Source: Candidatus Multivorans sp. (GTDB lineage: Bacteria; Acidobacteriota; Thermoanaerobaculia; Multivoradales; Multivoraceae). Taken from it: DNA of 64,000 nucleotides. Below the pieces are notes generated by a model that was not told the DNA's origin, made no database searches, and worked only from the letters and a program-made list of their open reading frames with translations. The stretch covers positions 1 through 64,000 of the forward strand of contig OZ245033.1 in assembly GCA_965224025.1 (NCBI GenBank), read 5' to 3'. The translations under genes were made by a program, and so were the position numbers. How positions within the stretch are numbered: position 1 is the stretch's first letter; every line of letters starts with the position of its first letter. Below, piece by piece: positions 1 through 64,000 of the stretch.

Positions 1-3000
1 GTTCCCCGGCGTCGCGACGAGCGAGGGGGCGGACAGCGTGCTGATCTCGATCACCGCGGAGGCCACGTCCGCGCCGTAGCCGACGACGGCCGCCCCATCC
101 CTCCTCACGCCCTGGATCCGGGCGTAGAGCCTCTTGTCGAGCTGCGAGCCGGAATAGATCGCGGCCAGAAACGCCGATGTCGGCGGCGCGGCTCCCGAGA
201 CCACCGGATCCCCGCTGGCCAGCCGGGTTTTGGCACCGTCCACGTAGGATGGCTGCCCTGCGTAGTTGACGCCGCCGCCGGGCGCGGGCAGCCCCAGCTG
301 GATCTTCCACAAGTCCGGCTTCGTCGCAACGGCGGCCCACCCCAGGACCATCCCCGGGTCCGCGGGGCTCAGCGTAAACGACGCGATGGTCGCCAGGTCC
401 GGGCCGTCGAGGCCTGACGGAAAGAAACGCACCGACAGCGGCCCGGCCGACGGCTGGGCGCCCTTGCTCCGCACGTGCTCGAGCGCGATCGCCGCGTTCC
501 GGGCCGCGCCTGCGCCGCTGAACGCAGGCGCCGCCGGCGCCGCCGCCTGGAGCCAGTTGTCCAGGTCGTCGAACAGCGCCAGCAGGCTGCCCGGAGCGAG
601 CCGTTTCAGTCGCGCCTCCTCAGTCGACGACACCCCGCCGATGATCACCGTGCGCGAGCCGCCCCAGCCGCCCGCGGCGCCGGACAGGTGCCACTCCGTC
701 GCCAGGTCCACGGCCGCCGCGGTCGGCGCCCTGACGGTGCGGTCGATCACCATCGCCCACTGCGGCACCGTGGGGTCGCCGCCCAGCACGTCGCCAGGGC
801 CGTCGGCATGCAGAACGGCCGACTCGCGCCACCCGGAGCGCGTGCCGCCGCCGACCCACCGCCCGCGGGCCTGATACCAGCCCACCCTCGAAGGCGCGAC
901 CTCGCGGGTCCGCAGGCGTCTCCACGGAGTGTCCGCGACAGCCGCCGCCGAGGTCGGCGCGTACCGGATCTGGATGTCGAGCGCCCTCTGCCGCGGATCG
1001 GCCTCCGCCGACTCGACCCCGACGACCACCTTGGCCAGCGTCCCGAGCGCGCCGTCCTCGTAGTCCTCCTCGCGCAGGGTGACTGCCTTCAGCGGCTTGA
1101 GCCCCGTGGAAATTCGTTTCTCCGGAGACCCCAGGGCGCGCCGGCTCTCCACCACGCCGTACTTGCCGGGCTGGTGGCGGTGGCCCGAGATCCGGTAGCG
1201 GATCGTGTCGACGCGCCGCACCTCCGTCACGCGGTACAGCAGGGGCTTGCGGCCGGCCGTCGCCAGCTCGATCTGGACGACGCCCTGCACCTTGCGCAGC
1301 GGCACAGCCGTGCCGCCCGCCCGCGAGACGCTCAGCCCCCACGTCGCCCCCCCGGCGCCAAACCGGTAGCCGTCAGCCGTGCGGTACTGCGCGAGGCCGG
1401 CCTTGCGGCCCCTGGCATCCCCGGACGCCTCGCCCTCGAGGCGACGCACCCACAGGGACCGGATAAGCGCCGCGTCGGCGGCGCTCACGGCCTGATCGAG
1501 CACGAGCCGGCCGTCGACGGCTGCAGCCTCCACCACGCGCCGCGTCGTCCGCGACGTCGTGACGTCGGAGTCCGCGACCTGGACGACCTGGCCGGGGCGC
1601 ACAAGGGCGTTGTCCCACGTGGCGGTGCAGGAGAACGTCTCCGCCTCGTGCTCCTGCTCGTAGAGCAGCAGCCGGCCTATCCGGTGCGCCTGGCCGCGGG
1701 AGGTGCAGCCCATCGCCGTCACGTCGCGCTGGCGCCAGCCGTACTTCTCGATCAGGTTCCGGGAGATCACCAGCTCCACCGAGGCCCGGAACCCGTCGTC
1801 CGGATCGTTGAACGTGACCGCGACCACCGACGCCCGCTCGTGCCACTCCGGCGCCCGCGACCCGTACTCGAACTCGCCGTCCTGCACGTTCGCGTCGCCG
1901 AGCATGGCCGCCGGGTCCGCGTCGGCGTCCCAGTACAGGCTCAGCTGGCCGCCCTGGAACTCGATCCCGCACCGGCAGGCGCTCTCGATCAGCTTCAGCA
2001 ACCGCCTGGCCTTCATCCGGCGGCTGAACGCCGCGTTGAAGCGCCAGCGCGGCTCCATCGCCGACTCGGCGCCGAGCGCCACGCTCTGGTCGCACCACCG
2101 GCCGAACTCGTAGAACGCGTCCCGCGCCGCCCACGCCGCCGCGCGCATGCCCGGCTCGGCGCCGATGCCCCAATCGACGTTGCGCAGCAGCCCGAAAAGG
2201 ATCCAGGCCGGATTGTCGACCGCGGCCGGGTCCGCCGCCATGGTCCGGCTCCAGACCGGCGGATAGGCTCGGGTGCGCCGATTCCAGCCGGACGGAATTC
2301 CCACTTCCAGGCCGGCGATCTCATAGCTCCGCGCCGGCAACCGGCCGCCCATCCGGTCCGCGTCCAGCGTCAGGCCCACGAGGGCCGACGACTGGTAGGT
2401 CTGGCGCACATGCCTGATCCAGGTGACCGACGCCCAGCGCACCTCGTCGCGCACCGTGTCCGGGTCCGCCGCCGGAACGGTGGTCCGCCGCACCTTGACG
2501 CTGGTCTCCGACCCCAGCGGCAGCACCACGCTCACCTCGCCGGGCGACGTGCGCTTCTCCTGCAGTCGGTAGCCCCAGGTCTTCGAACCGATCGTGATCT
2601 CGACCAGGACCCGCGCCGGCGCGATGTCCCCGTCGAGCTCGCGCCACAGCGCGGCGGCGCGGAGCGTCACCCGGACCGCGTCTGCCTGGCCGGCCCTGTT
2701 CCGCGACGTCGCGGCCGTTCCCAGCGCGACGTCGACCTGCTGCTGCGTCTCGACTGCGTCGATCGTGTCCAGGCCCGTCTGGCCAGCGCCGCCGCGCAGC
2801 AACTCCAGGTCGACCACGCCGCTGAAATTGTATTGGCCCGCCGCCGTCCTCAGGGGCGTGCCGTCCAGGAACACGCTGGCCAGGCGATTCTCCTCATCCG
2901 GGAACGAGATCGCCGCTCCGGCGCCCGCGGTGAGCGCGCCGGCGCCGCCCTCCCTGAGGAACCGGATCTTCCCCGCCGCAGTGACCGATTGGACCGCGCC

Positions 3001-4044
3001 GGCAAGCCACGCGGCCCCTCGGTCGATGCGGACCTTGCAGCCGGCGCACGCCGCTGTCTCCAGGACGTCTCCGTCGTCGTCCGCGGAGACATCCAGGTCG
3101 TACAGATCGTCATCAGGCGATCCGAACACCTTCAGCACCGCCTCGCCGGCGGCCGCGGCGCCGCTCAGGATCAGCGACCTGGTCAGCACCACGCCCGGGT
3201 CGCGCAAGCCCTCGATCTTCCCCTCGCCCAGCATCTCCACGATCCGGACCCGGCTCACGCCGTCCAGCTTCGCCGGCGCGTAGCGGTCCGGAGTCGGCGG
3301 GTCGCCCGGCTGCCGGTCGCCGGGGCCCGGGGGATCCGTACCGGTGTCGTCGTCGTCCGGATCCGGCAAGTCCGGACCCTGGGGGCCGGGGTCGGGTGGC
3401 TCCTCGGTGCGCACGGTCGAGAGCACGGCGCCGAACACGGAGTGCGTCTCCGGCCGGCCGGCGCCACCCCCGATCTGCCGACTCGGCTGCGGAAGCTGAA
3501 TGATGCCGCCGTCGCCGCCGCCGCCCGTCTCGTCCAGGTCGGACGACGTCGAGGCCGAGACGACCACCGACCCCACCCGGACCCGCGTGCCGAAGACGAG
3601 CGGCACGGGGCCGCCCTGTTCGACCGAGTTCACCGGCCCACTGAACAGGTGCCGCTGCCGGTTGCCGGGCTCCTCCCGGTCCGCGTAGTCGCGGACCGAG
3701 GGCAGCGTGGCGATGGAGTAGGCGGTCGCGGCCAGGGTCGCGCCGACGATCGTCCAGTACACCCACGGCGCCACCGCCGCCGGACCCTCGAACCTCGCGG
3801 TCGGCGCCGCGCGCAGCTCGAGCGACCGCGCCGGGCGGGCCAGGGCAGCGCCGAGGGCGGCCTCCTGGACCTCCAGGCCGTCGACGCGGACCGACCAGGC
3901 CCCGGCGCGCACCAGGTCCTCGGCGCCGGGCACCTCGAACAGCGCCCGCAGACCGGCGCCGGCGGACGGCGCCTCCCCGACGTCGACCTCGTCTGCGCCC
4001 AGCAGCTCCCGGAGTTCGGGCGCGCCCTGGACACGGACGATCAT
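1..4044 (-). CDS. Tail tip protein: gpI-like N-terminus fused to gpJ-like host-specificity protein (partial, >1340 aa)
   Basis: ATG at 4044 overlaps the K stop (ATGA), and the frame stays open to base 1, which is why it is absent from the ORF track. Motifs: gpI-like LFSGPVNSVEQGGPVPLVFG..RVGSVVVSA; gpJ-like LGEGKIEGL, SVFLDGTPL, DNPAWIL, WCDQ..EPRWRFN, GCTSRGQAHRIG. Confidence 0.85.
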   Translation of the reverse strand, partial: MIVRVQGAPELRELLGADEVDVGEAPSAGAGLRALFEVPGAEDLVRAGAWSVRVDGLEVQEAALGAALARPARSLELRAAPTARFEGPAAVAPWVYWTIVGATLAATAYSIATLPSVRDYADREEPGNRQRHLFSGPVNSVEQGGPVPLVFGTRVRVGSVVVSASTSSDLDETGGGGDGGIIQLPQPSRQIGGGAGRPETHSVFGAVLSTVRTEEPPDPGPQGPDLPDPDDDDTGTDPPGPGDRQPGDPPTPDRYAPAKLDGVSRVRIVEMLGEGKIEGLRDPGVVLTRSLILSGAAAAGEAVLKVFGSPDDDLYDLDVSADDDGDVLETAACAGCKVRIDRGAAWLAGAVQSVTAAGKIRFLREGGAGALTAGAGAAISFPDEENRLASVFLDGTPLRTAAGQYNFSGVVDLELLRGGAGQTGLDTIDAVETQQQVDVALGTAATSRNRAGQADAVRVTLRAAALWRELDGDIAPARVLVEITIGSKTWGYRLQEKRTSPGEVSVVLPLGSETSVKVRRTTVPAADPDTVRDEVRWASVTWIRHVRQTYQSSALVGLTLDADRMGGRLPARSYEIAGLEVGIPSGWNRRTRAYPPVWSRTMAADPAAVDNPAWILFGLLRNVDWGIGAEPGMRAAAWAARDAFYEFGRWCDQSVALGAESAMEPRWRFNAAFSRRMKARRLLKLIESACRCGIEFQGGQLSLYWDADADPAAMLGDANVQDGEFEYGSRAPEWHERASVVAVTFNDPDDGFRASVELVISRNLIEKYGWRQRDVTAMGCTSRGQAHRIGRLLLYEQEHEAETFSCTATWDNALVRPGQVVQVADSDVTTSRTTRRVVEAAAVDGRLVLDQAVSAADAALIRSLWVRRLEGEASGDARGRKAGLAQYRTADGYRFGAGGATWGLSVSRAGGTAVPLRKVQGVVQIELATAGRKPLLYRVTEVRRVDTIRYRISGHRHQPGKYGVVESRRALGSPEKRISTGLKPLKAVTLREEDYEDGALGTLAKVVVGVESAEADPRQRALDIQIRYAPTSAAAVADTPWRRLRTREVAPSRVGWYQARGRWVGGGTRSGWRESAVLHADGPGDVLGGDPTVPQWAMVIDRTVRAPTAAAVDLATEWHLSGAAGGWGGSRTVIIGGVSSTEEARLKRLAPGSLLALFDDLDNWLQAAAPAAPAFSGAGAARNAAIALEHVRSKGAQPSAGPLSVRFFPSGLDGPDLATIASFTLSPADPGMVLGWAAVATKPDLWKIQLGLPAPGGGVNYAGQPSYVDGAKTRLASGDPVVSGAAPPTSAFLAAIYSGSQLDKRLYARIQGVRRDGAAVVGYGADVASAVIEISTLSAPSLVATPGN

Positions 4045-4871
4045 GCCGGCCGCGGCCTCACCGCCAGTGCCACGTGGCGGCCCCACCGCCCCAGCGGCTC
4101 ACGCCGGGACAGCGCGCACGGGGCGTCCGGCGCCGGGGAGCCCGGGTGGTGCAGGATGCGGCCGCCCTCCAGCAGCACCGCGCAGTGCTCCACGACGGGC
4201 GCGCGCAGCCGCATGAGCAGCAGATCCCCGGGTCGCTCCGTGCCGCGCGCCAGCACCCCCCAGCCGGCCTCCGCCAGGCCGGCCAGGAACAGGTCCTTCC
4301 CGCGCCGCTGCCAGCCCCAGCCGTAGGCCATGGGCGGCACGTCGAAGCCTTGCGCGCGCAGCCAGTGGCCGGCCAGCGTCCAGCAGTCGGAGACTCCGTG
4401 CAGCCACGGGCGGCCCTGCCAGGGCGGACTCGCGGCCGGCAGCTTCGCCGCCGCCGGCCCCTGGGCGAACAGCGACGGGCCACCGGCGCGCGGAGAGCCG
4501 GCGCGGCGCGCCGCGTACGCGGCCGCGAGATCGATCGGCGGCCGGCTGCCGGGATCGGCGCCGCCCAGGGCTTCCTCGGCGAGCTCCGGGCCGACCACCG
4601 GCACGACGCCGCACGGCAGGCCCATCGCCACCTGCGCCGTCATGTCGGCCTTGGACGGGAACCGCTCGCCTCCGGGATGCGAATGCAGGACGACCGCCGC
4701 TTCGTCCCGGGGCGGCCAGACGTGCTCCACGTGGCCGCCTCCGGAGGTCAACGCGGAGAGCGGCCGGAAGCCGCCGCCGGCTGCCACGTAGCCCGCAGCT
4801 TCGTCGGGCCAGGCCGCCTCGAAGTACCGCCGCGCCTCGCTGTCGGCGGCCGCCGGCACCAGGTGGCTCAC
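4041..4871 (-). CDS. Tail assembly protein K (JAB/MPN + NlpC/P60)
   Basis: HSHP..PSKAD JAB motif; GRPWLHGVSDCWTL and HCAV NlpC motifs. GTG start overlaps the L stop. Confidence 0.88.
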   Translation of the reverse strand: MSHLVPAAADSEARRYFEAAWPDEAAGYVAAGGGFRPLSALTSGGGHVEHVWPPRDEAAVVLHSHPGGERFPSKADMTAQVAMGLPCGVVPVVGPELAEEALGGADPGSRPPIDLAAAYAARRAGSPRAGGPSLFAQGPAAAKLPAASPPWQGRPWLHGVSDCWTLAGHWLRAQGFDVPPMAYGWGWQRRGKDLFLAGLAEAGWGVLARGTERPGDLLLMRLRAPVVEHCAVLLEGGRILHHPGSPAPDAPCALSRREPLGRWGRHVALAVRPRPA

Positions 4872-5578
4872 CGCGGCCTCGCGGCGCCGCCGACGCCCAG
4901 GAAACCACCGAAGGGCAGCGCCGCCGGATCCGGGAAACGCAGCCGGCAGCCGGCAGGCGTGCCGCTGCAGTTGTCCTGGCTGCTGTCCGACGTCGGATTG
5001 TCCGAGACGTCGAACCGCGCCGCGCCCCGGTACGGGCACTGCGCCTTCGCGTAGTCCCACGACGCGCCGGTCCAGAGGCGGTACCGCCAGGGGCAGTACT
5101 CGCGGAGCACCTGCCGCCGGGGCAGGTGCAGGTGGACCAGCTCGAGCGGCGTGGTGAGTTCGAACTCGACCTCGGCGCGGGTCCGGGAGCGCTCCCGGCC
5201 AATCCACAGCATCTCCTCGTGGTACGCCGCGCTGTCCGCGTCGGCCGCTCCGTCGAGATGCCGGGCCAGTGTCTGTCGCCAGCGCAGGCGGTAGCCCAGC
5301 CAGTCGTCGCCGCGCGGATCGCCGGTGATCACCGGGTCGAGCCGGCCCAGGGTGAGCCGGGGAGAGCCGCCGCTCGAGCGCGCGCCGCCGCCGAAGCCGA
5401 GCCCGGACACGGCGATCGGCACGGGGTCGTAGCGCTCGCCGCCGAAGAGGATCGCCGTGCCGTCGGCCCGCGGACCGGGCGAGAACCGGAACAGGATCGC
5501 GTTCGCGTCGGTCTGGATCTCGAACAGGTCGACCACCGCGCCGGCGTCGAGGTCGAGGCGGGTGGCGAGATCAGGCAT
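4868..5578 (-). CDS. Minor tail protein L
   Basis: CPWRYR..C..C..GCRLRF..LPFGGF Cys-rich C-terminus typical of lambda gpL. Confidence 0.9.
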   Translation of the reverse strand: MPDLATRLDLDAGAVVDLFEIQTDANAILFRFSPGPRADGTAILFGGERYDPVPIAVSGLGFGGGARSSGGSPRLTLGRLDPVITGDPRGDDWLGYRLRWRQTLARHLDGAADADSAAYHEEMLWIGRERSRTRAEVEFELTTPLELVHLHLPRRQVLREYCPWRYRLWTGASWDYAKAQCPYRGAARFDVSDNPTSDSSQDNCSGTPAGCRLRFPDPAALPFGGFLGVGGAARPR

Positions 5579-5915
5579 ATCGCCGCTCCAGCGTCGCCTG
5601 GACGTTGTACACGCCGCTGCTGACGATCTCCGTCGACCACGAGACGCAGACCCACTTGCGCTGCGCGCTGTCCAGCGGCGACTGCCACAGGAACCGCTCG
5701 TGGCCGGCGCGGGCGGCGAAGAAGTCCACCAGGGTGTCGTGCGCCGCCTGGTCGAGCGCCTTCCACACCGCCCGCCACGAGCGCGCCAGGGCGTTCACGC
5801 CCTGGGCGGCGTCCTGGACGTGGCCGTCGCCCAGGCGCAGGCGGTCCACGAGCGGCTCGACCTGGACCGACGAGCCGACGGACAGCGGCGCGGTGGGCAG
5901 CGACGGCGTGGCCAT
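5571..5915 (-). CDS. Minor tail protein M (distal tail)
   Basis: LGDGHVQ..GVN..W and F.W..P motifs; lies between tape measure and L with overlapping start/stop codons. Confidence 0.85.
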   Translation of the reverse strand: MATPSLPTAPLSVGSSVQVEPLVDRLRLGDGHVQDAAQGVNALARSWRAVWKALDQAAHDTLVDFFAARAGHERFLWQSPLDSAQRKWVCVSWSTEIVSSGVYNVQATLERRYA

Positions 5916-8431
5916 CAGACGGAGTCTCCGTCCGGGTCGAGCGCGCCCAGCGGGCGGCGCTCCTCGCGCACGAACTCGAGGAACAGCGGGCGCAGGCCCG
6001 TCGCCACGCCGCGGCCCGCCTCGCGGCCCCACAGGGCGGCGTCGTCCGGGCGGCCGCCCATCGGCGCCTGGACGACCACCTCGACGCGCGGCGCGAAGAC
6101 GGGCGCGCGGCCGCCGGCGGCGGCGCCGACGCCCAGGCGGCCGCTCGGCAGCCGGCGCAGGGGAAGGATCGCCTCGGGGCCCGCCTCGCCCGCCAGGCCG
6201 CGGCGGCCGCCGCCGAACGAGAACTCCGCGCGGCGGTCGATCACGCCGCCGTAGGCGAACGCCTGGGGGGGCCTCTGTGAACGGATCGCCGCGATCTGCG
6301 CCGCGCCGGCGGCCAGGATCAGGCCCATCATCACCGGCCGCAGCCACGTCGGCTGGATCGTCGTGTCTGCCAGGACGTCCGTCGCGCCCTTGGCCGTTGA
6401 AACCGCCGCGCTCGCCAACGCCGCGGCCTGGTGCAGCCGGAAAGCCTTGGCGTTCGCGTTCGCGAACTGCCCGAGGCCGCCCGTGATTCGGCGCAGGGCC
6501 TCGTCCGCCACGCCGAGCGATCCCGCCAGGTCGGCCTGCTCGCCCGCGGCCTCACCGGACGCGGCCGACCCGGCGGACATCCAGCCCACGAACGCCTGCA
6601 TCCTGGCGTTTCGCGACTCCGCCTGGGCCTCCAACTCTTTCGTCAGCTTCCGCTCCGCCAGCGCCTCGGCCTCCAGGCCGGCGAGCACCTGCGGCGTGGC
6701 GTCCGCGTGCGCCCGGCGGACCTGCGCCAGCAGTTCGCGGGCCTCGCGCTCCTCCTCGATCACCTTCAGGGCTTCCAGTCCTCCCTGCCGCAGCCGCTCG
6801 TTCTCCTCGCGCAACAGCACGAGCGCGGCGGCCGACGCCTGCGCCGAGTCGGCGCGTTCGCGGTCCGCGGCCGCGGCGCGCTCCTGGGCCTCGCGTTCGC
6901 GGTCAGCGATTTTCCCCAGCCTGGCGATGCCCTCGCTCCGGATCGTCTCCGCGCGCCGGAGCAATCGCTCGCGCTGCTCGCCATCCGCCACCGCTTCGAT
7001 CTTTCTCACGCGGTCCTGGTAGTCGAGCTGAATCCGTTCGCGCGCAGTCGCGAACTCGCGCTCGAGACGCAACATCTCGCGCAGGCGTTCCGGATCCGGC
7101 TCCGCGGACGGATCCGGCGGCGCCGCGGCGCCGGACGGATCGATCTCGCCGGCGCGCTGCAGTTCCTCCCGCAGAATGTCGATCCGCGGCTGCAGCAGCG
7201 CGGCCAGCCGGCGGCCGATGATGGAGTCGGCGGTCACGCCGGCCCCCTCGGCCACGGCCTCCAGCTCGCGCACAAAGCCGCCAACCAGGTCGCGCATCTC
7301 CTGCTCGTCCATGCCGATCAGGTCACGGGCCGTCAGCGGATCCGAGTCCAGCTCGTACACCCTGACCGTCTGGCTCCGAATCCGCCTGGCCCGCGACATA
7401 CCCTCCGTCATCCGCTGCACCGTCGCGGCCACGAACCCCGACGTCTCCTCCAGCCCCTCGCGGAAGCTCTCCCGGATCTCGTTGCGCAGGGCCCTGAAGC
7501 TCGACCTGATGCCCGCTTCGACGCTCTCGTACGTCCTGTCCGTCCACTCACCCGACGCCAGGACCGCGTCAATCAGCCGCTCGGCGGTGATCTCGCCCTC
7601 GGACGCCAACTCACGCAAATTGGCCCTCGTCACGTCGATGTCGATCTGGCCCGATTCCCTGAGCTTCCGGAAGCCGATGATCAGCCCCTGCTGCACGCCC
7701 AGAAGATTTTCCATCACCGACCTCAGCTCGTCGCCCTGCAGCCTGCCCGAGGCCAGGCCCTGGGCAAACTGAATCAGGCCGGCCTGCGCCTCGCTGCCCA
7801 CGCTGCCGCCGATCGCGAGCTGCTTGTTCAGCAGCTCGACCACGCGGACGCTCTGTGACGCGGGGCGGTCGAGATGTTCGAGCGCAAGCGCCAGCCGGCT
7901 GTATGTCACCACCGTGCCGTCGATCGCCGTCCGCGTGCGCACCGAGACGTCCAGGAGCTGGGACCGCACCGCCGCGAGTTCAGCCTCCGACTCCGTCACC
8001 AGGCGCAGGCGGTTGTCGAGCTCCCGGTTCGCTTCCGCCGCGTCCAGCGCCGCGCCCCCCAGCTGCCGAAGGGACACGAGCAGGCCGCCGCCCAGACCCA
8101 GGCCGTAGGCGATCGCCCGCCCATGCGCGGCGAGAAACGCCGAAGCAAGGCCCCGGGTGCGCCGCGCCGCTCCCGCGGAGGCCCTGCCTGCCCTGTCGGC
8201 GGCCCGGGCCGCTCTGTCGACCGCGGCCGCCTGACGCGTCGACACCGTCGACACCACCTGGCCCTGGGCGCCGTACAGCTTCAGGGCGCCGGCCGCCTGT
8301 TTTGTCTCGCTGCTGGACCGCCGTACCGTCCCGGCGAGCCGGCCGACTCGCTTGTCCGCCGCGGTCACCGCGCCGACGAACCCCTTGGCGTCGGCCGTCA
8401 GGCGCAGCGCGAGGCGGTACTCAGCGGGCAT
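5915..8431 (-). CDS. Tail tape measure protein (838 aa)
   Basis: QFAQGLASGRLQGDELRSVMEN tape-measure domain, coiled-coil middle, C-terminal GLAGEAGPEAILPL. Confidence 0.92.
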   Translation of the reverse strand: MPAEYRLALRLTADAKGFVGAVTAADKRVGRLAGTVRRSSSETKQAAGALKLYGAQGQVVSTVSTRQAAAVDRAARAADRAGRASAGAARRTRGLASAFLAAHGRAIAYGLGLGGGLLVSLRQLGGAALDAAEANRELDNRLRLVTESEAELAAVRSQLLDVSVRTRTAIDGTVVTYSRLALALEHLDRPASQSVRVVELLNKQLAIGGSVGSEAQAGLIQFAQGLASGRLQGDELRSVMENLLGVQQGLIIGFRKLRESGQIDIDVTRANLRELASEGEITAERLIDAVLASGEWTDRTYESVEAGIRSSFRALRNEIRESFREGLEETSGFVAATVQRMTEGMSRARRIRSQTVRVYELDSDPLTARDLIGMDEQEMRDLVGGFVRELEAVAEGAGVTADSIIGRRLAALLQPRIDILREELQRAGEIDPSGAAAPPDPSAEPDPERLREMLRLEREFATARERIQLDYQDRVRKIEAVADGEQRERLLRRAETIRSEGIARLGKIADREREAQERAAAADRERADSAQASAAALVLLREENERLRQGGLEALKVIEEEREARELLAQVRRAHADATPQVLAGLEAEALAERKLTKELEAQAESRNARMQAFVGWMSAGSAASGEAAGEQADLAGSLGVADEALRRITGGLGQFANANAKAFRLHQAAALASAAVSTAKGATDVLADTTIQPTWLRPVMMGLILAAGAAQIAAIRSQRPPQAFAYGGVIDRRAEFSFGGGRRGLAGEAGPEAILPLRRLPSGRLGVGAAAGGRAPVFAPRVEVVVQAPMGGRPDDAALWGREAGRGVATGLRPLFLEFVREERRPLGALDPDGDSV

Positions 8432-8447
8432 TTGCTAGGGTTCCCCC

Positions 8448-8564
8448 ATGTGGGGGTTTGTCATCATGACGCTGTACGCGGCAGTAATCGGCGGCACCGC
8501 CTGCGCGCTGGTGATCCGGGCCGTCATCGCCGCCCTCTCGTTCGCCGCCGACCAGCAACGCTGA
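8448..8564 (+). CDS. Possible 38-aa hydrophobic membrane peptide (moron-like)
   Basis: MWGFVIMTLYAAVIGGTACALVIRAVIAALSFAADQQR fills the only gap in the tail operon, on the opposite strand. Confidence 0.35.
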   Translation: MWGFVIMTLYAAVIGGTACALVIRAVIAALSFAADQQR

Positions 8565-8579
8565 GGCGGGCGGGCTCGG

Positions 8580-8948
8580 TCACCGCCACCGCGGCTGCGC
8601 GTCGAGCGCCGCGGCCTCCATCTCGCGCAGCAGCTCGAATACCCGCCGCCAGCGCAGCGAGCGGCCCGACGCCTCCTTGCCCAGGCCGTCCGCGGTCACG
8701 CCCCGCACCGCGGCCCGGGCGCCCGCGTAGTCCAGGCCCAGCAGCCCGCCGGCAGGGCCGATCCGCCACTGGGTCGCGCAGGCCGAGAACGCTCGCGCGG
8801 CGTCCCACGCCGAAGGTAGCACCCAGCACGCCGGCTCCTCGCGGACAACAGCCCCTACGTCGATGCCGAACGCCCGCGCGTCTTCCTGTCGGTCGTCGCG
8901 GCCGCGGCGAGCGACGAACCGCCGGCCGACCGCGCGGGCGTTTTTCCC
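8580..8948 (-). CDS. Tail chaperone GT extension (DUF1799-like), reached by -1 frameshift
   Basis: TQWR..GLDY..EMEAAAL motif; the -1 frame is open from the slippery site GGGAAAA (8948-8942) to the stop at 8580. Confidence 0.8.
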   Translation of the reverse strand, partial: GKNARAVGRRFVARRGRDDRQEDARAFGIDVGAVVREEPACWVLPSAWDAARAFSACATQWRIGPAGGLLGLDYAGARAAVRGVTADGLGKEASGRSLRWRRVFELLREMEAAALDAQPRWR

Positions 8949-9262
8949 GGCAGCCCGAGCGAGAAGCGCTCGAAAGCGGCGGCCACGCCGCGCGCGAAGT
9001 AGGCGATCCCGGCCAGCTTCTCGACGTTCGCGGGCGAGAAATCGAGCGGCTTGCCGTCGTGGCCCTCGATGCCGTCCCAGCCGGCGAGGACGCAGAGCAT
9101 GAACTGCGGGTCGCCTTCGAGAGCCGCGGCCCGGACGGCCGCGGGGGCCGGCAGCCGGAAGTGCGCCGTGAATTCCCGCTCCTCCGGTCCGCCGGAAGCG
9201 GGCACCGAGATCGTGACCGCCGTCTCGTAGACGGCGTCGGGGTCGGCCAGCCTGAACGTCAT
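8855..9262 (-). CDS. Tail assembly chaperone G
   Basis: EFTAHFR..GWDGI..DGKPLDFS..N motif; position between tube and tape measure genes. Confidence 0.8.
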   Translation of the reverse strand: MTFRLADPDAVYETAVTISVPASGGPEEREFTAHFRLPAPAAVRAAALEGDPQFMLCVLAGWDGIEGHDGKPLDFSPANVEKLAGIAYFARGVAAAFERFSLGLPGKTPARSAGGSSLAAAATTDRKTRGRSAST

Positions 9263-9290
9263 GCGATTCCTCCTCGACCAGGGGGTCCGC

Positions 9291-10301
9291 TCACTGGAAC
9301 GTCAACTTCACTTCGTCGTTGCCGCTTTCCGGCACCATCGTCAGCGTCGCCTCGATCGTGGCCACGCCCTGGTCGTCGCCGTAGCGCGGCTCGGAGAGCA
9401 CGACCTGCGGGGCGTCGAGCACCACGATCTTGCCGCGGTTCCCGGCCGCGAGCATGCTCTTCGCCGAGTCGGTGAAGCCGTGCGCGAGCTGCAGCGCGTC
9501 CTTGGTCGCCTTCTGCGCCAGGCGGAACGGGTTCCAGGCCAGCAGCTTCTCGGCGTCCATCGTCACGCTGCCCGTCGTCTCGCGGCCGGTGATCGGCACG
9601 TCGTTGTCGGCGCCCACCACCTCGCGGTGCACCGGTTGCGCGCCGAGGGCGACGGACAGCCGGTGGAGCGCCAGGTCGTGCGTGCCGTGGATCAAAAACG
9701 TGGACGCCGCGTTCGAGCCCGCGACGGCCTCCTGCCAGCCGACGTAGCCCCCCGGGTCGATCTGGGTTATGGAGCTCGGCGAGGCCCATAGCCCCGTGAA
9801 CTCGAACCGGATCCGGGGGATTTCCTTGCTGGCGAACTCCAGCGTCCAGGTGCCGCGGGCGCCGAGCAGCCTGTGCTGCTGGCCGTCCATGTTCCAGATC
9901 AGCGTCACCGAGGAGCCGGAGGCGTTCGTCTCCGGCGCGTACTCGACTTTCGAGTTGTTGGTGTCGGCCACGGCCGCCTTGCCGGTCGTCTCCTTCATCC
10001 CGCACGCCTTGAGCAGGCCCCCGAACTTCGGCGCCGAGATCGCCTCGGTGGCGGGCGTGAAGCCGCCCCCGCTCGTCAGCTCCACGCTGAAGGCCAGCCG
10101 CACGTGCGAGTCGACCTGGACCGGGTCGCTGGCCCCGAAATACGGCCACATCAGCTCCCGGCTCACGGTGCCGCCGTCGAGCGCCGTCAGATCCGGCTCG
10201 TGCACCTCGATCGCGTCGGCGCCGGTGAAGGCGGCGGGCGCCACGCCGTAGGCCGCCTCCGGCTTGTAGAGCAACACCTTCTTCATCGCCAACAACGTCA
10301 T
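9291..10301 (-). CDS. Phage tail tube (major tail) protein
   Basis: K.E..YG..P start, PYFGA, LLKACG, GARGT..F.F.G motifs of siphophage tube proteins; GAGGAGG RBS. Confidence 0.85.
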   Translation of the reverse strand: MTLLAMKKVLLYKPEAAYGVAPAAFTGADAIEVHEPDLTALDGGTVSRELMWPYFGASDPVQVDSHVRLAFSVELTSGGGFTPATEAISAPKFGGLLKACGMKETTGKAAVADTNNSKVEYAPETNASGSSVTLIWNMDGQQHRLLGARGTWTLEFASKEIPRIRFEFTGLWASPSSITQIDPGGYVGWQEAVAGSNAASTFLIHGTHDLALHRLSVALGAQPVHREVVGADNDVPITGRETTGSVTMDAEKLLAWNPFRLAQKATKDALQLAHGFTDSAKSMLAAGNRGKIVVLDAPQVVLSEPRYGDDQGVATIEATLTMVPESGNDEVKLTFQ

Positions 10302-10314
10302 CGCATCCTCCTCC

Positions 10315-10797
10315 TCATGCTCCGTCCGCGGAAACTAGGCGGTCGGCGGCGTAGGCGTCGGCCCACCAGGCGGCGCCGTCCTTGCCCGGCGCCAGGGCTG
10401 CGCCGCGCACGAAATCGACGGGCGTCATCGCGCCCGGAGGGATCCAGCCGAGCAGCGCGGCGTCCACTCGCGCCCGCAGCCGGTCCAGGGCATCCTGGGC
10501 CGAGAACGGCGCGCCGGCGCGGCGATCGGCCACGCGGGACAGCACGACCACCTCGGCGCGGCGCAACTGCCTCGTCCTGCCGATGATGTCGCTCGACGGC
10601 CCGGTCTCCGCAGACCAGACCAGCCACAGGCCGTCGCGGCGGGCGCCGGCGCGGGCGGCCTCGTCGACCGTCGTCGCGTCGATGTCCACGTCCTCGCCGA
10701 GCGGCGGCGGCGCCTCGCCGTCCACCGTGAGGCTCCGGGGCTGGAACGTCTCGAGACGCTCGCGCCAGGCGTCCAGGGACATGCGGCCCTCGCTCAT
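10315..10797 (-). CDS. Tail terminator protein (Mu gp37-like)
   Basis: V.AALLGW.P..WW.D.Y C-terminal motif; directly upstream of the tube gene. True start is the ATG at 10797. Confidence 0.7.
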   Translation of the reverse strand: MSEGRMSLDAWRERLETFQPRSLTVDGEAPPPLGEDVDIDATTVDEAARAGARRDGLWLVWSAETGPSSDIIGRTRQLRRAEVVVLSRVADRRAGAPFSAQDALDRLRARVDAALLGWIPPGAMTPVDFVRGAALAPGKDGAAWWADAYAADRLVSADGA

Positions 10798-10892
10798 CCG
10801 ATCGCCCCGCGGAAGCCGCGCAGGCCGGCGCGCGTCAGCGTCGGAGTCGCCGGCGCGATCAGCGGCACGGGCTGCTCGTCCGTGGTGGTCAC
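10794..10892 (-). pseudogene. 3' remnant of head-tail adaptor gene (Mu gp36-like)
   Basis: ..PVPLIAPATPTLTRAGLRGFRGAIG* ends in an ATGA overlap with the terminator gene. Upstream it runs into the antisense of a + strand gene. Confidence 0.4.
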
Positions 10893-11337
10893 GCACGAAG
10901 ACGCGGACCGCATCCGGGCCGATTTCCACGAGCGCTACCAGGCCGCCAAGGACTACCAGGCCAAGCGCGAAGCCATCCGGCGACGTCAAGCCGAGCGCTA
11001 CCGCGCCTACCTCGAGCAGCGGGCCAAAAAGGACCGGGAATGGGTCCGCCGACGACGCATCCGCGACCTCGAACGCGAGCGCGGCGAGGCGAGAAGTGCC
11101 GCCGCGGCAAAGTACCGAGCAGACGAGCTCGCCTTCACCCACCAGTGGAACCGAAACCGCGGCAAAGCGATCGCCGGCGTCCGTTCCGAATGGAATGAGC
11201 GGTGGACCGCGGGCAAGGCGGCGCTCGGCGGCGCCTACGAGGAAGCGGTAACCCGGATCGATGTCGCACACCAGGCAAAGCTCGACGCGCTTGACGAGAG
11301 CGAGGCGGGCGACAGCGAGGCAACACGGGAAGGGTGA
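10882..11337 (+). CDS. Charged helical phage protein, probably 5'-truncated
   Basis: Coding-like composition, ends 1 nt before gemA, no upstream room for RBS or promoter. Confidence 0.55.
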   Translation: MVVTHEDADRIRADFHERYQAAKDYQAKREAIRRRQAERYRAYLEQRAKKDREWVRRRRIRDLERERGEARSAAAAKYRADELAFTHQWNRNRGKAIAGVRSEWNERWTAGKAALGGAYEEAVTRIDVAHQAKLDALDESEAGDSEATREG

Positions 11338-11338
11338 G

Positions 11339-11746
11339 ATGACCGCCCCGATCACGGCGTCGCAGGTTCGCGCCATCCACACCGCCAGGAGCGCCGCCGG
11401 CGTCGACAGGGAGACCTACGAACGGATGCTCGACGAGGGGTGGGGCGCGAAGAGCTGCACGGATCTGAACATCCGCGACGCCAGCGAACTGCTGCGCCGC
11501 CTGGGCGTGCCCAAGCCGAAGCGCCGGCCGAGGGGCCGGCCGCCGGCCCGACTCCCGGCCGGCGTCGTCCGTATGGTAACCGCTTCTCAGCGGCGCCTGA
11601 TCGACGACCTGCGCGCCGAGCTTGGTTTGACCGAGGCGGCGCTCGCGACGTGGCTGGAGCGCAGCCAACGGCTGACAAGCGTCCGCACGAGCGCAGAGGC
11701 GACCAGGGTCATCGAAGGCTTGCGTGCCTGGAAGGGGCGGCGGTGA
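11339..11746 (+). CDS. GemA / Mu gp16 / DUF1018 family regulatory protein
   Basis: IH.AR..GVD.ETY..ML..G.KSC.DL and EA..VIEGL..W motifs. Confidence 0.8.
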   Translation: MTAPITASQVRAIHTARSAAGVDRETYERMLDEGWGAKSCTDLNIRDASELLRRLGVPKPKRRPRGRPPARLPAGVVRMVTASQRRLIDDLRAELGLTEAALATWLERSQRLTSVRTSAEATRVIEGLRAWKGRR

Positions 11747-12792
11747 GGCACGGGTCAGACTTGGTGCTCCTGTTCGACGGGACCTGGAACGAGGCGGACG
11801 CGGTGCGGCCGACGAACGTCTGCCGCACCTGGCATGCGGTCAAGCAAGGCGTCAAGACGTACTACGACCCCGGCGTCGGCACGGGTCGATGGGACCGTTT
11901 CCGCGGCGGCGCGTTCGGCCTCGGGCTGCAAAAAAACGTCGAGGATGCGTATGCCTGGCTTGTTGAAGTCTGGGATCCGGACGACAGGATCTGGGCTCTC
12001 GGCTACAGCCGCGGCGCCTATACCGCCCGCAGCCTCGCCGGCCTGATCGGACTGTGCGGCATCCCCTCCGTCCCCGAGTGGGACAGGGCGACGAGGAAGC
12101 GAGCGGCCGACTCTCGGCGAGTCGCCCGGCAGGCGATGGCGGTATATCGATCCGGCAAACAGCGAATGGCGGTCGCCGAACAATTGCTCGGCCGGCACGC
12201 CCCGATTCGATTTGTCGGAGTCTGGGACACTGTCGGAGCTCTGGGCGTCCCCGAGCCGCTGGACTGGCTGTCTGCTGGACGCCACCGCTTCCACGACGTC
12301 TCTTTGGGCGACCACGTCGAGATCGCATGCCACGCCCTCGCGATCGACGAAGCCCGTCGCCCGTTCCGTCCGACACTCTGGCGCAACGCGCCGGGGGCGC
12401 GACAGCAACTGCACCAGGTCTGGTTTCCCGGCGTGCACAGCGACGTCGGCGGCGGCCGGGCCGTGCGGGGGCTGTCGGACATTGCCCTGAACTGGATGTG
12501 GCAGCACATCGCGGCGGCCGGCCTGTCTGTCCACCCTCGAGAGGGTGACCATCCCGACCCAGACCCGCTGGCGCCGATCGGCGTTTCGCGGGGCGGCCTC
12601 TATCGGGTGTGGCCGCCGTTCTGTCGCCCTGTGCCGCACACCGGCGCCGCCGTTCAGTCGCTACACCCGAGCTGCGTCGAGCGGCTCGATGCGGACCCGG
12701 ACTGGGACCCCCGCCTCGCGGCCATGCTCGATGCCGGCGCAGTGGCGATCAGCGCTAGACCCCTTTCAGTCGCCTCGCGTGGCGCCGACTGA
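11743..12792 (+). CDS. DUF2235 (Tle1-like alpha/beta hydrolase, putative phospholipase)
   Basis: FDGTWN, GVGT, GYSRGAYTAR, GVWDTV, HALAIDE.R, WFPGVHSDVGGG; GTG start overlaps the gemA stop. Confidence 0.9.
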   Translation: MRHGSDLVLLFDGTWNEADAVRPTNVCRTWHAVKQGVKTYYDPGVGTGRWDRFRGGAFGLGLQKNVEDAYAWLVEVWDPDDRIWALGYSRGAYTARSLAGLIGLCGIPSVPEWDRATRKRAADSRRVARQAMAVYRSGKQRMAVAEQLLGRHAPIRFVGVWDTVGALGVPEPLDWLSAGRHRFHDVSLGDHVEIACHALAIDEARRPFRPTLWRNAPGARQQLHQVWFPGVHSDVGGGRAVRGLSDIALNWMWQHIAAAGLSVHPREGDHPDPDPLAPIGVSRGGLYRVWPPFCRPVPHTGAAVQSLHPSCVERLDADPDWDPRLAAMLDAGAVAISARPLSVASRGAD

Positions 12793-13000
12793 TTCCCGCC
12801 GCGTCCTCCAGCTCCTCGGCGCTCCCCACGCATCGCGCCAGCTCTGACCGCTCGGCCGCCGTCACGGTGCGCTCCACAGCCGCCTCGGTTGGCACGCGCA
12901 TGCCGGCGCACCGTCGTCCGAGCTCCTGCGCCACCCGTCCCGGGTCCACCACTCCTGCGTCGCTGAGCGCCGCCACGAGCCGCGCCACACTCACCCGCAT
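12755..13000 (-). CDS. Small Mor/C-like transcription activator
   Basis: G.RVP dimerisation-like segment and C-terminal HTH (ELEDAAGISRRHARRL); context next to gemA. Confidence 0.5.
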   Translation of the reverse strand: MRVSVARLVAALSDAGVVDPGRVAQELGRRCAGMRVPTEAAVERTVTAAERSELARCVGSAEELEDAAGISRRHARRLKGV

Positions 13001-13083
13001 TTACCCGCATCCACCCGCATCTACCCGTCCCTTTCTCGCACTAACTCTCGCACAACTCGCACGGTTTCTCGCACTAACCGACT
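12993..13083. repeat. Putative transposable-phage end: 10-bp tandem ACCCGCAT units and four CTCGCAC repeats
   Basis: TTTCTCGCACTAAC at 13032 and 13065 plus two partial copies; abuts the break in IS110 homology. Confidence 0.6.
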
Positions 13084-13637
13084 ATGTCCAAGGAGCCAGT
13101 CGGCCATGGCGGCAAGTCCCTTGCCGCTGTGGTCGAACGCCCGCTCCCCCCTCACCTTGCCGTCCCGACCCAGCAAACACACACGTGGTGGGTTTCGGAC
13201 CCCCAGTCCACGCCGGCGAACCACGTCCTGATCATCTCGTCCTCCTTCTCCCTTGCGGTAGTGTTGCCTGGTCGGCATGCCGCGTTGCCTGCCCGTACCT
13301 GTACTGGTGCTCTAAGGCACTGACTCTCCACTGGGCGTCCAACGCGGCAAAGCAGCCAGGGCACGGGTCCCAGCCAGGTGCTCGAAGCACAGTGCGCCGG
13401 TGGTCGCTCCTGGCTGCTTGCCGACTTTCCTTCAGTGACTCCGGCAGGCCGGAGACGCAACCGACCGGCGGTCTCGGCTGCGGAAGCTGCCGGTCCGGCG
13501 GAAAACGGCAGACCGTTTCCCGCCGGACCTTGGAAAACCGGCAAGCCGGTTTCCCACAGCTACCGCAGCCACGACGGCTACTGGTCCATTCCACCTCTCT
13601 CAACGACACGCCAGAATGCATCCCGGAAAGGTACAGG
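13083..13637 (-). mobile_element. Truncated IS110 copy: full non-coding end plus ~50 frameshifted transposase codons
   Basis: Near-identical to 35423-35975, with a 2-nt insertion near 13175; same GG|TGCGCCGG junction. Confidence 0.92.
13279..13420 (-). ncRNA. Bridge RNA core (orphan copy)
   Basis: One substitution (13349) relative to 35617-35758; all four guide segments identical. Confidence 0.7.
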
Positions 13638-13817
13638 TGCGCCGGCCTTCCAAGCGGCGCGCCAAGTTCCTGCTCTTCAAGCCTCCCATCGGGCCGCGGA
13701 GAGTGCTACGCTCGCCGGCCCTTGCCGACTCGTGGGTGAGGCCGTCCCGGCTGGATCGCCCAAGTTCCCCCGGACCGCCCCTCGGGTGTCTCCGCTCCTC
13801 CTTCTTGGAGCGGAAAG

Positions 13818-14507
13818 ATGAACCCAAAAACCAATGAATATCAGTGCGAGGAGTCGCAGGAGTTTCCAGTCCTCTGGCGCGGCTGCGCAGCCCGCGACGG
13901 CGACTGGGCGCCCCTGGTCCAGCGAGTCGAACCGGCGCTGCGCTGCACGCTCGCCGGGTTGGGGCGGAGCTACGGCCTGCGCTTGACCCGCGACCTCGTG
14001 GACGAAGTCATCCAGGAGACCTACGTCCGCCTGCTGCAGAACAACCGCCGGGTGCTGCGCGGATGCAAGGGGCGCACGGAGGCGACGATCATGTCCTACC
14101 TGCGCAGCGTCGCGCGCAGCGCTCTGGTCGACTGGTTGCGCGCCCGCCGGGCGCTCAAGCGCGACCCCGCCGCCGAGTTGAGCCTCGATCTCCGGGAAGG
14201 GCTGACCGACGAAGCCGACCGGTTGGAGTTGCCGAGGGCGGCCACAAACCCGTTCAACGACATCTACGCCCAGCAACTCCGGTACCGGTTCCGGCGCGAA
14301 TGCTGGTGCGTCGCGAGTGAGCGCGCCACAGGCCTCCGCGACACCTGGATCACCGAGCGCATGGTGGTGGACGGCTGGAGTTCGCACGAGGCCGCCAGCG
14401 TGGTCGAGCTGGCGCCGGCTACCGTCGCGATGGTGATCAGCCGCATGCGGCGGGAACTGCGGAGCAGGGGTCTGGAGGTGCCCGGAAGGCTGAACTCACG
14501 GGCCTGA
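13818..14507 (+). CDS. ECF-like RNA polymerase sigma factor
   Basis: Region 2 DLVDEVIQETYVRLL..YL..VAR..LVDWLR; region 4 GWSSHEAA..TV..ISRMR. Confidence 0.75.
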   Translation: MNPKTNEYQCEESQEFPVLWRGCAARDGDWAPLVQRVEPALRCTLAGLGRSYGLRLTRDLVDEVIQETYVRLLQNNRRVLRGCKGRTEATIMSYLRSVARSALVDWLRARRALKRDPAAELSLDLREGLTDEADRLELPRAATNPFNDIYAQQLRYRFRRECWCVASERATGLRDTWITERMVVDGWSSHEAASVVELAPATVAMVISRMRRELRSRGLEVPGRLNSRA

Positions 14508-14843
14508 AACCGGTCCTCCGCCGGTGCGTGGTTGAGGCGGGATCCGAACCGAGTACCCGACGCCGCCGGCGTCGAGAACCAGGAGTTCGCGGAGCATCGG
14601 ACCTGTTTCCACGAGACGGGGAGCGGAACTTATGTCATAATGGGCAACTGTTCATTAGCCGCTTTGGTCCGCGCCCCGTGGCCCAGCCGTCTGCCGGACC
14701 CCCCGGGTACGGAAAGGGCGGCGCCAGGCCAGGACCGAATTGACTGGAGATCTGAGACCGTGGAACACAGCACAGAACCTCGACCCTTACGCCTCGGCGG
14801 TTCGCTGAGCGGACTTGAACCCCGGCGCCGTCGCTCCCGGAGA

Positions 14844-15131
14844 ATGACGAAGGTCTTCAAGGCGCTCTCGGACTCGACGCGGCAGGAAATACTGCGCCTG
14901 CTCGAAGACGAGCAACGTTGCGTCGGTGACATCGTCGGCGAGTTCGAACTCTCCCAGCCGACCATTTCCAGGCACCTCTCGGTGCTCAAGGAGGCCGACC
15001 TGGTGGTCGACCAGCGGCGCGGCCAGAATGTGATCTACCGGTTGAACGACGAGGCGCTCTCCGAGTCGATGCGCAGTTTCTTCGGCCAGTTCCGGAGCTG
15101 CCAGAACTCGCTGCGCAAACGGTCGCCCTGA
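14844..15131 (+). CDS. ArsR/SmtB family transcriptional regulator
   Basis: FKALSDSTRQEIL..LSQPTISRHLSVLKEADLV..RRGQNVIYRL. Confidence 0.92.
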   Translation: MTKVFKALSDSTRQEILRLLEDEQRCVGDIVGEFELSQPTISRHLSVLKEADLVVDQRRGQNVIYRLNDEALSESMRSFFGQFRSCQNSLRKRSP

Positions 15132-15241
15132 GCGGCTATCGCTTGCCTGTCGCGATCCGGCGCTCCTTGGTCGCGCGCGGTCAGGGGCGGGGCCGGAATG
15201 CGGACAGCGGGACGGATTCAAGTAGGGTGCAGCAGACGTTG

Positions 15242-15315
15242 GGCGGTGTAGCTCAGCCGGTTAGAGCAAGCGGCTCATATCCGCTGCGTCGGGGGTTCGA
15301 GTCCCTCCACCGCCA
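15242..15315 (+). tRNA. tRNA with CAT anticodon, most likely elongator tRNA-Met
   Basis: Acceptor stem GGCGGTG/CACCGCC, D arm GCTC/GAGC, anticodon arm AGCGG-CTCATAT-CCGCT, T loop TTCGAGT; CCA not encoded. Confidence 0.95.
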
Positions 15316-15373
15316 CTATCCCTCGCACGCCGTCGAGCGGGCAGTTGCCCGGTTCTTCGCGCGGCGTCCCGAA

Positions 15374-16366
15374 TTGACCCGTGCGATCCGCGGATCCGCG
15401 CTCGTCGTCGCCTTCTCCGGGGGCCCGGATTCGTCTGCGCTGCTGCTCGCCCTGCGGGCCTGCGCCTCCCGATTCGCCTTCAGGCCCTGCGCCGTCCACG
15501 TCGACCACCGCCTCGACCAGGGATCGGGACGGCGGGCCCGGGCGGCGCGGGGGATCGCCCGGGATCTCGGGGTTGCCTTCGAACTCCGCGTCGCTAGAGC
15601 GATGCCGCCGGGCTGGAGCATCGAGGAGTGGGCCCGCGCCGAGCGCTACCGGCTCCTGACCGCTGCCGCGCGGCCCTTGGACGCCGCGGCTATCGTCGCC
15701 GCGCATCACCGGCTGGACCAGGCCGAGACCGTGTTGCTGCGCATTCTCTTCGGTAGCGGCGCCGCCGGTCTCGCCGCGATGCGCCCGGCATCGAACCGGC
15801 TGGGGCTGCCGTTGCTCCGTCCCTTCCTCGACATCGAGCCGGGGCATCTCCGCCAATACGTGATCGACCAGGGGACGCACCCGGTGGACGACCCGACGAA
15901 CCGCGCCCCGGGACCGCGCCGCAACTTCGTGCGCCGCCGCCTCCTGCCGCTTCTCGTGGCCGAGACGCCGGACTTGGGCGCCCGTCTGAGCCGTCTGGCC
16001 CAGGCCGCCCAGGGCACCGAGCCGATCGTCCGCCGTCTGCTCGACGAGGCTCTCGAACCGCGGCCCGGCCGCCAGTGCTGTGAGATCGACACCTGTGCCC
16101 TGACCCGGCTGCCGCCAACGCTCTGGCCGGCCGCGCTCGCCCGTCTCCACCGTCTGGCCGGTGCTCCCTACCCGCCGCCGAGCGCCGCTCGGCGCGAGCT
16201 GCGACGGCAGCTCGGGCGGCGCCGCGAGAACGGCGCGCCGGTCGGCTGCGACTGCGGCGACGGCTGGCGCTGGGAGCAGCGCCGGGACCGGCTCAGAGTG
16301 CTGCGGCGCCGTTCGTTCGCCCTGGATCAAAGAATTGAATTGCTTGAAGAACCGGGGACGGAGTGA
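15374..16366 (+). CDS. tilS: tRNA(Ile)-lysidine synthetase (start uncertain)
   Basis: AFSGGPDS PP-loop, HVDHRL, AR.ERY, AHH..DQAET, RP.L, DDPTN..RN.VR; upstream of ftsH. Confidence 0.9.
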   Translation: MTRAIRGSALVVAFSGGPDSSALLLALRACASRFAFRPCAVHVDHRLDQGSGRRARAARGIARDLGVAFELRVARAMPPGWSIEEWARAERYRLLTAAARPLDAAAIVAAHHRLDQAETVLLRILFGSGAAGLAAMRPASNRLGLPLLRPFLDIEPGHLRQYVIDQGTHPVDDPTNRAPGPRRNFVRRRLLPLLVAETPDLGARLSRLAQAAQGTEPIVRRLLDEALEPRPGRQCCEIDTCALTRLPPTLWPAALARLHRLAGAPYPPPSAARRELRRQLGRRRENGAPVGCDCGDGWRWEQRRDRLRVLRRRSFALDQRIELLEEPGTE

Positions 16367-16517
16367 CAGTCTTGTTGCAGTCCGGCAGCTCGCGGGACAG
16401 GAATCTCGCTGGCCGGAGCATGGTTGTCTCTTCGCGATGGGGACGACCTGACGTGGATGGGCTGGACCGAAACGTCGACAGGCAGGACTGAAGGTAGATG
16501 AGCAGGCTTGGAAGTAG

Positions 16518-18521
<2,004 letters not shown>

Positions 18522-18564
18522 AGACCGGCTAGCACGCGTAGCAAGGCCCAGCGATCGGAGCACG

Positions 18565-19338
18565 ATGGACTTGGCACAGCCGCTCGGGCTTCTAGGTTGG
18601 AGGGATCTGGTCGACCTCCTGATCGTCGGCCTCGTCGTCTACAACCTGCTGCTGCTGATCCGGGGCACCGGGGGCATGCGGGTTGTGCTCGGCATCCTGG
18701 TGCTGCTCGGCACGGCGTGGATCGCCGCGTCCCTGAGGCTGCGGACGCTGGAGGCTTCGCTGAGCTACCTGCTGCCCGTGCTGCCGGTGGTCATCGTGGT
18801 CCTGTTCCAGAACCAGATCCGAAGGGTCCTCGGCCGGGTTGGCCGCAACCCGCTGCTGCGCCTGATGAGCGATCGAACGCCGGAGTCCGGAATCGACGAG
18901 ATCGTGCTCGCATCGCAGGCGCTGTCCGTGCGACGGCTGGGCGCCCTGATCGTCATCGAGCGGCTGGACGGCCTGCGGAACTACGTGCAGAACGGCATCG
19001 TGCTCGACGCCTCGATCTCCCACGACCTGCTGCTGACGATCTTCGCCCGCGGCACGCCGCTCCACGACGGCGCCGCGATCGTGCAGAAGGACCGGGTCGC
19101 CGCCGCCGCGTGCTTCTTGCCCCTGACCACCAGTGCCGCGCTTTCGATCCAGCACGGCACGCGGCACCGGGCGGCGATCGGGATCGCCGAAGAGACCGAT
19201 GCGGTGGTGGTCGTCGTCTCGGAGGAGAGCGGCAAGATATCGATCGCGCATGAGGGTCGCCTCACCGGCGATCTGACGAGGCGCGAACTGCGCAACCAAC
19301 TCTTCGAGTTGCTGCTGGCTCAGGGGGCTACGGGATGA
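18565..19338 (+). CDS. cdaA: Diadenylate cyclase CdaA
   Basis: Three TM helices, PLHDGA and GTRHRAA motifs. Confidence 0.95.
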   Translation: MDLAQPLGLLGWRDLVDLLIVGLVVYNLLLLIRGTGGMRVVLGILVLLGTAWIAASLRLRTLEASLSYLLPVLPVVIVVLFQNQIRRVLGRVGRNPLLRLMSDRTPESGIDEIVLASQALSVRRLGALIVIERLDGLRNYVQNGIVLDASISHDLLLTIFARGTPLHDGAAIVQKDRVAAAACFLPLTTSAALSIQHGTRHRAAIGIAEETDAVVVVVSEESGKISIAHEGRLTGDLTRRELRNQLFELLLAQGATG

Positions 19339-20090
19339 GCGAGAACAGCAACCGCTGGGCCTTTCGGGCTCTTGCAGTCTCGATCGCGGTCGGCATCTGG
19401 CTGCCGGCCTCGTACTGTCCCCGCCTGCGGGAGATGACCGTGCCGCCGATCGAGGAGAGTGTTCAGGCGCGGGTGACGACGGAGGATCACGACCAGATGG
19501 TGGTCCTGGGTCAGCCGGTCCTCGGCTCGCCCGAAGATCCCAGAGAGGAGCTCTTCGTTCTGATCCGGGGCAGCGAGGACGCAATCGCCTCCCTGAACCG
19601 GGATCAGATCCGGGTCCGGGTGCCGCTCGGAGAGAACCTCTTCGGCGGCGCGACGTACGGCGGCCCGCGACAGGTCGAGGTCATTCTGAGTACGGAGAAC
19701 GTCGTGCTCCCGGAGGACGCGAAAGGCATCGAAGTGGTGTCGCTCACGCCCGAGCAGTTGACCCTGACCCTCGACGAGGAGGTTTCGGTTCAGGTGCCGG
19801 TGCAGGTCAACACGAGAGGCGAACCGATCGGCGGCTTCAGCGTCGACTACGACAATGTCCGCATCGTGCCGGCCCTGGCCACGGTCCGCGGGTCGCGCTC
19901 GGAGATCAACCGGTTGGGGTATGCGGCGGCGGGGCCGATCGACATCGATGGCCGTGGTCTCGGCTTCGTCGAAGAGCAGGCGCGCGTGCGCTTCGAGAGC
20001 GAACACGTCGTGGTCGAGTTCCCGACCTTCGTCAGCGTCGAAGTGCCGATGATCGAGGGACGCCAGCCGCAGTCCGGCGCGGGTTCTTGA
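19335..20090 (+). CDS. cdaR: CdaR/YbbR-like regulator
   Basis: N-terminal TM, YbbR-like beta repeats, between cdaA and glmM. Confidence 0.75.
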   Translation: MSENSNRWAFRALAVSIAVGIWLPASYCPRLREMTVPPIEESVQARVTTEDHDQMVVLGQPVLGSPEDPREELFVLIRGSEDAIASLNRDQIRVRVPLGENLFGGATYGGPRQVEVILSTENVVLPEDAKGIEVVSLTPEQLTLTLDEEVSVQVPVQVNTRGEPIGGFSVDYDNVRIVPALATVRGSRSEINRLGYAAAGPIDIDGRGLGFVEEQARVRFESEHVVVEFPTFVSVEVPMIEGRQPQSGAGS

Positions 20091-21454
20091 GCCTCTTCGG
20101 AACGGACGGCATGCGCGCCGTCTTCGGCACGCCGCCGCTCGACCGGTCCACCGTCCAGGCGGTCGGCTACTGGTTCGCTCGCCTGGGCAGGCCGCCGGAC
20201 CCGCCGGCGGGCTCGCGGCCGCTGCTGATCCTCGGCGGCGACACCCGCGACAGCCGGGAGGAGATCGCGGGTTGGCTGGCCGCCGCCGCCCGCGCCGCGG
20301 GCGCCGATGTGCGTTCGGCCGGCATAGTGCCCACGCCGGCGGTCGCCTTCCTGGTCGCGGAACTGGGCGCGATGGGCGGCATCGTCGTCTCCGCCAGCCA
20401 CAATCCCTACACGGACAACGGCGTCAAGTTGATCGGGGCCGACGGCTTCAAGGTCGATCCGTCGGTCGAGCGGGCGATCGAAGACCGGATCGCGGCCGGT
20501 GGGGACGCGGGCGTCCCGTGGGAGGATCACGGCCACTCCGCGAGGCTCGCGGAAGAAGCCGGCCTCGCGGACCGGTACCTGGACCACCTGTGGGCCTCGC
20601 TGCCGGGAGGCCGTCCTCTCGATGGCCTTCGCGTGGCCGTCGATGCCGCGAACGGCGCCGCGGCGCCGCACGCCGGACGGTTTTTCCGAACTCTGGGGGC
20701 GGACTGCCGCGTCATCTGCGACCGTCCCGACGGCCGCGACATCAACCGGGACTGCGGTTCGACCTGCACCGACCGGATCGTCGCCTTCACCGGCGAAACC
20801 GGCAGCGACCTCGGCGTGGCCCTCGACGGCGACGCGGATCGGGCCATTCTCTGCGATCACCTCGGCCACATCTGCGACGGCGACGTTCTGCTGTACGTGT
20901 GGGCGTCCCACCTCGCGGCCCTGGACGACCTCCCCGGCCGGCGGATCGTCGCGACGACGATGTCGAACATGGGGCTGGAGCGGGCGCTTGAGCGCCACGG
21001 CGTCGAGGTGCTGCGCTGCGGCATCGGCGACCGCGAGGTCGCCGGGACCATGCGTGGTGAGGGAGTCCGGCTCGGCGGCGAGCAATCCGGCCACCTGCTC
21101 GACCTGGACCTCGCGACCACGGGCGACGGCCTGCTGACGGCCGCCGCCGTGGCCGGGATCGTCGCCTCATCCGGCCGCTCGCTCTCCGATCTGGCAGCCC
21201 GCTTCCAGCGCTTCCCGCAGACCCTGAAGAGCGTCGCCGTGCGCGAGAAGCTGCCGCTCGACACCGTGCCCGGCCTGTCCGACGCGGTCGCCTCCGCGGA
21301 ACGGGAACTCGGATCCTCCGGCCGCGTCCTGTTGCGCTACAGCGGCACCGAACCGCTCGCCCGGGTGATGATCGAGGGCCCCGACAAGCAGCAGATCGAG
21401 GGCCTCTGCGACCGCATAGCGAGCGTCATCGAAGCCGAACTGGGGGCCGACTGA
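20087..21454 (+). CDS. glmM: Phosphoglucosamine mutase
   Basis: FGTDG, SASHNP, DGDADR, GEQSGH, RYSGTEPLARVM. Confidence 0.96.
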   Translation: MSLFGTDGMRAVFGTPPLDRSTVQAVGYWFARLGRPPDPPAGSRPLLILGGDTRDSREEIAGWLAAAARAAGADVRSAGIVPTPAVAFLVAELGAMGGIVVSASHNPYTDNGVKLIGADGFKVDPSVERAIEDRIAAGGDAGVPWEDHGHSARLAEEAGLADRYLDHLWASLPGGRPLDGLRVAVDAANGAAAPHAGRFFRTLGADCRVICDRPDGRDINRDCGSTCTDRIVAFTGETGSDLGVALDGDADRAILCDHLGHICDGDVLLYVWASHLAALDDLPGRRIVATTMSNMGLERALERHGVEVLRCGIGDREVAGTMRGEGVRLGGEQSGHLLDLDLATTGDGLLTAAAVAGIVASSGRSLSDLAARFQRFPQTLKSVAVREKLPLDTVPGLSDAVASAERELGSSGRVLLRYSGTEPLARVMIEGPDKQQIEGLCDRIASVIEAELGAD

Positions 21455-21489
21455 GGCGGGCGGCTGCGGGTGCCGCGGTTGTATGTGTT

Positions 21490-21813
21490 CGCGGCGGTTG
21501 CGGTCGCCGCTTCGCGGCGGCGTTGTTTTGGCGGAAGCGGGCCAGAAGGCCCGCGCACCCAGCGACAAGGCGTCGGGGAGGGTCGAGGTTGTGCTGCAAG
21601 CGTGGCGGTGTCGCGGCGGTTGCGGTCGCCGCTTCGCGGCGGCGTTGTTTTGGCGGAAGCGGGCCGGAAGGCCCGCGCACCCAGAGCGCCATCTTTCCCG
21701 GGGTGTCAGTCTCTACTGCAAGTCCGTCGCTCGCAGTGACGTCGCGACGGTTGCAGAACAGAGGCGAGCCGTCACCACCGCCGTATCGCTGGGTGCGCGG
21801 GCCTTCTGGCCCG
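21490..21813. repeat. REP-like cluster: ~72-bp direct repeat (21490, 21612) plus an inverted REP copy at 21788
   Basis: GCGGGCC(A/G)GAAGGCCCGCGCACCCAG twice and CTGGGTGCGCGGGCCTTCTGGCCCGC once. Confidence 0.85.
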
Positions 21814-21830
21814 CTTTCAGGAGACACTTG

Positions 21831-22028
21831 CCGGCGCGCAGCGCCGACCATCCCGGCGCGCAGCGCCGACCATCCCGGCGCGTAGCGCCGACCATCCCGG
21901 CGCGCAGCGCCGTCCATCTCGCCGCGCAGCGCCGACCATCCCGCCGCGCAGCGCCGACCATCCCGCCGCGCAGCGCCGTCCATCCCGCCGCGCCCCGCCG
22001 TCCACCCCGCCGCGTAGCGCCGTCTGCC
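21831..22028. repeat. 22-bp tandem repeat, 9 units
   Basis: CCGGCGCGCAGCGCCGACCATC units, degenerating rightwards; no spacers. Confidence 0.9.
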
Positions 22029-22029
22029 T

Positions 22030-22803
22030 TCAGCCCGACTCGCGCAGTGCCGTCCGCATCGCCTCCAGCATCTCCTCCACCGCCGCGGTCATGCCGATCA
22101 GCACGGCCCGCGACACGATCGAGTGGCCGATGTTCAACTCGCTGATGTCGGCGAGCGCGGCCACCGGGCCGACATTGGCCACCGTCAGGCCGTGTCCGGC
22201 GTACGCCTCCCGGCCGGCGGCCAGGCCGCGCTCGGCGGCGGCCTCGATCTTCGCGAACTCGGCGGTCGCGGCGGCGCCCGAGGCCCGGGTGTAGGCGTCG
22301 GTGTTCAACTCGAAGCCGGTGACGTCGTCCTGGTCGTCGAGCGCCGCGATCTGGTCGAGAGCGGGGTCGACGAAGACGGAGACCCGGATGCCGGCGGCGA
22401 CGAGACGCTTCGCGGCGCTCCGCACCTGGTCGCCGCGTCCGATCAGGTCGAGGCCGCCCTCGGTGGTAACCTCGTCCGGCCGCTCCGGAACCAGCGTGAC
22501 CTGATCGGGGCCGACGCGCTCGGCGAGTTCGAGCATCGGTTGTTCGGACGCGATCTCGAGGTTGAGCCGGCCGCCGACCGTCCGCCGGAGAAGGGCGACG
22601 TCCTGATCCTGAATGTGGCGGCGGTCCTGGCGGAGATGCACCGTGATGCCGAACGCTCCCGCCTCTTCGGCGAGCCGCGCCGCCTCGACCGGGTCCGGAT
22701 AGCCCGCCAGGCGCGCCTGCCGCACGGTGGCGACATGGTCGATGTTCACCGACAGCGCGGGCGGCGGCGGCGGCGGAGTGCGACCCTTGGATGTCTCGAT
22801 CAT
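22030..22803 (-). CDS. pdxJ: Pyridoxine 5'-phosphate synthase
   Basis: VNIDHVATVRQAR, HLRQDRRHIQ, TTEGG, AGHGL, ELNIGHSI. Confidence 0.96.
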   Translation of the reverse strand: MIETSKGRTPPPPPPALSVNIDHVATVRQARLAGYPDPVEAARLAEEAGAFGITVHLRQDRRHIQDQDVALLRRTVGGRLNLEIASEQPMLELAERVGPDQVTLVPERPDEVTTEGGLDLIGRGDQVRSAAKRLVAAGIRVSVFVDPALDQIAALDDQDDVTGFELNTDAYTRASGAAATAEFAKIEAAAERGLAAGREAYAGHGLTVANVGPVAALADISELNIGHSIVSRAVLIGMTAAVEEMLEAMRTALRESG

Positions 22804-23449
22804 CGAGCCATCCTAGCCATAGGCGGCACCCGCAGGTTCAGGCGTCAATAGCAGTTGTGCTATATGTCGCGCATGTCCAGGCCAGAATCAGCAGTTGCCC
22901 GGAATCCGCGGAGTGTGTGGCTAGGGGAAGCGTGAGATGAGAAAACGTGAAGGAGTCGCATCGGAGAGTCTTGGGAACTCGTGCTCGGCCCCGGCACCCT
23001 CTGGGACCTCTTGTTGGCCTCCGCACCTAACCCGGTTGGTGATCGCCCAGGGAATGCGGCGCATCATGGCGGGTGTTGCTCCATGCCGAGTGGCAGCCAT
23101 CACCCATGGACGTTGACGCACGTAGCCCACCGAGACTGAAGGCGGACTTGCAACGGGCGGTGTCTACCAAGAGCGGGCCCCTGAAGACGTCGCCTAGGGT
23201 AGTGTGCGCAGCCTTGTTCCACCGCGTCGCCACTCCAATCCCATCCTTCGCGTCGATTCGTACCGACGTCCAGTTCGCCCGTCCCCAGAAATTGGAGCCG
23301 CTAGCTAGTTCCTGCCACCTAGGGCTTCAACAGAAAGGAAGGTCGTCTCAGCGTTGCTACCGCAGGGTTGCCCCACTCCAGCCGGTTGGCTGGCGGCCCT
23401 TAGGGTCCTGCCGGATCCATGGCATCGAAGTCTTCTGGAGGAGAGACCC

Positions 23450-24226
23450 ATGGTAGAGCACCGTCGCTATAGGAATCCCCCCATCGAAGAAGCACTTTGC
23501 GAGTTCAGATTCGAGCCAAGCCAAGAATGGGATCTGACCTTGCCTGGGAGACTCCACGTAAAACTCGGAGAGGAATACGCCGGTAAACCACGGGAGCAGA
23601 GGGTTGTGGAAGCGAACCTTGAGGTTCCCGGAGGAGACCGGCCGCCCAACCTTAAGCTTGGCCAGCACCTGGCGAAGGTCCAGTTCTTGACGGAAGCTGG
23701 CAACAGGTTGGTCGGTGTCGGGCCCGATGCCCTCAGTATCCATATGCTGCGGCCCTATCAAGATCCGGCGAGGGATGCCAAGAGTGGTTGGCTTGAGTTT
23801 GAACCCCGGATTCAACGTGCCCTTTCGGCATATTGGGACGTCGCGCAACCCAAAGGCGTGTCTAGGATCGGCGTACGCTACATAAACAAGATCGTCGTTC
23901 CATCAGGGGATTTGGCAGAAATGGGCGAGTATCTGAAGAGTTCTATGCCTGTTGTTGCGGGCCTCCCGGAGGAGGCGAGGGCAACCATCAGCCGCGCCGA
24001 ATACGTCTACAGCGATGATGTGCGAATGATCCTGACTCAAGGGTCAGCGGACACAGCACCGGGTCAAGTCGGCTTGATGCTCGATATCGACGTCATTTGG
24101 GAGAAGACGGAACCCCTCGAGCGGCCAGAGGCTCTGCTCTTGGCGCGCGATCTGCGGGTACGCGAGCGTGAGGCATTTGAAGTCATTATTACTGACAAAG
24201 CCAGGGAGCTTTTCGATGCCACTTGA
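23450..24226 (+). CDS. TIGR04255 family protein
   Basis: Y.NPPIEEALCEFRF, RIGVRYINKI, LDID, F...ITDKA motifs; GGAG RBS. Confidence 0.85.
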   Translation: MVEHRRYRNPPIEEALCEFRFEPSQEWDLTLPGRLHVKLGEEYAGKPREQRVVEANLEVPGGDRPPNLKLGQHLAKVQFLTEAGNRLVGVGPDALSIHMLRPYQDPARDAKSGWLEFEPRIQRALSAYWDVAQPKGVSRIGVRYINKIVVPSGDLAEMGEYLKSSMPVVAGLPEEARATISRAEYVYSDDVRMILTQGSADTAPGQVGLMLDIDVIWEKTEPLERPEALLLARDLRVREREAFEVIITDKARELFDAT

Positions 24227-24944
24227 GACAAGAGAGCAGGTCGCAGGGGGGGCTGGCGAGGGGGCGCGTCCTCTTGCCAGCGAGTCGGTTCAGTCGAGTA
24301 TCGTGCAGAACCTCACCCGAGCGCGGGCGGACGGAAGGGAGTCGTTGGCGGCATCCCTTGAGGCTGCTTCGCTGCAGAAATCATGGTTGGAGCTGGCGCG
24401 ACGGCTGTACGTCGACAGAACGCTCGGCGCGGTTAGTTACGTGGCGTCACGGGCTAACCCCTTTCCCGTGCTTGTCGACGTGGCGGGCTTTGCCTCTCCG
24501 CGGGCTTCGGCCTCGGCGGGCGACGAGAGAGAGCGGCGGCAGTTCAGAGCGCGGTTGTGGTCGGCATTTGACGCCGAACCTCTTGTAGCCGGTTTGGCGC
24601 ATCCCGCGGAGTCGATCGTGAGCGAGTTCCTAGCTTCTGCGGAGCGGGAGAGATTGCTCGGGTGGTTGCGAAACGTTTGCCTTGATGCGAGTCGGCCGAA
24701 CTTCGCGGCGTCGGTCTTGCGCTGTCTTGGTAGGCAGGAAGAAGCCCCGGGGAGCCACCGGTGGCGCTTGGACCTGGTGCGCGACGGCTTGGGAGCCAGC
24801 AACGCTGAGATAAGAGAAGCCGCCGTGCAACTGGCGGAGGTCTGGGACGAAGTTGGTATGTGGGCGATCCTCGAAGGCCACGTCGAGAGGGAGTCGTGGC
24901 TCCGGGAGTACATTGAGGATGTGATCGAGGACGCGGACGAGTAG
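24216..24944 (+). CDS. Hypothetical protein with helical (HEAT-like) C-terminus
   Basis: Overlaps the upstream gene; IREAAVQLAEVW..E.ESWLREYIEDV. Confidence 0.6.
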   Translation: MPLETREQVAGGAGEGARPLASESVQSSIVQNLTRARADGRESLAASLEAASLQKSWLELARRLYVDRTLGAVSYVASRANPFPVLVDVAGFASPRASASAGDERERRQFRARLWSAFDAEPLVAGLAHPAESIVSEFLASAERERLLGWLRNVCLDASRPNFAASVLRCLGRQEEAPGSHRWRLDLVRDGLGASNAEIREAAVQLAEVWDEVGMWAILEGHVERESWLREYIEDVIEDADE

Positions 24945-24947
24945 GCG

Positions 24948-25457
24948 ATGTTCTTGGCTCGTAAGATCAGTGAGGCGAAGTGGAGGACGAGCCAGGAGCC
25001 TGAGTGGTCGGACGGGGAGATTCCTGCCGATGCCGTTACGATCGATCTCAAGACTCGAGAAAACACTCTGTCGTTCTGGCGGTGTGGAGACGGCTCCGAT
25101 TCGGAGGTCGAGGAAGCGGCGCTGGCAATGGCTGCAAGTGGAGACCACATAGAGACTGTAGTCATTGTCTGGCTCTCCGAGGAGGATCTGGAATCAGCCG
25201 GTCTGCGTCTAGCTGCGAGTGAAGGAGAGACGACGATAGAAGATCTTGTCTCTCGGCATGTGGATACTCTCCACCTTGACTACGTGCGTCTCGGGGAAGT
25301 CGCGCGGTTCGTTGCGAGCGCAATAGCTGAGGGAAGGCTTCGGCGGATCAAGCGCAAAAACGTCAAGGGACTGCTGCTACGTGCACTGAGGGACGGTCGA
25401 GCTAGGTTGGACGACTTCGAAGATCGTGTGCGAGAGGAACTACGGAAAGCCCTTTGA
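24948..25457 (+). CDS. Hypothetical protein, possible ART/RES-like fold
   Basis: N-terminal R (LARKI), TLSFW strand, G.T..H motif; 3 nt after the previous stop. Confidence 0.6.
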   Translation: MFLARKISEAKWRTSQEPEWSDGEIPADAVTIDLKTRENTLSFWRCGDGSDSEVEEAALAMAASGDHIETVVIVWLSEEDLESAGLRLAASEGETTIEDLVSRHVDTLHLDYVRLGEVARFVASAIAEGRLRRIKRKNVKGLLLRALRDGRARLDDFEDRVREELRKAL

Positions 25458-25736
25458 CGCTCATGAATTCAGGCACTGCCAATGAGGGGCAGTTCGGCTT
25501 GACGAAGACGCAGCTTCCGAGTTTCTCGGAACGTAGCGATTTGCGCTTCGGTCTTGCGAACGGCGATCAAGGCGTCCTCGTAACGAGGCTAGAGGAGCGG
25601 AGCTCGATTGGGCCTGCGCCCTTAGCCTCGGACTGTTAGCAGAGTTCTTCCTGGCCCGACGGGCGCATCAGCAGCGATGGGCGGAAGCGAGCTGCGACAG
25701 TACTGTGCCGTGGCGATCAGGACGCTCGGGAGGCGG

Positions 25737-27131
<1,395 letters not shown>

Positions 27132-27274
27132 GGCGGGCATCCTAGCCCGCATATCTCGCGGGGTGATTTGAGATCGGGCCTCTTCCGACGGATAATCCAA
27201 GTTCCGCAACCGTCGCGACGCCACTGCGGGCGTTGGGCCCGCGGTAGAGATCCCCGCGACGGAGACGGCTTGTC

Positions 27275-27338
27275 GCTGGGTGCGCGGGCCTTCTGGCCCG
27301 CATCCAGGCGCGCCGCCGCGAAGCGGCGCGCACGAGTC
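27275..27338. repeat. REP-like element
   Basis: GCTGGGTGCGCGGGCCTTCTGGCCCGC..GCCGCGAAGCGGC. Confidence 0.8.
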
Positions 27339-31495
<4,157 letters not shown>

Positions 31496-31503
<8 letters not shown>

Positions 31504-33184
31504 TCCAGGCTTGGCACCGAACCGCGAGCACCACCCCGAGACCCTGCTGGAGGCGCTGCAACGAGCGGCGTCGCTGTGGCCGCATCGCGGCATCATGCTG
31601 ATCGACAGCCGCGGCCGGGTGGAGGGACGGCGCACGTGGCCCTTCCTGCTGAACGAGATCGAGGCTGCGGCCGGTCGTCTGGTGACTCTCGGCGTCCGCC
31701 CGGGCGACCGCATCCTGGTGTGTCTGCCGACCTCGTGGCCCTGGTTCGAGGTCTGGTTCGGCGCGGTTCGCCTCGGCGCCCTGCCGGCGGCGGTCGCGCC
31801 CCCGCGCGCGCTCGGCTCGCCGCGCAACCAGATGGAAAAGGCGCTCGCGGTGAACGAGCTGCTCGACGCCCGCTACATTGTTTGCACCGATCTGGTCAGC
31901 GATCAGGTCCAGGAGATCGCCTCCTGCGGCCCCCCTGGAGGGTCGCGCCCCAATCTGCTCTCGCAGTCCGCCCTGGCCGCGACGAGTCCGTCGCCGGTAC
32001 CGGCCGGCCGGCCGCCGCGAGGCGACGATCCGGCCTTCTTGCAGATGACCAGCGGCTCGACCGGTCATCAGCGGGCGGTGGTCGTGGGACACTCTGCTTC
32101 GACCTGGAGCGCCCGCGCCAGCATGGAAGCGGTGGCGATTCCGCGCGGCGGACAACTGATGGACGCCCTCGTCGGCTGGTTGCCGCTCTACCACGACATG
32201 GGGTTGGGAGGCTGCCTGCTCGGCTCGCTGCTCACCGGCGCCGACCTGATCATGCTCAACCCGCGCGCTTTCCTGGCCCGGCCGTGGGTATGGCTGGAGC
32301 AGTTCAAGCGCACGAAGACCGCGATGTCGGCGGCCCCGAACTTCTCCTTCCGGCAGTGCGTCGAACGGGTCGGCGACGATCGCCTCAAGACGCTCGACCT
32401 GAGCGGTTGGCGCGACGTGTGCAGCGGTTCCGAGATGGTACGGCCAGAGACCATGGCCGGGTTCAGCCGCCGCTTCGAGGCCGCGGGCCTCGATCCGGGA
32501 GCGCTGCGCGCCGCCTACGGCATGGCCGAGAACACCCTGCTCATCTCGATCAGCCAGAGCGTCGACGGCCTGCACACCGCGGCGCCGTCGGGCGGCGGCC
32601 CCGAAGTGACGTCGAACGGCCCGCCGATGGACCGCACGGATATCGAGATCGCGGCGCCCGACGGGCGCGCGCTGCCGGCGGGCGAAGTGGGCGAGATCCG
32701 GCTGCGCTCGCCGTCCCTCATGCTGGGGTACTGGAACGACCCCGAAGCGACCGCCGAGGTGCTGCGCGACGGCTGGCTCTACACCGGCGACCTCGGCTTC
32801 CTGAGCGCCGCTGGCGAGGTCCACATCACCGGCCGCACCAAGGAGCTGCTCATCCTGGGCGGCTCGAACGTGATGCCCCACGAGATCGAATGGGTCGCCG
32901 AGTCCGTTCTTGGCGCGGGGGGAAGGGAGCGCGCCGCCGCCTTCTCCGTCGACGCGCCGCACGGCGAGCGGGCCATCCTGGTGATGGAGACCGGCGGCGC
33001 CCGCGCCGGCGCCGCGCTGCTGCGCAGCGAAGTCGGCCGCGGCGTCGGCCGCGCCCTGGGCATCCGGCTCGCCGATCTGCTCCTCGTGCGCCGGGGTAGG
33101 ATCCCCCGCACGAGCAGCGGCAAGGTCCGGCGCCGGTCGCTCCGCGAGCAGTATCTACGCGGCGAACTCGCGGCCGACTTCTGA
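31496..33184 (+). CDS. Fatty acyl-AMP ligase family protein
   Basis: LQMTSGSTG, WLPLYHDMGL, APNF, YGMAE, TGDLG, PRTSSGK. Confidence 0.88.
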
Positions 33185-33235
33185 CCCGGCCTCGCCGGAC
33201 TTGGCAGCAACGGTTGGCGGAGGAGCAGAGGAGCA

Positions 33236-33475
33236 ATGGACCTACGTGCAGCGGCGAGCAAGATACTCGCTCGCGCCAGCGGCCGGGACGAAGGCGAACT
33301 GCGCCCCGAGTTCGACCTGGTGGCCGACCTCGGCATCGACTCTCCCAAGCAACTCGAACTGCTGATCGAGCTCGAAGAGGCCCTGGACACCGAAATCAGC
33401 GACGAAGACGCCGCCGCCATGGAGACCGTCGGCGATGTCCTCGACTACGCCGCCGGCGTCGGTGCGACTGCCTAG
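33236..33475 (+). CDS. Acyl carrier protein
   Basis: DLGIDS motif, acidic 79 aa, TVGD. Confidence 0.9.
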   Translation: MDLRAAASKILARASGRDEGELRPEFDLVADLGIDSPKQLELLIELEEALDTEISDEDAAAMETVGDVLDYAAGVGATA

Positions 33476-33480
33476 GCGAC

Positions 33481-33565
33481 GCTGGGCGCCACTGGGCGCC
33501 CCGGCCGTGGCGCGGGCCTTCTGGCCCGCGTTTACGGCATCCGGCGCGGCGGCGCGAGGCGGCAC
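33481..33565. repeat. REP-like element resembling the empty IS110 target
   Basis: CTGGGCGCCACTGGGCGCCCCGGCCGTGGCGCGGGCCTTCTGGCCCGCG. Confidence 0.75.
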
Positions 33566-33571
33566 CGTCCC

Positions 33572-34240
33572 ATGAAAGTCCGCGGCGCCGCCCTGCCCGC
33601 GGCCGCCGTGGCGGTCCGCCTCCTCTCCCAGACCCTCACCGCCTCCTACCGCCTGCACCGCCTGGAAGGCGCCGGGCACCTCGACCGCGTCCTCGACCCG
33701 CCGGCCATGCTCGCGTGCTGGCACGAGCAGTTGGCGCTCTCCCTGCTCCTCGTCCGCCGGCGGCTGCTGCCGGCCGGCGGACCAGTGTCCATCCTCTCCA
33801 GCCACTCCGCCGACGGGGCACTGGCGGCGCGGGTCGCCCATGCCTGGGGCATCCGCGTCACCCGCGGCTCGACCTCCCGGGGCGGCCGGGAGGCGGCGCT
33901 CACCCTCTACCGCGAGCTCGTCAAACACCGGTCGACGCTGCTGCTCATGCCCGACGGTCCGCGTGGACCGGCGCGTACGCCGAAGGCCGGGAGCATCGTC
34001 CTGGCGGCCATGTCCGGCGCGCCGATCGTCCCCGCCGGCCTCGCCGCGTCACGCAGCCTGAGGTTGAGGAGCTGGGACCGCATGATCGTCGGCGCCCCGT
34101 TCACGCGAGTGGCGGTCGCGGTCGGGGAACCGATCGTGCTCGATCGCGGGTCTACCGACGACCAGCGGGAAGAGGCCCGGCTCGAACTCGGCGCCCGGCT
34201 CGACGACCTGACCGCGCGGGCCGGCCGTCTGCTCCCTTAG
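33572..34240 (+). CDS. DUF374 / lysophospholipid acyltransferase family protein
   Basis: WH, S..DG, RGST.RGG, PDGPRGP, SWDR..PF motifs. Confidence 0.85.
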   Translation: MKVRGAALPAAAVAVRLLSQTLTASYRLHRLEGAGHLDRVLDPPAMLACWHEQLALSLLLVRRRLLPAGGPVSILSSHSADGALAARVAHAWGIRVTRGSTSRGGREAALTLYRELVKHRSTLLLMPDGPRGPARTPKAGSIVLAAMSGAPIVPAGLAASRSLRLRSWDRMIVGAPFTRVAVAVGEPIVLDRGSTDDQREEARLELGARLDDLTARAGRLLP

Positions 34241-34319
34241 AGCAGGACTGGGTGCGCCCACTGGGACTCTCCACCCTTTAGCAAGTGTGTTTTGGGGAGG
34301 CTGCTGCGGGTCAGGGAGG

Positions 34320-35573
34320 TCATGCGACCTGGGCATGGCATCGCTTGTTGGGGTCGAAGAGAGTTCGGTCTCGGAGCATGGCGCAGGCGACGCCGAGGAG
34401 TCGGTCGACGAGTTGTCTGATGGCGCGTCCGTGCGTCTTTCCCTGGGCTTTCATGGCGTCGTACTTGGCGCGGCTGATCGGGTCATGCTCGATGGCGACT
34501 CGTCCCCAGTGATAGACGGCGTCGCTGAGGTGTTCGTTGGCGGCGAGTCGTCGCATGACGATGAGCTTCTTGCCGGACTTGACGGTCACCGGCGCCACTC
34601 CGCAGAGGCAACGCAGTGCCTCGTGGTCTCTGCGGCCCAGGCTTTGATCGGCCTCGGAGAGCAGGGTGGCGAGGCCGACCTTGCCGAGTCCGGGCAGCGA
34701 CCTGAGGATGGCGGCGTCGCTCGGCTTAGGGGAGTCGTCGTCGTTTTCCCGTTGGGCCGGGGCCTCGAGTGCGCGGGTCATCCGCTCCAGCCGCTTGTCG
34801 GCGTCGGCGAGTTGGCGGCAGACGGTGTCGAGCACCGGCCGGAGGAGTCCTATGTGTTCGACGGCGGCCTTAACGGTGTCCGGGGAAACGGCGATCGGCT
34901 CGGCCCGCAGTTGATCGCGCAGTTGGGCGGAGGTCAGGCGCCGGATGCGGTGTTCCTTGAGCAGTTTGGCGAGCGTGGCTTCGCGCAGCCGTCGAGCCTT
35001 GCCGGGGGTCGGCGCCAGTCGCCACAAGGCCAGCGCGAAGGGCGCCGACACCTCGTTCTTGACCACGGCGAGAAACTGCGGGTAGTAGCGCCAGAGCTGG
35101 TCGCGGACCTGGTTCTCCAGGCGGTTCTTCTGGTTGACCAACTGCTTGCGGGCGCGGGACACCTCGCGCAGCATGACGATGGCGGCATCGGATGGTTGCA
35201 CGCGGTTCAGGCACTCGGGGTCGGTGCGAAGCGCGGCGGCGAGCACCCGTGCATCGCGGCGGTCATCCTTGGCGCCGGCGACGGAGAAGCGGTCCCTGAA
35301 GCGGTCGAGCTGCTTGGGGTTGATCGAATGGACGGCGAAACCCCGCTCCAGGAGAGTCTCGACCACCGGTCCGTGCGGCACCTCGATGGCGACGCCGATC
35401 TCGTCCGGAGACGTCGGTCGGGTATGTCCAAGGAGCCAGTCGGCCATGGCGGCAAGTCCCTTGCCGCTGTGGTCGAACGCCCGCTCCCCCCTCACCTTGC
35501 CGTCCCGATCCAGCACACACACGTGGTGGGTCTCGGACCCCCAGTCCACGCCGACGAACCACGTCCTGGTCAT
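34320..35573 (-). CDS. IS110 recombinase/transposase (417 aa)
   Basis: DEDD: GVDWG, IEVP, KDDRRDA; C-terminal SLPGLG..CGVAPVTVKSGK; AGGAGG RBS. Confidence 0.95.
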   Translation of the reverse strand: MTRTWFVGVDWGSETHHVCVLDRDGKVRGERAFDHSGKGLAAMADWLLGHTRPTSPDEIGVAIEVPHGPVVETLLERGFAVHSINPKQLDRFRDRFSVAGAKDDRRDARVLAAALRTDPECLNRVQPSDAAIVMLREVSRARKQLVNQKNRLENQVRDQLWRYYPQFLAVVKNEVSAPFALALWRLAPTPGKARRLREATLAKLLKEHRIRRLTSAQLRDQLRAEPIAVSPDTVKAAVEHIGLLRPVLDTVCRQLADADKRLERMTRALEAPAQRENDDDSPKPSDAAILRSLPGLGKVGLATLLSEADQSLGRRDHEALRCLCGVAPVTVKSGKKLIVMRRLAANEHLSDAVYHWGRVAIEHDPISRAKYDAMKAQGKTHGRAIRQLVDRLLGVACAMLRDRTLFDPNKRCHAQVA

Positions 35574-35616
35574 CTCGTCCTCCTTCTCCCTTGCGGTAGT
35601 GTTGCCTGGTCGGCAT

Positions 35617-35758
35617 GCCGCGTTGCCTGCCCGTACCTGTACTGGTGCTCTAAGGCACTGACTCTCCACTGGGCGTCCAACGCGGCGAAGCAGCCAGGGC
35701 ACGGGTCCCAGCCAGGTGCTCGAAGCACAGTGCGCCGGTGGTCGCTCCTGGCTGCTTG
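35617..35758 (-). ncRNA. Bridge RNA core: target-binding and donor-binding loops
   Basis: Two stems (35688-98/35747-57 and 35617-25/35678-86), each with an internal loop and apical hairpin; loop strands match the target and donor junctions. Confidence 0.82.
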
Positions 35759-36162
35759 CCGACCTTCCTTCAGTGACTCCGGCAGGCCGGAAACGAAACC
35801 GACCGGCGGTCCCGGCTGCGGAAGCTGCCGGTCCCGCGGAAAACGGCAGACCGTTTCCCGCCGGACCTTGGAAAACCGGCAAGCCGGTTTCCCACAGCTA
35901 CCGCAGCCGCGACGGCTACTAGTCGATTCCACCTCTCTCAACGACCCACCAGAATCCACCCGAGAAAGGTACAGGTGCGCCGGCCGTTGCGCGGGCCTTC
36001 TGGCCCGCGACTGGGTGCGGCCCTCTGGCCGGCATCCGGCGCGAAGCGCCGGCGTCTGGCTCACCGTGAAACCCGCGACAATGCTAGAATCCGACGGCTT
36101 TCGCCTTGCCTTCCGTGCTGGGCGGGGTCTTGAACCATGTCCAGGCATCGTCTCTAATCGCC

Positions 36163-38655
36163 ATGTCTCTCCGCTCCGGGCTTACCGCGCTGCTCATCGC
36201 GGCCGCGCTGATCGCCGCGCCCGGGGAGGCGATCGTCTACGTCACGCCGACCGACGAGTCGTTGGTGGACCGGTCGCCGGTGATCGTCTTCGGCGAGATT
36301 CTGGCCGCGGAACCGGCGCCGGTCGACGGACTGCTGTCGACCGACTTCATGTTCCAGGTCGAAGACGTGCTGAAGGGGTTCGTCCCGGGCAGCATCATCG
36401 TCGTTCGCCAGCCGGGCGGCCGCAGGTCGGACGGGCTGGTCGGTTCGGTCATGGGCTTGCCGACTCTGGCCGAGGGCGACCGCGTGCTGCTCTTCCTCGA
36501 TCCGGCGAACGCCGTGTACCGGACGGTCGAGTTGTCCCTCGGCATGTTCTTCGAGGTGCCGGTGCGCGGCGGCACGGTGCTGCTGCGCGAGGCGTCGCTG
36601 CGCGAAGACATGTCCCCGCCCGGCAGCCCGGCGGCTCGGCGGCAGCCAAACCAGCCACGCGAGGCGGAGCGCTTCCGGCGCTGGATCGCCGACCGGGCCA
36701 GCGGCCTCGAGCGGGCGGCCGACTACTTCGCGCCTGAACTGGGCGAGAACCCGGCGGCCGTCGCCGAGGCGTTCCGGCTCACCGTGTCACCGGGCGAGTG
36801 CGACCGCGTGGGCGTGCCCGTCCGCTGGCGGGAGTTCGACCGCAACCGCGGCGTCGGTCTGGTGGTGCAGGCCGGAGGTCAGCCCGGTGTGCCGGGCGGC
36901 GGCATGGCCCAGGTACTTGCCGGTATGCGGGCCTGGAACGGCGATCCGCGGAGCCGCACGCGACTGATCAGCCTGGGCAGGTCGAACGAGGAGTTCTCGC
37001 TCAAGGTCGACGAGCAGAACTCGATCAGCTTCGAGGATCCGCACGACGAGATTGCGGGTTCCTTCAATCCGCGGCTCGGCGGCATTCTGGCCATCAACTG
37101 GGTGTTCTTCTACTGCGGCCAGGTGACCGAGCCGCACCGGATTCCGGGAGGCGGATCGCGGCAGGCTCTGCCGATCGTGGAGTCGAACATCACGACGCAG
37201 GACGGGTTCGAGGACTGGTTGGCCGCCAGTGCGGACCCCCGCCGCGACTTCGAGGAGATCATCGGCCACGAACTCGGCCACGCGCTGGGGATCAACCACG
37301 CCTGCGACCCGTCGGGGGGCTCGCCTTGCGATGAGGTGACGAACGAGGCCCTGATGCGCGCGAATGTCCACGGGGACGGGCGCGGCGCCGCGCTGAGCCG
37401 GGACGACCGGAACGCCGTGCGCGCCCTCTACCCGGAGATCGGCCCGGTGGGCCCGGTGGCGCCGGCGGCGGCGACCGACCTGACGGTCTCCGCGATCAGC
37501 CAGAACGAACTCGAACTCCGGTGGCGGGACCGCTCCGGCGACGAGACCGGCTTCGACATCTACGAGCGGATGGTCGACAGCGACTTCGAGCGCATCGCCA
37601 CCCTGGAGCGGAACAGCACTTCGGTCGTGATCCAGAACATCCCGCCCGCGACCTACCGCGCCTACCAGGTCGTGGCGCGGAACAACCGCGGCAGCTCCGA
37701 GCCGACACCGGAAGCGGGCGCCACGACTCTCGCTGGAGTGGCCGCCTGCGTGGAGGACGGCGACACGTTGTGTCTGAATGAGGGTCGCTTTCGGGTCGAA
37801 GTGCAATGGGAGACCGACAAGGAAAGCGACCGGGGCGATGCCGAGCCCTTGACCAACGACTCGGGCGATTTCTGGTTTTTCTCTCCGGACAACATCGAAC
37901 TCGTGGTCAAGGTCCTGGACGGGTGCGCCTTCAACGAACGCTTCTGGGTGTCCGCCGGCGGCTTGACCGACGTGAAGGTCATCATGACCGTGATCGACTC
38001 CGCGACCGGAGTCGCCGCGACGTACTACAACCCGCCGGGCACTCCCTTCCTGCCGGTTCAGGACAACGAGTCCTTCGCCGTCTGCTCCCAGGGACAGAAC
38101 CTGTACGGTCAAAGCCGGTACCTGCTGCCGGCTGGAGAGATGGAGTCCGTGCGCGGCGGCATGAACCGGGCGTCCCGGTTTGGTGAGCCGCTTACCGGAT
38201 CGCTCCGTCCCGGTTGGGCCGGGCTGCCCCAGGAAGAAGGCGGCGCCTGCGAGGTCGACGATCTCACGCTCTGCCTCGAAGGCGGCCGCTTCGCGGTCCA
38301 CGCGCGCTGGGAAACGGAAGACGGCCGCGGTGACGCCACGGCCTGGCCGCTCACCCGGGACACCGGCCTCTATTGGTTCTTCGGTCCGAACAACGTCGAG
38401 ATGGTGATCAAGGTGCTCGACGGGTGCGCGCTCAACGGCCACCGCTGGGTGTTCGCGGCTGGACTGACGGACGTGGCCGTGACGATGACGGTCATCGACA
38501 GTGAGACCGGCGAGAAGAGGGCCTACGAGAACCCCGCCGGCACCCTGTTCCAGCCGATCCAGGACGCGAAGGCGTTTTCCTGTTCGGCGCCGGCGCCGAC
38601 GGCTGCGGCAGGCGCTCGAGATCCTGGTCCGCATCCACGCGAAGCAGCGCGGTAG
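36163..38655 (+). CDS. Secreted matrixin-like zinc metalloprotease with FN3 and two C-terminal 'WFF..N.E..VKVLDGC' domains
   Basis: Signal peptide, HELGHALGINH, ALM Met-turn, W.D.S..E.GF FN3 motif. Confidence 0.85.
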   Translation: MSLRSGLTALLIAAALIAAPGEAIVYVTPTDESLVDRSPVIVFGEILAAEPAPVDGLLSTDFMFQVEDVLKGFVPGSIIVVRQPGGRRSDGLVGSVMGLPTLAEGDRVLLFLDPANAVYRTVELSLGMFFEVPVRGGTVLLREASLREDMSPPGSPAARRQPNQPREAERFRRWIADRASGLERAADYFAPELGENPAAVAEAFRLTVSPGECDRVGVPVRWREFDRNRGVGLVVQAGGQPGVPGGGMAQVLAGMRAWNGDPRSRTRLISLGRSNEEFSLKVDEQNSISFEDPHDEIAGSFNPRLGGILAINWVFFYCGQVTEPHRIPGGGSRQALPIVESNITTQDGFEDWLAASADPRRDFEEIIGHELGHALGINHACDPSGGSPCDEVTNEALMRANVHGDGRGAALSRDDRNAVRALYPEIGPVGPVAPAAATDLTVSAISQNELELRWRDRSGDETGFDIYERMVDSDFERIATLERNSTSVVIQNIPPATYRAYQVVARNNRGSSEPTPEAGATTLAGVAACVEDGDTLCLNEGRFRVEVQWETDKESDRGDAEPLTNDSGDFWFFSPDNIELVVKVLDGCAFNERFWVSAGGLTDVKVIMTVIDSATGVAATYYNPPGTPFLPVQDNESFAVCSQGQNLYGQSRYLLPAGEMESVRGGMNRASRFGEPLTGSLRPGWAGLPQEEGGACEVDDLTLCLEGGRFAVHARWETEDGRGDATAWPLTRDTGLYWFFGPNNVEMVIKVLDGCALNGHRWVFAAGLTDVAVTMTVIDSETGEKRAYENPAGTLFQPIQDAKAFSCSAPAPTAAAGARDPGPHPREAAR

Positions 38656-38794
38656 CGGCAGCAGCGGAGGCCTTCCACGACGGCGCGGCCACCCTCAGGC
38701 GCTAGGATTGGGAGGCGCGATCCGGCGTACTGTCTGAAGGGGCGCCTGCCTGCCGCGTGAAATGTTTCTTTGTCAGTGACCAAGAGGAGGTTGG

Positions 38795-39991
38795 ATGATG
38801 TTTCGAATCTGGGTTTGTTTGTGTTCTGTGTTCCTCGCATTCTTGCTCGTTCCGGCGTCGGCGCCGCTCGCGGCCCAGGAAGGGCGCGACCTGCTGGTCC
38901 CGGAAAGGACCGGGAAGGCTCATTTGAGCTTCGTTGACCGCGTGGACGCTGAACCGGTCTTGGCGCGAGACCGCCGGGTGTCGTCGGTTGGCTACCCTGC
39001 AGTCCGCGTCGCGCAACCCGCGACGGAGGTCTACGAGTACGACGACGGCGATCTCGATGAAGGTGTGTACCTCGTCGACGATGAAACCGAGGAGGTGTCC
39101 TTCGGGTTCGAGTTCGCTCAGCAGTTTCGTCTACGGCGAGCCGGAACGGTGCAATACGCGGTTGTTTGCCTGGGGAGGGGACCCGACGACACGAGCAGCG
39201 ACGCGGCATTCTCGCTGCACTTCTACTCGGGCGCCGGAAGTGTGCCGGGAGCGCTGTTGGCCGAGTACGACGCGCCCGACGCGCGACTTGACGAGCCCGG
39301 AACCTACAATTGCTTCGAAGTCGGAGGCGACGTGGAGGGTCTGCGGCTGGCTGGCGCCCAGGTCTGGGTTTCCGTGTCGTGGCAGCGCGGATCGCCGCCG
39401 GAGAACACGAAGTTCATGATGATCGACGAGAATGGCCCGGGCGGCGGCAGGCGAGCCTTCCGTGGTCGTTCGGAGGAGGGTGGCGAGTGGGACGAGTGGC
39501 TGGCCGACACGGATCAGGACACGAAGGCCTACGGCATTCGACTGGCGGTAGACCATCTGGACGAACCGGACCCCGACCCGGATCCCCCCGACCCCGATCC
39601 CGATCCCGATCCGCCGCCGACCGATGAGGGCTACACCGACTGCGTGCCCGAGACGACGCCGCTCGTCTTCGGCGACTACAAGGTCAGCATGTGTTACGAG
39701 ACGCAAGAAGCGAAGATCGGCGAGGGCAAGGCGGGTATCTGGGCGTCGGAGGAATCGGGCCTGCTCTGGTTCTTCAGCCGGAGCAACGCGGAAGTCCTGA
39801 TCAAGGTGCTGAACGGTTGCTCCTACAACGGCCACCGCTGGGTGTTCGTGGCGCCGGTGACCGACCTCGCCTTCAACCTCTACGTGACGGACAGCGGAGA
39901 CAGCGGAGGCCGTAGGTGGTCCCATCGCAATCGGCTGGGCGATCCGGCCACAAACAGGGTCGATACGTCGGCGTTCCGGTGCCGCGAGTAG
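38795..39991 (+). CDS. Secreted protein with PD-rich linker and the same C-terminal domain
   Basis: Signal peptide, YDDG motif, DPDPDPPDPDPDP, LLWFFSRSNAEVLIKVLNGC. Confidence 0.8.
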   Translation: MMFRIWVCLCSVFLAFLLVPASAPLAAQEGRDLLVPERTGKAHLSFVDRVDAEPVLARDRRVSSVGYPAVRVAQPATEVYEYDDGDLDEGVYLVDDETEEVSFGFEFAQQFRLRRAGTVQYAVVCLGRGPDDTSSDAAFSLHFYSGAGSVPGALLAEYDAPDARLDEPGTYNCFEVGGDVEGLRLAGAQVWVSVSWQRGSPPENTKFMMIDENGPGGGRRAFRGRSEEGGEWDEWLADTDQDTKAYGIRLAVDHLDEPDPDPDPPDPDPDPDPPPTDEGYTDCVPETTPLVFGDYKVSMCYETQEAKIGEGKAGIWASEESGLLWFFSRSNAEVLIKVLNGCSYNGHRWVFVAPVTDLAFNLYVTDSGDSGGRRWSHRNRLGDPATNRVDTSAFRCRE

Positions 39992-41649
39992 TTCGAGCGC
40001 TCTCTCTGGTTGCAACGGCACTCGCGGCGGTGCCCGCGGCGGCGATCGTATACGTCTTTCCAACCGACGAGTCGATCGTGGCGCGGTCGGAAGTGATCGT
40101 GTTCGCCGAGGTGCGGTCCGCCGCGCCGGCGGCTGACGCGAGCCAGCCGTCCACGGACTACGCGGTCGAGGTCGTGGAGGTGCTGAAGGGCTTCGTACCC
40201 GGCGGCACGATCATCGTCCGTCAACCTGGGGGCGTCGGCGCCAACGGCGTGGCGATGAAGGTCCTCGGCGTGCCCATGTTGGCCGACGGAGATCGGGTCC
40301 TCCTCTTTCTCGATCCGGTGGACGATGTGTACCGTCCGGTCGAATTCGCGCTGGGCATGTTCTTCGAGGTCCGCGTCGGGGAACGTGTCCTGCTGGTTCG
40401 CGAACCCTCGCTTCGGGGCGAGGCGCCGGCCCCGGGCGACCCGGCGGCCGCCGAGCGGGTCCGGCGCCGCCGGCCCCGCGACGCGGCCCGTTTCCGCCGT
40501 TGGATCGTGGACCAGGCTTCCGGTGTCGAGCGGCCGGCCGACTACTTCGACGCCGGCTGGCCGGATTGGCCTCTCGCGGTCGCCGAGCCGTTCCGGGTCA
40601 CCCGCAGTCCTTCGGTCTGCCTCCACGAGGGCCTCCCAATCCGGTGGCGAGAGTTCGACCGCGGCGAGAGAGTGGGCTTGACCGTCCAGGCGGGCGATCA
40701 GCCGGGGGTGCCCGGCGGCGGCCTGTCCCAGGTGCGCGCAGCCATCCGCGCGTGGAACGAGGATCCCGAGAGCCGCGTGAACCTGGTCCTTGACGGCACA
40801 TCGAGCAAGGAGTTCCTGATCGACGATGTCGACGGAGTGAACTCGATCTCCTACGAAGATCCGTTCGACGAGATCCCGGGATCCTACGAGCACGGCGGTG
40901 GCGGCGTGATCGCGATCACGTACGCGTTCTTCTTCTGCGACGCGTCGGTCACGCCGCACGGCATTCCGGGCAACGAATCGATCGAGGCGCTTGTGATCGT
41001 CGAGGCGAACGTGACCACCCAGGACGGCTACGAGGAGTGGGTGAGCTCGAACTCGAATCCGCGCAAAGCGCACGAGGAGGTCATGGCCCACGAGTTCGGC
41101 CATGTACTGGGGATATCCCACCCCTGCGGCGATCGCGCCAGCGGCAACTGCGACAGCGTGACCGCGGAGGCGCTGATGCGCGCCAGGGTCCACGGCGACG
41201 GCCGCGGCGCCGCGCTCAACAGCGACGACCGGGCCGCCGTGCGCCACCTGTATCCGGTTCCGCGCGATCCGTATCCCGACCCGCCGCAGGGACCTGGATA
41301 CACGAGTTGCCGTCCGGAGACCACGCCGCTCGTTTTCGACGGGGGCTATGAGGTGCGCATGTGCTACGAGACGCCGGCCGGCGAGGTCGGCGAGGCGAAG
41401 TCCGGCATCTGGGCCTCGTCCGAGTCGGGCCTGCTCTGGTTCTTCAGCCGCACCAATGCGGAGGTCCTGATCAAGGTGCTGGACGGGTGTCGTTTCAACG
41501 GTCACCGCTGGGTCTTCGCGGCCCCGGTCACCGACGTGGCCTTCAATCTGTACGTCACGGACGGCAACGGGCACTATTGGCGCCACTTCAACCGGCAGGG
41601 TGAGAAGGCGGCGACGAAGACGGACACCATGGCCTTCAGGTGCAACTGA
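39979..41649 (+). CDS. Secreted zinc metalloprotease, paralog of 36163-38655 (start uncertain)
   Basis: IVYVFPTDES N-terminus, HEFGHVLGISH, shared C-terminal domain. Confidence 0.82.
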   Translation: MPRVVRALSLVATALAAVPAAAIVYVFPTDESIVARSEVIVFAEVRSAAPAADASQPSTDYAVEVVEVLKGFVPGGTIIVRQPGGVGANGVAMKVLGVPMLADGDRVLLFLDPVDDVYRPVEFALGMFFEVRVGERVLLVREPSLRGEAPAPGDPAAAERVRRRRPRDAARFRRWIVDQASGVERPADYFDAGWPDWPLAVAEPFRVTRSPSVCLHEGLPIRWREFDRGERVGLTVQAGDQPGVPGGGLSQVRAAIRAWNEDPESRVNLVLDGTSSKEFLIDDVDGVNSISYEDPFDEIPGSYEHGGGGVIAITYAFFFCDASVTPHGIPGNESIEALVIVEANVTTQDGYEEWVSSNSNPRKAHEEVMAHEFGHVLGISHPCGDRASGNCDSVTAEALMRARVHGDGRGAALNSDDRAAVRHLYPVPRDPYPDPPQGPGYTSCRPETTPLVFDGGYEVRMCYETPAGEVGEAKSGIWASSESGLLWFFSRTNAEVLIKVLDGCRFNGHRWVFAAPVTDVAFNLYVTDGNGHYWRHFNRQGEKAATKTDTMAFRCN

Positions 41650-41764
41650 AGCTCCCTGGGAACGCGGGCGCGCCGCCGCGCGGCGGCGTGCGCGAGTCGT
41701 TGGAAGCCCCACGTCCGTAGCGACACGTTCCCCGCCACATCCCCGTCCTGTAGCGTCGCGCATC

Positions 41765-42928
41765 ATGCGGATCGCCGTCGTCTGGAACCACGGCACGCCC
41801 CTGAGCCGGTGCTCGTTCCGGTTCGAGGAGTACATCCGCGGCCTCGAAGAACTCGGCCACGAGGCGTTCGTCGTCTGCCCGCAGTCCTCTGACGACGGCT
41901 TCCCCGTGCCGACCTTCTGCCCACCAGTCGGCGAGGGGCTGGCGAACCGGGACTTCTGGTTCGATCTCAAGGTCCACGTCGCGATTCTGCCGTCTTTCCA
42001 CCAGATGTCCGGCCTGCTCGAGTTGCTGGTGGGTATCGGTGTGCGCACGATCGCCATGGGGGACTCGGACGGGCAGATGGGGTTGCGGGCCTTTCCGCTC
42101 GCGACGATGAGACGGACGGTCTACGCCGGCGCCTTCGACCGGAGGCAGCGGCGCCGGCAGTTGGCCAGGCTCGGGCTTCGCTACCTGCGCTCGTTCCAGC
42201 GCCGCGATCCGCAGGACGCCGAGTTCCTGCGCAGCGCCAGGTTCTCCGACCTGCTGATCCTGGGCAACGCGGAGTCGCGCGACCACTTCCGTCGTTTCCT
42301 GCGCAAGGCCGGCGCCGGCGACCATGCCGAACGGGTCCACGTGGCGCCGCTCGCGATCAACAGGGTCTTTTGCGAGTTCCCCGGCCTCGAACGGGAGCGC
42401 CGCGGCCTGGTGGCGATCGGCCGCTGGGACGACCCCCAGAAGAACGCGCCTCTGTTGGCCGGGGCGCTGACCCGCTATCTCGCCACCGCCGGCGACGAGG
42501 AAGAACAGCCGGTCCACATCTTCGGCGACGGCGGCGAAGAGCACTTCCGAGACCTGTGCGGGCGGTTCCCCGGTGTCGTCTACAGGGGTCCTCGGCACCC
42601 GCCGGTGCTGGCCGAGGCGCTCGCCGGCAGCCGCTCCATCGTCTTTTCCTCGCGCTGGGAGGGCTCCCCGCACGCCGGCTGCGAGGCCCTCTCCATGGGC
42701 GCGACGATCATCGGCACGCCGATCCCGAGCTTCCGGAGCTGGTCCGAAGACGGCGCTTACGGCCGGGTCGCATCCGCCCACCGCGCCGGTCCCCTGGCCA
42801 ATGCGATCGCGGCGGAGCAGGCCGCCTGGCGCCGCGGCGAGCGAGACCCGGTTAGCATCGCCGCGGTGTGGCGCGAAAGGAGTTCCGGCCGCGGCGTCTG
42901 CAAGGCGATGCTGGCGGCCCTGTCGTGA
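41765..42928 (+). CDS. Glycosyltransferase, GT4-like
   Basis: IGRW..QKN and SRWEGSPHAGCEALSMG (EX7E) motifs. Confidence 0.85.
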   Translation: MRIAVVWNHGTPLSRCSFRFEEYIRGLEELGHEAFVVCPQSSDDGFPVPTFCPPVGEGLANRDFWFDLKVHVAILPSFHQMSGLLELLVGIGVRTIAMGDSDGQMGLRAFPLATMRRTVYAGAFDRRQRRRQLARLGLRYLRSFQRRDPQDAEFLRSARFSDLLILGNAESRDHFRRFLRKAGAGDHAERVHVAPLAINRVFCEFPGLERERRGLVAIGRWDDPQKNAPLLAGALTRYLATAGDEEEQPVHIFGDGGEEHFRDLCGRFPGVVYRGPRHPPVLAEALAGSRSIVFSSRWEGSPHAGCEALSMGATIIGTPIPSFRSWSEDGAYGRVASAHRAGPLANAIAAEQAAWRRGERDPVSIAAVWRERSSGRGVCKAMLAALS

Positions 42929-45099
42929 CCGCCCGACCGCTCGAGGTCATCCTCGACACCACCGAGCGCTGCAACCTGAAGTGCAAGATGTGCTACTTCT
43001 CCGCGGTCGACCGGCTGCAGTTCCTGCCCTTCGACCGGAACCTGTCGCGCACCGGCATGATGCCGCTCGATACCTTCGGCCAAGTCGCGGCCGACCTGTT
43101 CCCGCGCGCCCACCGCGTCGCCCTCGGATGCGCCGCCGAGCCCCTGGTGCATCCGAAGTTCATCGACATCGTCCGCGAGGCGGGGAGCTACCGCATCCCG
43201 GACCTCTGGTTCCCCACCAATCTGCTGCCGCTCACTCCGCCCAAGGCGGAGGCGATCTGCGAGGCGGGGGTCAAGACGGTCGGCGTGTCGATGGACGGCA
43301 CCCGACCTGAGACCTACGAGACGATCCGGGTCGGCGCCACGTTCGCCCGGCTGATGCGCTCGCTCGATCTTCTGAACGAGGTTCGGCGGGGCGCCGCCAC
43401 CCGCCTGCGGCTCATCTTCGTCTGGATGCAAACGAACCGCGCCGACCTCGCCGATCTGCCGCGCTTCGCCGAGGAGGTCGGCGCCAGCGAGCTCGACGTC
43501 CGGTTCGTCGCGCCGACCGCCCACGTCACTGCCGAGGACGAACTGCTCGACGGCGAGGATCCGGGCGCCCTGCGGGCCGAGCTGGCCGCGGCCGCCGAAG
43601 ACGCGGCCGCCCGGGGCCTCCGGCTCGTGTCCTACCCCGACTTCGACGACGGCGGCGCGATCGGGCTCCGCGGCCACCTGCTGCGCTGGCGCGCCGGGCT
43701 CTACGACCGCCGGCGCCTGCGCGGTCGCGTCCGGACCGCGGTCGCCGGCTGCGCCTGGCCCCGCCACACCGTCGTCGTGCGGCCGAACGGCGCCGTCTCG
43801 CCGTGCATTTTCTGGGAAGAGCAGCCGATTGGCCTCTACCCCGAGACGACGCTCGCCGAAGTCGAGCGCTCACCGCTCCTTTCCTCGATCACCGACGGCC
43901 TGCGCACCGGCAACCCCTGCGGCACCTGCCGCACCTGCTCCGAACGCAAGCACGCCCTGTACTTCCGGCTCCAGTGGCGGCAGCAGGTCGAAGAACGCCT
44001 CGAACAACTCGGCCCCGGCCCCGGGACCGCCGGCCTTGTCCCCGCTTCGTCCCCTTCCAGGGACGCCCGCGGCGACACGAGGTCGGTTGCAGTAGAGCAC
44101 CCCGGTCCCTCTGACGCCGTATCTCTGCGCGCGCGGGCCTTCGGGCCCGCCGGTAACGCGGGTCTTCTGACCCGCGAGGCAACCAGGGCGCGAAGCGGCG
44201 AGCGCGAGCCGCCCACCCCCACATGGGGCCTGCCCGCCCCCGTCCGCGCCGCCTCCTCCGCCTCCGCCCCCGGCGACTGGATCGCCGAGCACGCCCCCGA
44301 CGCACCGCACGACCGCGTCCTCCTCGTCGGCGACGCCGCCTGGGCCCCCGAGCTCCTCCGCACCGGCTTCGCCGCCCATGTCGACATCGTCGCACCCCCT
44401 GGGACCGCGGGCGTCCCGTCCGCATCAAGCGCGCCGCCGCGCAACGGCGCGCCCGAGCCGCGGTCCGATCCCCCCATCCAGCACCTCCTCCTCGACCCCC
44501 GCCGCCCCGAACTCCCCGCGGCCGCCTACGAGGCCGTGTGCTGCATCGGCGGCTTCTCCGCCCACCTGCGGCTTGAGCGCCTCCTGATCGCCGTGCTCGA
44601 GGCCCTCGAACCCGGCGGCAAGTTGATCGTCGACGACTACGTCGGTCCGGCCCGGCACCAGTGGAACGGCCGCGCCGCCGCCGCCGCCGCCGCGGCCTTT
44701 CGCCGCCTCCCGGCTACCGCCCGCCGATTCGGCCGGCTGCCCCTGCCCCCGATCGAGGGCGACTGCGCCCACGCCATCCGTTCCCGGGACCTGGGTCGCC
44801 TGATCCGCACCGGCTTCCGGGTCGAATCCGTCCGCCCCTACGGCGGCGATCTGGTCGCCCCCCTTGGTTCCTGCGTGGACTGGCGTCGACTTTCCGCGGA
44901 CGAGCTGCGCCGCCTGGCGCGGGGCTCCGGCCGCTTGAGAGCCCACTACGCGCTGACCGTCGCGAGACCGCATAGCGGCTTGGCCAGACGGCTCGCGCGA
45001 CTGCGCTACCAGGTCGGGCCGAAGGTGCGCCGCGTGTTGATCTACGAGCCGCGCCGCGCCCGCGACCTGGTCCTCCAGGCGCTGCGGGGGCAGGTGTAG
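42925..45099 (+). CDS. Radical SAM/SPASM protein fused to a class I methyltransferase-like domain via a REP-containing linker
   Basis: CNLKCKMC; C..P..NG.VSPC..C..C; LEPGGKLIVDDYVGP; single open frame. Confidence 0.8.
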   Translation: MTARPLEVILDTTERCNLKCKMCYFSAVDRLQFLPFDRNLSRTGMMPLDTFGQVAADLFPRAHRVALGCAAEPLVHPKFIDIVREAGSYRIPDLWFPTNLLPLTPPKAEAICEAGVKTVGVSMDGTRPETYETIRVGATFARLMRSLDLLNEVRRGAATRLRLIFVWMQTNRADLADLPRFAEEVGASELDVRFVAPTAHVTAEDELLDGEDPGALRAELAAAAEDAAARGLRLVSYPDFDDGGAIGLRGHLLRWRAGLYDRRRLRGRVRTAVAGCAWPRHTVVVRPNGAVSPCIFWEEQPIGLYPETTLAEVERSPLLSSITDGLRTGNPCGTCRTCSERKHALYFRLQWRQQVEERLEQLGPGPGTAGLVPASSPSRDARGDTRSVAVEHPGPSDAVSLRARAFGPAGNAGLLTREATRARSGEREPPTPTWGLPAPVRAASSASAPGDWIAEHAPDAPHDRVLLVGDAAWAPELLRTGFAAHVDIVAPPGTAGVPSASSAPPRNGAPEPRSDPPIQHLLLDPRRPELPAAAYEAVCCIGGFSAHLRLERLLIAVLEALEPGGKLIVDDYVGPARHQWNGRAAAAAAAAFRRLPATARRFGRLPLPPIEGDCAHAIRSRDLGRLIRTGFRVESVRPYGGDLVAPLGSCVDWRRLSADELRRLARGSGRLRAHYALTVARPHSGLARRLARLRYQVGPKVRRVLIYEPRRARDLVLQALRGQV

Positions 45100-45101
45100 C
45101 C

Positions 45102-46130
45102 GTGGGCTCAGCCGTTCGTTGGGGCATCCTCGGCCCCGGCGCCATCGCGCGCTCCTTCGCCACCGCCGTCGACGCGCTGGACGGTCACGAAGTGACCGCC
45201 ACCGGCAGCCGCGACCCGGACCGCGCCCGCGCCTTCAACGCTGAGCGCGGTTACGCCGCCGCCGGGGCGGGGACCTACCCTCAGCTCGCGCGGAGCGAGG
45301 CGGTCGATGCCGTCTACGTGGCCACGCCCCATCCCGGCCATCTCGAGCACGCGGCGCTGGCGCTTCGGCAGGGCAAGGCGGTCCTGTGCGAAAAGCCGCT
45401 CACCGTGAACGCCTCGGAGGCCCGCGCGATGTGCGGCATCGCCCGGCGGCACGGCGTCCTGCTCATGGAGGCCATGTGGAGCCGCTTTCTGCCGGCGACC
45501 CGCCACGTCGCGCGCTGGCTGGCCGAGGGTGCGATCGGCGAACCCCGGCGGCTCGCCTGCTCCTTCGGCTTCAGGGCCCCGTTCGACCCGAAGAGCCGGT
45601 TGTTCGCACCCGAACTCGCCGGCGGCAGCCTGCTCGACATCGGCTGCTACACCCTCTCGCTCGCCGCGCTCGTCTTCGGTGACGCGGTCACCGGCGCCGA
45701 ATCGCCGGCCCTCGACGTCGACGCGGAACTCGCGCCGACCGGTGTCGACCAGCACTGCCGCACGACCCTGCGGTTTTCCTCCGGCGCCGAGGCGCACCTC
45801 GAAAGCTCCGTCAGCCGTCACACCGATCACACCGCCGTGATCGAGGGAAGCGAAGGCCGCATCGAGATCCTCCGGTTCTGGCGCGCCCAGCGCGCGGTGC
45901 TCCACCGCGGCGCCCGCCGCGCTGCGACCGCCGAGTTTCCCTTCCTCGCCAACGGTTACGAGTACCAGGCCCTGGAGGTCGAACGTCTGCTGGGTGAAGG
46001 CGCGCTCGAGAGCCCCCTGCTGCCCCACGCCGAATCGATCGCGCTGGTTGAACTGATGGACGAGATCCGCCGGCGGATGGGAGTCCGGTACCCGTTCGAG
46101 ACCGCCATCGGCGTGACGGAGGGGGCGTAG
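45102..46130 (+). CDS. Gfo/Idh/MocA family oxidoreductase
   Basis: WGILGPGAIA, VYVATPH, CEKP, GGSLLDIGCY. Confidence 0.93.
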   Translation: MGSAVRWGILGPGAIARSFATAVDALDGHEVTATGSRDPDRARAFNAERGYAAAGAGTYPQLARSEAVDAVYVATPHPGHLEHAALALRQGKAVLCEKPLTVNASEARAMCGIARRHGVLLMEAMWSRFLPATRHVARWLAEGAIGEPRRLACSFGFRAPFDPKSRLFAPELAGGSLLDIGCYTLSLAALVFGDAVTGAESPALDVDAELAPTGVDQHCRTTLRFSSGAEAHLESSVSRHTDHTAVIEGSEGRIEILRFWRAQRAVLHRGARRAATAEFPFLANGYEYQALEVERLLGEGALESPLLPHAESIALVELMDEIRRRMGVRYPFETAIGVTEGA

Positions 46131-46157
46131 GAGTGCGGCGCCGGCGGCGGGTGGAGC

Positions 46158-46236
46158 CGGCCTTCGGCCGGCCGGTAACGCGGGTCTTCTGACCCGCGAG
46201 GCAACCAGAGCGCGAAGCGGCGCGCGCGAGCTGTAC
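46158..46236. repeat. REP-like element nearly identical to 44136-44209
   Basis: GCCGGTAACGCGGGTCTTCTGACCCGCGAGGCAACCAG.GCGCGAAGCGGCG shared. Confidence 0.8.
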
Positions 46237-47913
<1,677 letters not shown>

Positions 47914-48051
47914 GGCCGCGGACTATGGCATGGGGCGCCTGCTCCTTCCTCTCAGGCGGCGCACCCGAGCCGCTTGCCCGCTCTCTGCCGTGCTAGTCTG
48001 TTCGGTATGACCGTTTCCAACACCCGCCTTGAAGCAACTGGAGGATTTCGC

Positions 48052-48396
48052 ATGAAGAAGGCACTGTTTGCGGTACTGGCTCTTTCGTTGATGGTCGGTG
48101 CCCCGGCGCTGGCTGGTGACACCTGGACCGGCGAGGTCCTCGACATGGTCTGCTTCGGGGACGGTCGGAAGGGCGCCGGTCACGCCGGCTGCGCCGTGAC
48201 CTGCCTGAAAAAGGGCAACGACATGGGTCTCCTGGTCGGCGATGAGGTCGTCAAGATCGACCGCGCCGGCTCCGACGCCGATGCGATCAAGACCCTCGAG
48301 GGTCTCGGCGGCAAGGCCGCCAAGGTCACCGGCAAGGCCATGACGGCCGACGACGGCGGCGTCACCGTGACCGTCAGCGCCGCCGAAGCCGCCTGA
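48052..48396 (+). CDS. Small secreted protein with C..H..CA..C motif
   Basis: GGAGG RBS, signal peptide, DMVC..HAGCAVTC. Confidence 0.8.
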   Translation: MKKALFAVLALSLMVGAPALAGDTWTGEVLDMVCFGDGRKGAGHAGCAVTCLKKGNDMGLLVGDEVVKIDRAGSDADAIKTLEGLGGKAAKVTGKAMTADDGGVTVTVSAAEAA

Positions 48397-48420
48397 CCGC
48401 CGCGTCAGCGACTTTTCTGA

Positions 48421-48444
48421 GAGCGGGCCTCCGGGCCCGCTTTC
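48421..48444. terminator. Hairpin between convergent genes
   Basis: AGCGGGCC-TCCG-GGCCCGCT followed by TT. Confidence 0.55.
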
Positions 48445-48456
48445 GTCCGCCCCAGT

Positions 48457-49563
48457 TCAGAACCAGAACCACGCCGCCACCGCTGCCGCGGTCAACAGCA
48501 GCGCCAGCAGCGGACCGATCAGCACTCGCCACAGTGCCGGTGCCGGGCGCTCGCGGGCGAGGCGGCGGCGTTGGTCCCTGATCCGCGAGATCCCGGACTG
48601 CCATTCGGGCTCGGCCGGGCTGGCGGCGGAGCGATCGGCGGCGGCCGCCGCCTTCCGGGCCTGCGTACGAGCCACGCTGTCGATCGCCGGCCGAACGCTC
48701 GGGCGGAGTTCCGCGCTTGTCTGCCGCAACCGGCCGATCACGTCGTCCAGGGCCGCGCGGCGACGGTCCACGTCCCGGTCGAAAGCGGCGGCGAACACAG
48801 CCTCGAAGGCGTCGGGCGCGCTGCCCGGAAGGGCGCCGGTCAGGTCCAGGGGCTGGGCCTTGATGGCACGCCTCATCGCCGGGTAGGTATTCGCGATGAA
48901 GGGGAACTCGCCGGTGAGCAACTCGTAGAGCACGACTCCGAGGGTCCAGACATCGTCCGCGGTCGTGAAGTCCGCCGGGGCGCCGGTGATCGCCGCCTCC
49001 GCCCCGTCGACCTGCTCGGGCGAAAGGTAGGCCGCGGTCCACAGGTTCGGCGATTCGACGGCCTCGTTGGCCACGGCCAGCGTCACCGGCCCCAGGCTCG
49101 CCGGCGCCAGCAGGACGACCTTGCCGGCGTCCTGCAGTTGGACGTTCGCCGGACGCAGGCCGCCGTGAACCACCCCGGCCCGGTGCAGAGCGCGCACCGC
49201 GCGGGCCAGCGTGAGGCCAACGTCGGCGGTTTGCTCGGGGCTGAGCGGCGACCGCTGGAGGCGACGACGAATCGTCTCACCCCCGCCCAGGGACCAGGCG
49301 AGGAGCGCGGGCGGATCGAACGATCGATCGACAAGGCGCGAAGAGCCCAGTTCCCCTTCCTCGGCAGCGGCCGCCAGGACCTCCGCCCGCTCCGCCGCTG
49401 CCTCCACCTCCGCCCGCGGCGCGTCCTCGGGGAAGCGCTGGACCAGCACCCACGACCTGGCGCCGATGTCCTGGGCGCGGTAGAGCGGCAACGGCAACTC
49501 GCCCGGCAGGCAGGGAAGCGAGCCGTGCACGCGGAACCGCGAGACGATGTCGCCGGCCTTCAT
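48457..49563 (-). CDS. Membrane-anchored Ser/Thr kinase-like protein, probably catalytically dead
   Basis: YLSPEQ and DVWTLGVVLYELLTG present; HRD replaced by HGG, no DFG, no VAIK lysine; C-terminal TM. Confidence 0.8.
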   Translation of the reverse strand: MKAGDIVSRFRVHGSLPCLPGELPLPLYRAQDIGARSWVLVQRFPEDAPRAEVEAAAERAEVLAAAAEEGELGSSRLVDRSFDPPALLAWSLGGGETIRRRLQRSPLSPEQTADVGLTLARAVRALHRAGVVHGGLRPANVQLQDAGKVVLLAPASLGPVTLAVANEAVESPNLWTAAYLSPEQVDGAEAAITGAPADFTTADDVWTLGVVLYELLTGEFPFIANTYPAMRRAIKAQPLDLTGALPGSAPDAFEAVFAAAFDRDVDRRRAALDDVIGRLRQTSAELRPSVRPAIDSVARTQARKAAAAADRSAASPAEPEWQSGISRIRDQRRRLARERPAPALWRVLIGPLLALLLTAAAVAAWFWF

Positions 49564-49609
49564 GGCCGTGGATGTTGGCACGAGCCGGCGCCCGCAGCGA
49601 GAACGCTTC

Positions 49610-49710
49610 GGTTGCAGTAGAGAGTTGCGTCACGTGGCGGTGGTTCTCTGGGTGCGCGGGCCTTCTGGCCCGCGTCAAGCGCGCTGCCGCGAAGCGGCGC
49701 GCGAGTCGTC
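49610..49710. repeat. REP-like element
   Basis: GGTTGCAGTAGAG..CTGGGTGCGCGGGCCTTCTGGCCCGC..GCCGCGAAGCGGC. Confidence 0.8.
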
Positions 49711-49850
49711 AACCCACGCCTGCCGCCCCCCCGAGACGGAATCTCCCATGGCCCGTCGACGTTGCCGCCATCCGAACGCCACCCTCCGAACGCCTCCATC
49801 AGTTAGTCTTCTCCCCCGCTGACGACGTAACCAAGTTGGAAACCGAACCC

Positions 49851-51593
49851 ATGACGAAGCTCCGACGAACCTTCGCCAAGCCCTGGACTCTCGCCGCGGC
49901 GGCCCTGGTGCTGCTTGCGGCCATGGCGCCGGCCCCGGCGCCGGCCCAGCAAGAGGACCTGCCGGCCGTGTTCTCCGAAGTGATCGATGTCCGGGTCGTG
50001 AACGTCGAGGTCGTGGTCACCGACAAGCAGGGCAACCGCGTCCACGGTTTGAAGGCGTCGGACTTCGAACTCCTGGTCGACCGCGAGCCGACGCCGATCA
50101 ACTACTTCACGGAGATCGACGAGGGTCTGGCCAGGGAGACGGCCGGCGCCGACGTGGCGGGCGTGCCGAACCTGGACCCGAACGCGCCGGTGGGCACGAG
50201 CTTCCTCCTCTTCATCGACGACTTCTTCTCGATCAGCCGCGACCGCGACCGGGTGCTCGACCGCCTGGAGAACGATCTGACGCAGCTTGGGCCTGCCGAC
50301 CGGGTGGCGGCCGTCGCCTTCGACGGCAAGACGGTCACCATGCTCACCACCTGGACCAACTCGCCGACCCAGTTGTCGGATGCGCTGCGGCAGGCCCGCC
50401 GGCGCAAGACCCATGGCCTGATGCGCCTCGCCGAACTGCGCACGAATGACCAGGAACGGACCGAGCAGGCGAACCTGCGTGCCATCGCCAACCGGTTCGC
50501 CGAGGAGGGCGGCGTCCAACTGCCCGAGGACGTGCTGCGCAACAGCCTGCGCGGCACCGAGCTGCGCTACGCGACGAACCTGGAGAGCCAGTTGGAGCGC
50601 TCCGTGCTGGCGGCCGTGGCGACCCTGCGCAGCTTCGCCAACCGGCCGGGGCGCAAGGTAATGCTCCTGCTCGCGGGCGGCTGGCCCGAATCGCCGGCGC
50701 TCTACACGATCGCCGACCGCGGCATAGGCCCCGAGAGCCTCGGCGCCTCGTCCGACTCCCGGCTCATGAGCCAGGACGACCTCTACGGCCCCCTCGTCTC
50801 CGCCGCAAACCTGATCGGCTACACCCTCTACCCGGTCGACGTGCCGGGATTCCGCCCGGAGTTCTCGCTGGATGCGTCGGTGGGGTTCGACGGCAACTCG
50901 GCGGCCGACCCGTCCCGGGGCGCCGGCGCGTTCCAGGAGCGCGAGCTGCTCCAGCACAGCACGCTCCAACTGCTGGCCCATTCGACCGGCGGCGTGCCGA
51001 TGATCAACTCCGGACGCGACACGGCCCTGGCCGACGCGGTGGCTGACACCCGCTCCTACTACTGGCTCGGTTTCGAGCCGCGGCGGCGCGAGGACGACGA
51101 GGTCCACGACATCGACGTGCGCCTGGTGGGCTATCCGGAGTACAGGGTGCGTTCGCGCGAGGGCTATGTGGACATGTCGCGCGGCTCCGAGGTCACGATG
51201 ATGGTCGAGGGCTCGCTGCTGTTCGGCAATCCGCCCTCCGCCAAGCCTCTCGGCGTCCGCTTCGGCAAGCCGCGGCGGGCCGGGCGGGGCAAGATGATCG
51301 TGCCCATCGCCGTCGCGATCCCCCTCGACGAAGTGACGCTCCTGCCCGTGGCGGGCGTGTGGCAGAACGAGCTGGAGTTCCGCGTCACGGTGATGGACGA
51401 GAACGGCAACCGCTCGGAAACGCCGGTCGAGACGATTCGCATCGCCGGTAGCCAGCAACCGCAGCCGGGCCAGTACTTCACCTACGAGAGCGGCCTGGAA
51501 CTCCGCCGCCGCGAGCATACCTTCGTCATCGCCGTCTACGACCCGCTCACCGGCGCGATCCTGTCCTCGAGCGGGGACATCGGCCCGCGGTAG
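49851..51593 (+). CDS. VWA-related acidobacterial-domain secreted protein
   Basis: V.VVNVEVVVTDK.G..V.GL...DF, GRK.MLL, L..LA..TGG, YYWLGF, VRSR.GY. Confidence 0.85.
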   Translation: MTKLRRTFAKPWTLAAAALVLLAAMAPAPAPAQQEDLPAVFSEVIDVRVVNVEVVVTDKQGNRVHGLKASDFELLVDREPTPINYFTEIDEGLARETAGADVAGVPNLDPNAPVGTSFLLFIDDFFSISRDRDRVLDRLENDLTQLGPADRVAAVAFDGKTVTMLTTWTNSPTQLSDALRQARRRKTHGLMRLAELRTNDQERTEQANLRAIANRFAEEGGVQLPEDVLRNSLRGTELRYATNLESQLERSVLAAVATLRSFANRPGRKVMLLLAGGWPESPALYTIADRGIGPESLGASSDSRLMSQDDLYGPLVSAANLIGYTLYPVDVPGFRPEFSLDASVGFDGNSAADPSRGAGAFQERELLQHSTLQLLAHSTGGVPMINSGRDTALADAVADTRSYYWLGFEPRRREDDEVHDIDVRLVGYPEYRVRSREGYVDMSRGSEVTMMVEGSLLFGNPPSAKPLGVRFGKPRRAGRGKMIVPIAVAIPLDEVTLLPVAGVWQNELEFRVTVMDENGNRSETPVETIRIAGSQQPQPGQYFTYESGLELRRREHTFVIAVYDPLTGAILSSSGDIGPR

Positions 51594-51607
51594 GCCGAGC
51601 GAGTTCC

Positions 51608-51808
51608 ATTGCAGTAGAGGACTCCGCCACGGCACCGCCGTACCGCTGGGTGCGCGGGCCTTCTGGCCCGCATCAGGCGCGCTGCCGCGCAGCGGCGCGC
51701 GCGAGCTGTACTCAACGACGCACTCCGGCCCTGGCGGCGCCGGCCCGCGGCCGGCGCCTTTCCTGGCCGCCACCGGCGGCAGCGGGCCAGAAGGCCCGCG
51801 CACCCAGA
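51608..51808. repeat. Inverted pair of REP-like elements
   Basis: Forward copy at 51645, reverse copy at 51782-51807. Confidence 0.8.
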
Positions 51809-51888
51809 AACACGCCGTCGTGTTGCTTCCAGGCCATGCCGCGGTTGAAATGCCGCCGCGCGCGAGTCCACCGCGTTACAGTCCGCGG

Positions 51889-54327
51889 ATGCCCGACGAC
51901 GCCTCATCCCACCGCGAGCCGACGCCCTACGGCGCCTGGACGTCGCCGATCACGGCCCGGGACGTCGCGGAGGGCGCACGGCGCATCGACGACATCGCCG
52001 CTGCCGGCGACCGCGTCTGCTGGATCGAGCGGCGGCCCGACGAAGGCGGCCGCAACGTCCTCGTCTGCCGCGGACCGGACGGCGAAACCCACACCCTGAC
52101 GCCAGTCGGCTACGATGTCCGCAGCCGCGTTCACGAGTACGGCGGCGGGGCCTTCTGCCTCTTCTCTCCGGTCCGTCCGCGGCTCGGCGACACGGCCCCG
52201 GTTCCAGCACGGGGTTCCGCCAACGCCGCCGATGGTGCTCTGGGTGCGCGGGCCTTCTGGCCCGCGTCAAGTGCGATGCCGCGAAGCGGCGAGCACGAGT
52301 CGCCCGGCTCCGTTGCCCACGCCTTCGTCAACTTCAACGACCAGCGCGTCTACCTCGCCGGCGCCGGCTCGCCGATCCCCCTGACCCCTGCCGACGGCGC
52401 CCACTACGCCGACCTCACGTCCGACCCGCACCGCCGCCGCCTGATCGCCGTCCAGGAGCGTCCCGACACCGCCGGCGGTGAGGAGATCGCCGCCCTGGTC
52501 GCGATCCCCTTGCCCACGGCCGCGCCCGACCCGCTCCCGCCGCCCACCGACCCGCCCTCGCCCACCGAACTCGTCTCCGGCGCCGACTTCTACAGCAGTC
52601 CCCGGCTCTCGCCCGACGGCTCGAAGCTCGCCTGGCTGAGCTGGAACCACCCCGACATGCCCTGGGACGCCACCGAACTCCGGCTGGCCGACCTCGACGA
52701 ACGCGGGCTCCCGGTAACGCCGCGCCTCGTTGCCGGCGGCGCCGCCGCCGCGCCCGAGGCGATCCAGCAACCGAGCTTCGACGCCCACGGCCGGCTCACC
52801 TTCATCTCCGACCGCAGCGGCTGGTGGAACCTCTACCGCCTGGATCTCGCATCCGCCCGCAGCGACGCCGCGCCGATTCCAGAAGAGAGCTCCACCGACA
52901 CCAACGCCCGCGCTCTGGGTGCGCGGGCCTGTAGCCGCGGGTCTTCCGACCCGCGGAGAAGAACGGGCGCGACGCCGCGAAGCGGCTCCCACGAGTCGCC
53001 GCCACCCCCTGAGCCTCCCGCCACGCCTCGAACCCACCCCCACCACCCCCTCCTCCCCCGGAACGCCGAGTTCGGCGTCCCGCCCTGGCTGTTCGGCATG
53101 TCGACCTACGCCCACACCGCCTCGGGCATCGTCGCCGCCTGCTGCGACCAGGGCGCGTGGCGCCTCCTCTTCCTCCCCGCCGCCGCGACCGGACCCGACG
53201 CCGCGACCGGGCCCGCCGCCGCCGCCACCGACACCGCACCACCGCAGCCCGTCGCCATCCCGTCGCCCTACGCCTCGATCTCCTGGCTGCGCCCCGTCGA
53301 CGGCGCCACGCCCACCGACGCCGCCCTCTTCCTCGGCGCCGCCCCCGACCGGCACGCCGAGCTCGTTCGGCTCAGCCTGCCCGGCGGCGCCGCCGACTCC
53401 GCCGCCGGCGCCACCAACCCCGAAGCCCCCGAACTCGAAGCCCCCGAACTCGAAGTCCTCGCCACCACCGGCCCGGCCCCGGACCCCCGCTACCTCTCCC
53501 GCGGCCGGCCGATCGAATTCCCCTCCGCCGCCGGCCGCCGCGCCTTCGCGTTCTTCTACCCGCCCAAGAATGACGACGCGCAGGCCCCGGACGGCGCCAG
53601 GCCGCCCCTGATCGTCAAGAGCCACGGCGGTCCGACCTCCGCCGCCGAGCACGTCTACGACCCCGGCGTGCAGTACTGGACCTCCCGCGGCTTCGCGGTC
53701 GTCGACGTGAACTACGGCGGCAGCACCGGCCACGGCCGCGCCTACCGCGAGTCCCTGCGCGACCGCTGGGGGATCGTCGACGTCGAGGACTGCGCCGCCG
53801 CCGCCGAGGCGCTCGCGGCCCGCGGCGCGGTCGACCAGCGGAAACTCGTGATCCGCGGCGGCAGCGCCGGCGGCTACACCACCCTCGCCGCGCTCGCGTT
53901 CAAAGACACCTTCGCCGCCGGCGCCAGCCACTACGGCGTCGCCGACCTCGCGGCCCTCGCCCGCGACACGCACAAGTTCGAGTCGCGCTACCTCGACCGC
54001 CTGGTCGGTCCGTACCCGGAACGGAGCGACCTCTACGACGAGCGCTCGCCGATCAGCGCCCGCGACGGTTTCTCCCGCCCGGTCATTTTCTTCCAGGGCG
54101 CGGAAGACCGGATCGTGCCGCCCAACCAGGCCGAGTCCATGGTCGAGGCGCTGCGCGCCAAGGGCGTCCCCGTCGCCTACGTCCTGTTCGAGGGCGAGCA
54201 GCACGGCTTCCGCCGCGCCGAGAACATCCTCCGCGCCCTGGAGGCCGAGCTCAGCTTCTACGGCCAGGTCCTCGGCTTCGAGCCCGCCGGCGGCATCGAG
54301 CCCGTGACCCTCCTGGGGATTCTGTAG
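51889..54327 (+). CDS. S9 (prolyl oligopeptidase family) peptidase with two in-frame repeat insertions
   Basis: PYGAW.SPI, SRVHEYGGG, HGGPT, GGSAGG, QGAED, EQHGF. Confidence 0.92.
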   Translation: MPDDASSHREPTPYGAWTSPITARDVAEGARRIDDIAAAGDRVCWIERRPDEGGRNVLVCRGPDGETHTLTPVGYDVRSRVHEYGGGAFCLFSPVRPRLGDTAPVPARGSANAADGALGARAFWPASSAMPRSGEHESPGSVAHAFVNFNDQRVYLAGAGSPIPLTPADGAHYADLTSDPHRRRLIAVQERPDTAGGEEIAALVAIPLPTAAPDPLPPPTDPPSPTELVSGADFYSSPRLSPDGSKLAWLSWNHPDMPWDATELRLADLDERGLPVTPRLVAGGAAAAPEAIQQPSFDAHGRLTFISDRSGWWNLYRLDLASARSDAAPIPEESSTDTNARALGARACSRGSSDPRRRTGATPRSGSHESPPPPEPPATPRTHPHHPLLPRNAEFGVPPWLFGMSTYAHTASGIVAACCDQGAWRLLFLPAAATGPDAATGPAAAATDTAPPQPVAIPSPYASISWLRPVDGATPTDAALFLGAAPDRHAELVRLSLPGGAADSAAGATNPEAPELEAPELEVLATTGPAPDPRYLSRGRPIEFPSAAGRRAFAFFYPPKNDDAQAPDGARPPLIVKSHGGPTSAAEHVYDPGVQYWTSRGFAVVDVNYGGSTGHGRAYRESLRDRWGIVDVEDCAAAAEALAARGAVDQRKLVIRGGSAGGYTTLAALAFKDTFAAGASHYGVADLAALARDTHKFESRYLDRLVGPYPERSDLYDERSPISARDGFSRPVIFFQGAEDRIVPPNQAESMVEALRAKGVPVAYVLFEGEQHGFRRAENILRALEAELSFYGQVLGFEPAGGIEPVTLLGIL

Positions 54328-54380
54328 GAGCCTGTCTGGTGGAGGATCGAAGTCCAGCCCAGAATTCTCGAGGAGTACCC

Positions 54381-54716
54381 ATGACCGACACCGCCGCCGC
54401 CGTCAGCGACATCTTCGCGCAGATGCCCGGCCGTCTCGACCCGGAAGCCGCCGCCGGTCTCGACGCCGTGATCCAGTTCGACCTCTCGGGCGATGGCGGC
54501 GGCGTCTGGCACTGCGCGATCAAGGACGGCGCCTGCGCGGTGGGCGAGGGCGCCCACGAGGCGCCGACGATGACCGTGTCGATGGAAGCGGCCGACTACG
54601 TCGAGCTCACCGCCGGCAGCCTGGACGGCATGACCGCCTTCATGACCGGCCGCCTGCGCATCGCCGGCGACATGGGCCTGGCGATGCGGATGCAGAACCT
54701 GTTCAGCATGGGCTGA
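54381..54716 (+). CDS. SCP2 sterol/lipid-binding domain protein
   Basis: IQFDLSG.GGG.W and AFMTGRLRIAGDM.LAM. Confidence 0.9.
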   Translation: MTDTAAAVSDIFAQMPGRLDPEAAAGLDAVIQFDLSGDGGGVWHCAIKDGACAVGEGAHEAPTMTVSMEAADYVELTAGSLDGMTAFMTGRLRIAGDMGLAMRMQNLFSMG

Positions 54717-54735
54717 GGCCGCCGGTACGCCGGCA

Positions 54736-54793
54736 GGGTGCGCCGACCTTCCGGCCGGCATCAGGCGCGCTGCCGCGTAGCGGCGAGCGCGGA
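54736..54793. repeat. REP-like element
   Basis: GGGTGCGCCGACCTTCCGGCCGGCATCAGGCGCGCTGCCGCGTAGCGGC. Confidence 0.7.
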
Positions 54794-55032
54794 ACTCAGT
54801 AGTCGTCTCTCTTGAAGTCCCCAGGGTGGAAGGTCTGGATGCCTTCGAGCCGCTGGACGTACAACCCGTACGACTCGGCGCTCCCGTCCGGGTCGGGACG
54901 GGTCACGCAGTTGACCGCACCACGCGCGTCAAGGCGGCCCGCCCCCACCCCGCCGTCAAACGTCCTTGCCCGTTGCCCTCTCCCCGCCGCACCCGCTACG
55001 CTCCCCGCGCCCCGCCTGCCCCCAAGTCCCAC

Positions 55033-56211
55033 TTGGCCGGCCCGCGCAACATCGCACTCTGCTTCGACGGCACCTGGAACAGCGACGACCGGGCGTCGCC
55101 CACGAACGTCGTCAAGACGAGCCAGGCGCTCGCGCCGCGGACCGCGGCGGGCACGCCGCAGCTCCGCTACTACGACCGCGGCGTCGGTACCGGGCGCTTC
55201 GACCGCGTGCGGGGCGGGGTGGTGGGTCTCGGCCTCGCCCGCAACGTGGAACTGGCCTACGCCTGGCTGAGCTCCCACTATCGCCCCGGCGACCGGCTCT
55301 TCCTGTTCGGCTACAGCCGCGGGGCCTATACCGCGCGCAGCCTGGCCGGGCTGCTCGGCCTCTGCGGCGTCCCCGACCCGCAGCGCTGCGCCGCCGCCGG
55401 CCTCCGGGTGGCCGATGTCGCGCTGCGGGGCATGGCGATCTACCGGCTGCGGCCCGGCGCCGCGCGCAGCGAGCGCGCCGCCTGCCACGTCGAGACCTTC
55501 GCCGTGACCCGCGGCGCCGGCGGCCGCCGGCAGGGGCCGCCCGCCGCCGGGCCCCCGTGCACGGTCCACTTCATCGGCGTGTGGGACACCGTGGGCGCCC
55601 TCGGCGTGCCGGTCACCTGGTTGAACTGGATCGGCGCCCGCCGCCACCGCTTCCACGACGTGCGCCTAGACCGCCACATCCGGCACGCCTGCCACGCGGT
55701 GGCGATCGACGAGGCCCGCCGCCCCTTCGCCCCCACCCTGTGGACCAACCGGCCGGCGCCGGGCCAGAACGTCGAGCAGCTCTGGTTCCCGGGCGTTCAC
55801 AGCGATGTCGGCGGCGGGCGTCCGAACACCGGGCTCTCCGACCGCGCGCTGCTCTGGATCTGGGCAAGGGCCCACGCCGCCGGCCTCGCGCTGCGGCCCG
55901 ATGCCGCCCGCGCCGGCATGGCGCCCGACGAACTCGGCCCGCAGGGCGACTCGATGTCGCTGGTCTACCGGCTCTGGGGCCGTTACGACCGGCCGGTCGG
56001 CGAGCGCGGCGAGGACGGCCGGCCCCTGGCGACGGGCGAACGCGTCCACTTCTCCGCCATGCGGCGCCTGGAGGCCCGGGAAACCAGCGCCTACCGCGAG
56101 GGAACCGCCGGCCGCACCCTGCTTCCGGCCCTGGAGCGCGACCTGGTCCGCGCGGCGCCGCCGGCGCCGGGCGAGGAAAACCCCGAGGAAGTCTCTTGGG
56201 ACGGCCCCTAA
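55033..56211 (+). CDS. DUF2235 (Tle1-like) hydrolase, paralog of 11743-12792 (start uncertain)
   Basis: FDGTWN, GYSRGAYTARSLAG, GVWDTVGALGVP, WFPGVHSDVGGG. Confidence 0.88.
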   Translation: MAGPRNIALCFDGTWNSDDRASPTNVVKTSQALAPRTAAGTPQLRYYDRGVGTGRFDRVRGGVVGLGLARNVELAYAWLSSHYRPGDRLFLFGYSRGAYTARSLAGLLGLCGVPDPQRCAAAGLRVADVALRGMAIYRLRPGAARSERAACHVETFAVTRGAGGRRQGPPAAGPPCTVHFIGVWDTVGALGVPVTWLNWIGARRHRFHDVRLDRHIRHACHAVAIDEARRPFAPTLWTNRPAPGQNVEQLWFPGVHSDVGGGRPNTGLSDRALLWIWARAHAAGLALRPDAARAGMAPDELGPQGDSMSLVYRLWGRYDRPVGERGEDGRPLATGERVHFSAMRRLEARETSAYREGTAGRTLLPALERDLVRAAPPAPGEENPEEVSWDGP

Positions 56212-56252
56212 CCCCAACCCCATCAACAATTTGACTTCCACACCCCTACCTC

Positions 56253-56281
56253 TTGACGAATCCCCTTGAAGGGCCTATAGT
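56253..56281 (+). promoter_or_regulatory. Near-consensus sigma-70 promoter
   Basis: TTGACG-N17-TATAGT. Confidence 0.7.
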
Positions 56282-56658
56282 GGCGGTGCTCGGAGGAACT
56301 TGATTCGGCAGGAGGCTGCATTCGATCCACCCGCGCCCCGACGCTTTGCGACATTCCGTGCAACGCTGGGCGCCACTGGATCTATTCGGTCGTTTCGGCT
56401 AAGGTTCCACCTACGTTTGGACAGACGGCCTTGAAGTCTTTTATCGGGAGGTGATGCGCAGCATCAGCGTAGGACGGTCGGCGGCTCGGTTCTGCCGGGG
56501 TCTGATCGTCCAGACAGAAACGTCAGCGGCCAGGGCAGCGCGGAACGTCCGCATCGCAGTGGCCTGATCTTCGGATCAAACGAAACTCCCGGTCCGGCAA
56601 ACGGCCGGTCCGGCAAATGAACGGCGGTTTGAAAGCCGCTCAAGGAGAAAACAAACTG

Positions 56659-57714
56659 ATGAAGCTGATGAAGCACATCACTATCGCGCTGGTGCTCAGC
56701 GTGATCCCGGCGATGGCCTTCGGTCAGGTCGGCGCAATCGATCCGGCCATGGTCGACGTCCTGTGTCCGGCGGACGAATGCCACACCGCCACCTACTTCC
56801 AGGGTTCGGGCGGCTTCGTGGGCATGGCCACGGCCGACAACCCGAAGACGATGGACACGGACGAGAGCGAAGTCGCGTTCATCGTGTCCTGCGGCAACGT
56901 GACCACCAGGGCGGTCGCCGCGAAGGACGCCATGGGCGTCGTCCGGCAGGTGTTCAGCGAGGAGAACGGTCTGGCCTGCGCGGCCGACGGCGAGATCAAC
57001 ATTCATCGCCTGATGCCCGGAGGCTGGTACTGGATCAACGACGACATGAACTCGGCGGTGGCCAGCCTGATGCCGAAGACGGTTCTGAACAACGCCAAGA
57101 CCACTCCGATCGATCCGGGCGGCTTGGTGTTCAACACGGGCGACAGCGAGAGGGCGACCTACGTCAAGCACGAGATGACCGGCCGGGTCGGCATCCTCCA
57201 GCACATCCAGCCGGTTGAGCCGAAGAGGCCCTGCGGTGGCGAGCTCAACAGAGACAACGACTGTGTCCTGGATGCTACGTACCACATCACGATGATGGTC
57301 GGCGCCAAGCCAGTCGGCGCCAGTGTCGAACGGGGCGCGGCCGACATCGTAGTCACTCTCGGCCTCGGTGGCAGCGGTTTCATCGACAACACCGCTAGCG
57401 GCACCGATCCGGGTGCGACCTGGATGATCGGCGGACCGGGCGGAGTCAGCATGCCGGGCGTGATCGCCAATGCGGGTGACGGGATGTTTACGATCACTGC
57501 CTCGACCGACGCTCGTTGTGCGGCCACCAACGCGGACCGGGCGTCGCCCGTCATGGTCAAGGTCGATGCCGCGGATTCGACGGGCGTAGTTCCTGGCTTC
57601 GGCGCCATGGGGGGCCCAAGCAGGACAATCGGTGTCACCTGCCCCAAGGCGTCGGCGGCGGCGAACCAGGGCCTGGAGCTCGTGCCGGACAACCCGTTCC
57701 CGGTCAGCCAGTAA
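56659..57714 (+). CDS. Secreted Cys-containing protein, paralog 1
   Basis: AAGGAG RBS, signal peptide, GGWYWIND..NSAV and YVKHE.TGRVGI motifs. Confidence 0.85.
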   Translation: MKLMKHITIALVLSVIPAMAFGQVGAIDPAMVDVLCPADECHTATYFQGSGGFVGMATADNPKTMDTDESEVAFIVSCGNVTTRAVAAKDAMGVVRQVFSEENGLACAADGEINIHRLMPGGWYWINDDMNSAVASLMPKTVLNNAKTTPIDPGGLVFNTGDSERATYVKHEMTGRVGILQHIQPVEPKRPCGGELNRDNDCVLDATYHITMMVGAKPVGASVERGAADIVVTLGLGGSGFIDNTASGTDPGATWMIGGPGGVSMPGVIANAGDGMFTITASTDARCAATNADRASPVMVKVDAADSTGVVPGFGAMGGPSRTIGVTCPKASAAANQGLELVPDNPFPVSQ

Positions 57715-58003
57715 GGGAACATACGAGAGGTGTCTTGTGGCCTGAGGGTCTTGAAGAAGCCTCCCAGGACATAGAGAACCACTCTTGAGCGGCGCTTCCG
57801 CGTCGGGCCCTTGCCCGGCGCGGAGGTTGCCGCTCCTTTCGTTGGGGCGGGGGTCTTGCGCCGCCGGGCTGGAGGAAACGTGTGCGGAAGCTGCTCCAGA
57901 CTGGATCTTGTGGCCGGCTTCTTCTAGGGTTGTGCCTTGTGGACTTGGCCGCGGCCGTTGGATCCCGCGTGCGACCGGAGGAGTTGAGAGGAAGTTCGAA
58001 GCG

Positions 58004-59011
58004 ATGAAACGCTTGATCCTTGCCTTGGCGGTCGTTCCGCCGGCCTCGGTCGTATCTGGCCAGACCGGTACGGCGGACGCGGCGGAGGTCCGGGTCACCT
58101 GTTCGGCTCCGTGCTATGTGGCGCCTTTCTTCGCGGGACGGGGTGGTTTCGTGGCGGAGGCCGTGAGAGGAGGCCCGTTCGGTCCCGTAGACTTCGCGCT
58201 CACCTGCGGCTCGACGGTGACCACGGGCACCGTCGAGCCGGACGAGGACCGCATCGTCCGCCAGGTGTTCACCCGCGCCAACGGCCTGGCTTGCGACGCG
58301 GAGAGCGGCAAGATCGAGATCTCTGGACTCAAGGCTGGCGGCTGGTACTGGATCAACGACGACCGAAACTCGGCGGTGTCTTCCCTTGTCAACGGCAATG
58401 TACTGGGCGAAGGCCACGTGAGGGTTCGGCCCCTCGCTCCGGGCGGCGTCACGATCACATCTATGGAGGGCGGCGACGCGAGCTTCGTCAAGCACGAGAT
58501 GAGCGGCCGCGTGGGGATCATCTCCCACATCTTGCCGGTGCCGGAAATGCCGCCCTGCGCCGATCAGGAGAACCTGAGGAACAACTGCGAGCTTCGCGGG
58601 TCCTACGAGATCGTTCTGAAGTCGGGCGATGCCGTTGTCGGTTCGGACGTCGTGCGCGGCGGCGACGACGGCGAGACGTACTTCATCGTTACCGCCTCGC
58701 TTGCCGGGAGCGGCTACATCCCTATCGACCCGGCGACGCCTCCGGTCGCCGCCTACCGGATCGCCGGCCCGGGCGGTACGGAGGAGAATCCGGTCGGCAC
58801 GCCCGGCGTGAACCATGCCTTTCCGTCGGCGGATATCGGCATTGAGGCGAAGGCTGGTTCGGGGGAACGGTGCGGTGAGACGAGTTCGCTCCGGGACGTT
58901 CCGGTCACGGTGGTCATTGCGGCGATCAATCCGGAGGCCGGGCTCGGCGCGGTGCCGCGGCTGCCGGAGGAAGGGATCAGGAGGACCGTCACCGTCTCCT
59001 GCCCCGAATAG
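58004..59011 (+). CDS. Secreted Cys-containing protein, paralog 2
   Basis: Signal peptide MKRLILAL, same motifs as paralog 1. Confidence 0.82.
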   Translation: MKRLILALAVVPPASVVSGQTGTADAAEVRVTCSAPCYVAPFFAGRGGFVAEAVRGGPFGPVDFALTCGSTVTTGTVEPDEDRIVRQVFTRANGLACDAESGKIEISGLKAGGWYWINDDRNSAVSSLVNGNVLGEGHVRVRPLAPGGVTITSMEGGDASFVKHEMSGRVGIISHILPVPEMPPCADQENLRNNCELRGSYEIVLKSGDAVVGSDVVRGGDDGETYFIVTASLAGSGYIPIDPATPPVAAYRIAGPGGTEENPVGTPGVNHAFPSADIGIEAKAGSGERCGETSSLRDVPVTVVIAAINPEAGLGAVPRLPEEGIRRTVTVSCPE

Positions 59012-59106
59012 GCATGACCCGGAGTCTGGCGCTTGTCGGGCCCTCGTGGCCTGGTCGCAGCCGGGTCCCGGGTCGGGCGGCGGCCGCGAACGGGGCGGTG
59101 ACGCGG

Positions 59107-60120
59107 TTGAAGTTCATCTTCGCCTATCTCCTGGCCGGCGCGGTTCCCGCACTGGCGTTGGGCCAGAGCGTCAACATCGTGTGCTCTGCCGAGAGCTGCC
59201 ACTTCGCGCCCTACTTCCGGGGTGAAGGCGGCTTCGTTGGCGAGCGGGCGCCGACCCACGTGGACGACCGAGGCGCGCCGCTGCCGATCCGATTCGTGCT
59301 GGAATGTGGGCGCGTGACGGTGTCCGGCGAGGTCGAGCCGGACGCGGACGGAATCATCCGGCAGCTACTGACCGGGCGAGAAGGTCTGGCCTGTTGGGGG
59401 GACGGCGGCACCTTCGAGCTTCGAGGTCTCCGCGACGGGGGTTGGTACTGGATCAACGACAGGAGGAACTCCGCGGTCTCTCCCCTGGTCAGGCTGGGCG
59501 CCCGCGCCAATCCGGAGACGAAGCCGTTCGATCCCGGCGGCGTGACGATGACGACGATCCGTAGGGGCGCCGCGACCTACGTGAAGCACGAGCCGACCGG
59601 CCGGGTCGGCATCATCCCGAACATCCTGCCCGTGGCGGCGACCCCGGACTGCAGCGGTGAGGCGCCCAACGGTGAAGCTTGCCTCCTGGGGTCGCCGGAG
59701 GATTGGTCTCTCGTACTGACCACGGGCGATGGCGACGCGCCCGTCGGCGCCGGGGCGATCGAGCGCGGGGCCGACGTGTCGGTCAAGGTCAGCCTCGTGG
59801 GACGGAACTTCGTCAGGACGGGGACCGTGGCGACCGACATCTCTCTCTCCGGCGGCACGCGCGGCGAGACGATCCTGAGCGCCCCGGCCGAAGTGACGAT
59901 CTCGGGCACGCCGCCGGACGCCGCCGAGGGCGGCGAGCTGGCGTGGACGATCCTGGTGGCCGACGACCCGGACCTCTGCGCCGCGACGCACCCGGACCGG
60001 CTGCTCGAGCAGACCGTCGTGGTTACCGCTTCCGCCGCGCTGGCGGGCGCGGTCCCGGCCTACGCCGCCGGTGAGGGTCCATCGGCCAGCTTCACGATCA
60101 ATTGCCCGGATTCGGGGTAG
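59107..60120 (+). CDS. Secreted Cys-containing protein, paralog 3 (start 59014 or 59107)
   Basis: Signal peptide LKFIFAYLLAG..ALG-Q, same motifs as paralog 1. Confidence 0.8.
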   Translation: MKFIFAYLLAGAVPALALGQSVNIVCSAESCHFAPYFRGEGGFVGERAPTHVDDRGAPLPIRFVLECGRVTVSGEVEPDADGIIRQLLTGREGLACWGDGGTFELRGLRDGGWYWINDRRNSAVSPLVRLGARANPETKPFDPGGVTMTTIRRGAATYVKHEPTGRVGIIPNILPVAATPDCSGEAPNGEACLLGSPEDWSLVLTTGDGDAPVGAGAIERGADVSVKVSLVGRNFVRTGTVATDISLSGGTRGETILSAPAEVTISGTPPDAAEGGELAWTILVADDPDLCAATHPDRLLEQTVVVTASAALAGAVPAYAAGEGPSASFTINCPDSG

Positions 60121-60196
60121 CCGGTAGCCGCATCCTCGGTGCGAGCTCACCAGTAGACGCCACGCCGTGGGAAAGACAGCTCCCGCACGCCGCTTC

Positions 60197-60251
60197 CCGG
60201 CGGCGCGGCGGACGCGGGCCGGAAGGCCCGCGCAACGGCCGGCGCGCCCGG
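60197..60251. repeat. REP-like element (reverse), empty IS110-target-like copy
   Basis: Reverse complement reads GGGCGCGCCGGCCGTTGCGCGGGCCTTCCGGCCCGCG. Confidence 0.75.
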
Positions 60252-60565
60252 TCTCTTCGACGGCCCCAGAATCGATGAAAACAAACGGCTTCCAGAAGCG
60301 ATATAAGAACTGGGACGGTTTTCCGTCTTAGTCTATGGAAGCGCTACTTCCATGCAGACCTGCAGGTCACAGAACGCCGGTTTGGCTTCTCCGGGGTTCA
60401 CCGAACGGCCGCGGCGAGTGGGCGGGCGCTTCGGGGGGGTCGGCCTGCTCCGGAGAAAAGGGGCACCTCCAAGGGCCGGCGCCCCCATCTCCCCGATCGG
60501 GGATAATCGGCTCTTGACTACCCACGCAAGACTCGGCGAGCGTCGCACGGTGGTGGAGATCCGCC

Positions 60566-61363
60566 GTGGTTGATTCCGCATTGGACCGTCGCCGCTTCTC
60601 GCAGTCCATGTTCCTGCTGCGGGAGCTGGTGGCGCGGAACCTGCGGTCGCGTTACGCGGGCTCGCTGCTGGGTCTCGCGTGGTCGCTGCTCAACCCGCTG
60701 TGGCAACTCCTGCTGTTCACGTTCGTCTTTTCTCTCCTGCTCCGCGTTCCGCTCGAAGGCGAGCAGACGCAGAACTTCGGCGTCTTCCTGTTCTGCGGCC
60801 TGCTGCCCTGGATCGCGGTCCACGAGGGACTGAGCCGCTCGGCATCGGCAGTCACGGACAACGCCGACCTGGTCAAGAAGATGCTCCTGCCGGTCGAACT
60901 CCTGGTGGCGTCCCTGGTGATCGGCGCGCTGCTCCACGCCGGCGTCGGCGCGCTGGCGTTCATCGTCGTCCTGGCCGTGATGGGCGAACTCTCCGTCGCC
61001 AGCCTTCCTCTTCTGATGGTCGCGGCGCCCCTGCAGGCGGCGCTGACGTTCGGCCTGGGAGTGGGTTTGGCGGGGGCCAACGTCTATTTCCGGGATGTTG
61101 CACAGGCCGCGGGCCTGATCCTGAACACCTGGTTCTACGTGACGCCGATCATCTACCCGGTGAACTTCATCCAGAAGGAGACCCTCCGGCAGGTGCTGGA
61201 ACTCAACCCACTGACGGGCCTGGTCTACCTCTACCGAGCCGCGTTCCTGGGCGGAGGGATTCAGGTCAGCCTGGTCCCGCTGCTCGCCTGCGCCGCCGCC
61301 TCCGTGGTCCTGGGCGGGGCGCTGTTTGCCCGGTTGAAGGACGGTCTCGCGGACGAAATATGA
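60566..61363 (+). CDS. ABC-2 polysaccharide export permease (Wzm-like)
   Basis: RYAGSLLG..W..LNPL, FRD, FY.TPIIYP, LNP motifs. Confidence 0.9.
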   Translation: MVDSALDRRRFSQSMFLLRELVARNLRSRYAGSLLGLAWSLLNPLWQLLLFTFVFSLLLRVPLEGEQTQNFGVFLFCGLLPWIAVHEGLSRSASAVTDNADLVKKMLLPVELLVASLVIGALLHAGVGALAFIVVLAVMGELSVASLPLLMVAAPLQAALTFGLGVGLAGANVYFRDVAQAAGLILNTWFYVTPIIYPVNFIQKETLRQVLELNPLTGLVYLYRAAFLGGGIQVSLVPLLACAAASVVLGGALFARLKDGLADEI

Positions 61364-62409
61364 AGCCGTGCTTCGGCATCACGGCGGTTATCGTCCACTA
61401 CCGCACACCGGACCTCCTCGAGGCCGCGGTGGATGCCCTCAAGGCGAACGCGCGGGCTTCGGGGTTGGCGCTCCAGGTCATTGTCGTGGACAACGGCGCG
61501 GACTCGGCCAAGGGGAATCATCTCGACTTGGCGCGTCTGAAGACGTGGGTCCTCGAGCCGTCCTCGAATCTGGGCTACGCGGGCGGGATCAATCTCGGCG
61601 CCCGCAAGCCGGCAGGCGATGTCGTGCTGCTGATGAACGCGGATGTCGTTGTGGAACCGGGGTGCCTGCGGGCGCTCGTCGATGCGCTCGGCGAGGCCGA
61701 CATCGCCGGGCCGCGGTTGTTCTGGGATCGGGACTGCCGGCTGATGCTGCCGCCGCAGCAGGTCCGCACGCGCGCCGCCGAGCTGGACGCGCTCTGTGCC
61801 GAGCGGTCGGTGGTCTGGGGGCGTTCCTACCGCCGCCGGTGGCGGCGCCGCGCCCGTGCTCTCTGGTCGGCTCGGGAACCCGTGCCCTGCTTCGAGCTGA
61901 CGGGCGCCTGCCTGGCCATGACAAGGGACTGCTGGCACCGGGTTGGACCGTTCGACGAAGGCTACCGGCTCTACTTCGAGGAGACCGACTGGCTGCTTCG
62001 CGCGCGGGCGCTGGGCGCGCGGGCGGTCCTGGTTCCGGCCGCGCGCGCGGTTCACGCCTACGACCAGAGCGGGAAGCTTGAACCTCGCGCGCAGATGTGG
62101 TTCGAGCAGTCGATGGCGCGCTTCCGCCGGCGCCGTTACGGCGCCTGGTTCGCGGCGCTGCTCCGGTTCCTCGAACGCGTGCCTCGGCGCTTCGCCGATC
62201 CGCCGCCGCTTCCCGCCGGGCCGGTGGACGGCGAGGCGTGGGTCGAGGTCACGCCGCTGCCGCTGGGCGTTCCCGCCGCCGGTTGCCGCCTCGACGGTGG
62301 CGGTGTGCGGGATTTCGAGTTGCCGCCGGATGTCGCGCAGGGCGCCGGGTCCGACCTGCGGATTCGCGTCAGCGACGGCGCCCGCCGGGATCTCGGCGGG
62401 CCGAAGTAG
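61360..62409 (+). CDS. Glycosyltransferase family 2
   Basis: VVDNG, NLGYAGGIN, MNAD, FDEGY.LYFEETDW. Confidence 0.9.
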   Translation: MKPCFGITAVIVHYRTPDLLEAAVDALKANARASGLALQVIVVDNGADSAKGNHLDLARLKTWVLEPSSNLGYAGGINLGARKPAGDVVLLMNADVVVEPGCLRALVDALGEADIAGPRLFWDRDCRLMLPPQQVRTRAAELDALCAERSVVWGRSYRRRWRRRARALWSAREPVPCFELTGACLAMTRDCWHRVGPFDEGYRLYFEETDWLLRARALGARAVLVPAARAVHAYDQSGKLEPRAQMWFEQSMARFRRRRYGAWFAALLRFLERVPRRFADPPPLPAGPVDGEAWVEVTPLPLGVPAAGCRLDGGGVRDFELPPDVAQGAGSDLRIRVSDGARRDLGGPK

Positions 62410-62419
62410 CATCGGCGGC

Positions 62420-63799
62420 GTGAACGCGGAGCGCGGCGCAGAGACAGCCGCCGCGGCGGTCGCGGCCTGGCATCGTTGCCTCGAACGCCGCCGCGCGGGG
62501 GTGGCGCCGGAGGGCGGTCTCGACCAGGCGGTAACGGCGGTGCTGCGCCGGGGCGGTGTGGAGGCCGTGCAACCGGACGGCTTTCGCCTAGTGCTCGGCT
62601 CGGAGTCGGTCGGCGCCGCGGAGGAACTGCCGGACGAGGTGGTGATCGGGTGGGCGTACGATGCCGCCACTTGCGAGTCCGAGCCGAGCGGCTACGATCG
62701 GCTGATCGTGGATCTGTTCGGGGCGGGGTTCCGGCCGGTCGCCGAGCGGGCCGGTCTGCCGGAGTCGGTAGCGGGGTACGAGGCGGCGCCGCCGTTCCGC
62801 GTGGTGCGCGCGCGCCGCGACGGCTACCGCATCCGCAGCTACCGGCCGGGTGACGAGCAGGCGATTCTCGACCTGTTCCGGCACAGTTTCCGGAGCGACC
62901 TTTGCCTGGAGCGCTGGACCTGGAAGTACCTCGACAACCCGCGGGGCGGTCCCCGGATCTCGCTCGCGTTCTCGCCCGGCGGCGAACTTGTCTGCCAGTA
63001 CTGCGCGTACCCGGTGCGCTGGCACGGCCTGCCGCCGACGAGCCCGGCCGACAGCCACCAGGTCGGCGACACGATGACGCGCCGGAGCGCCCGCGCCGTC
63101 GGCCGCGGGCCGACCAGTCTGCTCGCGCGGTCGGCGAGGCACTTCTGTCTCGTGAACTGCAAGGGCCGGATCGCGTTCAACTACGGCTTCAACACCGGCA
63201 ACATCCAGAAGTTCTCCAGCCGTTTCCTGGATGTGCGGCAGGTGGAGGACGTGCCGTACCGGGAACTGCCGCCCGCGGCGCGGCTCGGCCGCAACGCCCG
63301 GCTCGGGCGCCGCTACGAGCTGCGGCGGATCACGGACCGTTCAGAGGTCGACGCCGGGTTCGATGCCCTGTTCGCGCGCGTGAGCGACCGCTACGGATTG
63401 CTCGTCGAGCGCTCCGCCGAGTACCTGCGCTGGCGCTATGTCGACTGCCCGCCCGAAGGCCCCGAGTTGATCGCCGCCTACCGGCGGGGACGTCTGGCGG
63501 CGTGGGCGGCGGCGGCGCATCTTCCCGATCGGGTGGAATGGGGCGATGCCCTGGTCGATCCGGCCGAGCGGCCGGCCCTGCGCGCGCTGCTCGTCGAGAT
63601 GCGGGCGCCCGGCCTCCCGATCGTCGGTTGGTTCAGCGACCGGCCCCGCTGGTTGTCAAGGGAACTGAACGCTCTCGGCCTGGTCCGTCGCCCCGAGCCG
63701 CAGGGGCTGGTGACGGGGCTGTCGCCCTTCGTCCGCGGCGATGCCGTGTCGCTGCTGCGCCGGGGTTACTACACGAAGGGTGACAGCGATCTGTTCTAG
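62420..63799 (+). CDS. GNAT-fold acyltransferase-like protein
   Basis: IRSYRPGDE..I..LF, W.WKY.DNP, YGFN, YLRWRY, GDSDLF end. Confidence 0.7.
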   Translation: MNAERGAETAAAAVAAWHRCLERRRAGVAPEGGLDQAVTAVLRRGGVEAVQPDGFRLVLGSESVGAAEELPDEVVIGWAYDAATCESEPSGYDRLIVDLFGAGFRPVAERAGLPESVAGYEAAPPFRVVRARRDGYRIRSYRPGDEQAILDLFRHSFRSDLCLERWTWKYLDNPRGGPRISLAFSPGGELVCQYCAYPVRWHGLPPTSPADSHQVGDTMTRRSARAVGRGPTSLLARSARHFCLVNCKGRIAFNYGFNTGNIQKFSSRFLDVRQVEDVPYRELPPAARLGRNARLGRRYELRRITDRSEVDAGFDALFARVSDRYGLLVERSAEYLRWRYVDCPPEGPELIAAYRRGRLAAWAAAAHLPDRVEWGDALVDPAERPALRALLVEMRAPGLPIVGWFSDRPRWLSRELNALGLVRRPEPQGLVTGLSPFVRGDAVSLLRRGYYTKGDSDLF

Positions 63800-64000
63800 G
63801 AGTCGAGTCGCGGCCTCCGCGCCGAAGCGAGTTCTGCGACGCTGACGTGCGCCGGGCGCGAGGGCCCGGGTTCGGCGGTGAAACGCGATCTTCATCGGTA
63901 CGTTAGAATCGATCCGCTTCGACAGTTACGGCAGACAGTTTCGGAAACCGTCGCTCGCGGGCCGCTAGAACGAAGGGGTCGGTGCGGCCTTCGGCGGGCA

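Follow-up and report, generated by a model that had tools for sequence, protein, structure and literature searches.

An IS110-group insertion sequence of an acidobacterium with a predicted bridge RNA directed at a REP-like repeat around a CC core

A 1712-bp insertion sequence in the genome of Candidatus Multivorans sp. (Acidobacteriota) belongs to the IS110 group and very probably moves by recombination guided by a bridge RNA, as judged from its sequence and from the covariation of its guides with the flanking DNA. Consensus folding and guide matches showed an RNA that would fold into two stem/internal-loop/hairpin units, with loop 1 reading the chromosomal site and loop 2 the joined ends of the element. 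RNA-guided elements of such a kind have been known since 2024, and REP targeting has been published for IS621 and ISPpu10. The novelty attached to the element in the preliminary description was overrated, because of these publications and because the NCBI model for the protein already carries the name 'IS110 family RNA-guided transposase'.

The window, the whole stretch of 64,000 nucleotides that was analysed (contig OZ245033.1, positions 1 to 64,000), carries the element between two open reading frames, one ending at 34240 and the other starting at 36106. The features of the element and its surroundings are as follows.

34264..35975, minus strand: whole IS110-family element, 1712 bp including the CC at both junctions
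35974..35975, minus strand: core dinucleotide CC of the left junction (target-left / IS left end); a single CC in empty sites
34264..34265, minus strand: core dinucleotide CC of the right junction (IS right end / target-right), in minus-strand reading
34320..35573, minus strand: recombinase gene, 417 aa plus stop (Pfam, NCBIfam, IS621 structure alignment)
35574..35973, minus strand: left-end non-coding region, 402 nt counting the core
35976..36010, minus strand: left target flank, REP-like repeat ending GGCCGGCGCA (junction comparison, empty sites)
34240..34263, minus strand: right target flank, beginning CAGT (junction comparison)
13083..13637, minus strand: second window copy, truncated, IS positions 1-553, with its bridge RNA at 13257-13446 and the same kind of site

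The limits of the element were set by 12 full-length copies in the same genome (97-100% identity), with homology stopping exactly at 34264 and 35975. The preliminary description had placed an IS110 element with a readable bridge RNA here, and all of its coordinates were correct in minus-strand reading. On that strand the left junction reads ...CCGGCGCA + CC (35975-35974) + TGTAC and the right junction GTGGAGAGT + CC (34265-34264) + CAG. The core CC was found at both junctions in 12/12 full copies and once in each of 44 empty sites. Besides the full copies, the genome contains two with an internal left-end deletion, one that is split, and small fragments; a tblastn search of the genome for further IS110 paralogues returned copies of the present element only.

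The two ends differ in length (~56 nt on the right versus 402 nt on the left), and the long non-coding region lies upstream of the recombinase gene. IS1111-type seekRNA elements, such as ISPa11 (Pseudomonas REP), also combine a DEDD transposase with an RNA-specified target, but in the account of Siddiquee et al. 2024 (PMC11187229) they have the non-coding region downstream of the gene and carry subterminal inverted repeats. The present element differs from the IS1111 group in both of these features, with no inverted repeat linking its ends among the 25 longest of 38 pairs.

The recombinase has a DEDD (RuvC-like) domain at residues 7-165 and a Tnp domain at residues 288-371, which matched Pfam families DEDD_Tnp_IS110 (PF01548, 9.6e-35) and Transposase_20 (PF02371, 2.4e-12). 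Against NCBIfam NF033542 ('IS110 family RNA-guided transposase') it scored 177.2 bits, with a cut-off of 140. In the alignment to IS621 (PDB 8wt6), residues D10, E64, D104, D107 and S333 fall on its acidic residues and its serine; their mapping onto D11/E60/D102/D105/S241 presumes a 2-residue offset of the PDB chain, the catalytic residues of IS621 being named in Hiraizumi et al. 2024 (PMC11208158). The similarity to the IS621 chain is confined to two matching stretches (E 7.6e-12; ~31% and ~26% identical by alignment count). The Tnp domain also aligns to ISCro4 (PDB 9t56, E 4.3e-10).

All junctions examined in the genome (15/15 left and 15/15 right) fit the consensus CCGGCG(C/T)A-CC-C(A/G)G(T/C), and copies at sites unrelated to the guides, a possibility raised in the preliminary description, were not found among them. 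The left junctions read GCCGGCG(C/T)A-CC in 15/15 cases (11 C, 4 T), as did a 16th left-end fragment, and the right junctions read CC-CAGT in 9, CC-CAGC in 4 and CC-CGGT in 2 (n = 15). The copies occupy independent sites, with different outer flanks. Agreement of this extent, like the guide/flank covariation in the relatives, greatly exceeds chance. Empty sites matching the exact 13-mer numbered 44 in the genome, versus 2.6 expected. A perfect hairpin of 5-7 bp stood directly upstream of 28/44 empty and 10/15 occupied sites, and the insertion site is the 3' shoulder of this REP-like hairpin. The target is thus an abundant palindromic repeat, as had been proposed, and with 44 empty and 15 occupied sites it is REP-like in being short, abundant and imperfectly palindromic. 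With the shoulder of such a hairpin as its address, the element would insert into many equivalent, mostly harmless sites. Two contigs from public runs (one each in X1 and X2), which join 34233 to 36068, were considered as a precise empty site and rejected; they contain 15 other letters in 134 and therefore come from a diverged relative.

The predicted bridge RNA and its guides lie in the left-end non-coding region.

35610..35762, minus strand: bridge RNA core; outer stem 35762-35760 with 35612-35610 encloses the two loop units (RNAalifold, 30 sequences)
35689..35756, minus strand: target-binding unit; basal stem 35756-35744 with 35700-35689, internal loop, hairpin 35728-35716
35730..35738, minus strand: left target guide CCGGCGCAC, same letters as the left target's top strand, extended by the first C of the core
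35705..35712, minus strand: right target guide GCUGGG (35712-35707) and handshake bases AC (35706-35705)
35617..35686, minus strand: donor-binding unit; basal stems 35686-35677 with 35626-35617, inner 3-bp stem, hairpin 35658-35645 (inverted repeat I12)
35660..35669, minus strand: left donor guide GUGGAGAGUC (DNA letters GTGGAGAGTC), a match to the 9 terminal nt of the right end and to the first C of the core
35634..35642, minus strand: right donor guide GUACAGG (35642-35636) and handshake bases UA (35635-35634)

The 403-nt region upstream of the gene is strongly structured, as the folding check showed, with an energy of -220.8 kcal/mol (z = -7.17) that was equalled by 0/100 shuffles. The RNAalifold consensus of 30 sequences comprises 34 pairs, which were 98.4% paired and of which 13 had double changes; 0/500 shuffles matched this fold, and slid controls were 32-43% paired. 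The two stem/internal-loop/hairpin units claimed in the preliminary description were therefore recovered, the target loop preceding the donor loop upstream of the recombinase. In the target-binding unit, which contains an 11-nt perfect inverted repeat (I21), 7/12 stem pairs had changed on both sides. Covariance model R1 matched the window element at 35595-35784 with 179.4 bits. A search of Rfam over 33800-36400 at E values up to 1 matched no family, in a library that may hold no bridge-RNA family.

Left guides read like the top strand and right guides like its reverse complement, the rule published for IS621. All four guides had been proposed at the correct positions and on the correct strands. 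The left guides pair with the first core C only; the RNA base that follows is U in the case of the target loop, where a U-G wobble is possible, and A in the case of the donor loop. The right target guide was also correctly placed, although GCUGGG pairs perfectly only with CAGC sites (4/15) and its first G makes a G-T wobble at CAGT sites (9/15). As for the bases after the right guides, which had been likened to handshake pairing, AC (35706-35705) can pair with the GT that precedes the core in the donor and not with the CA of the target, and U (35635) with the A that precedes the core in the target and not with the T of the donor. These bases also covary in relatives.

Relatives in other genomes were analysed as the best 80 of 178, of which 78 (56-93% identity) were kept; L074 and L103 were dropped because both lack the start of the left end. 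CC-TGTAC begins the left end in 78 of the best 80, and the CC core reported for the window element is real and common to all 78. The right end GTGG(AG/GA/GG)AGT-CC was within the locus in 66 of the 78, the other 12 loci being too short to reach it. Since the 9-mer of the left donor guide served as the search string for the right ends, the match between donor guide and end is partly by construction.

Donor ends and core were constant across the 78 relatives, while target guides and flanks changed together. With 26 guide classes and 90 elements, the left guide scored 8.40/9 against its cognate flank and 5.40 against cross-class flanks, and the corresponding values for the right guide were 4.10/5 and 1.87. 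Nine target families were present among the relatives, including GGGGTC-CC-TTTTC, GCGATC-CC-ATTTG, GTGGACG-CC-TCCCC, TGATAGC-CC-TTGTC and TTCGTC-CC-CTCCC. The handshake base covaried as well: GUACAGG is followed by U when target position 7 is A, by G when it is C, by C when it is G and by A when it is T, with exceptions in L106 (wobble) and G088 (mismatch), neither of which is Watson-Crick. Out of sample, R1 found elements in three further genomes, and their guides fit their flanks (G088, 9/9 left and 5/5 right; G035, 11/11 left; G017, 9/9 left), so that the check on guide/flank covariation with a covariance model, as outlined in the preliminary description, was positive. L085 and L102 had no scorable target flank because the right neighbour is another IS copy. 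The right guide of L101 scored 0/5, this locus having two right-end candidates of which the first was used, and one site of the L049 class reads CC-TCGTC where the guide specifies CC-CAGTC. From the natural covariation of guides and flanks we infer that the recombinase may be programmable.

These data bear on two accounts in which the guides have no function. The recombinase protein alone might recognise the repeat, the upstream region being a structured 5' leader and the flank similarity incidental, and a target within a hairpin repeat could indeed be read by its shape. This is very improbable, since across nine target families a change of guide goes with a change of flank, in relatives whose protein is 56-93% identical, the three out-of-sample elements fit, and the split, two-strand layout of the match is exactly that of IS621. 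The guide-like segments might instead be pieces of the REP-like repeat captured in the left end, in a genome full of GCCGGC-rich repeats where CCGGCG[CT]ACC occurs 226 times. We give this almost no weight: what the donor loop matches is the ends of the element and not a repeat, the two target segments stand on opposite sides of a conserved hairpin in opposite senses, and relatives with targets that are not REP-like retain the layout, with covarying stems around the loops.

A genuine bridge RNA could also belong to copies that are now immobile fossils, with the shared target reflecting past activity only. Several copies are damaged: a frameshift close to codon 20 affects one (2021057/2021110), a large insertion splits another, two lack parts of the left end through deletion, and two more survive as small fragments. 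No right-end/left-end joint of a circle was seen in the assembled contigs of public runs (X1-X4), which are broken up by the repeat and whose uncovered parts carry no weight; the 23 public runs listed for the sequence included no RNA data set, which counts neither for nor against a transcript. We nevertheless regard fossil copies as improbable, because the complete 417-aa protein is encoded by six copies (98.8-100% identity), another four give alignments spanning residues 1-416, identity is 100% over 1712 bp for four copies, and the copies lie at independent sites.

Among the copies, position 7 of the left guide (35732) is either C or U, and it is at precisely this base that the target repeat divides into two subfamilies, GCA-CC-CAGT and GTA-CC-CAGC. 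With the sister genome included, U-guide copies were at GTA sites in 4/9 cases and C-guide copies in 2/28 (Fisher p = 0.022, for copies that are not independent); in the own genome alone the figures were 2/5 and 2/10 (Fisher p = 0.56). GTA sites made up 4/44 of the empty sites. The two copies with C at position 7 that occupy GTA sites (827740 and 3853365) need a C-A mismatch or RNA from another copy. Tentatively, the genome may show a bridge RNA caught in the course of retargeting, and together with the relatives the clade might represent at least nine natural retargetings on a constant CC-core donor; we consider this possible rather than probable.

By analogy with IS621 and ISPpu10, excision as a circle would join GTGGAGAGT-CC to TGTAC, and the joint would assemble a promoter, TTGCTA-17 nt-TACCTT, that would transcribe both the left-end RNA and the recombinase mRNA. 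Target pairing would then address a GCCGGCGCA-CC-CAGT site. A tetramer of the DEDD/serine recombinase would exchange strands at the CC core; once the first strands have been exchanged, the AC and U located 3' of the right guides would each pair with the opposite DNA partner, as a handshake.

34279..34284, minus strand: TTGCTA, putative -35 half of the junction promoter (in-silico joining of right and left ends)
35966..35971, minus strand: TACCTT, putative -10 half, 17 nt from the -35 half once the ends are joined

The putative promoter is weak (7/12 consensus positions) and is a consensus match only. The best promoter match was at the same position in 24/29 distinct in-silico junctions, and a scan of 34200-36100 in the integrated state gave 0 sigma-70-like sites. 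A terminator-like hairpin (35816-35802) lies between the putative junction promoter and the bridge RNA.

The closest parallel in organisation is IS621 of E. coli. As described by Durrant et al. 2024 (PMC11208160), it likewise has a recombinase with DEDD and Tnp domains, a left-end RNA with target loop then donor loop, pairing of left guides to the bottom strand and of right guides to the top strand, and a promoter at the circle joint, the last being putative and a consensus match only in the present element. Both also have a REP target, a 2-nt core that occurs in target and donor alike, and handshake bases that follow the right guides on the 3' side (PMC11208160; PMC11208158). The core is CT in IS621 as published and CC here, and the present recombinase has 417 aa versus 328 residues in the IS621 chain, with ~26-31% identity. 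The hosts are an acidobacterium and Escherichia coli, respectively, and the present element is known from sequence alone. ISPpu10 of Pseudomonas putida is also an IS110 element that a bridge RNA directs into one REP family (bioRxiv 10.64898/2026.03.19.712850); according to the same preprint, its left target is in the REP stem-loop, the RNA can act in trans, and many equivalent extragenic sites are used. Its core is CT and its need for the stem-loop is reported there from experiment, whereas for the present element the corresponding evidence is the position of site and hairpin alone (28/44 empty sites). IS622/ISCro4 of Citrobacter rodentium (bioRxiv 10.1101/2025.05.14.653916) belongs to the same recombinase family, but is presented as a CT-core element closely related to IS621 and engineered for use in human cells, while the present protein is distant.

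No paper on a natural CC core was found in a literature search, and the core is not claimed as new because CC-core orthologues may be listed in the supplementary tables to the papers by Durrant et al. and Perry et al. What the element adds is that a distant CC-core recombinase from the Acidobacteriota obeys the rules of IS621, and that guides, core and handshake bases of a bridge RNA could be read correctly from raw sequence alone. Builders of bridge recombinases may find use in a single donor design that occurs in nature with many target loops, in a core that is not CT, and in a guide polymorphism within a genome. For the biology of the host, the element would be unremarkable, an insertion sequence active in the recent past that inserts into a family of repeats.

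The left end also contains an accessory module, which is outside the conserved bridge RNA.

35798..35920, minus strand: accessory module in the left end (5' part), ~120 nt long and containing two hairpins of the GGGAAACCGG..CCGGUUUUCC type

This extra module distinguishes the 402-nt left end from that of IS621 as published, and is shared with IS21-type elements. Relatives whose left end measures 235 nt lack it, and three of the genome's own copies have lost part of it. Elsewhere in the genome, 4-5 segments adjoining IS21-type genes are 86-88% identical to it.

The IS110-family element on the minus strand of the window has 402 nt of non-coding sequence before its gene and ~56 nt after it. Pfam placed a DEDD_Tnp_IS110 domain at ORF residues 7-165 (9.6e-35) and a Transposase_20 domain at residues 288-371 (2.4e-12). 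The ORF scored 177.2 bits against NCBIfam NF033542, 'IS110 family RNA-guided transposase' (cut-off 140), and standard annotation would already name the protein an RNA-guided IS110 transposase. Matches to solved structures were confined to IS621 (two stretches, E 7.6e-12) and ISCro4 (E 4.3e-10). Residues D10, E64, D104, D107 and S333 (letters confirmed) align to IS621 columns with acidic residues and serine; the IS621 residues named in PMC11208158 are D11, E60, D102, D105 and S241, and mapping onto them assumes that the PDB chain is offset by 2 residues. The recombinase is ~90 aa longer than that of IS621, and by our own count ~31% and ~26% identical to it over two aligned stretches. No inverted repeat joining both ends was found among the 25 longest of 38 inverted-repeat pairs.

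Features of the element, all on the minus strand.
34264-35975 (-): IS110 element, 1712 bp, starting CC-TGTACC and ending GTGGAGAGT-CC
35573..34320 (-): recombinase ORF, 417 aa, the sole long ORF of the element
35920-35798 (-): accessory module in the left end, ~120 nt with two hairpins, part of the extra length of that end
35762-35610 (-): bridge RNA core, from the 30-sequence consensus fold
35756-35689 (-): target unit of the consensus fold
35738-35730 (-): left target guide CCGGCGCAC, matching the left flank
35712-35707 (-): right target guide GCTGGG, matching the right flank
35686-35617 (-): donor unit of the consensus fold
35669-35660 (-): left donor guide GTGGAGAGTC, matching the right end as it would be joined
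35642-35636 (-): right donor guide GTACAGG, matching the left end as it would be joined

The preliminary description had read these guides from the sequence alone, and all its coordinates were right when the minus-strand sequence was re-read. The target guide pair fits the flanks CCGGCGCA-CC-CAG. Left guide segments carry the top-strand letters and right guide segments the top-strand reverse complement, the same strand rule that PMC11208160 gives for IS621 guides. Folding of the upstream region gave -220.8 kcal/mol (z -7.17, 0 of 100 shuffles as good), and the consensus fold of 30 distinct sequences has an outer stem around two stem/internal-loop/hairpin units, with all four guides unpaired. 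Across the 34 named pairs, 98.4% of the cells in the 30-sequence alignment were paired and 13 pairs were changed on both sides; these values were reached by 0 of 500 shuffles, and slid controls were 32-43% paired. At the level of sequence, anatomy, site specificity and covariation are established, and they support the proposed identity of an IS110-type element with an IS621-style bridge RNA. It is a further member of an already described group, REP-targeting bridge-RNA elements being in print.

The genome (5.14 Mb, 67.6% G+C, 3 contigs) contains 12 full-length copies with 97-100% identity and two small left-end fragments. Two copies have a ~75-80 nt deletion within the left end, and one copy is in two pieces. 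The left junction was GCCGGCG(C/T)A-CC in 15 of 15 aligned copies (11 C, 4 T) and likewise in a 16th fragment, while the right junctions (15 of 15) read CC-CAGT (9), CC-CAGC (4) or CC-CGGT (2). Because the outer flanks of the copies differ, the insertion sites are independent. Copies at sites unrelated to the guides, which the preliminary description regarded as contrary evidence, were absent from the genome. The full 417 aa are encoded by six copies; tblastn aligned residues 1-416 in four more and placed a frameshift near codon 20 in one.

In the split copy, IS positions 1-553 lie at window 13083-13637 (-) and positions 550-1712 at G000:C1:5044243-5045405 (-), on contig C1 of the genome under study (G000) near the other contig end, with ~4-5 nt of IS sequence found at both break points. 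The intruding DNA carries repeated GTGCGAGA(A) motifs in inverted orientation, and its part in the window (1-13082) has phage tail genes (tape measure, tail tube, tail terminator, JAB+NlpC/P60 protein) and a Tle1-like phospholipase gene. This DNA resembles a transposable prophage or another large element inserted into an IS copy, and the contig break falls within the intruder. Each of two public runs from a single sample has a contig that connects window 34233 to 36068 and omits 1834 bases (the IS and the neighbouring repeat cluster); since it differs in 15 of 134 letters, we attribute it to a diverged relative without the whole block at this locus.

Empty CCGGCG[CT]ACCCAG 13-mers occurred 44 times in the genome (40 C, 4 T), where base composition predicts 2.6. 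At 28 of 44 empty and 10 of 15 occupied sites, G(C/T)A followed directly on the 3' arm of a perfect hairpin of 5-7 bp, usually in the form GCCGGCC-AGAA-GGCCGGC or GCCGGCG-GGGA-CGCCGGC. Since the target is abundant and a hairpin lies directly upstream at many sites, the address is the 3' shoulder of a REP-like repeat, in line with the abundant palindromic target claimed at the outset. IS621 and ISPpu10 are likewise described as targeting REP repeats (bioRxiv 10.64898/2026.03.19.712850). Beginning at G000:C1:298600, one IS copy (296889) is immediately followed by two further empty target repeats in tandem (…GGCCGGCGCACCCAGTGCCGGAATGCCGGCCGGAATGCCGGCGTACCCAG…), showing that the target repeat is locally clustered.

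A scan of one genome per species gave 178 relatives, and the best 80 of 178 were fetched (56-93% protein identity). These 80 came mostly from Candidatus Multivorans (Acidobacteriota, Thermoanaerobaculia), other Thermoanaerobaculia and Vicinamibacterales assemblies, with Azospirillum canadense and a gammaproteobacterial assembly contributing one each. The left end started with CC-TGTAC in 78 of 80, and the loci without this start (L074 and L103) were dropped. The right end GTGG(AG/GA/GG)AGT-CC lay inside the fetched DNA in 66 of 78, the other 12 loci being too short; its two variable letters have their counterparts in the left donor guide, partly by construction, as ends were located with the guide's 9-mer. 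The core was CC throughout the 78 relatives, as proposed for the window element. The donor side is nearly fixed among relatives and the target side variable, with 26 distinct guide pairs in 90 elements (78 relatives and 12 own copies) and nine target families. The guide/flank covariation test gave higher cognate than cross-class scores on the left (8.40 of 9, n = 90, versus 5.40, n = 650) and on the right (4.10 of 5, n = 78, versus 1.87, n = 550).

Targets read from the guides (left guide as written, right guide reverse-complemented) and the flanks then found.
GGGGUCCC + CC-UUUUC: flanks GGGGTC-CC-TTTTC
GCGAUCCC + CC-AUUUG: flanks GCGATC-CC-ATTTG
GUGGACGC + CC-UCCCC: flanks GTGGACG-CC-TCCCC
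GUGAUAGCCC + CC-UUGUC: flanks TGATAGC-CC-TTGTC
UUCGUCCCC + CC-CUCCC: flanks TTCGTC-CC-CTCCC

At loci L053-L057, a right-guide A-to-G change (CC-CGGUU) is mirrored by CC-CGGT flanks. Misses were one L049-class site (CC-TCGTC), L101 (0 of 5 on the right side; the first of two right-end candidates was used), and L085 and L102 (Azospirillum canadense), whose right end runs directly into the CC-TGTAC that opens the left end of a further copy; these are either tandem copies arranged head to tail or a circle joint that was assembled. The CC core differs from the CT core reported for the CHARACTERISED systems IS621 (PMC11208160), IS622 (bioRxiv 10.1101/2025.05.14.653916) and ISPpu10 (bioRxiv 10.64898/2026.03.19.712850). 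A literature search found no paper on a 'CC core' with a bridge RNA; supplementary ortholog tables may list such cores.

A covariance model of the bridge RNA gave 16 matches in the genome, 15 within IS copies and one a solo fragment at G000:C1:4322353-4322541 (-) (152 bits, IS positions ~160-360), without a recombinase gene beside it. Matches were found in 4 of 150 sampled other Acidobacteriota genomes, one weak (G033, 26.7 bits) and three clear. The elements of genomes G088, G035 and G017 took no part in building the model or the rules, and their guides fitted the left and right flanks at 9 of 9 and 5 of 5, 11 of 11 and 4 of 5, and 9 of 9 and 3 of 5 positions, respectively. In the left ends of two distant relatives, G035 (L110:1349-1681) and G017 (L111:1362-1687), two tandem target-loop-like units stand ahead of the donor loop. 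It is the upstream unit that fits the real left flank, at 11 of 11 positions in G035 and 9 of 9 in G017; the unit beside the donor loop has another left guide, GAUGCAUUC, and both read CC-AAAAC on the right. These left ends may be bridge RNAs with two target loops.

For IS621, each right guide is described as being followed on its 3' side by two bases that pair with positions 6-7 of the non-cognate DNA once the first strands have been exchanged; pairing with the cognate DNA has to be avoided (PMC11208158). In the window element, AC after GCUGGG is complementary to donor GT and not to target CA, and U after GUACAGG is complementary to target A and not to donor T. The handshake-like pairing suggested for these bases agrees with covariation among relatives, where target position 7 and the base that follows GUACAGG change together: U with A in the family of the window element, G with C in seven target families, C with G in the GTGGACG family, and A with T in two out-of-sample genomes. 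Exceptions were L106 (wobble only) and G088 (mismatch).

The value of the element lies in its CC-core series of clean natural covariation, plus a guide polymorphism. Ten of 15 left ends have C and five have U at position 7 of the left target guide (35732), the base distinguishing GCA from GTA sites, and the same C/U change was present in contigs of three public runs. Guide U would pair with GCA and GTA (U-A or U-G wobble), and guide C with GCA only. In the genome alone, 2 of 5 U-copies and 2 of 10 C-copies occupied GTA sites (p = 0.56); with a sister genome added the values were 4 of 9 and 2 of 28 (p = 0.022), the copies being related. These counts are suggestive of live retargeting of the bridge RNA as a possibility, with copies that are kin and an RNA that could act in trans.

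By analogy with IS621 and ISPpu10, the element would excise as a circle whose joint would assemble a promoter, and RNA and recombinase would recombine the circle into an unoccupied repeat at the CC core. Joining the ends in silico gave a putative junction promoter, TTGCTA-17-TACCTT (consensus match at only 7 of 12 positions), with the putative -35 in the right end, 19 nt before the core, and the putative -10 in the left end, 4 nt after the core start. The best match fell at the same position in 24 of 29 distinct in-silico junctions. The promoter scan found no sigma-70-like site in the integrated element, and no circle joint was seen in assembled contigs of the public runs. A terminator-like hairpin (35816-35802) upstream of the bridge RNA is a weak point for the junction-promoter model.

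The left end is 402 nt long in the window element and Thermoanaerobaculia relatives versus ~235 nt in Vicinamibacterales relatives. The accessory module shares 86-88% identity with segments that lie apart from all copies of this element and adjoin IS21-type genes (G000:C1 around 1301954, 2474162, 3672584, 4048788 and 3408859; loci L018-L021 and L026). Because three copies lack part of it and similar segments lie beside IS21-type genes, it is placed outside the conserved bridge RNA. From these alignments it would seem to be a non-coding module common to two unrelated IS families. At L020, the module-like segment lies just past a frameshifted IstB_IS21 gene, beside repeated GGAAAGTGAGCC motifs.
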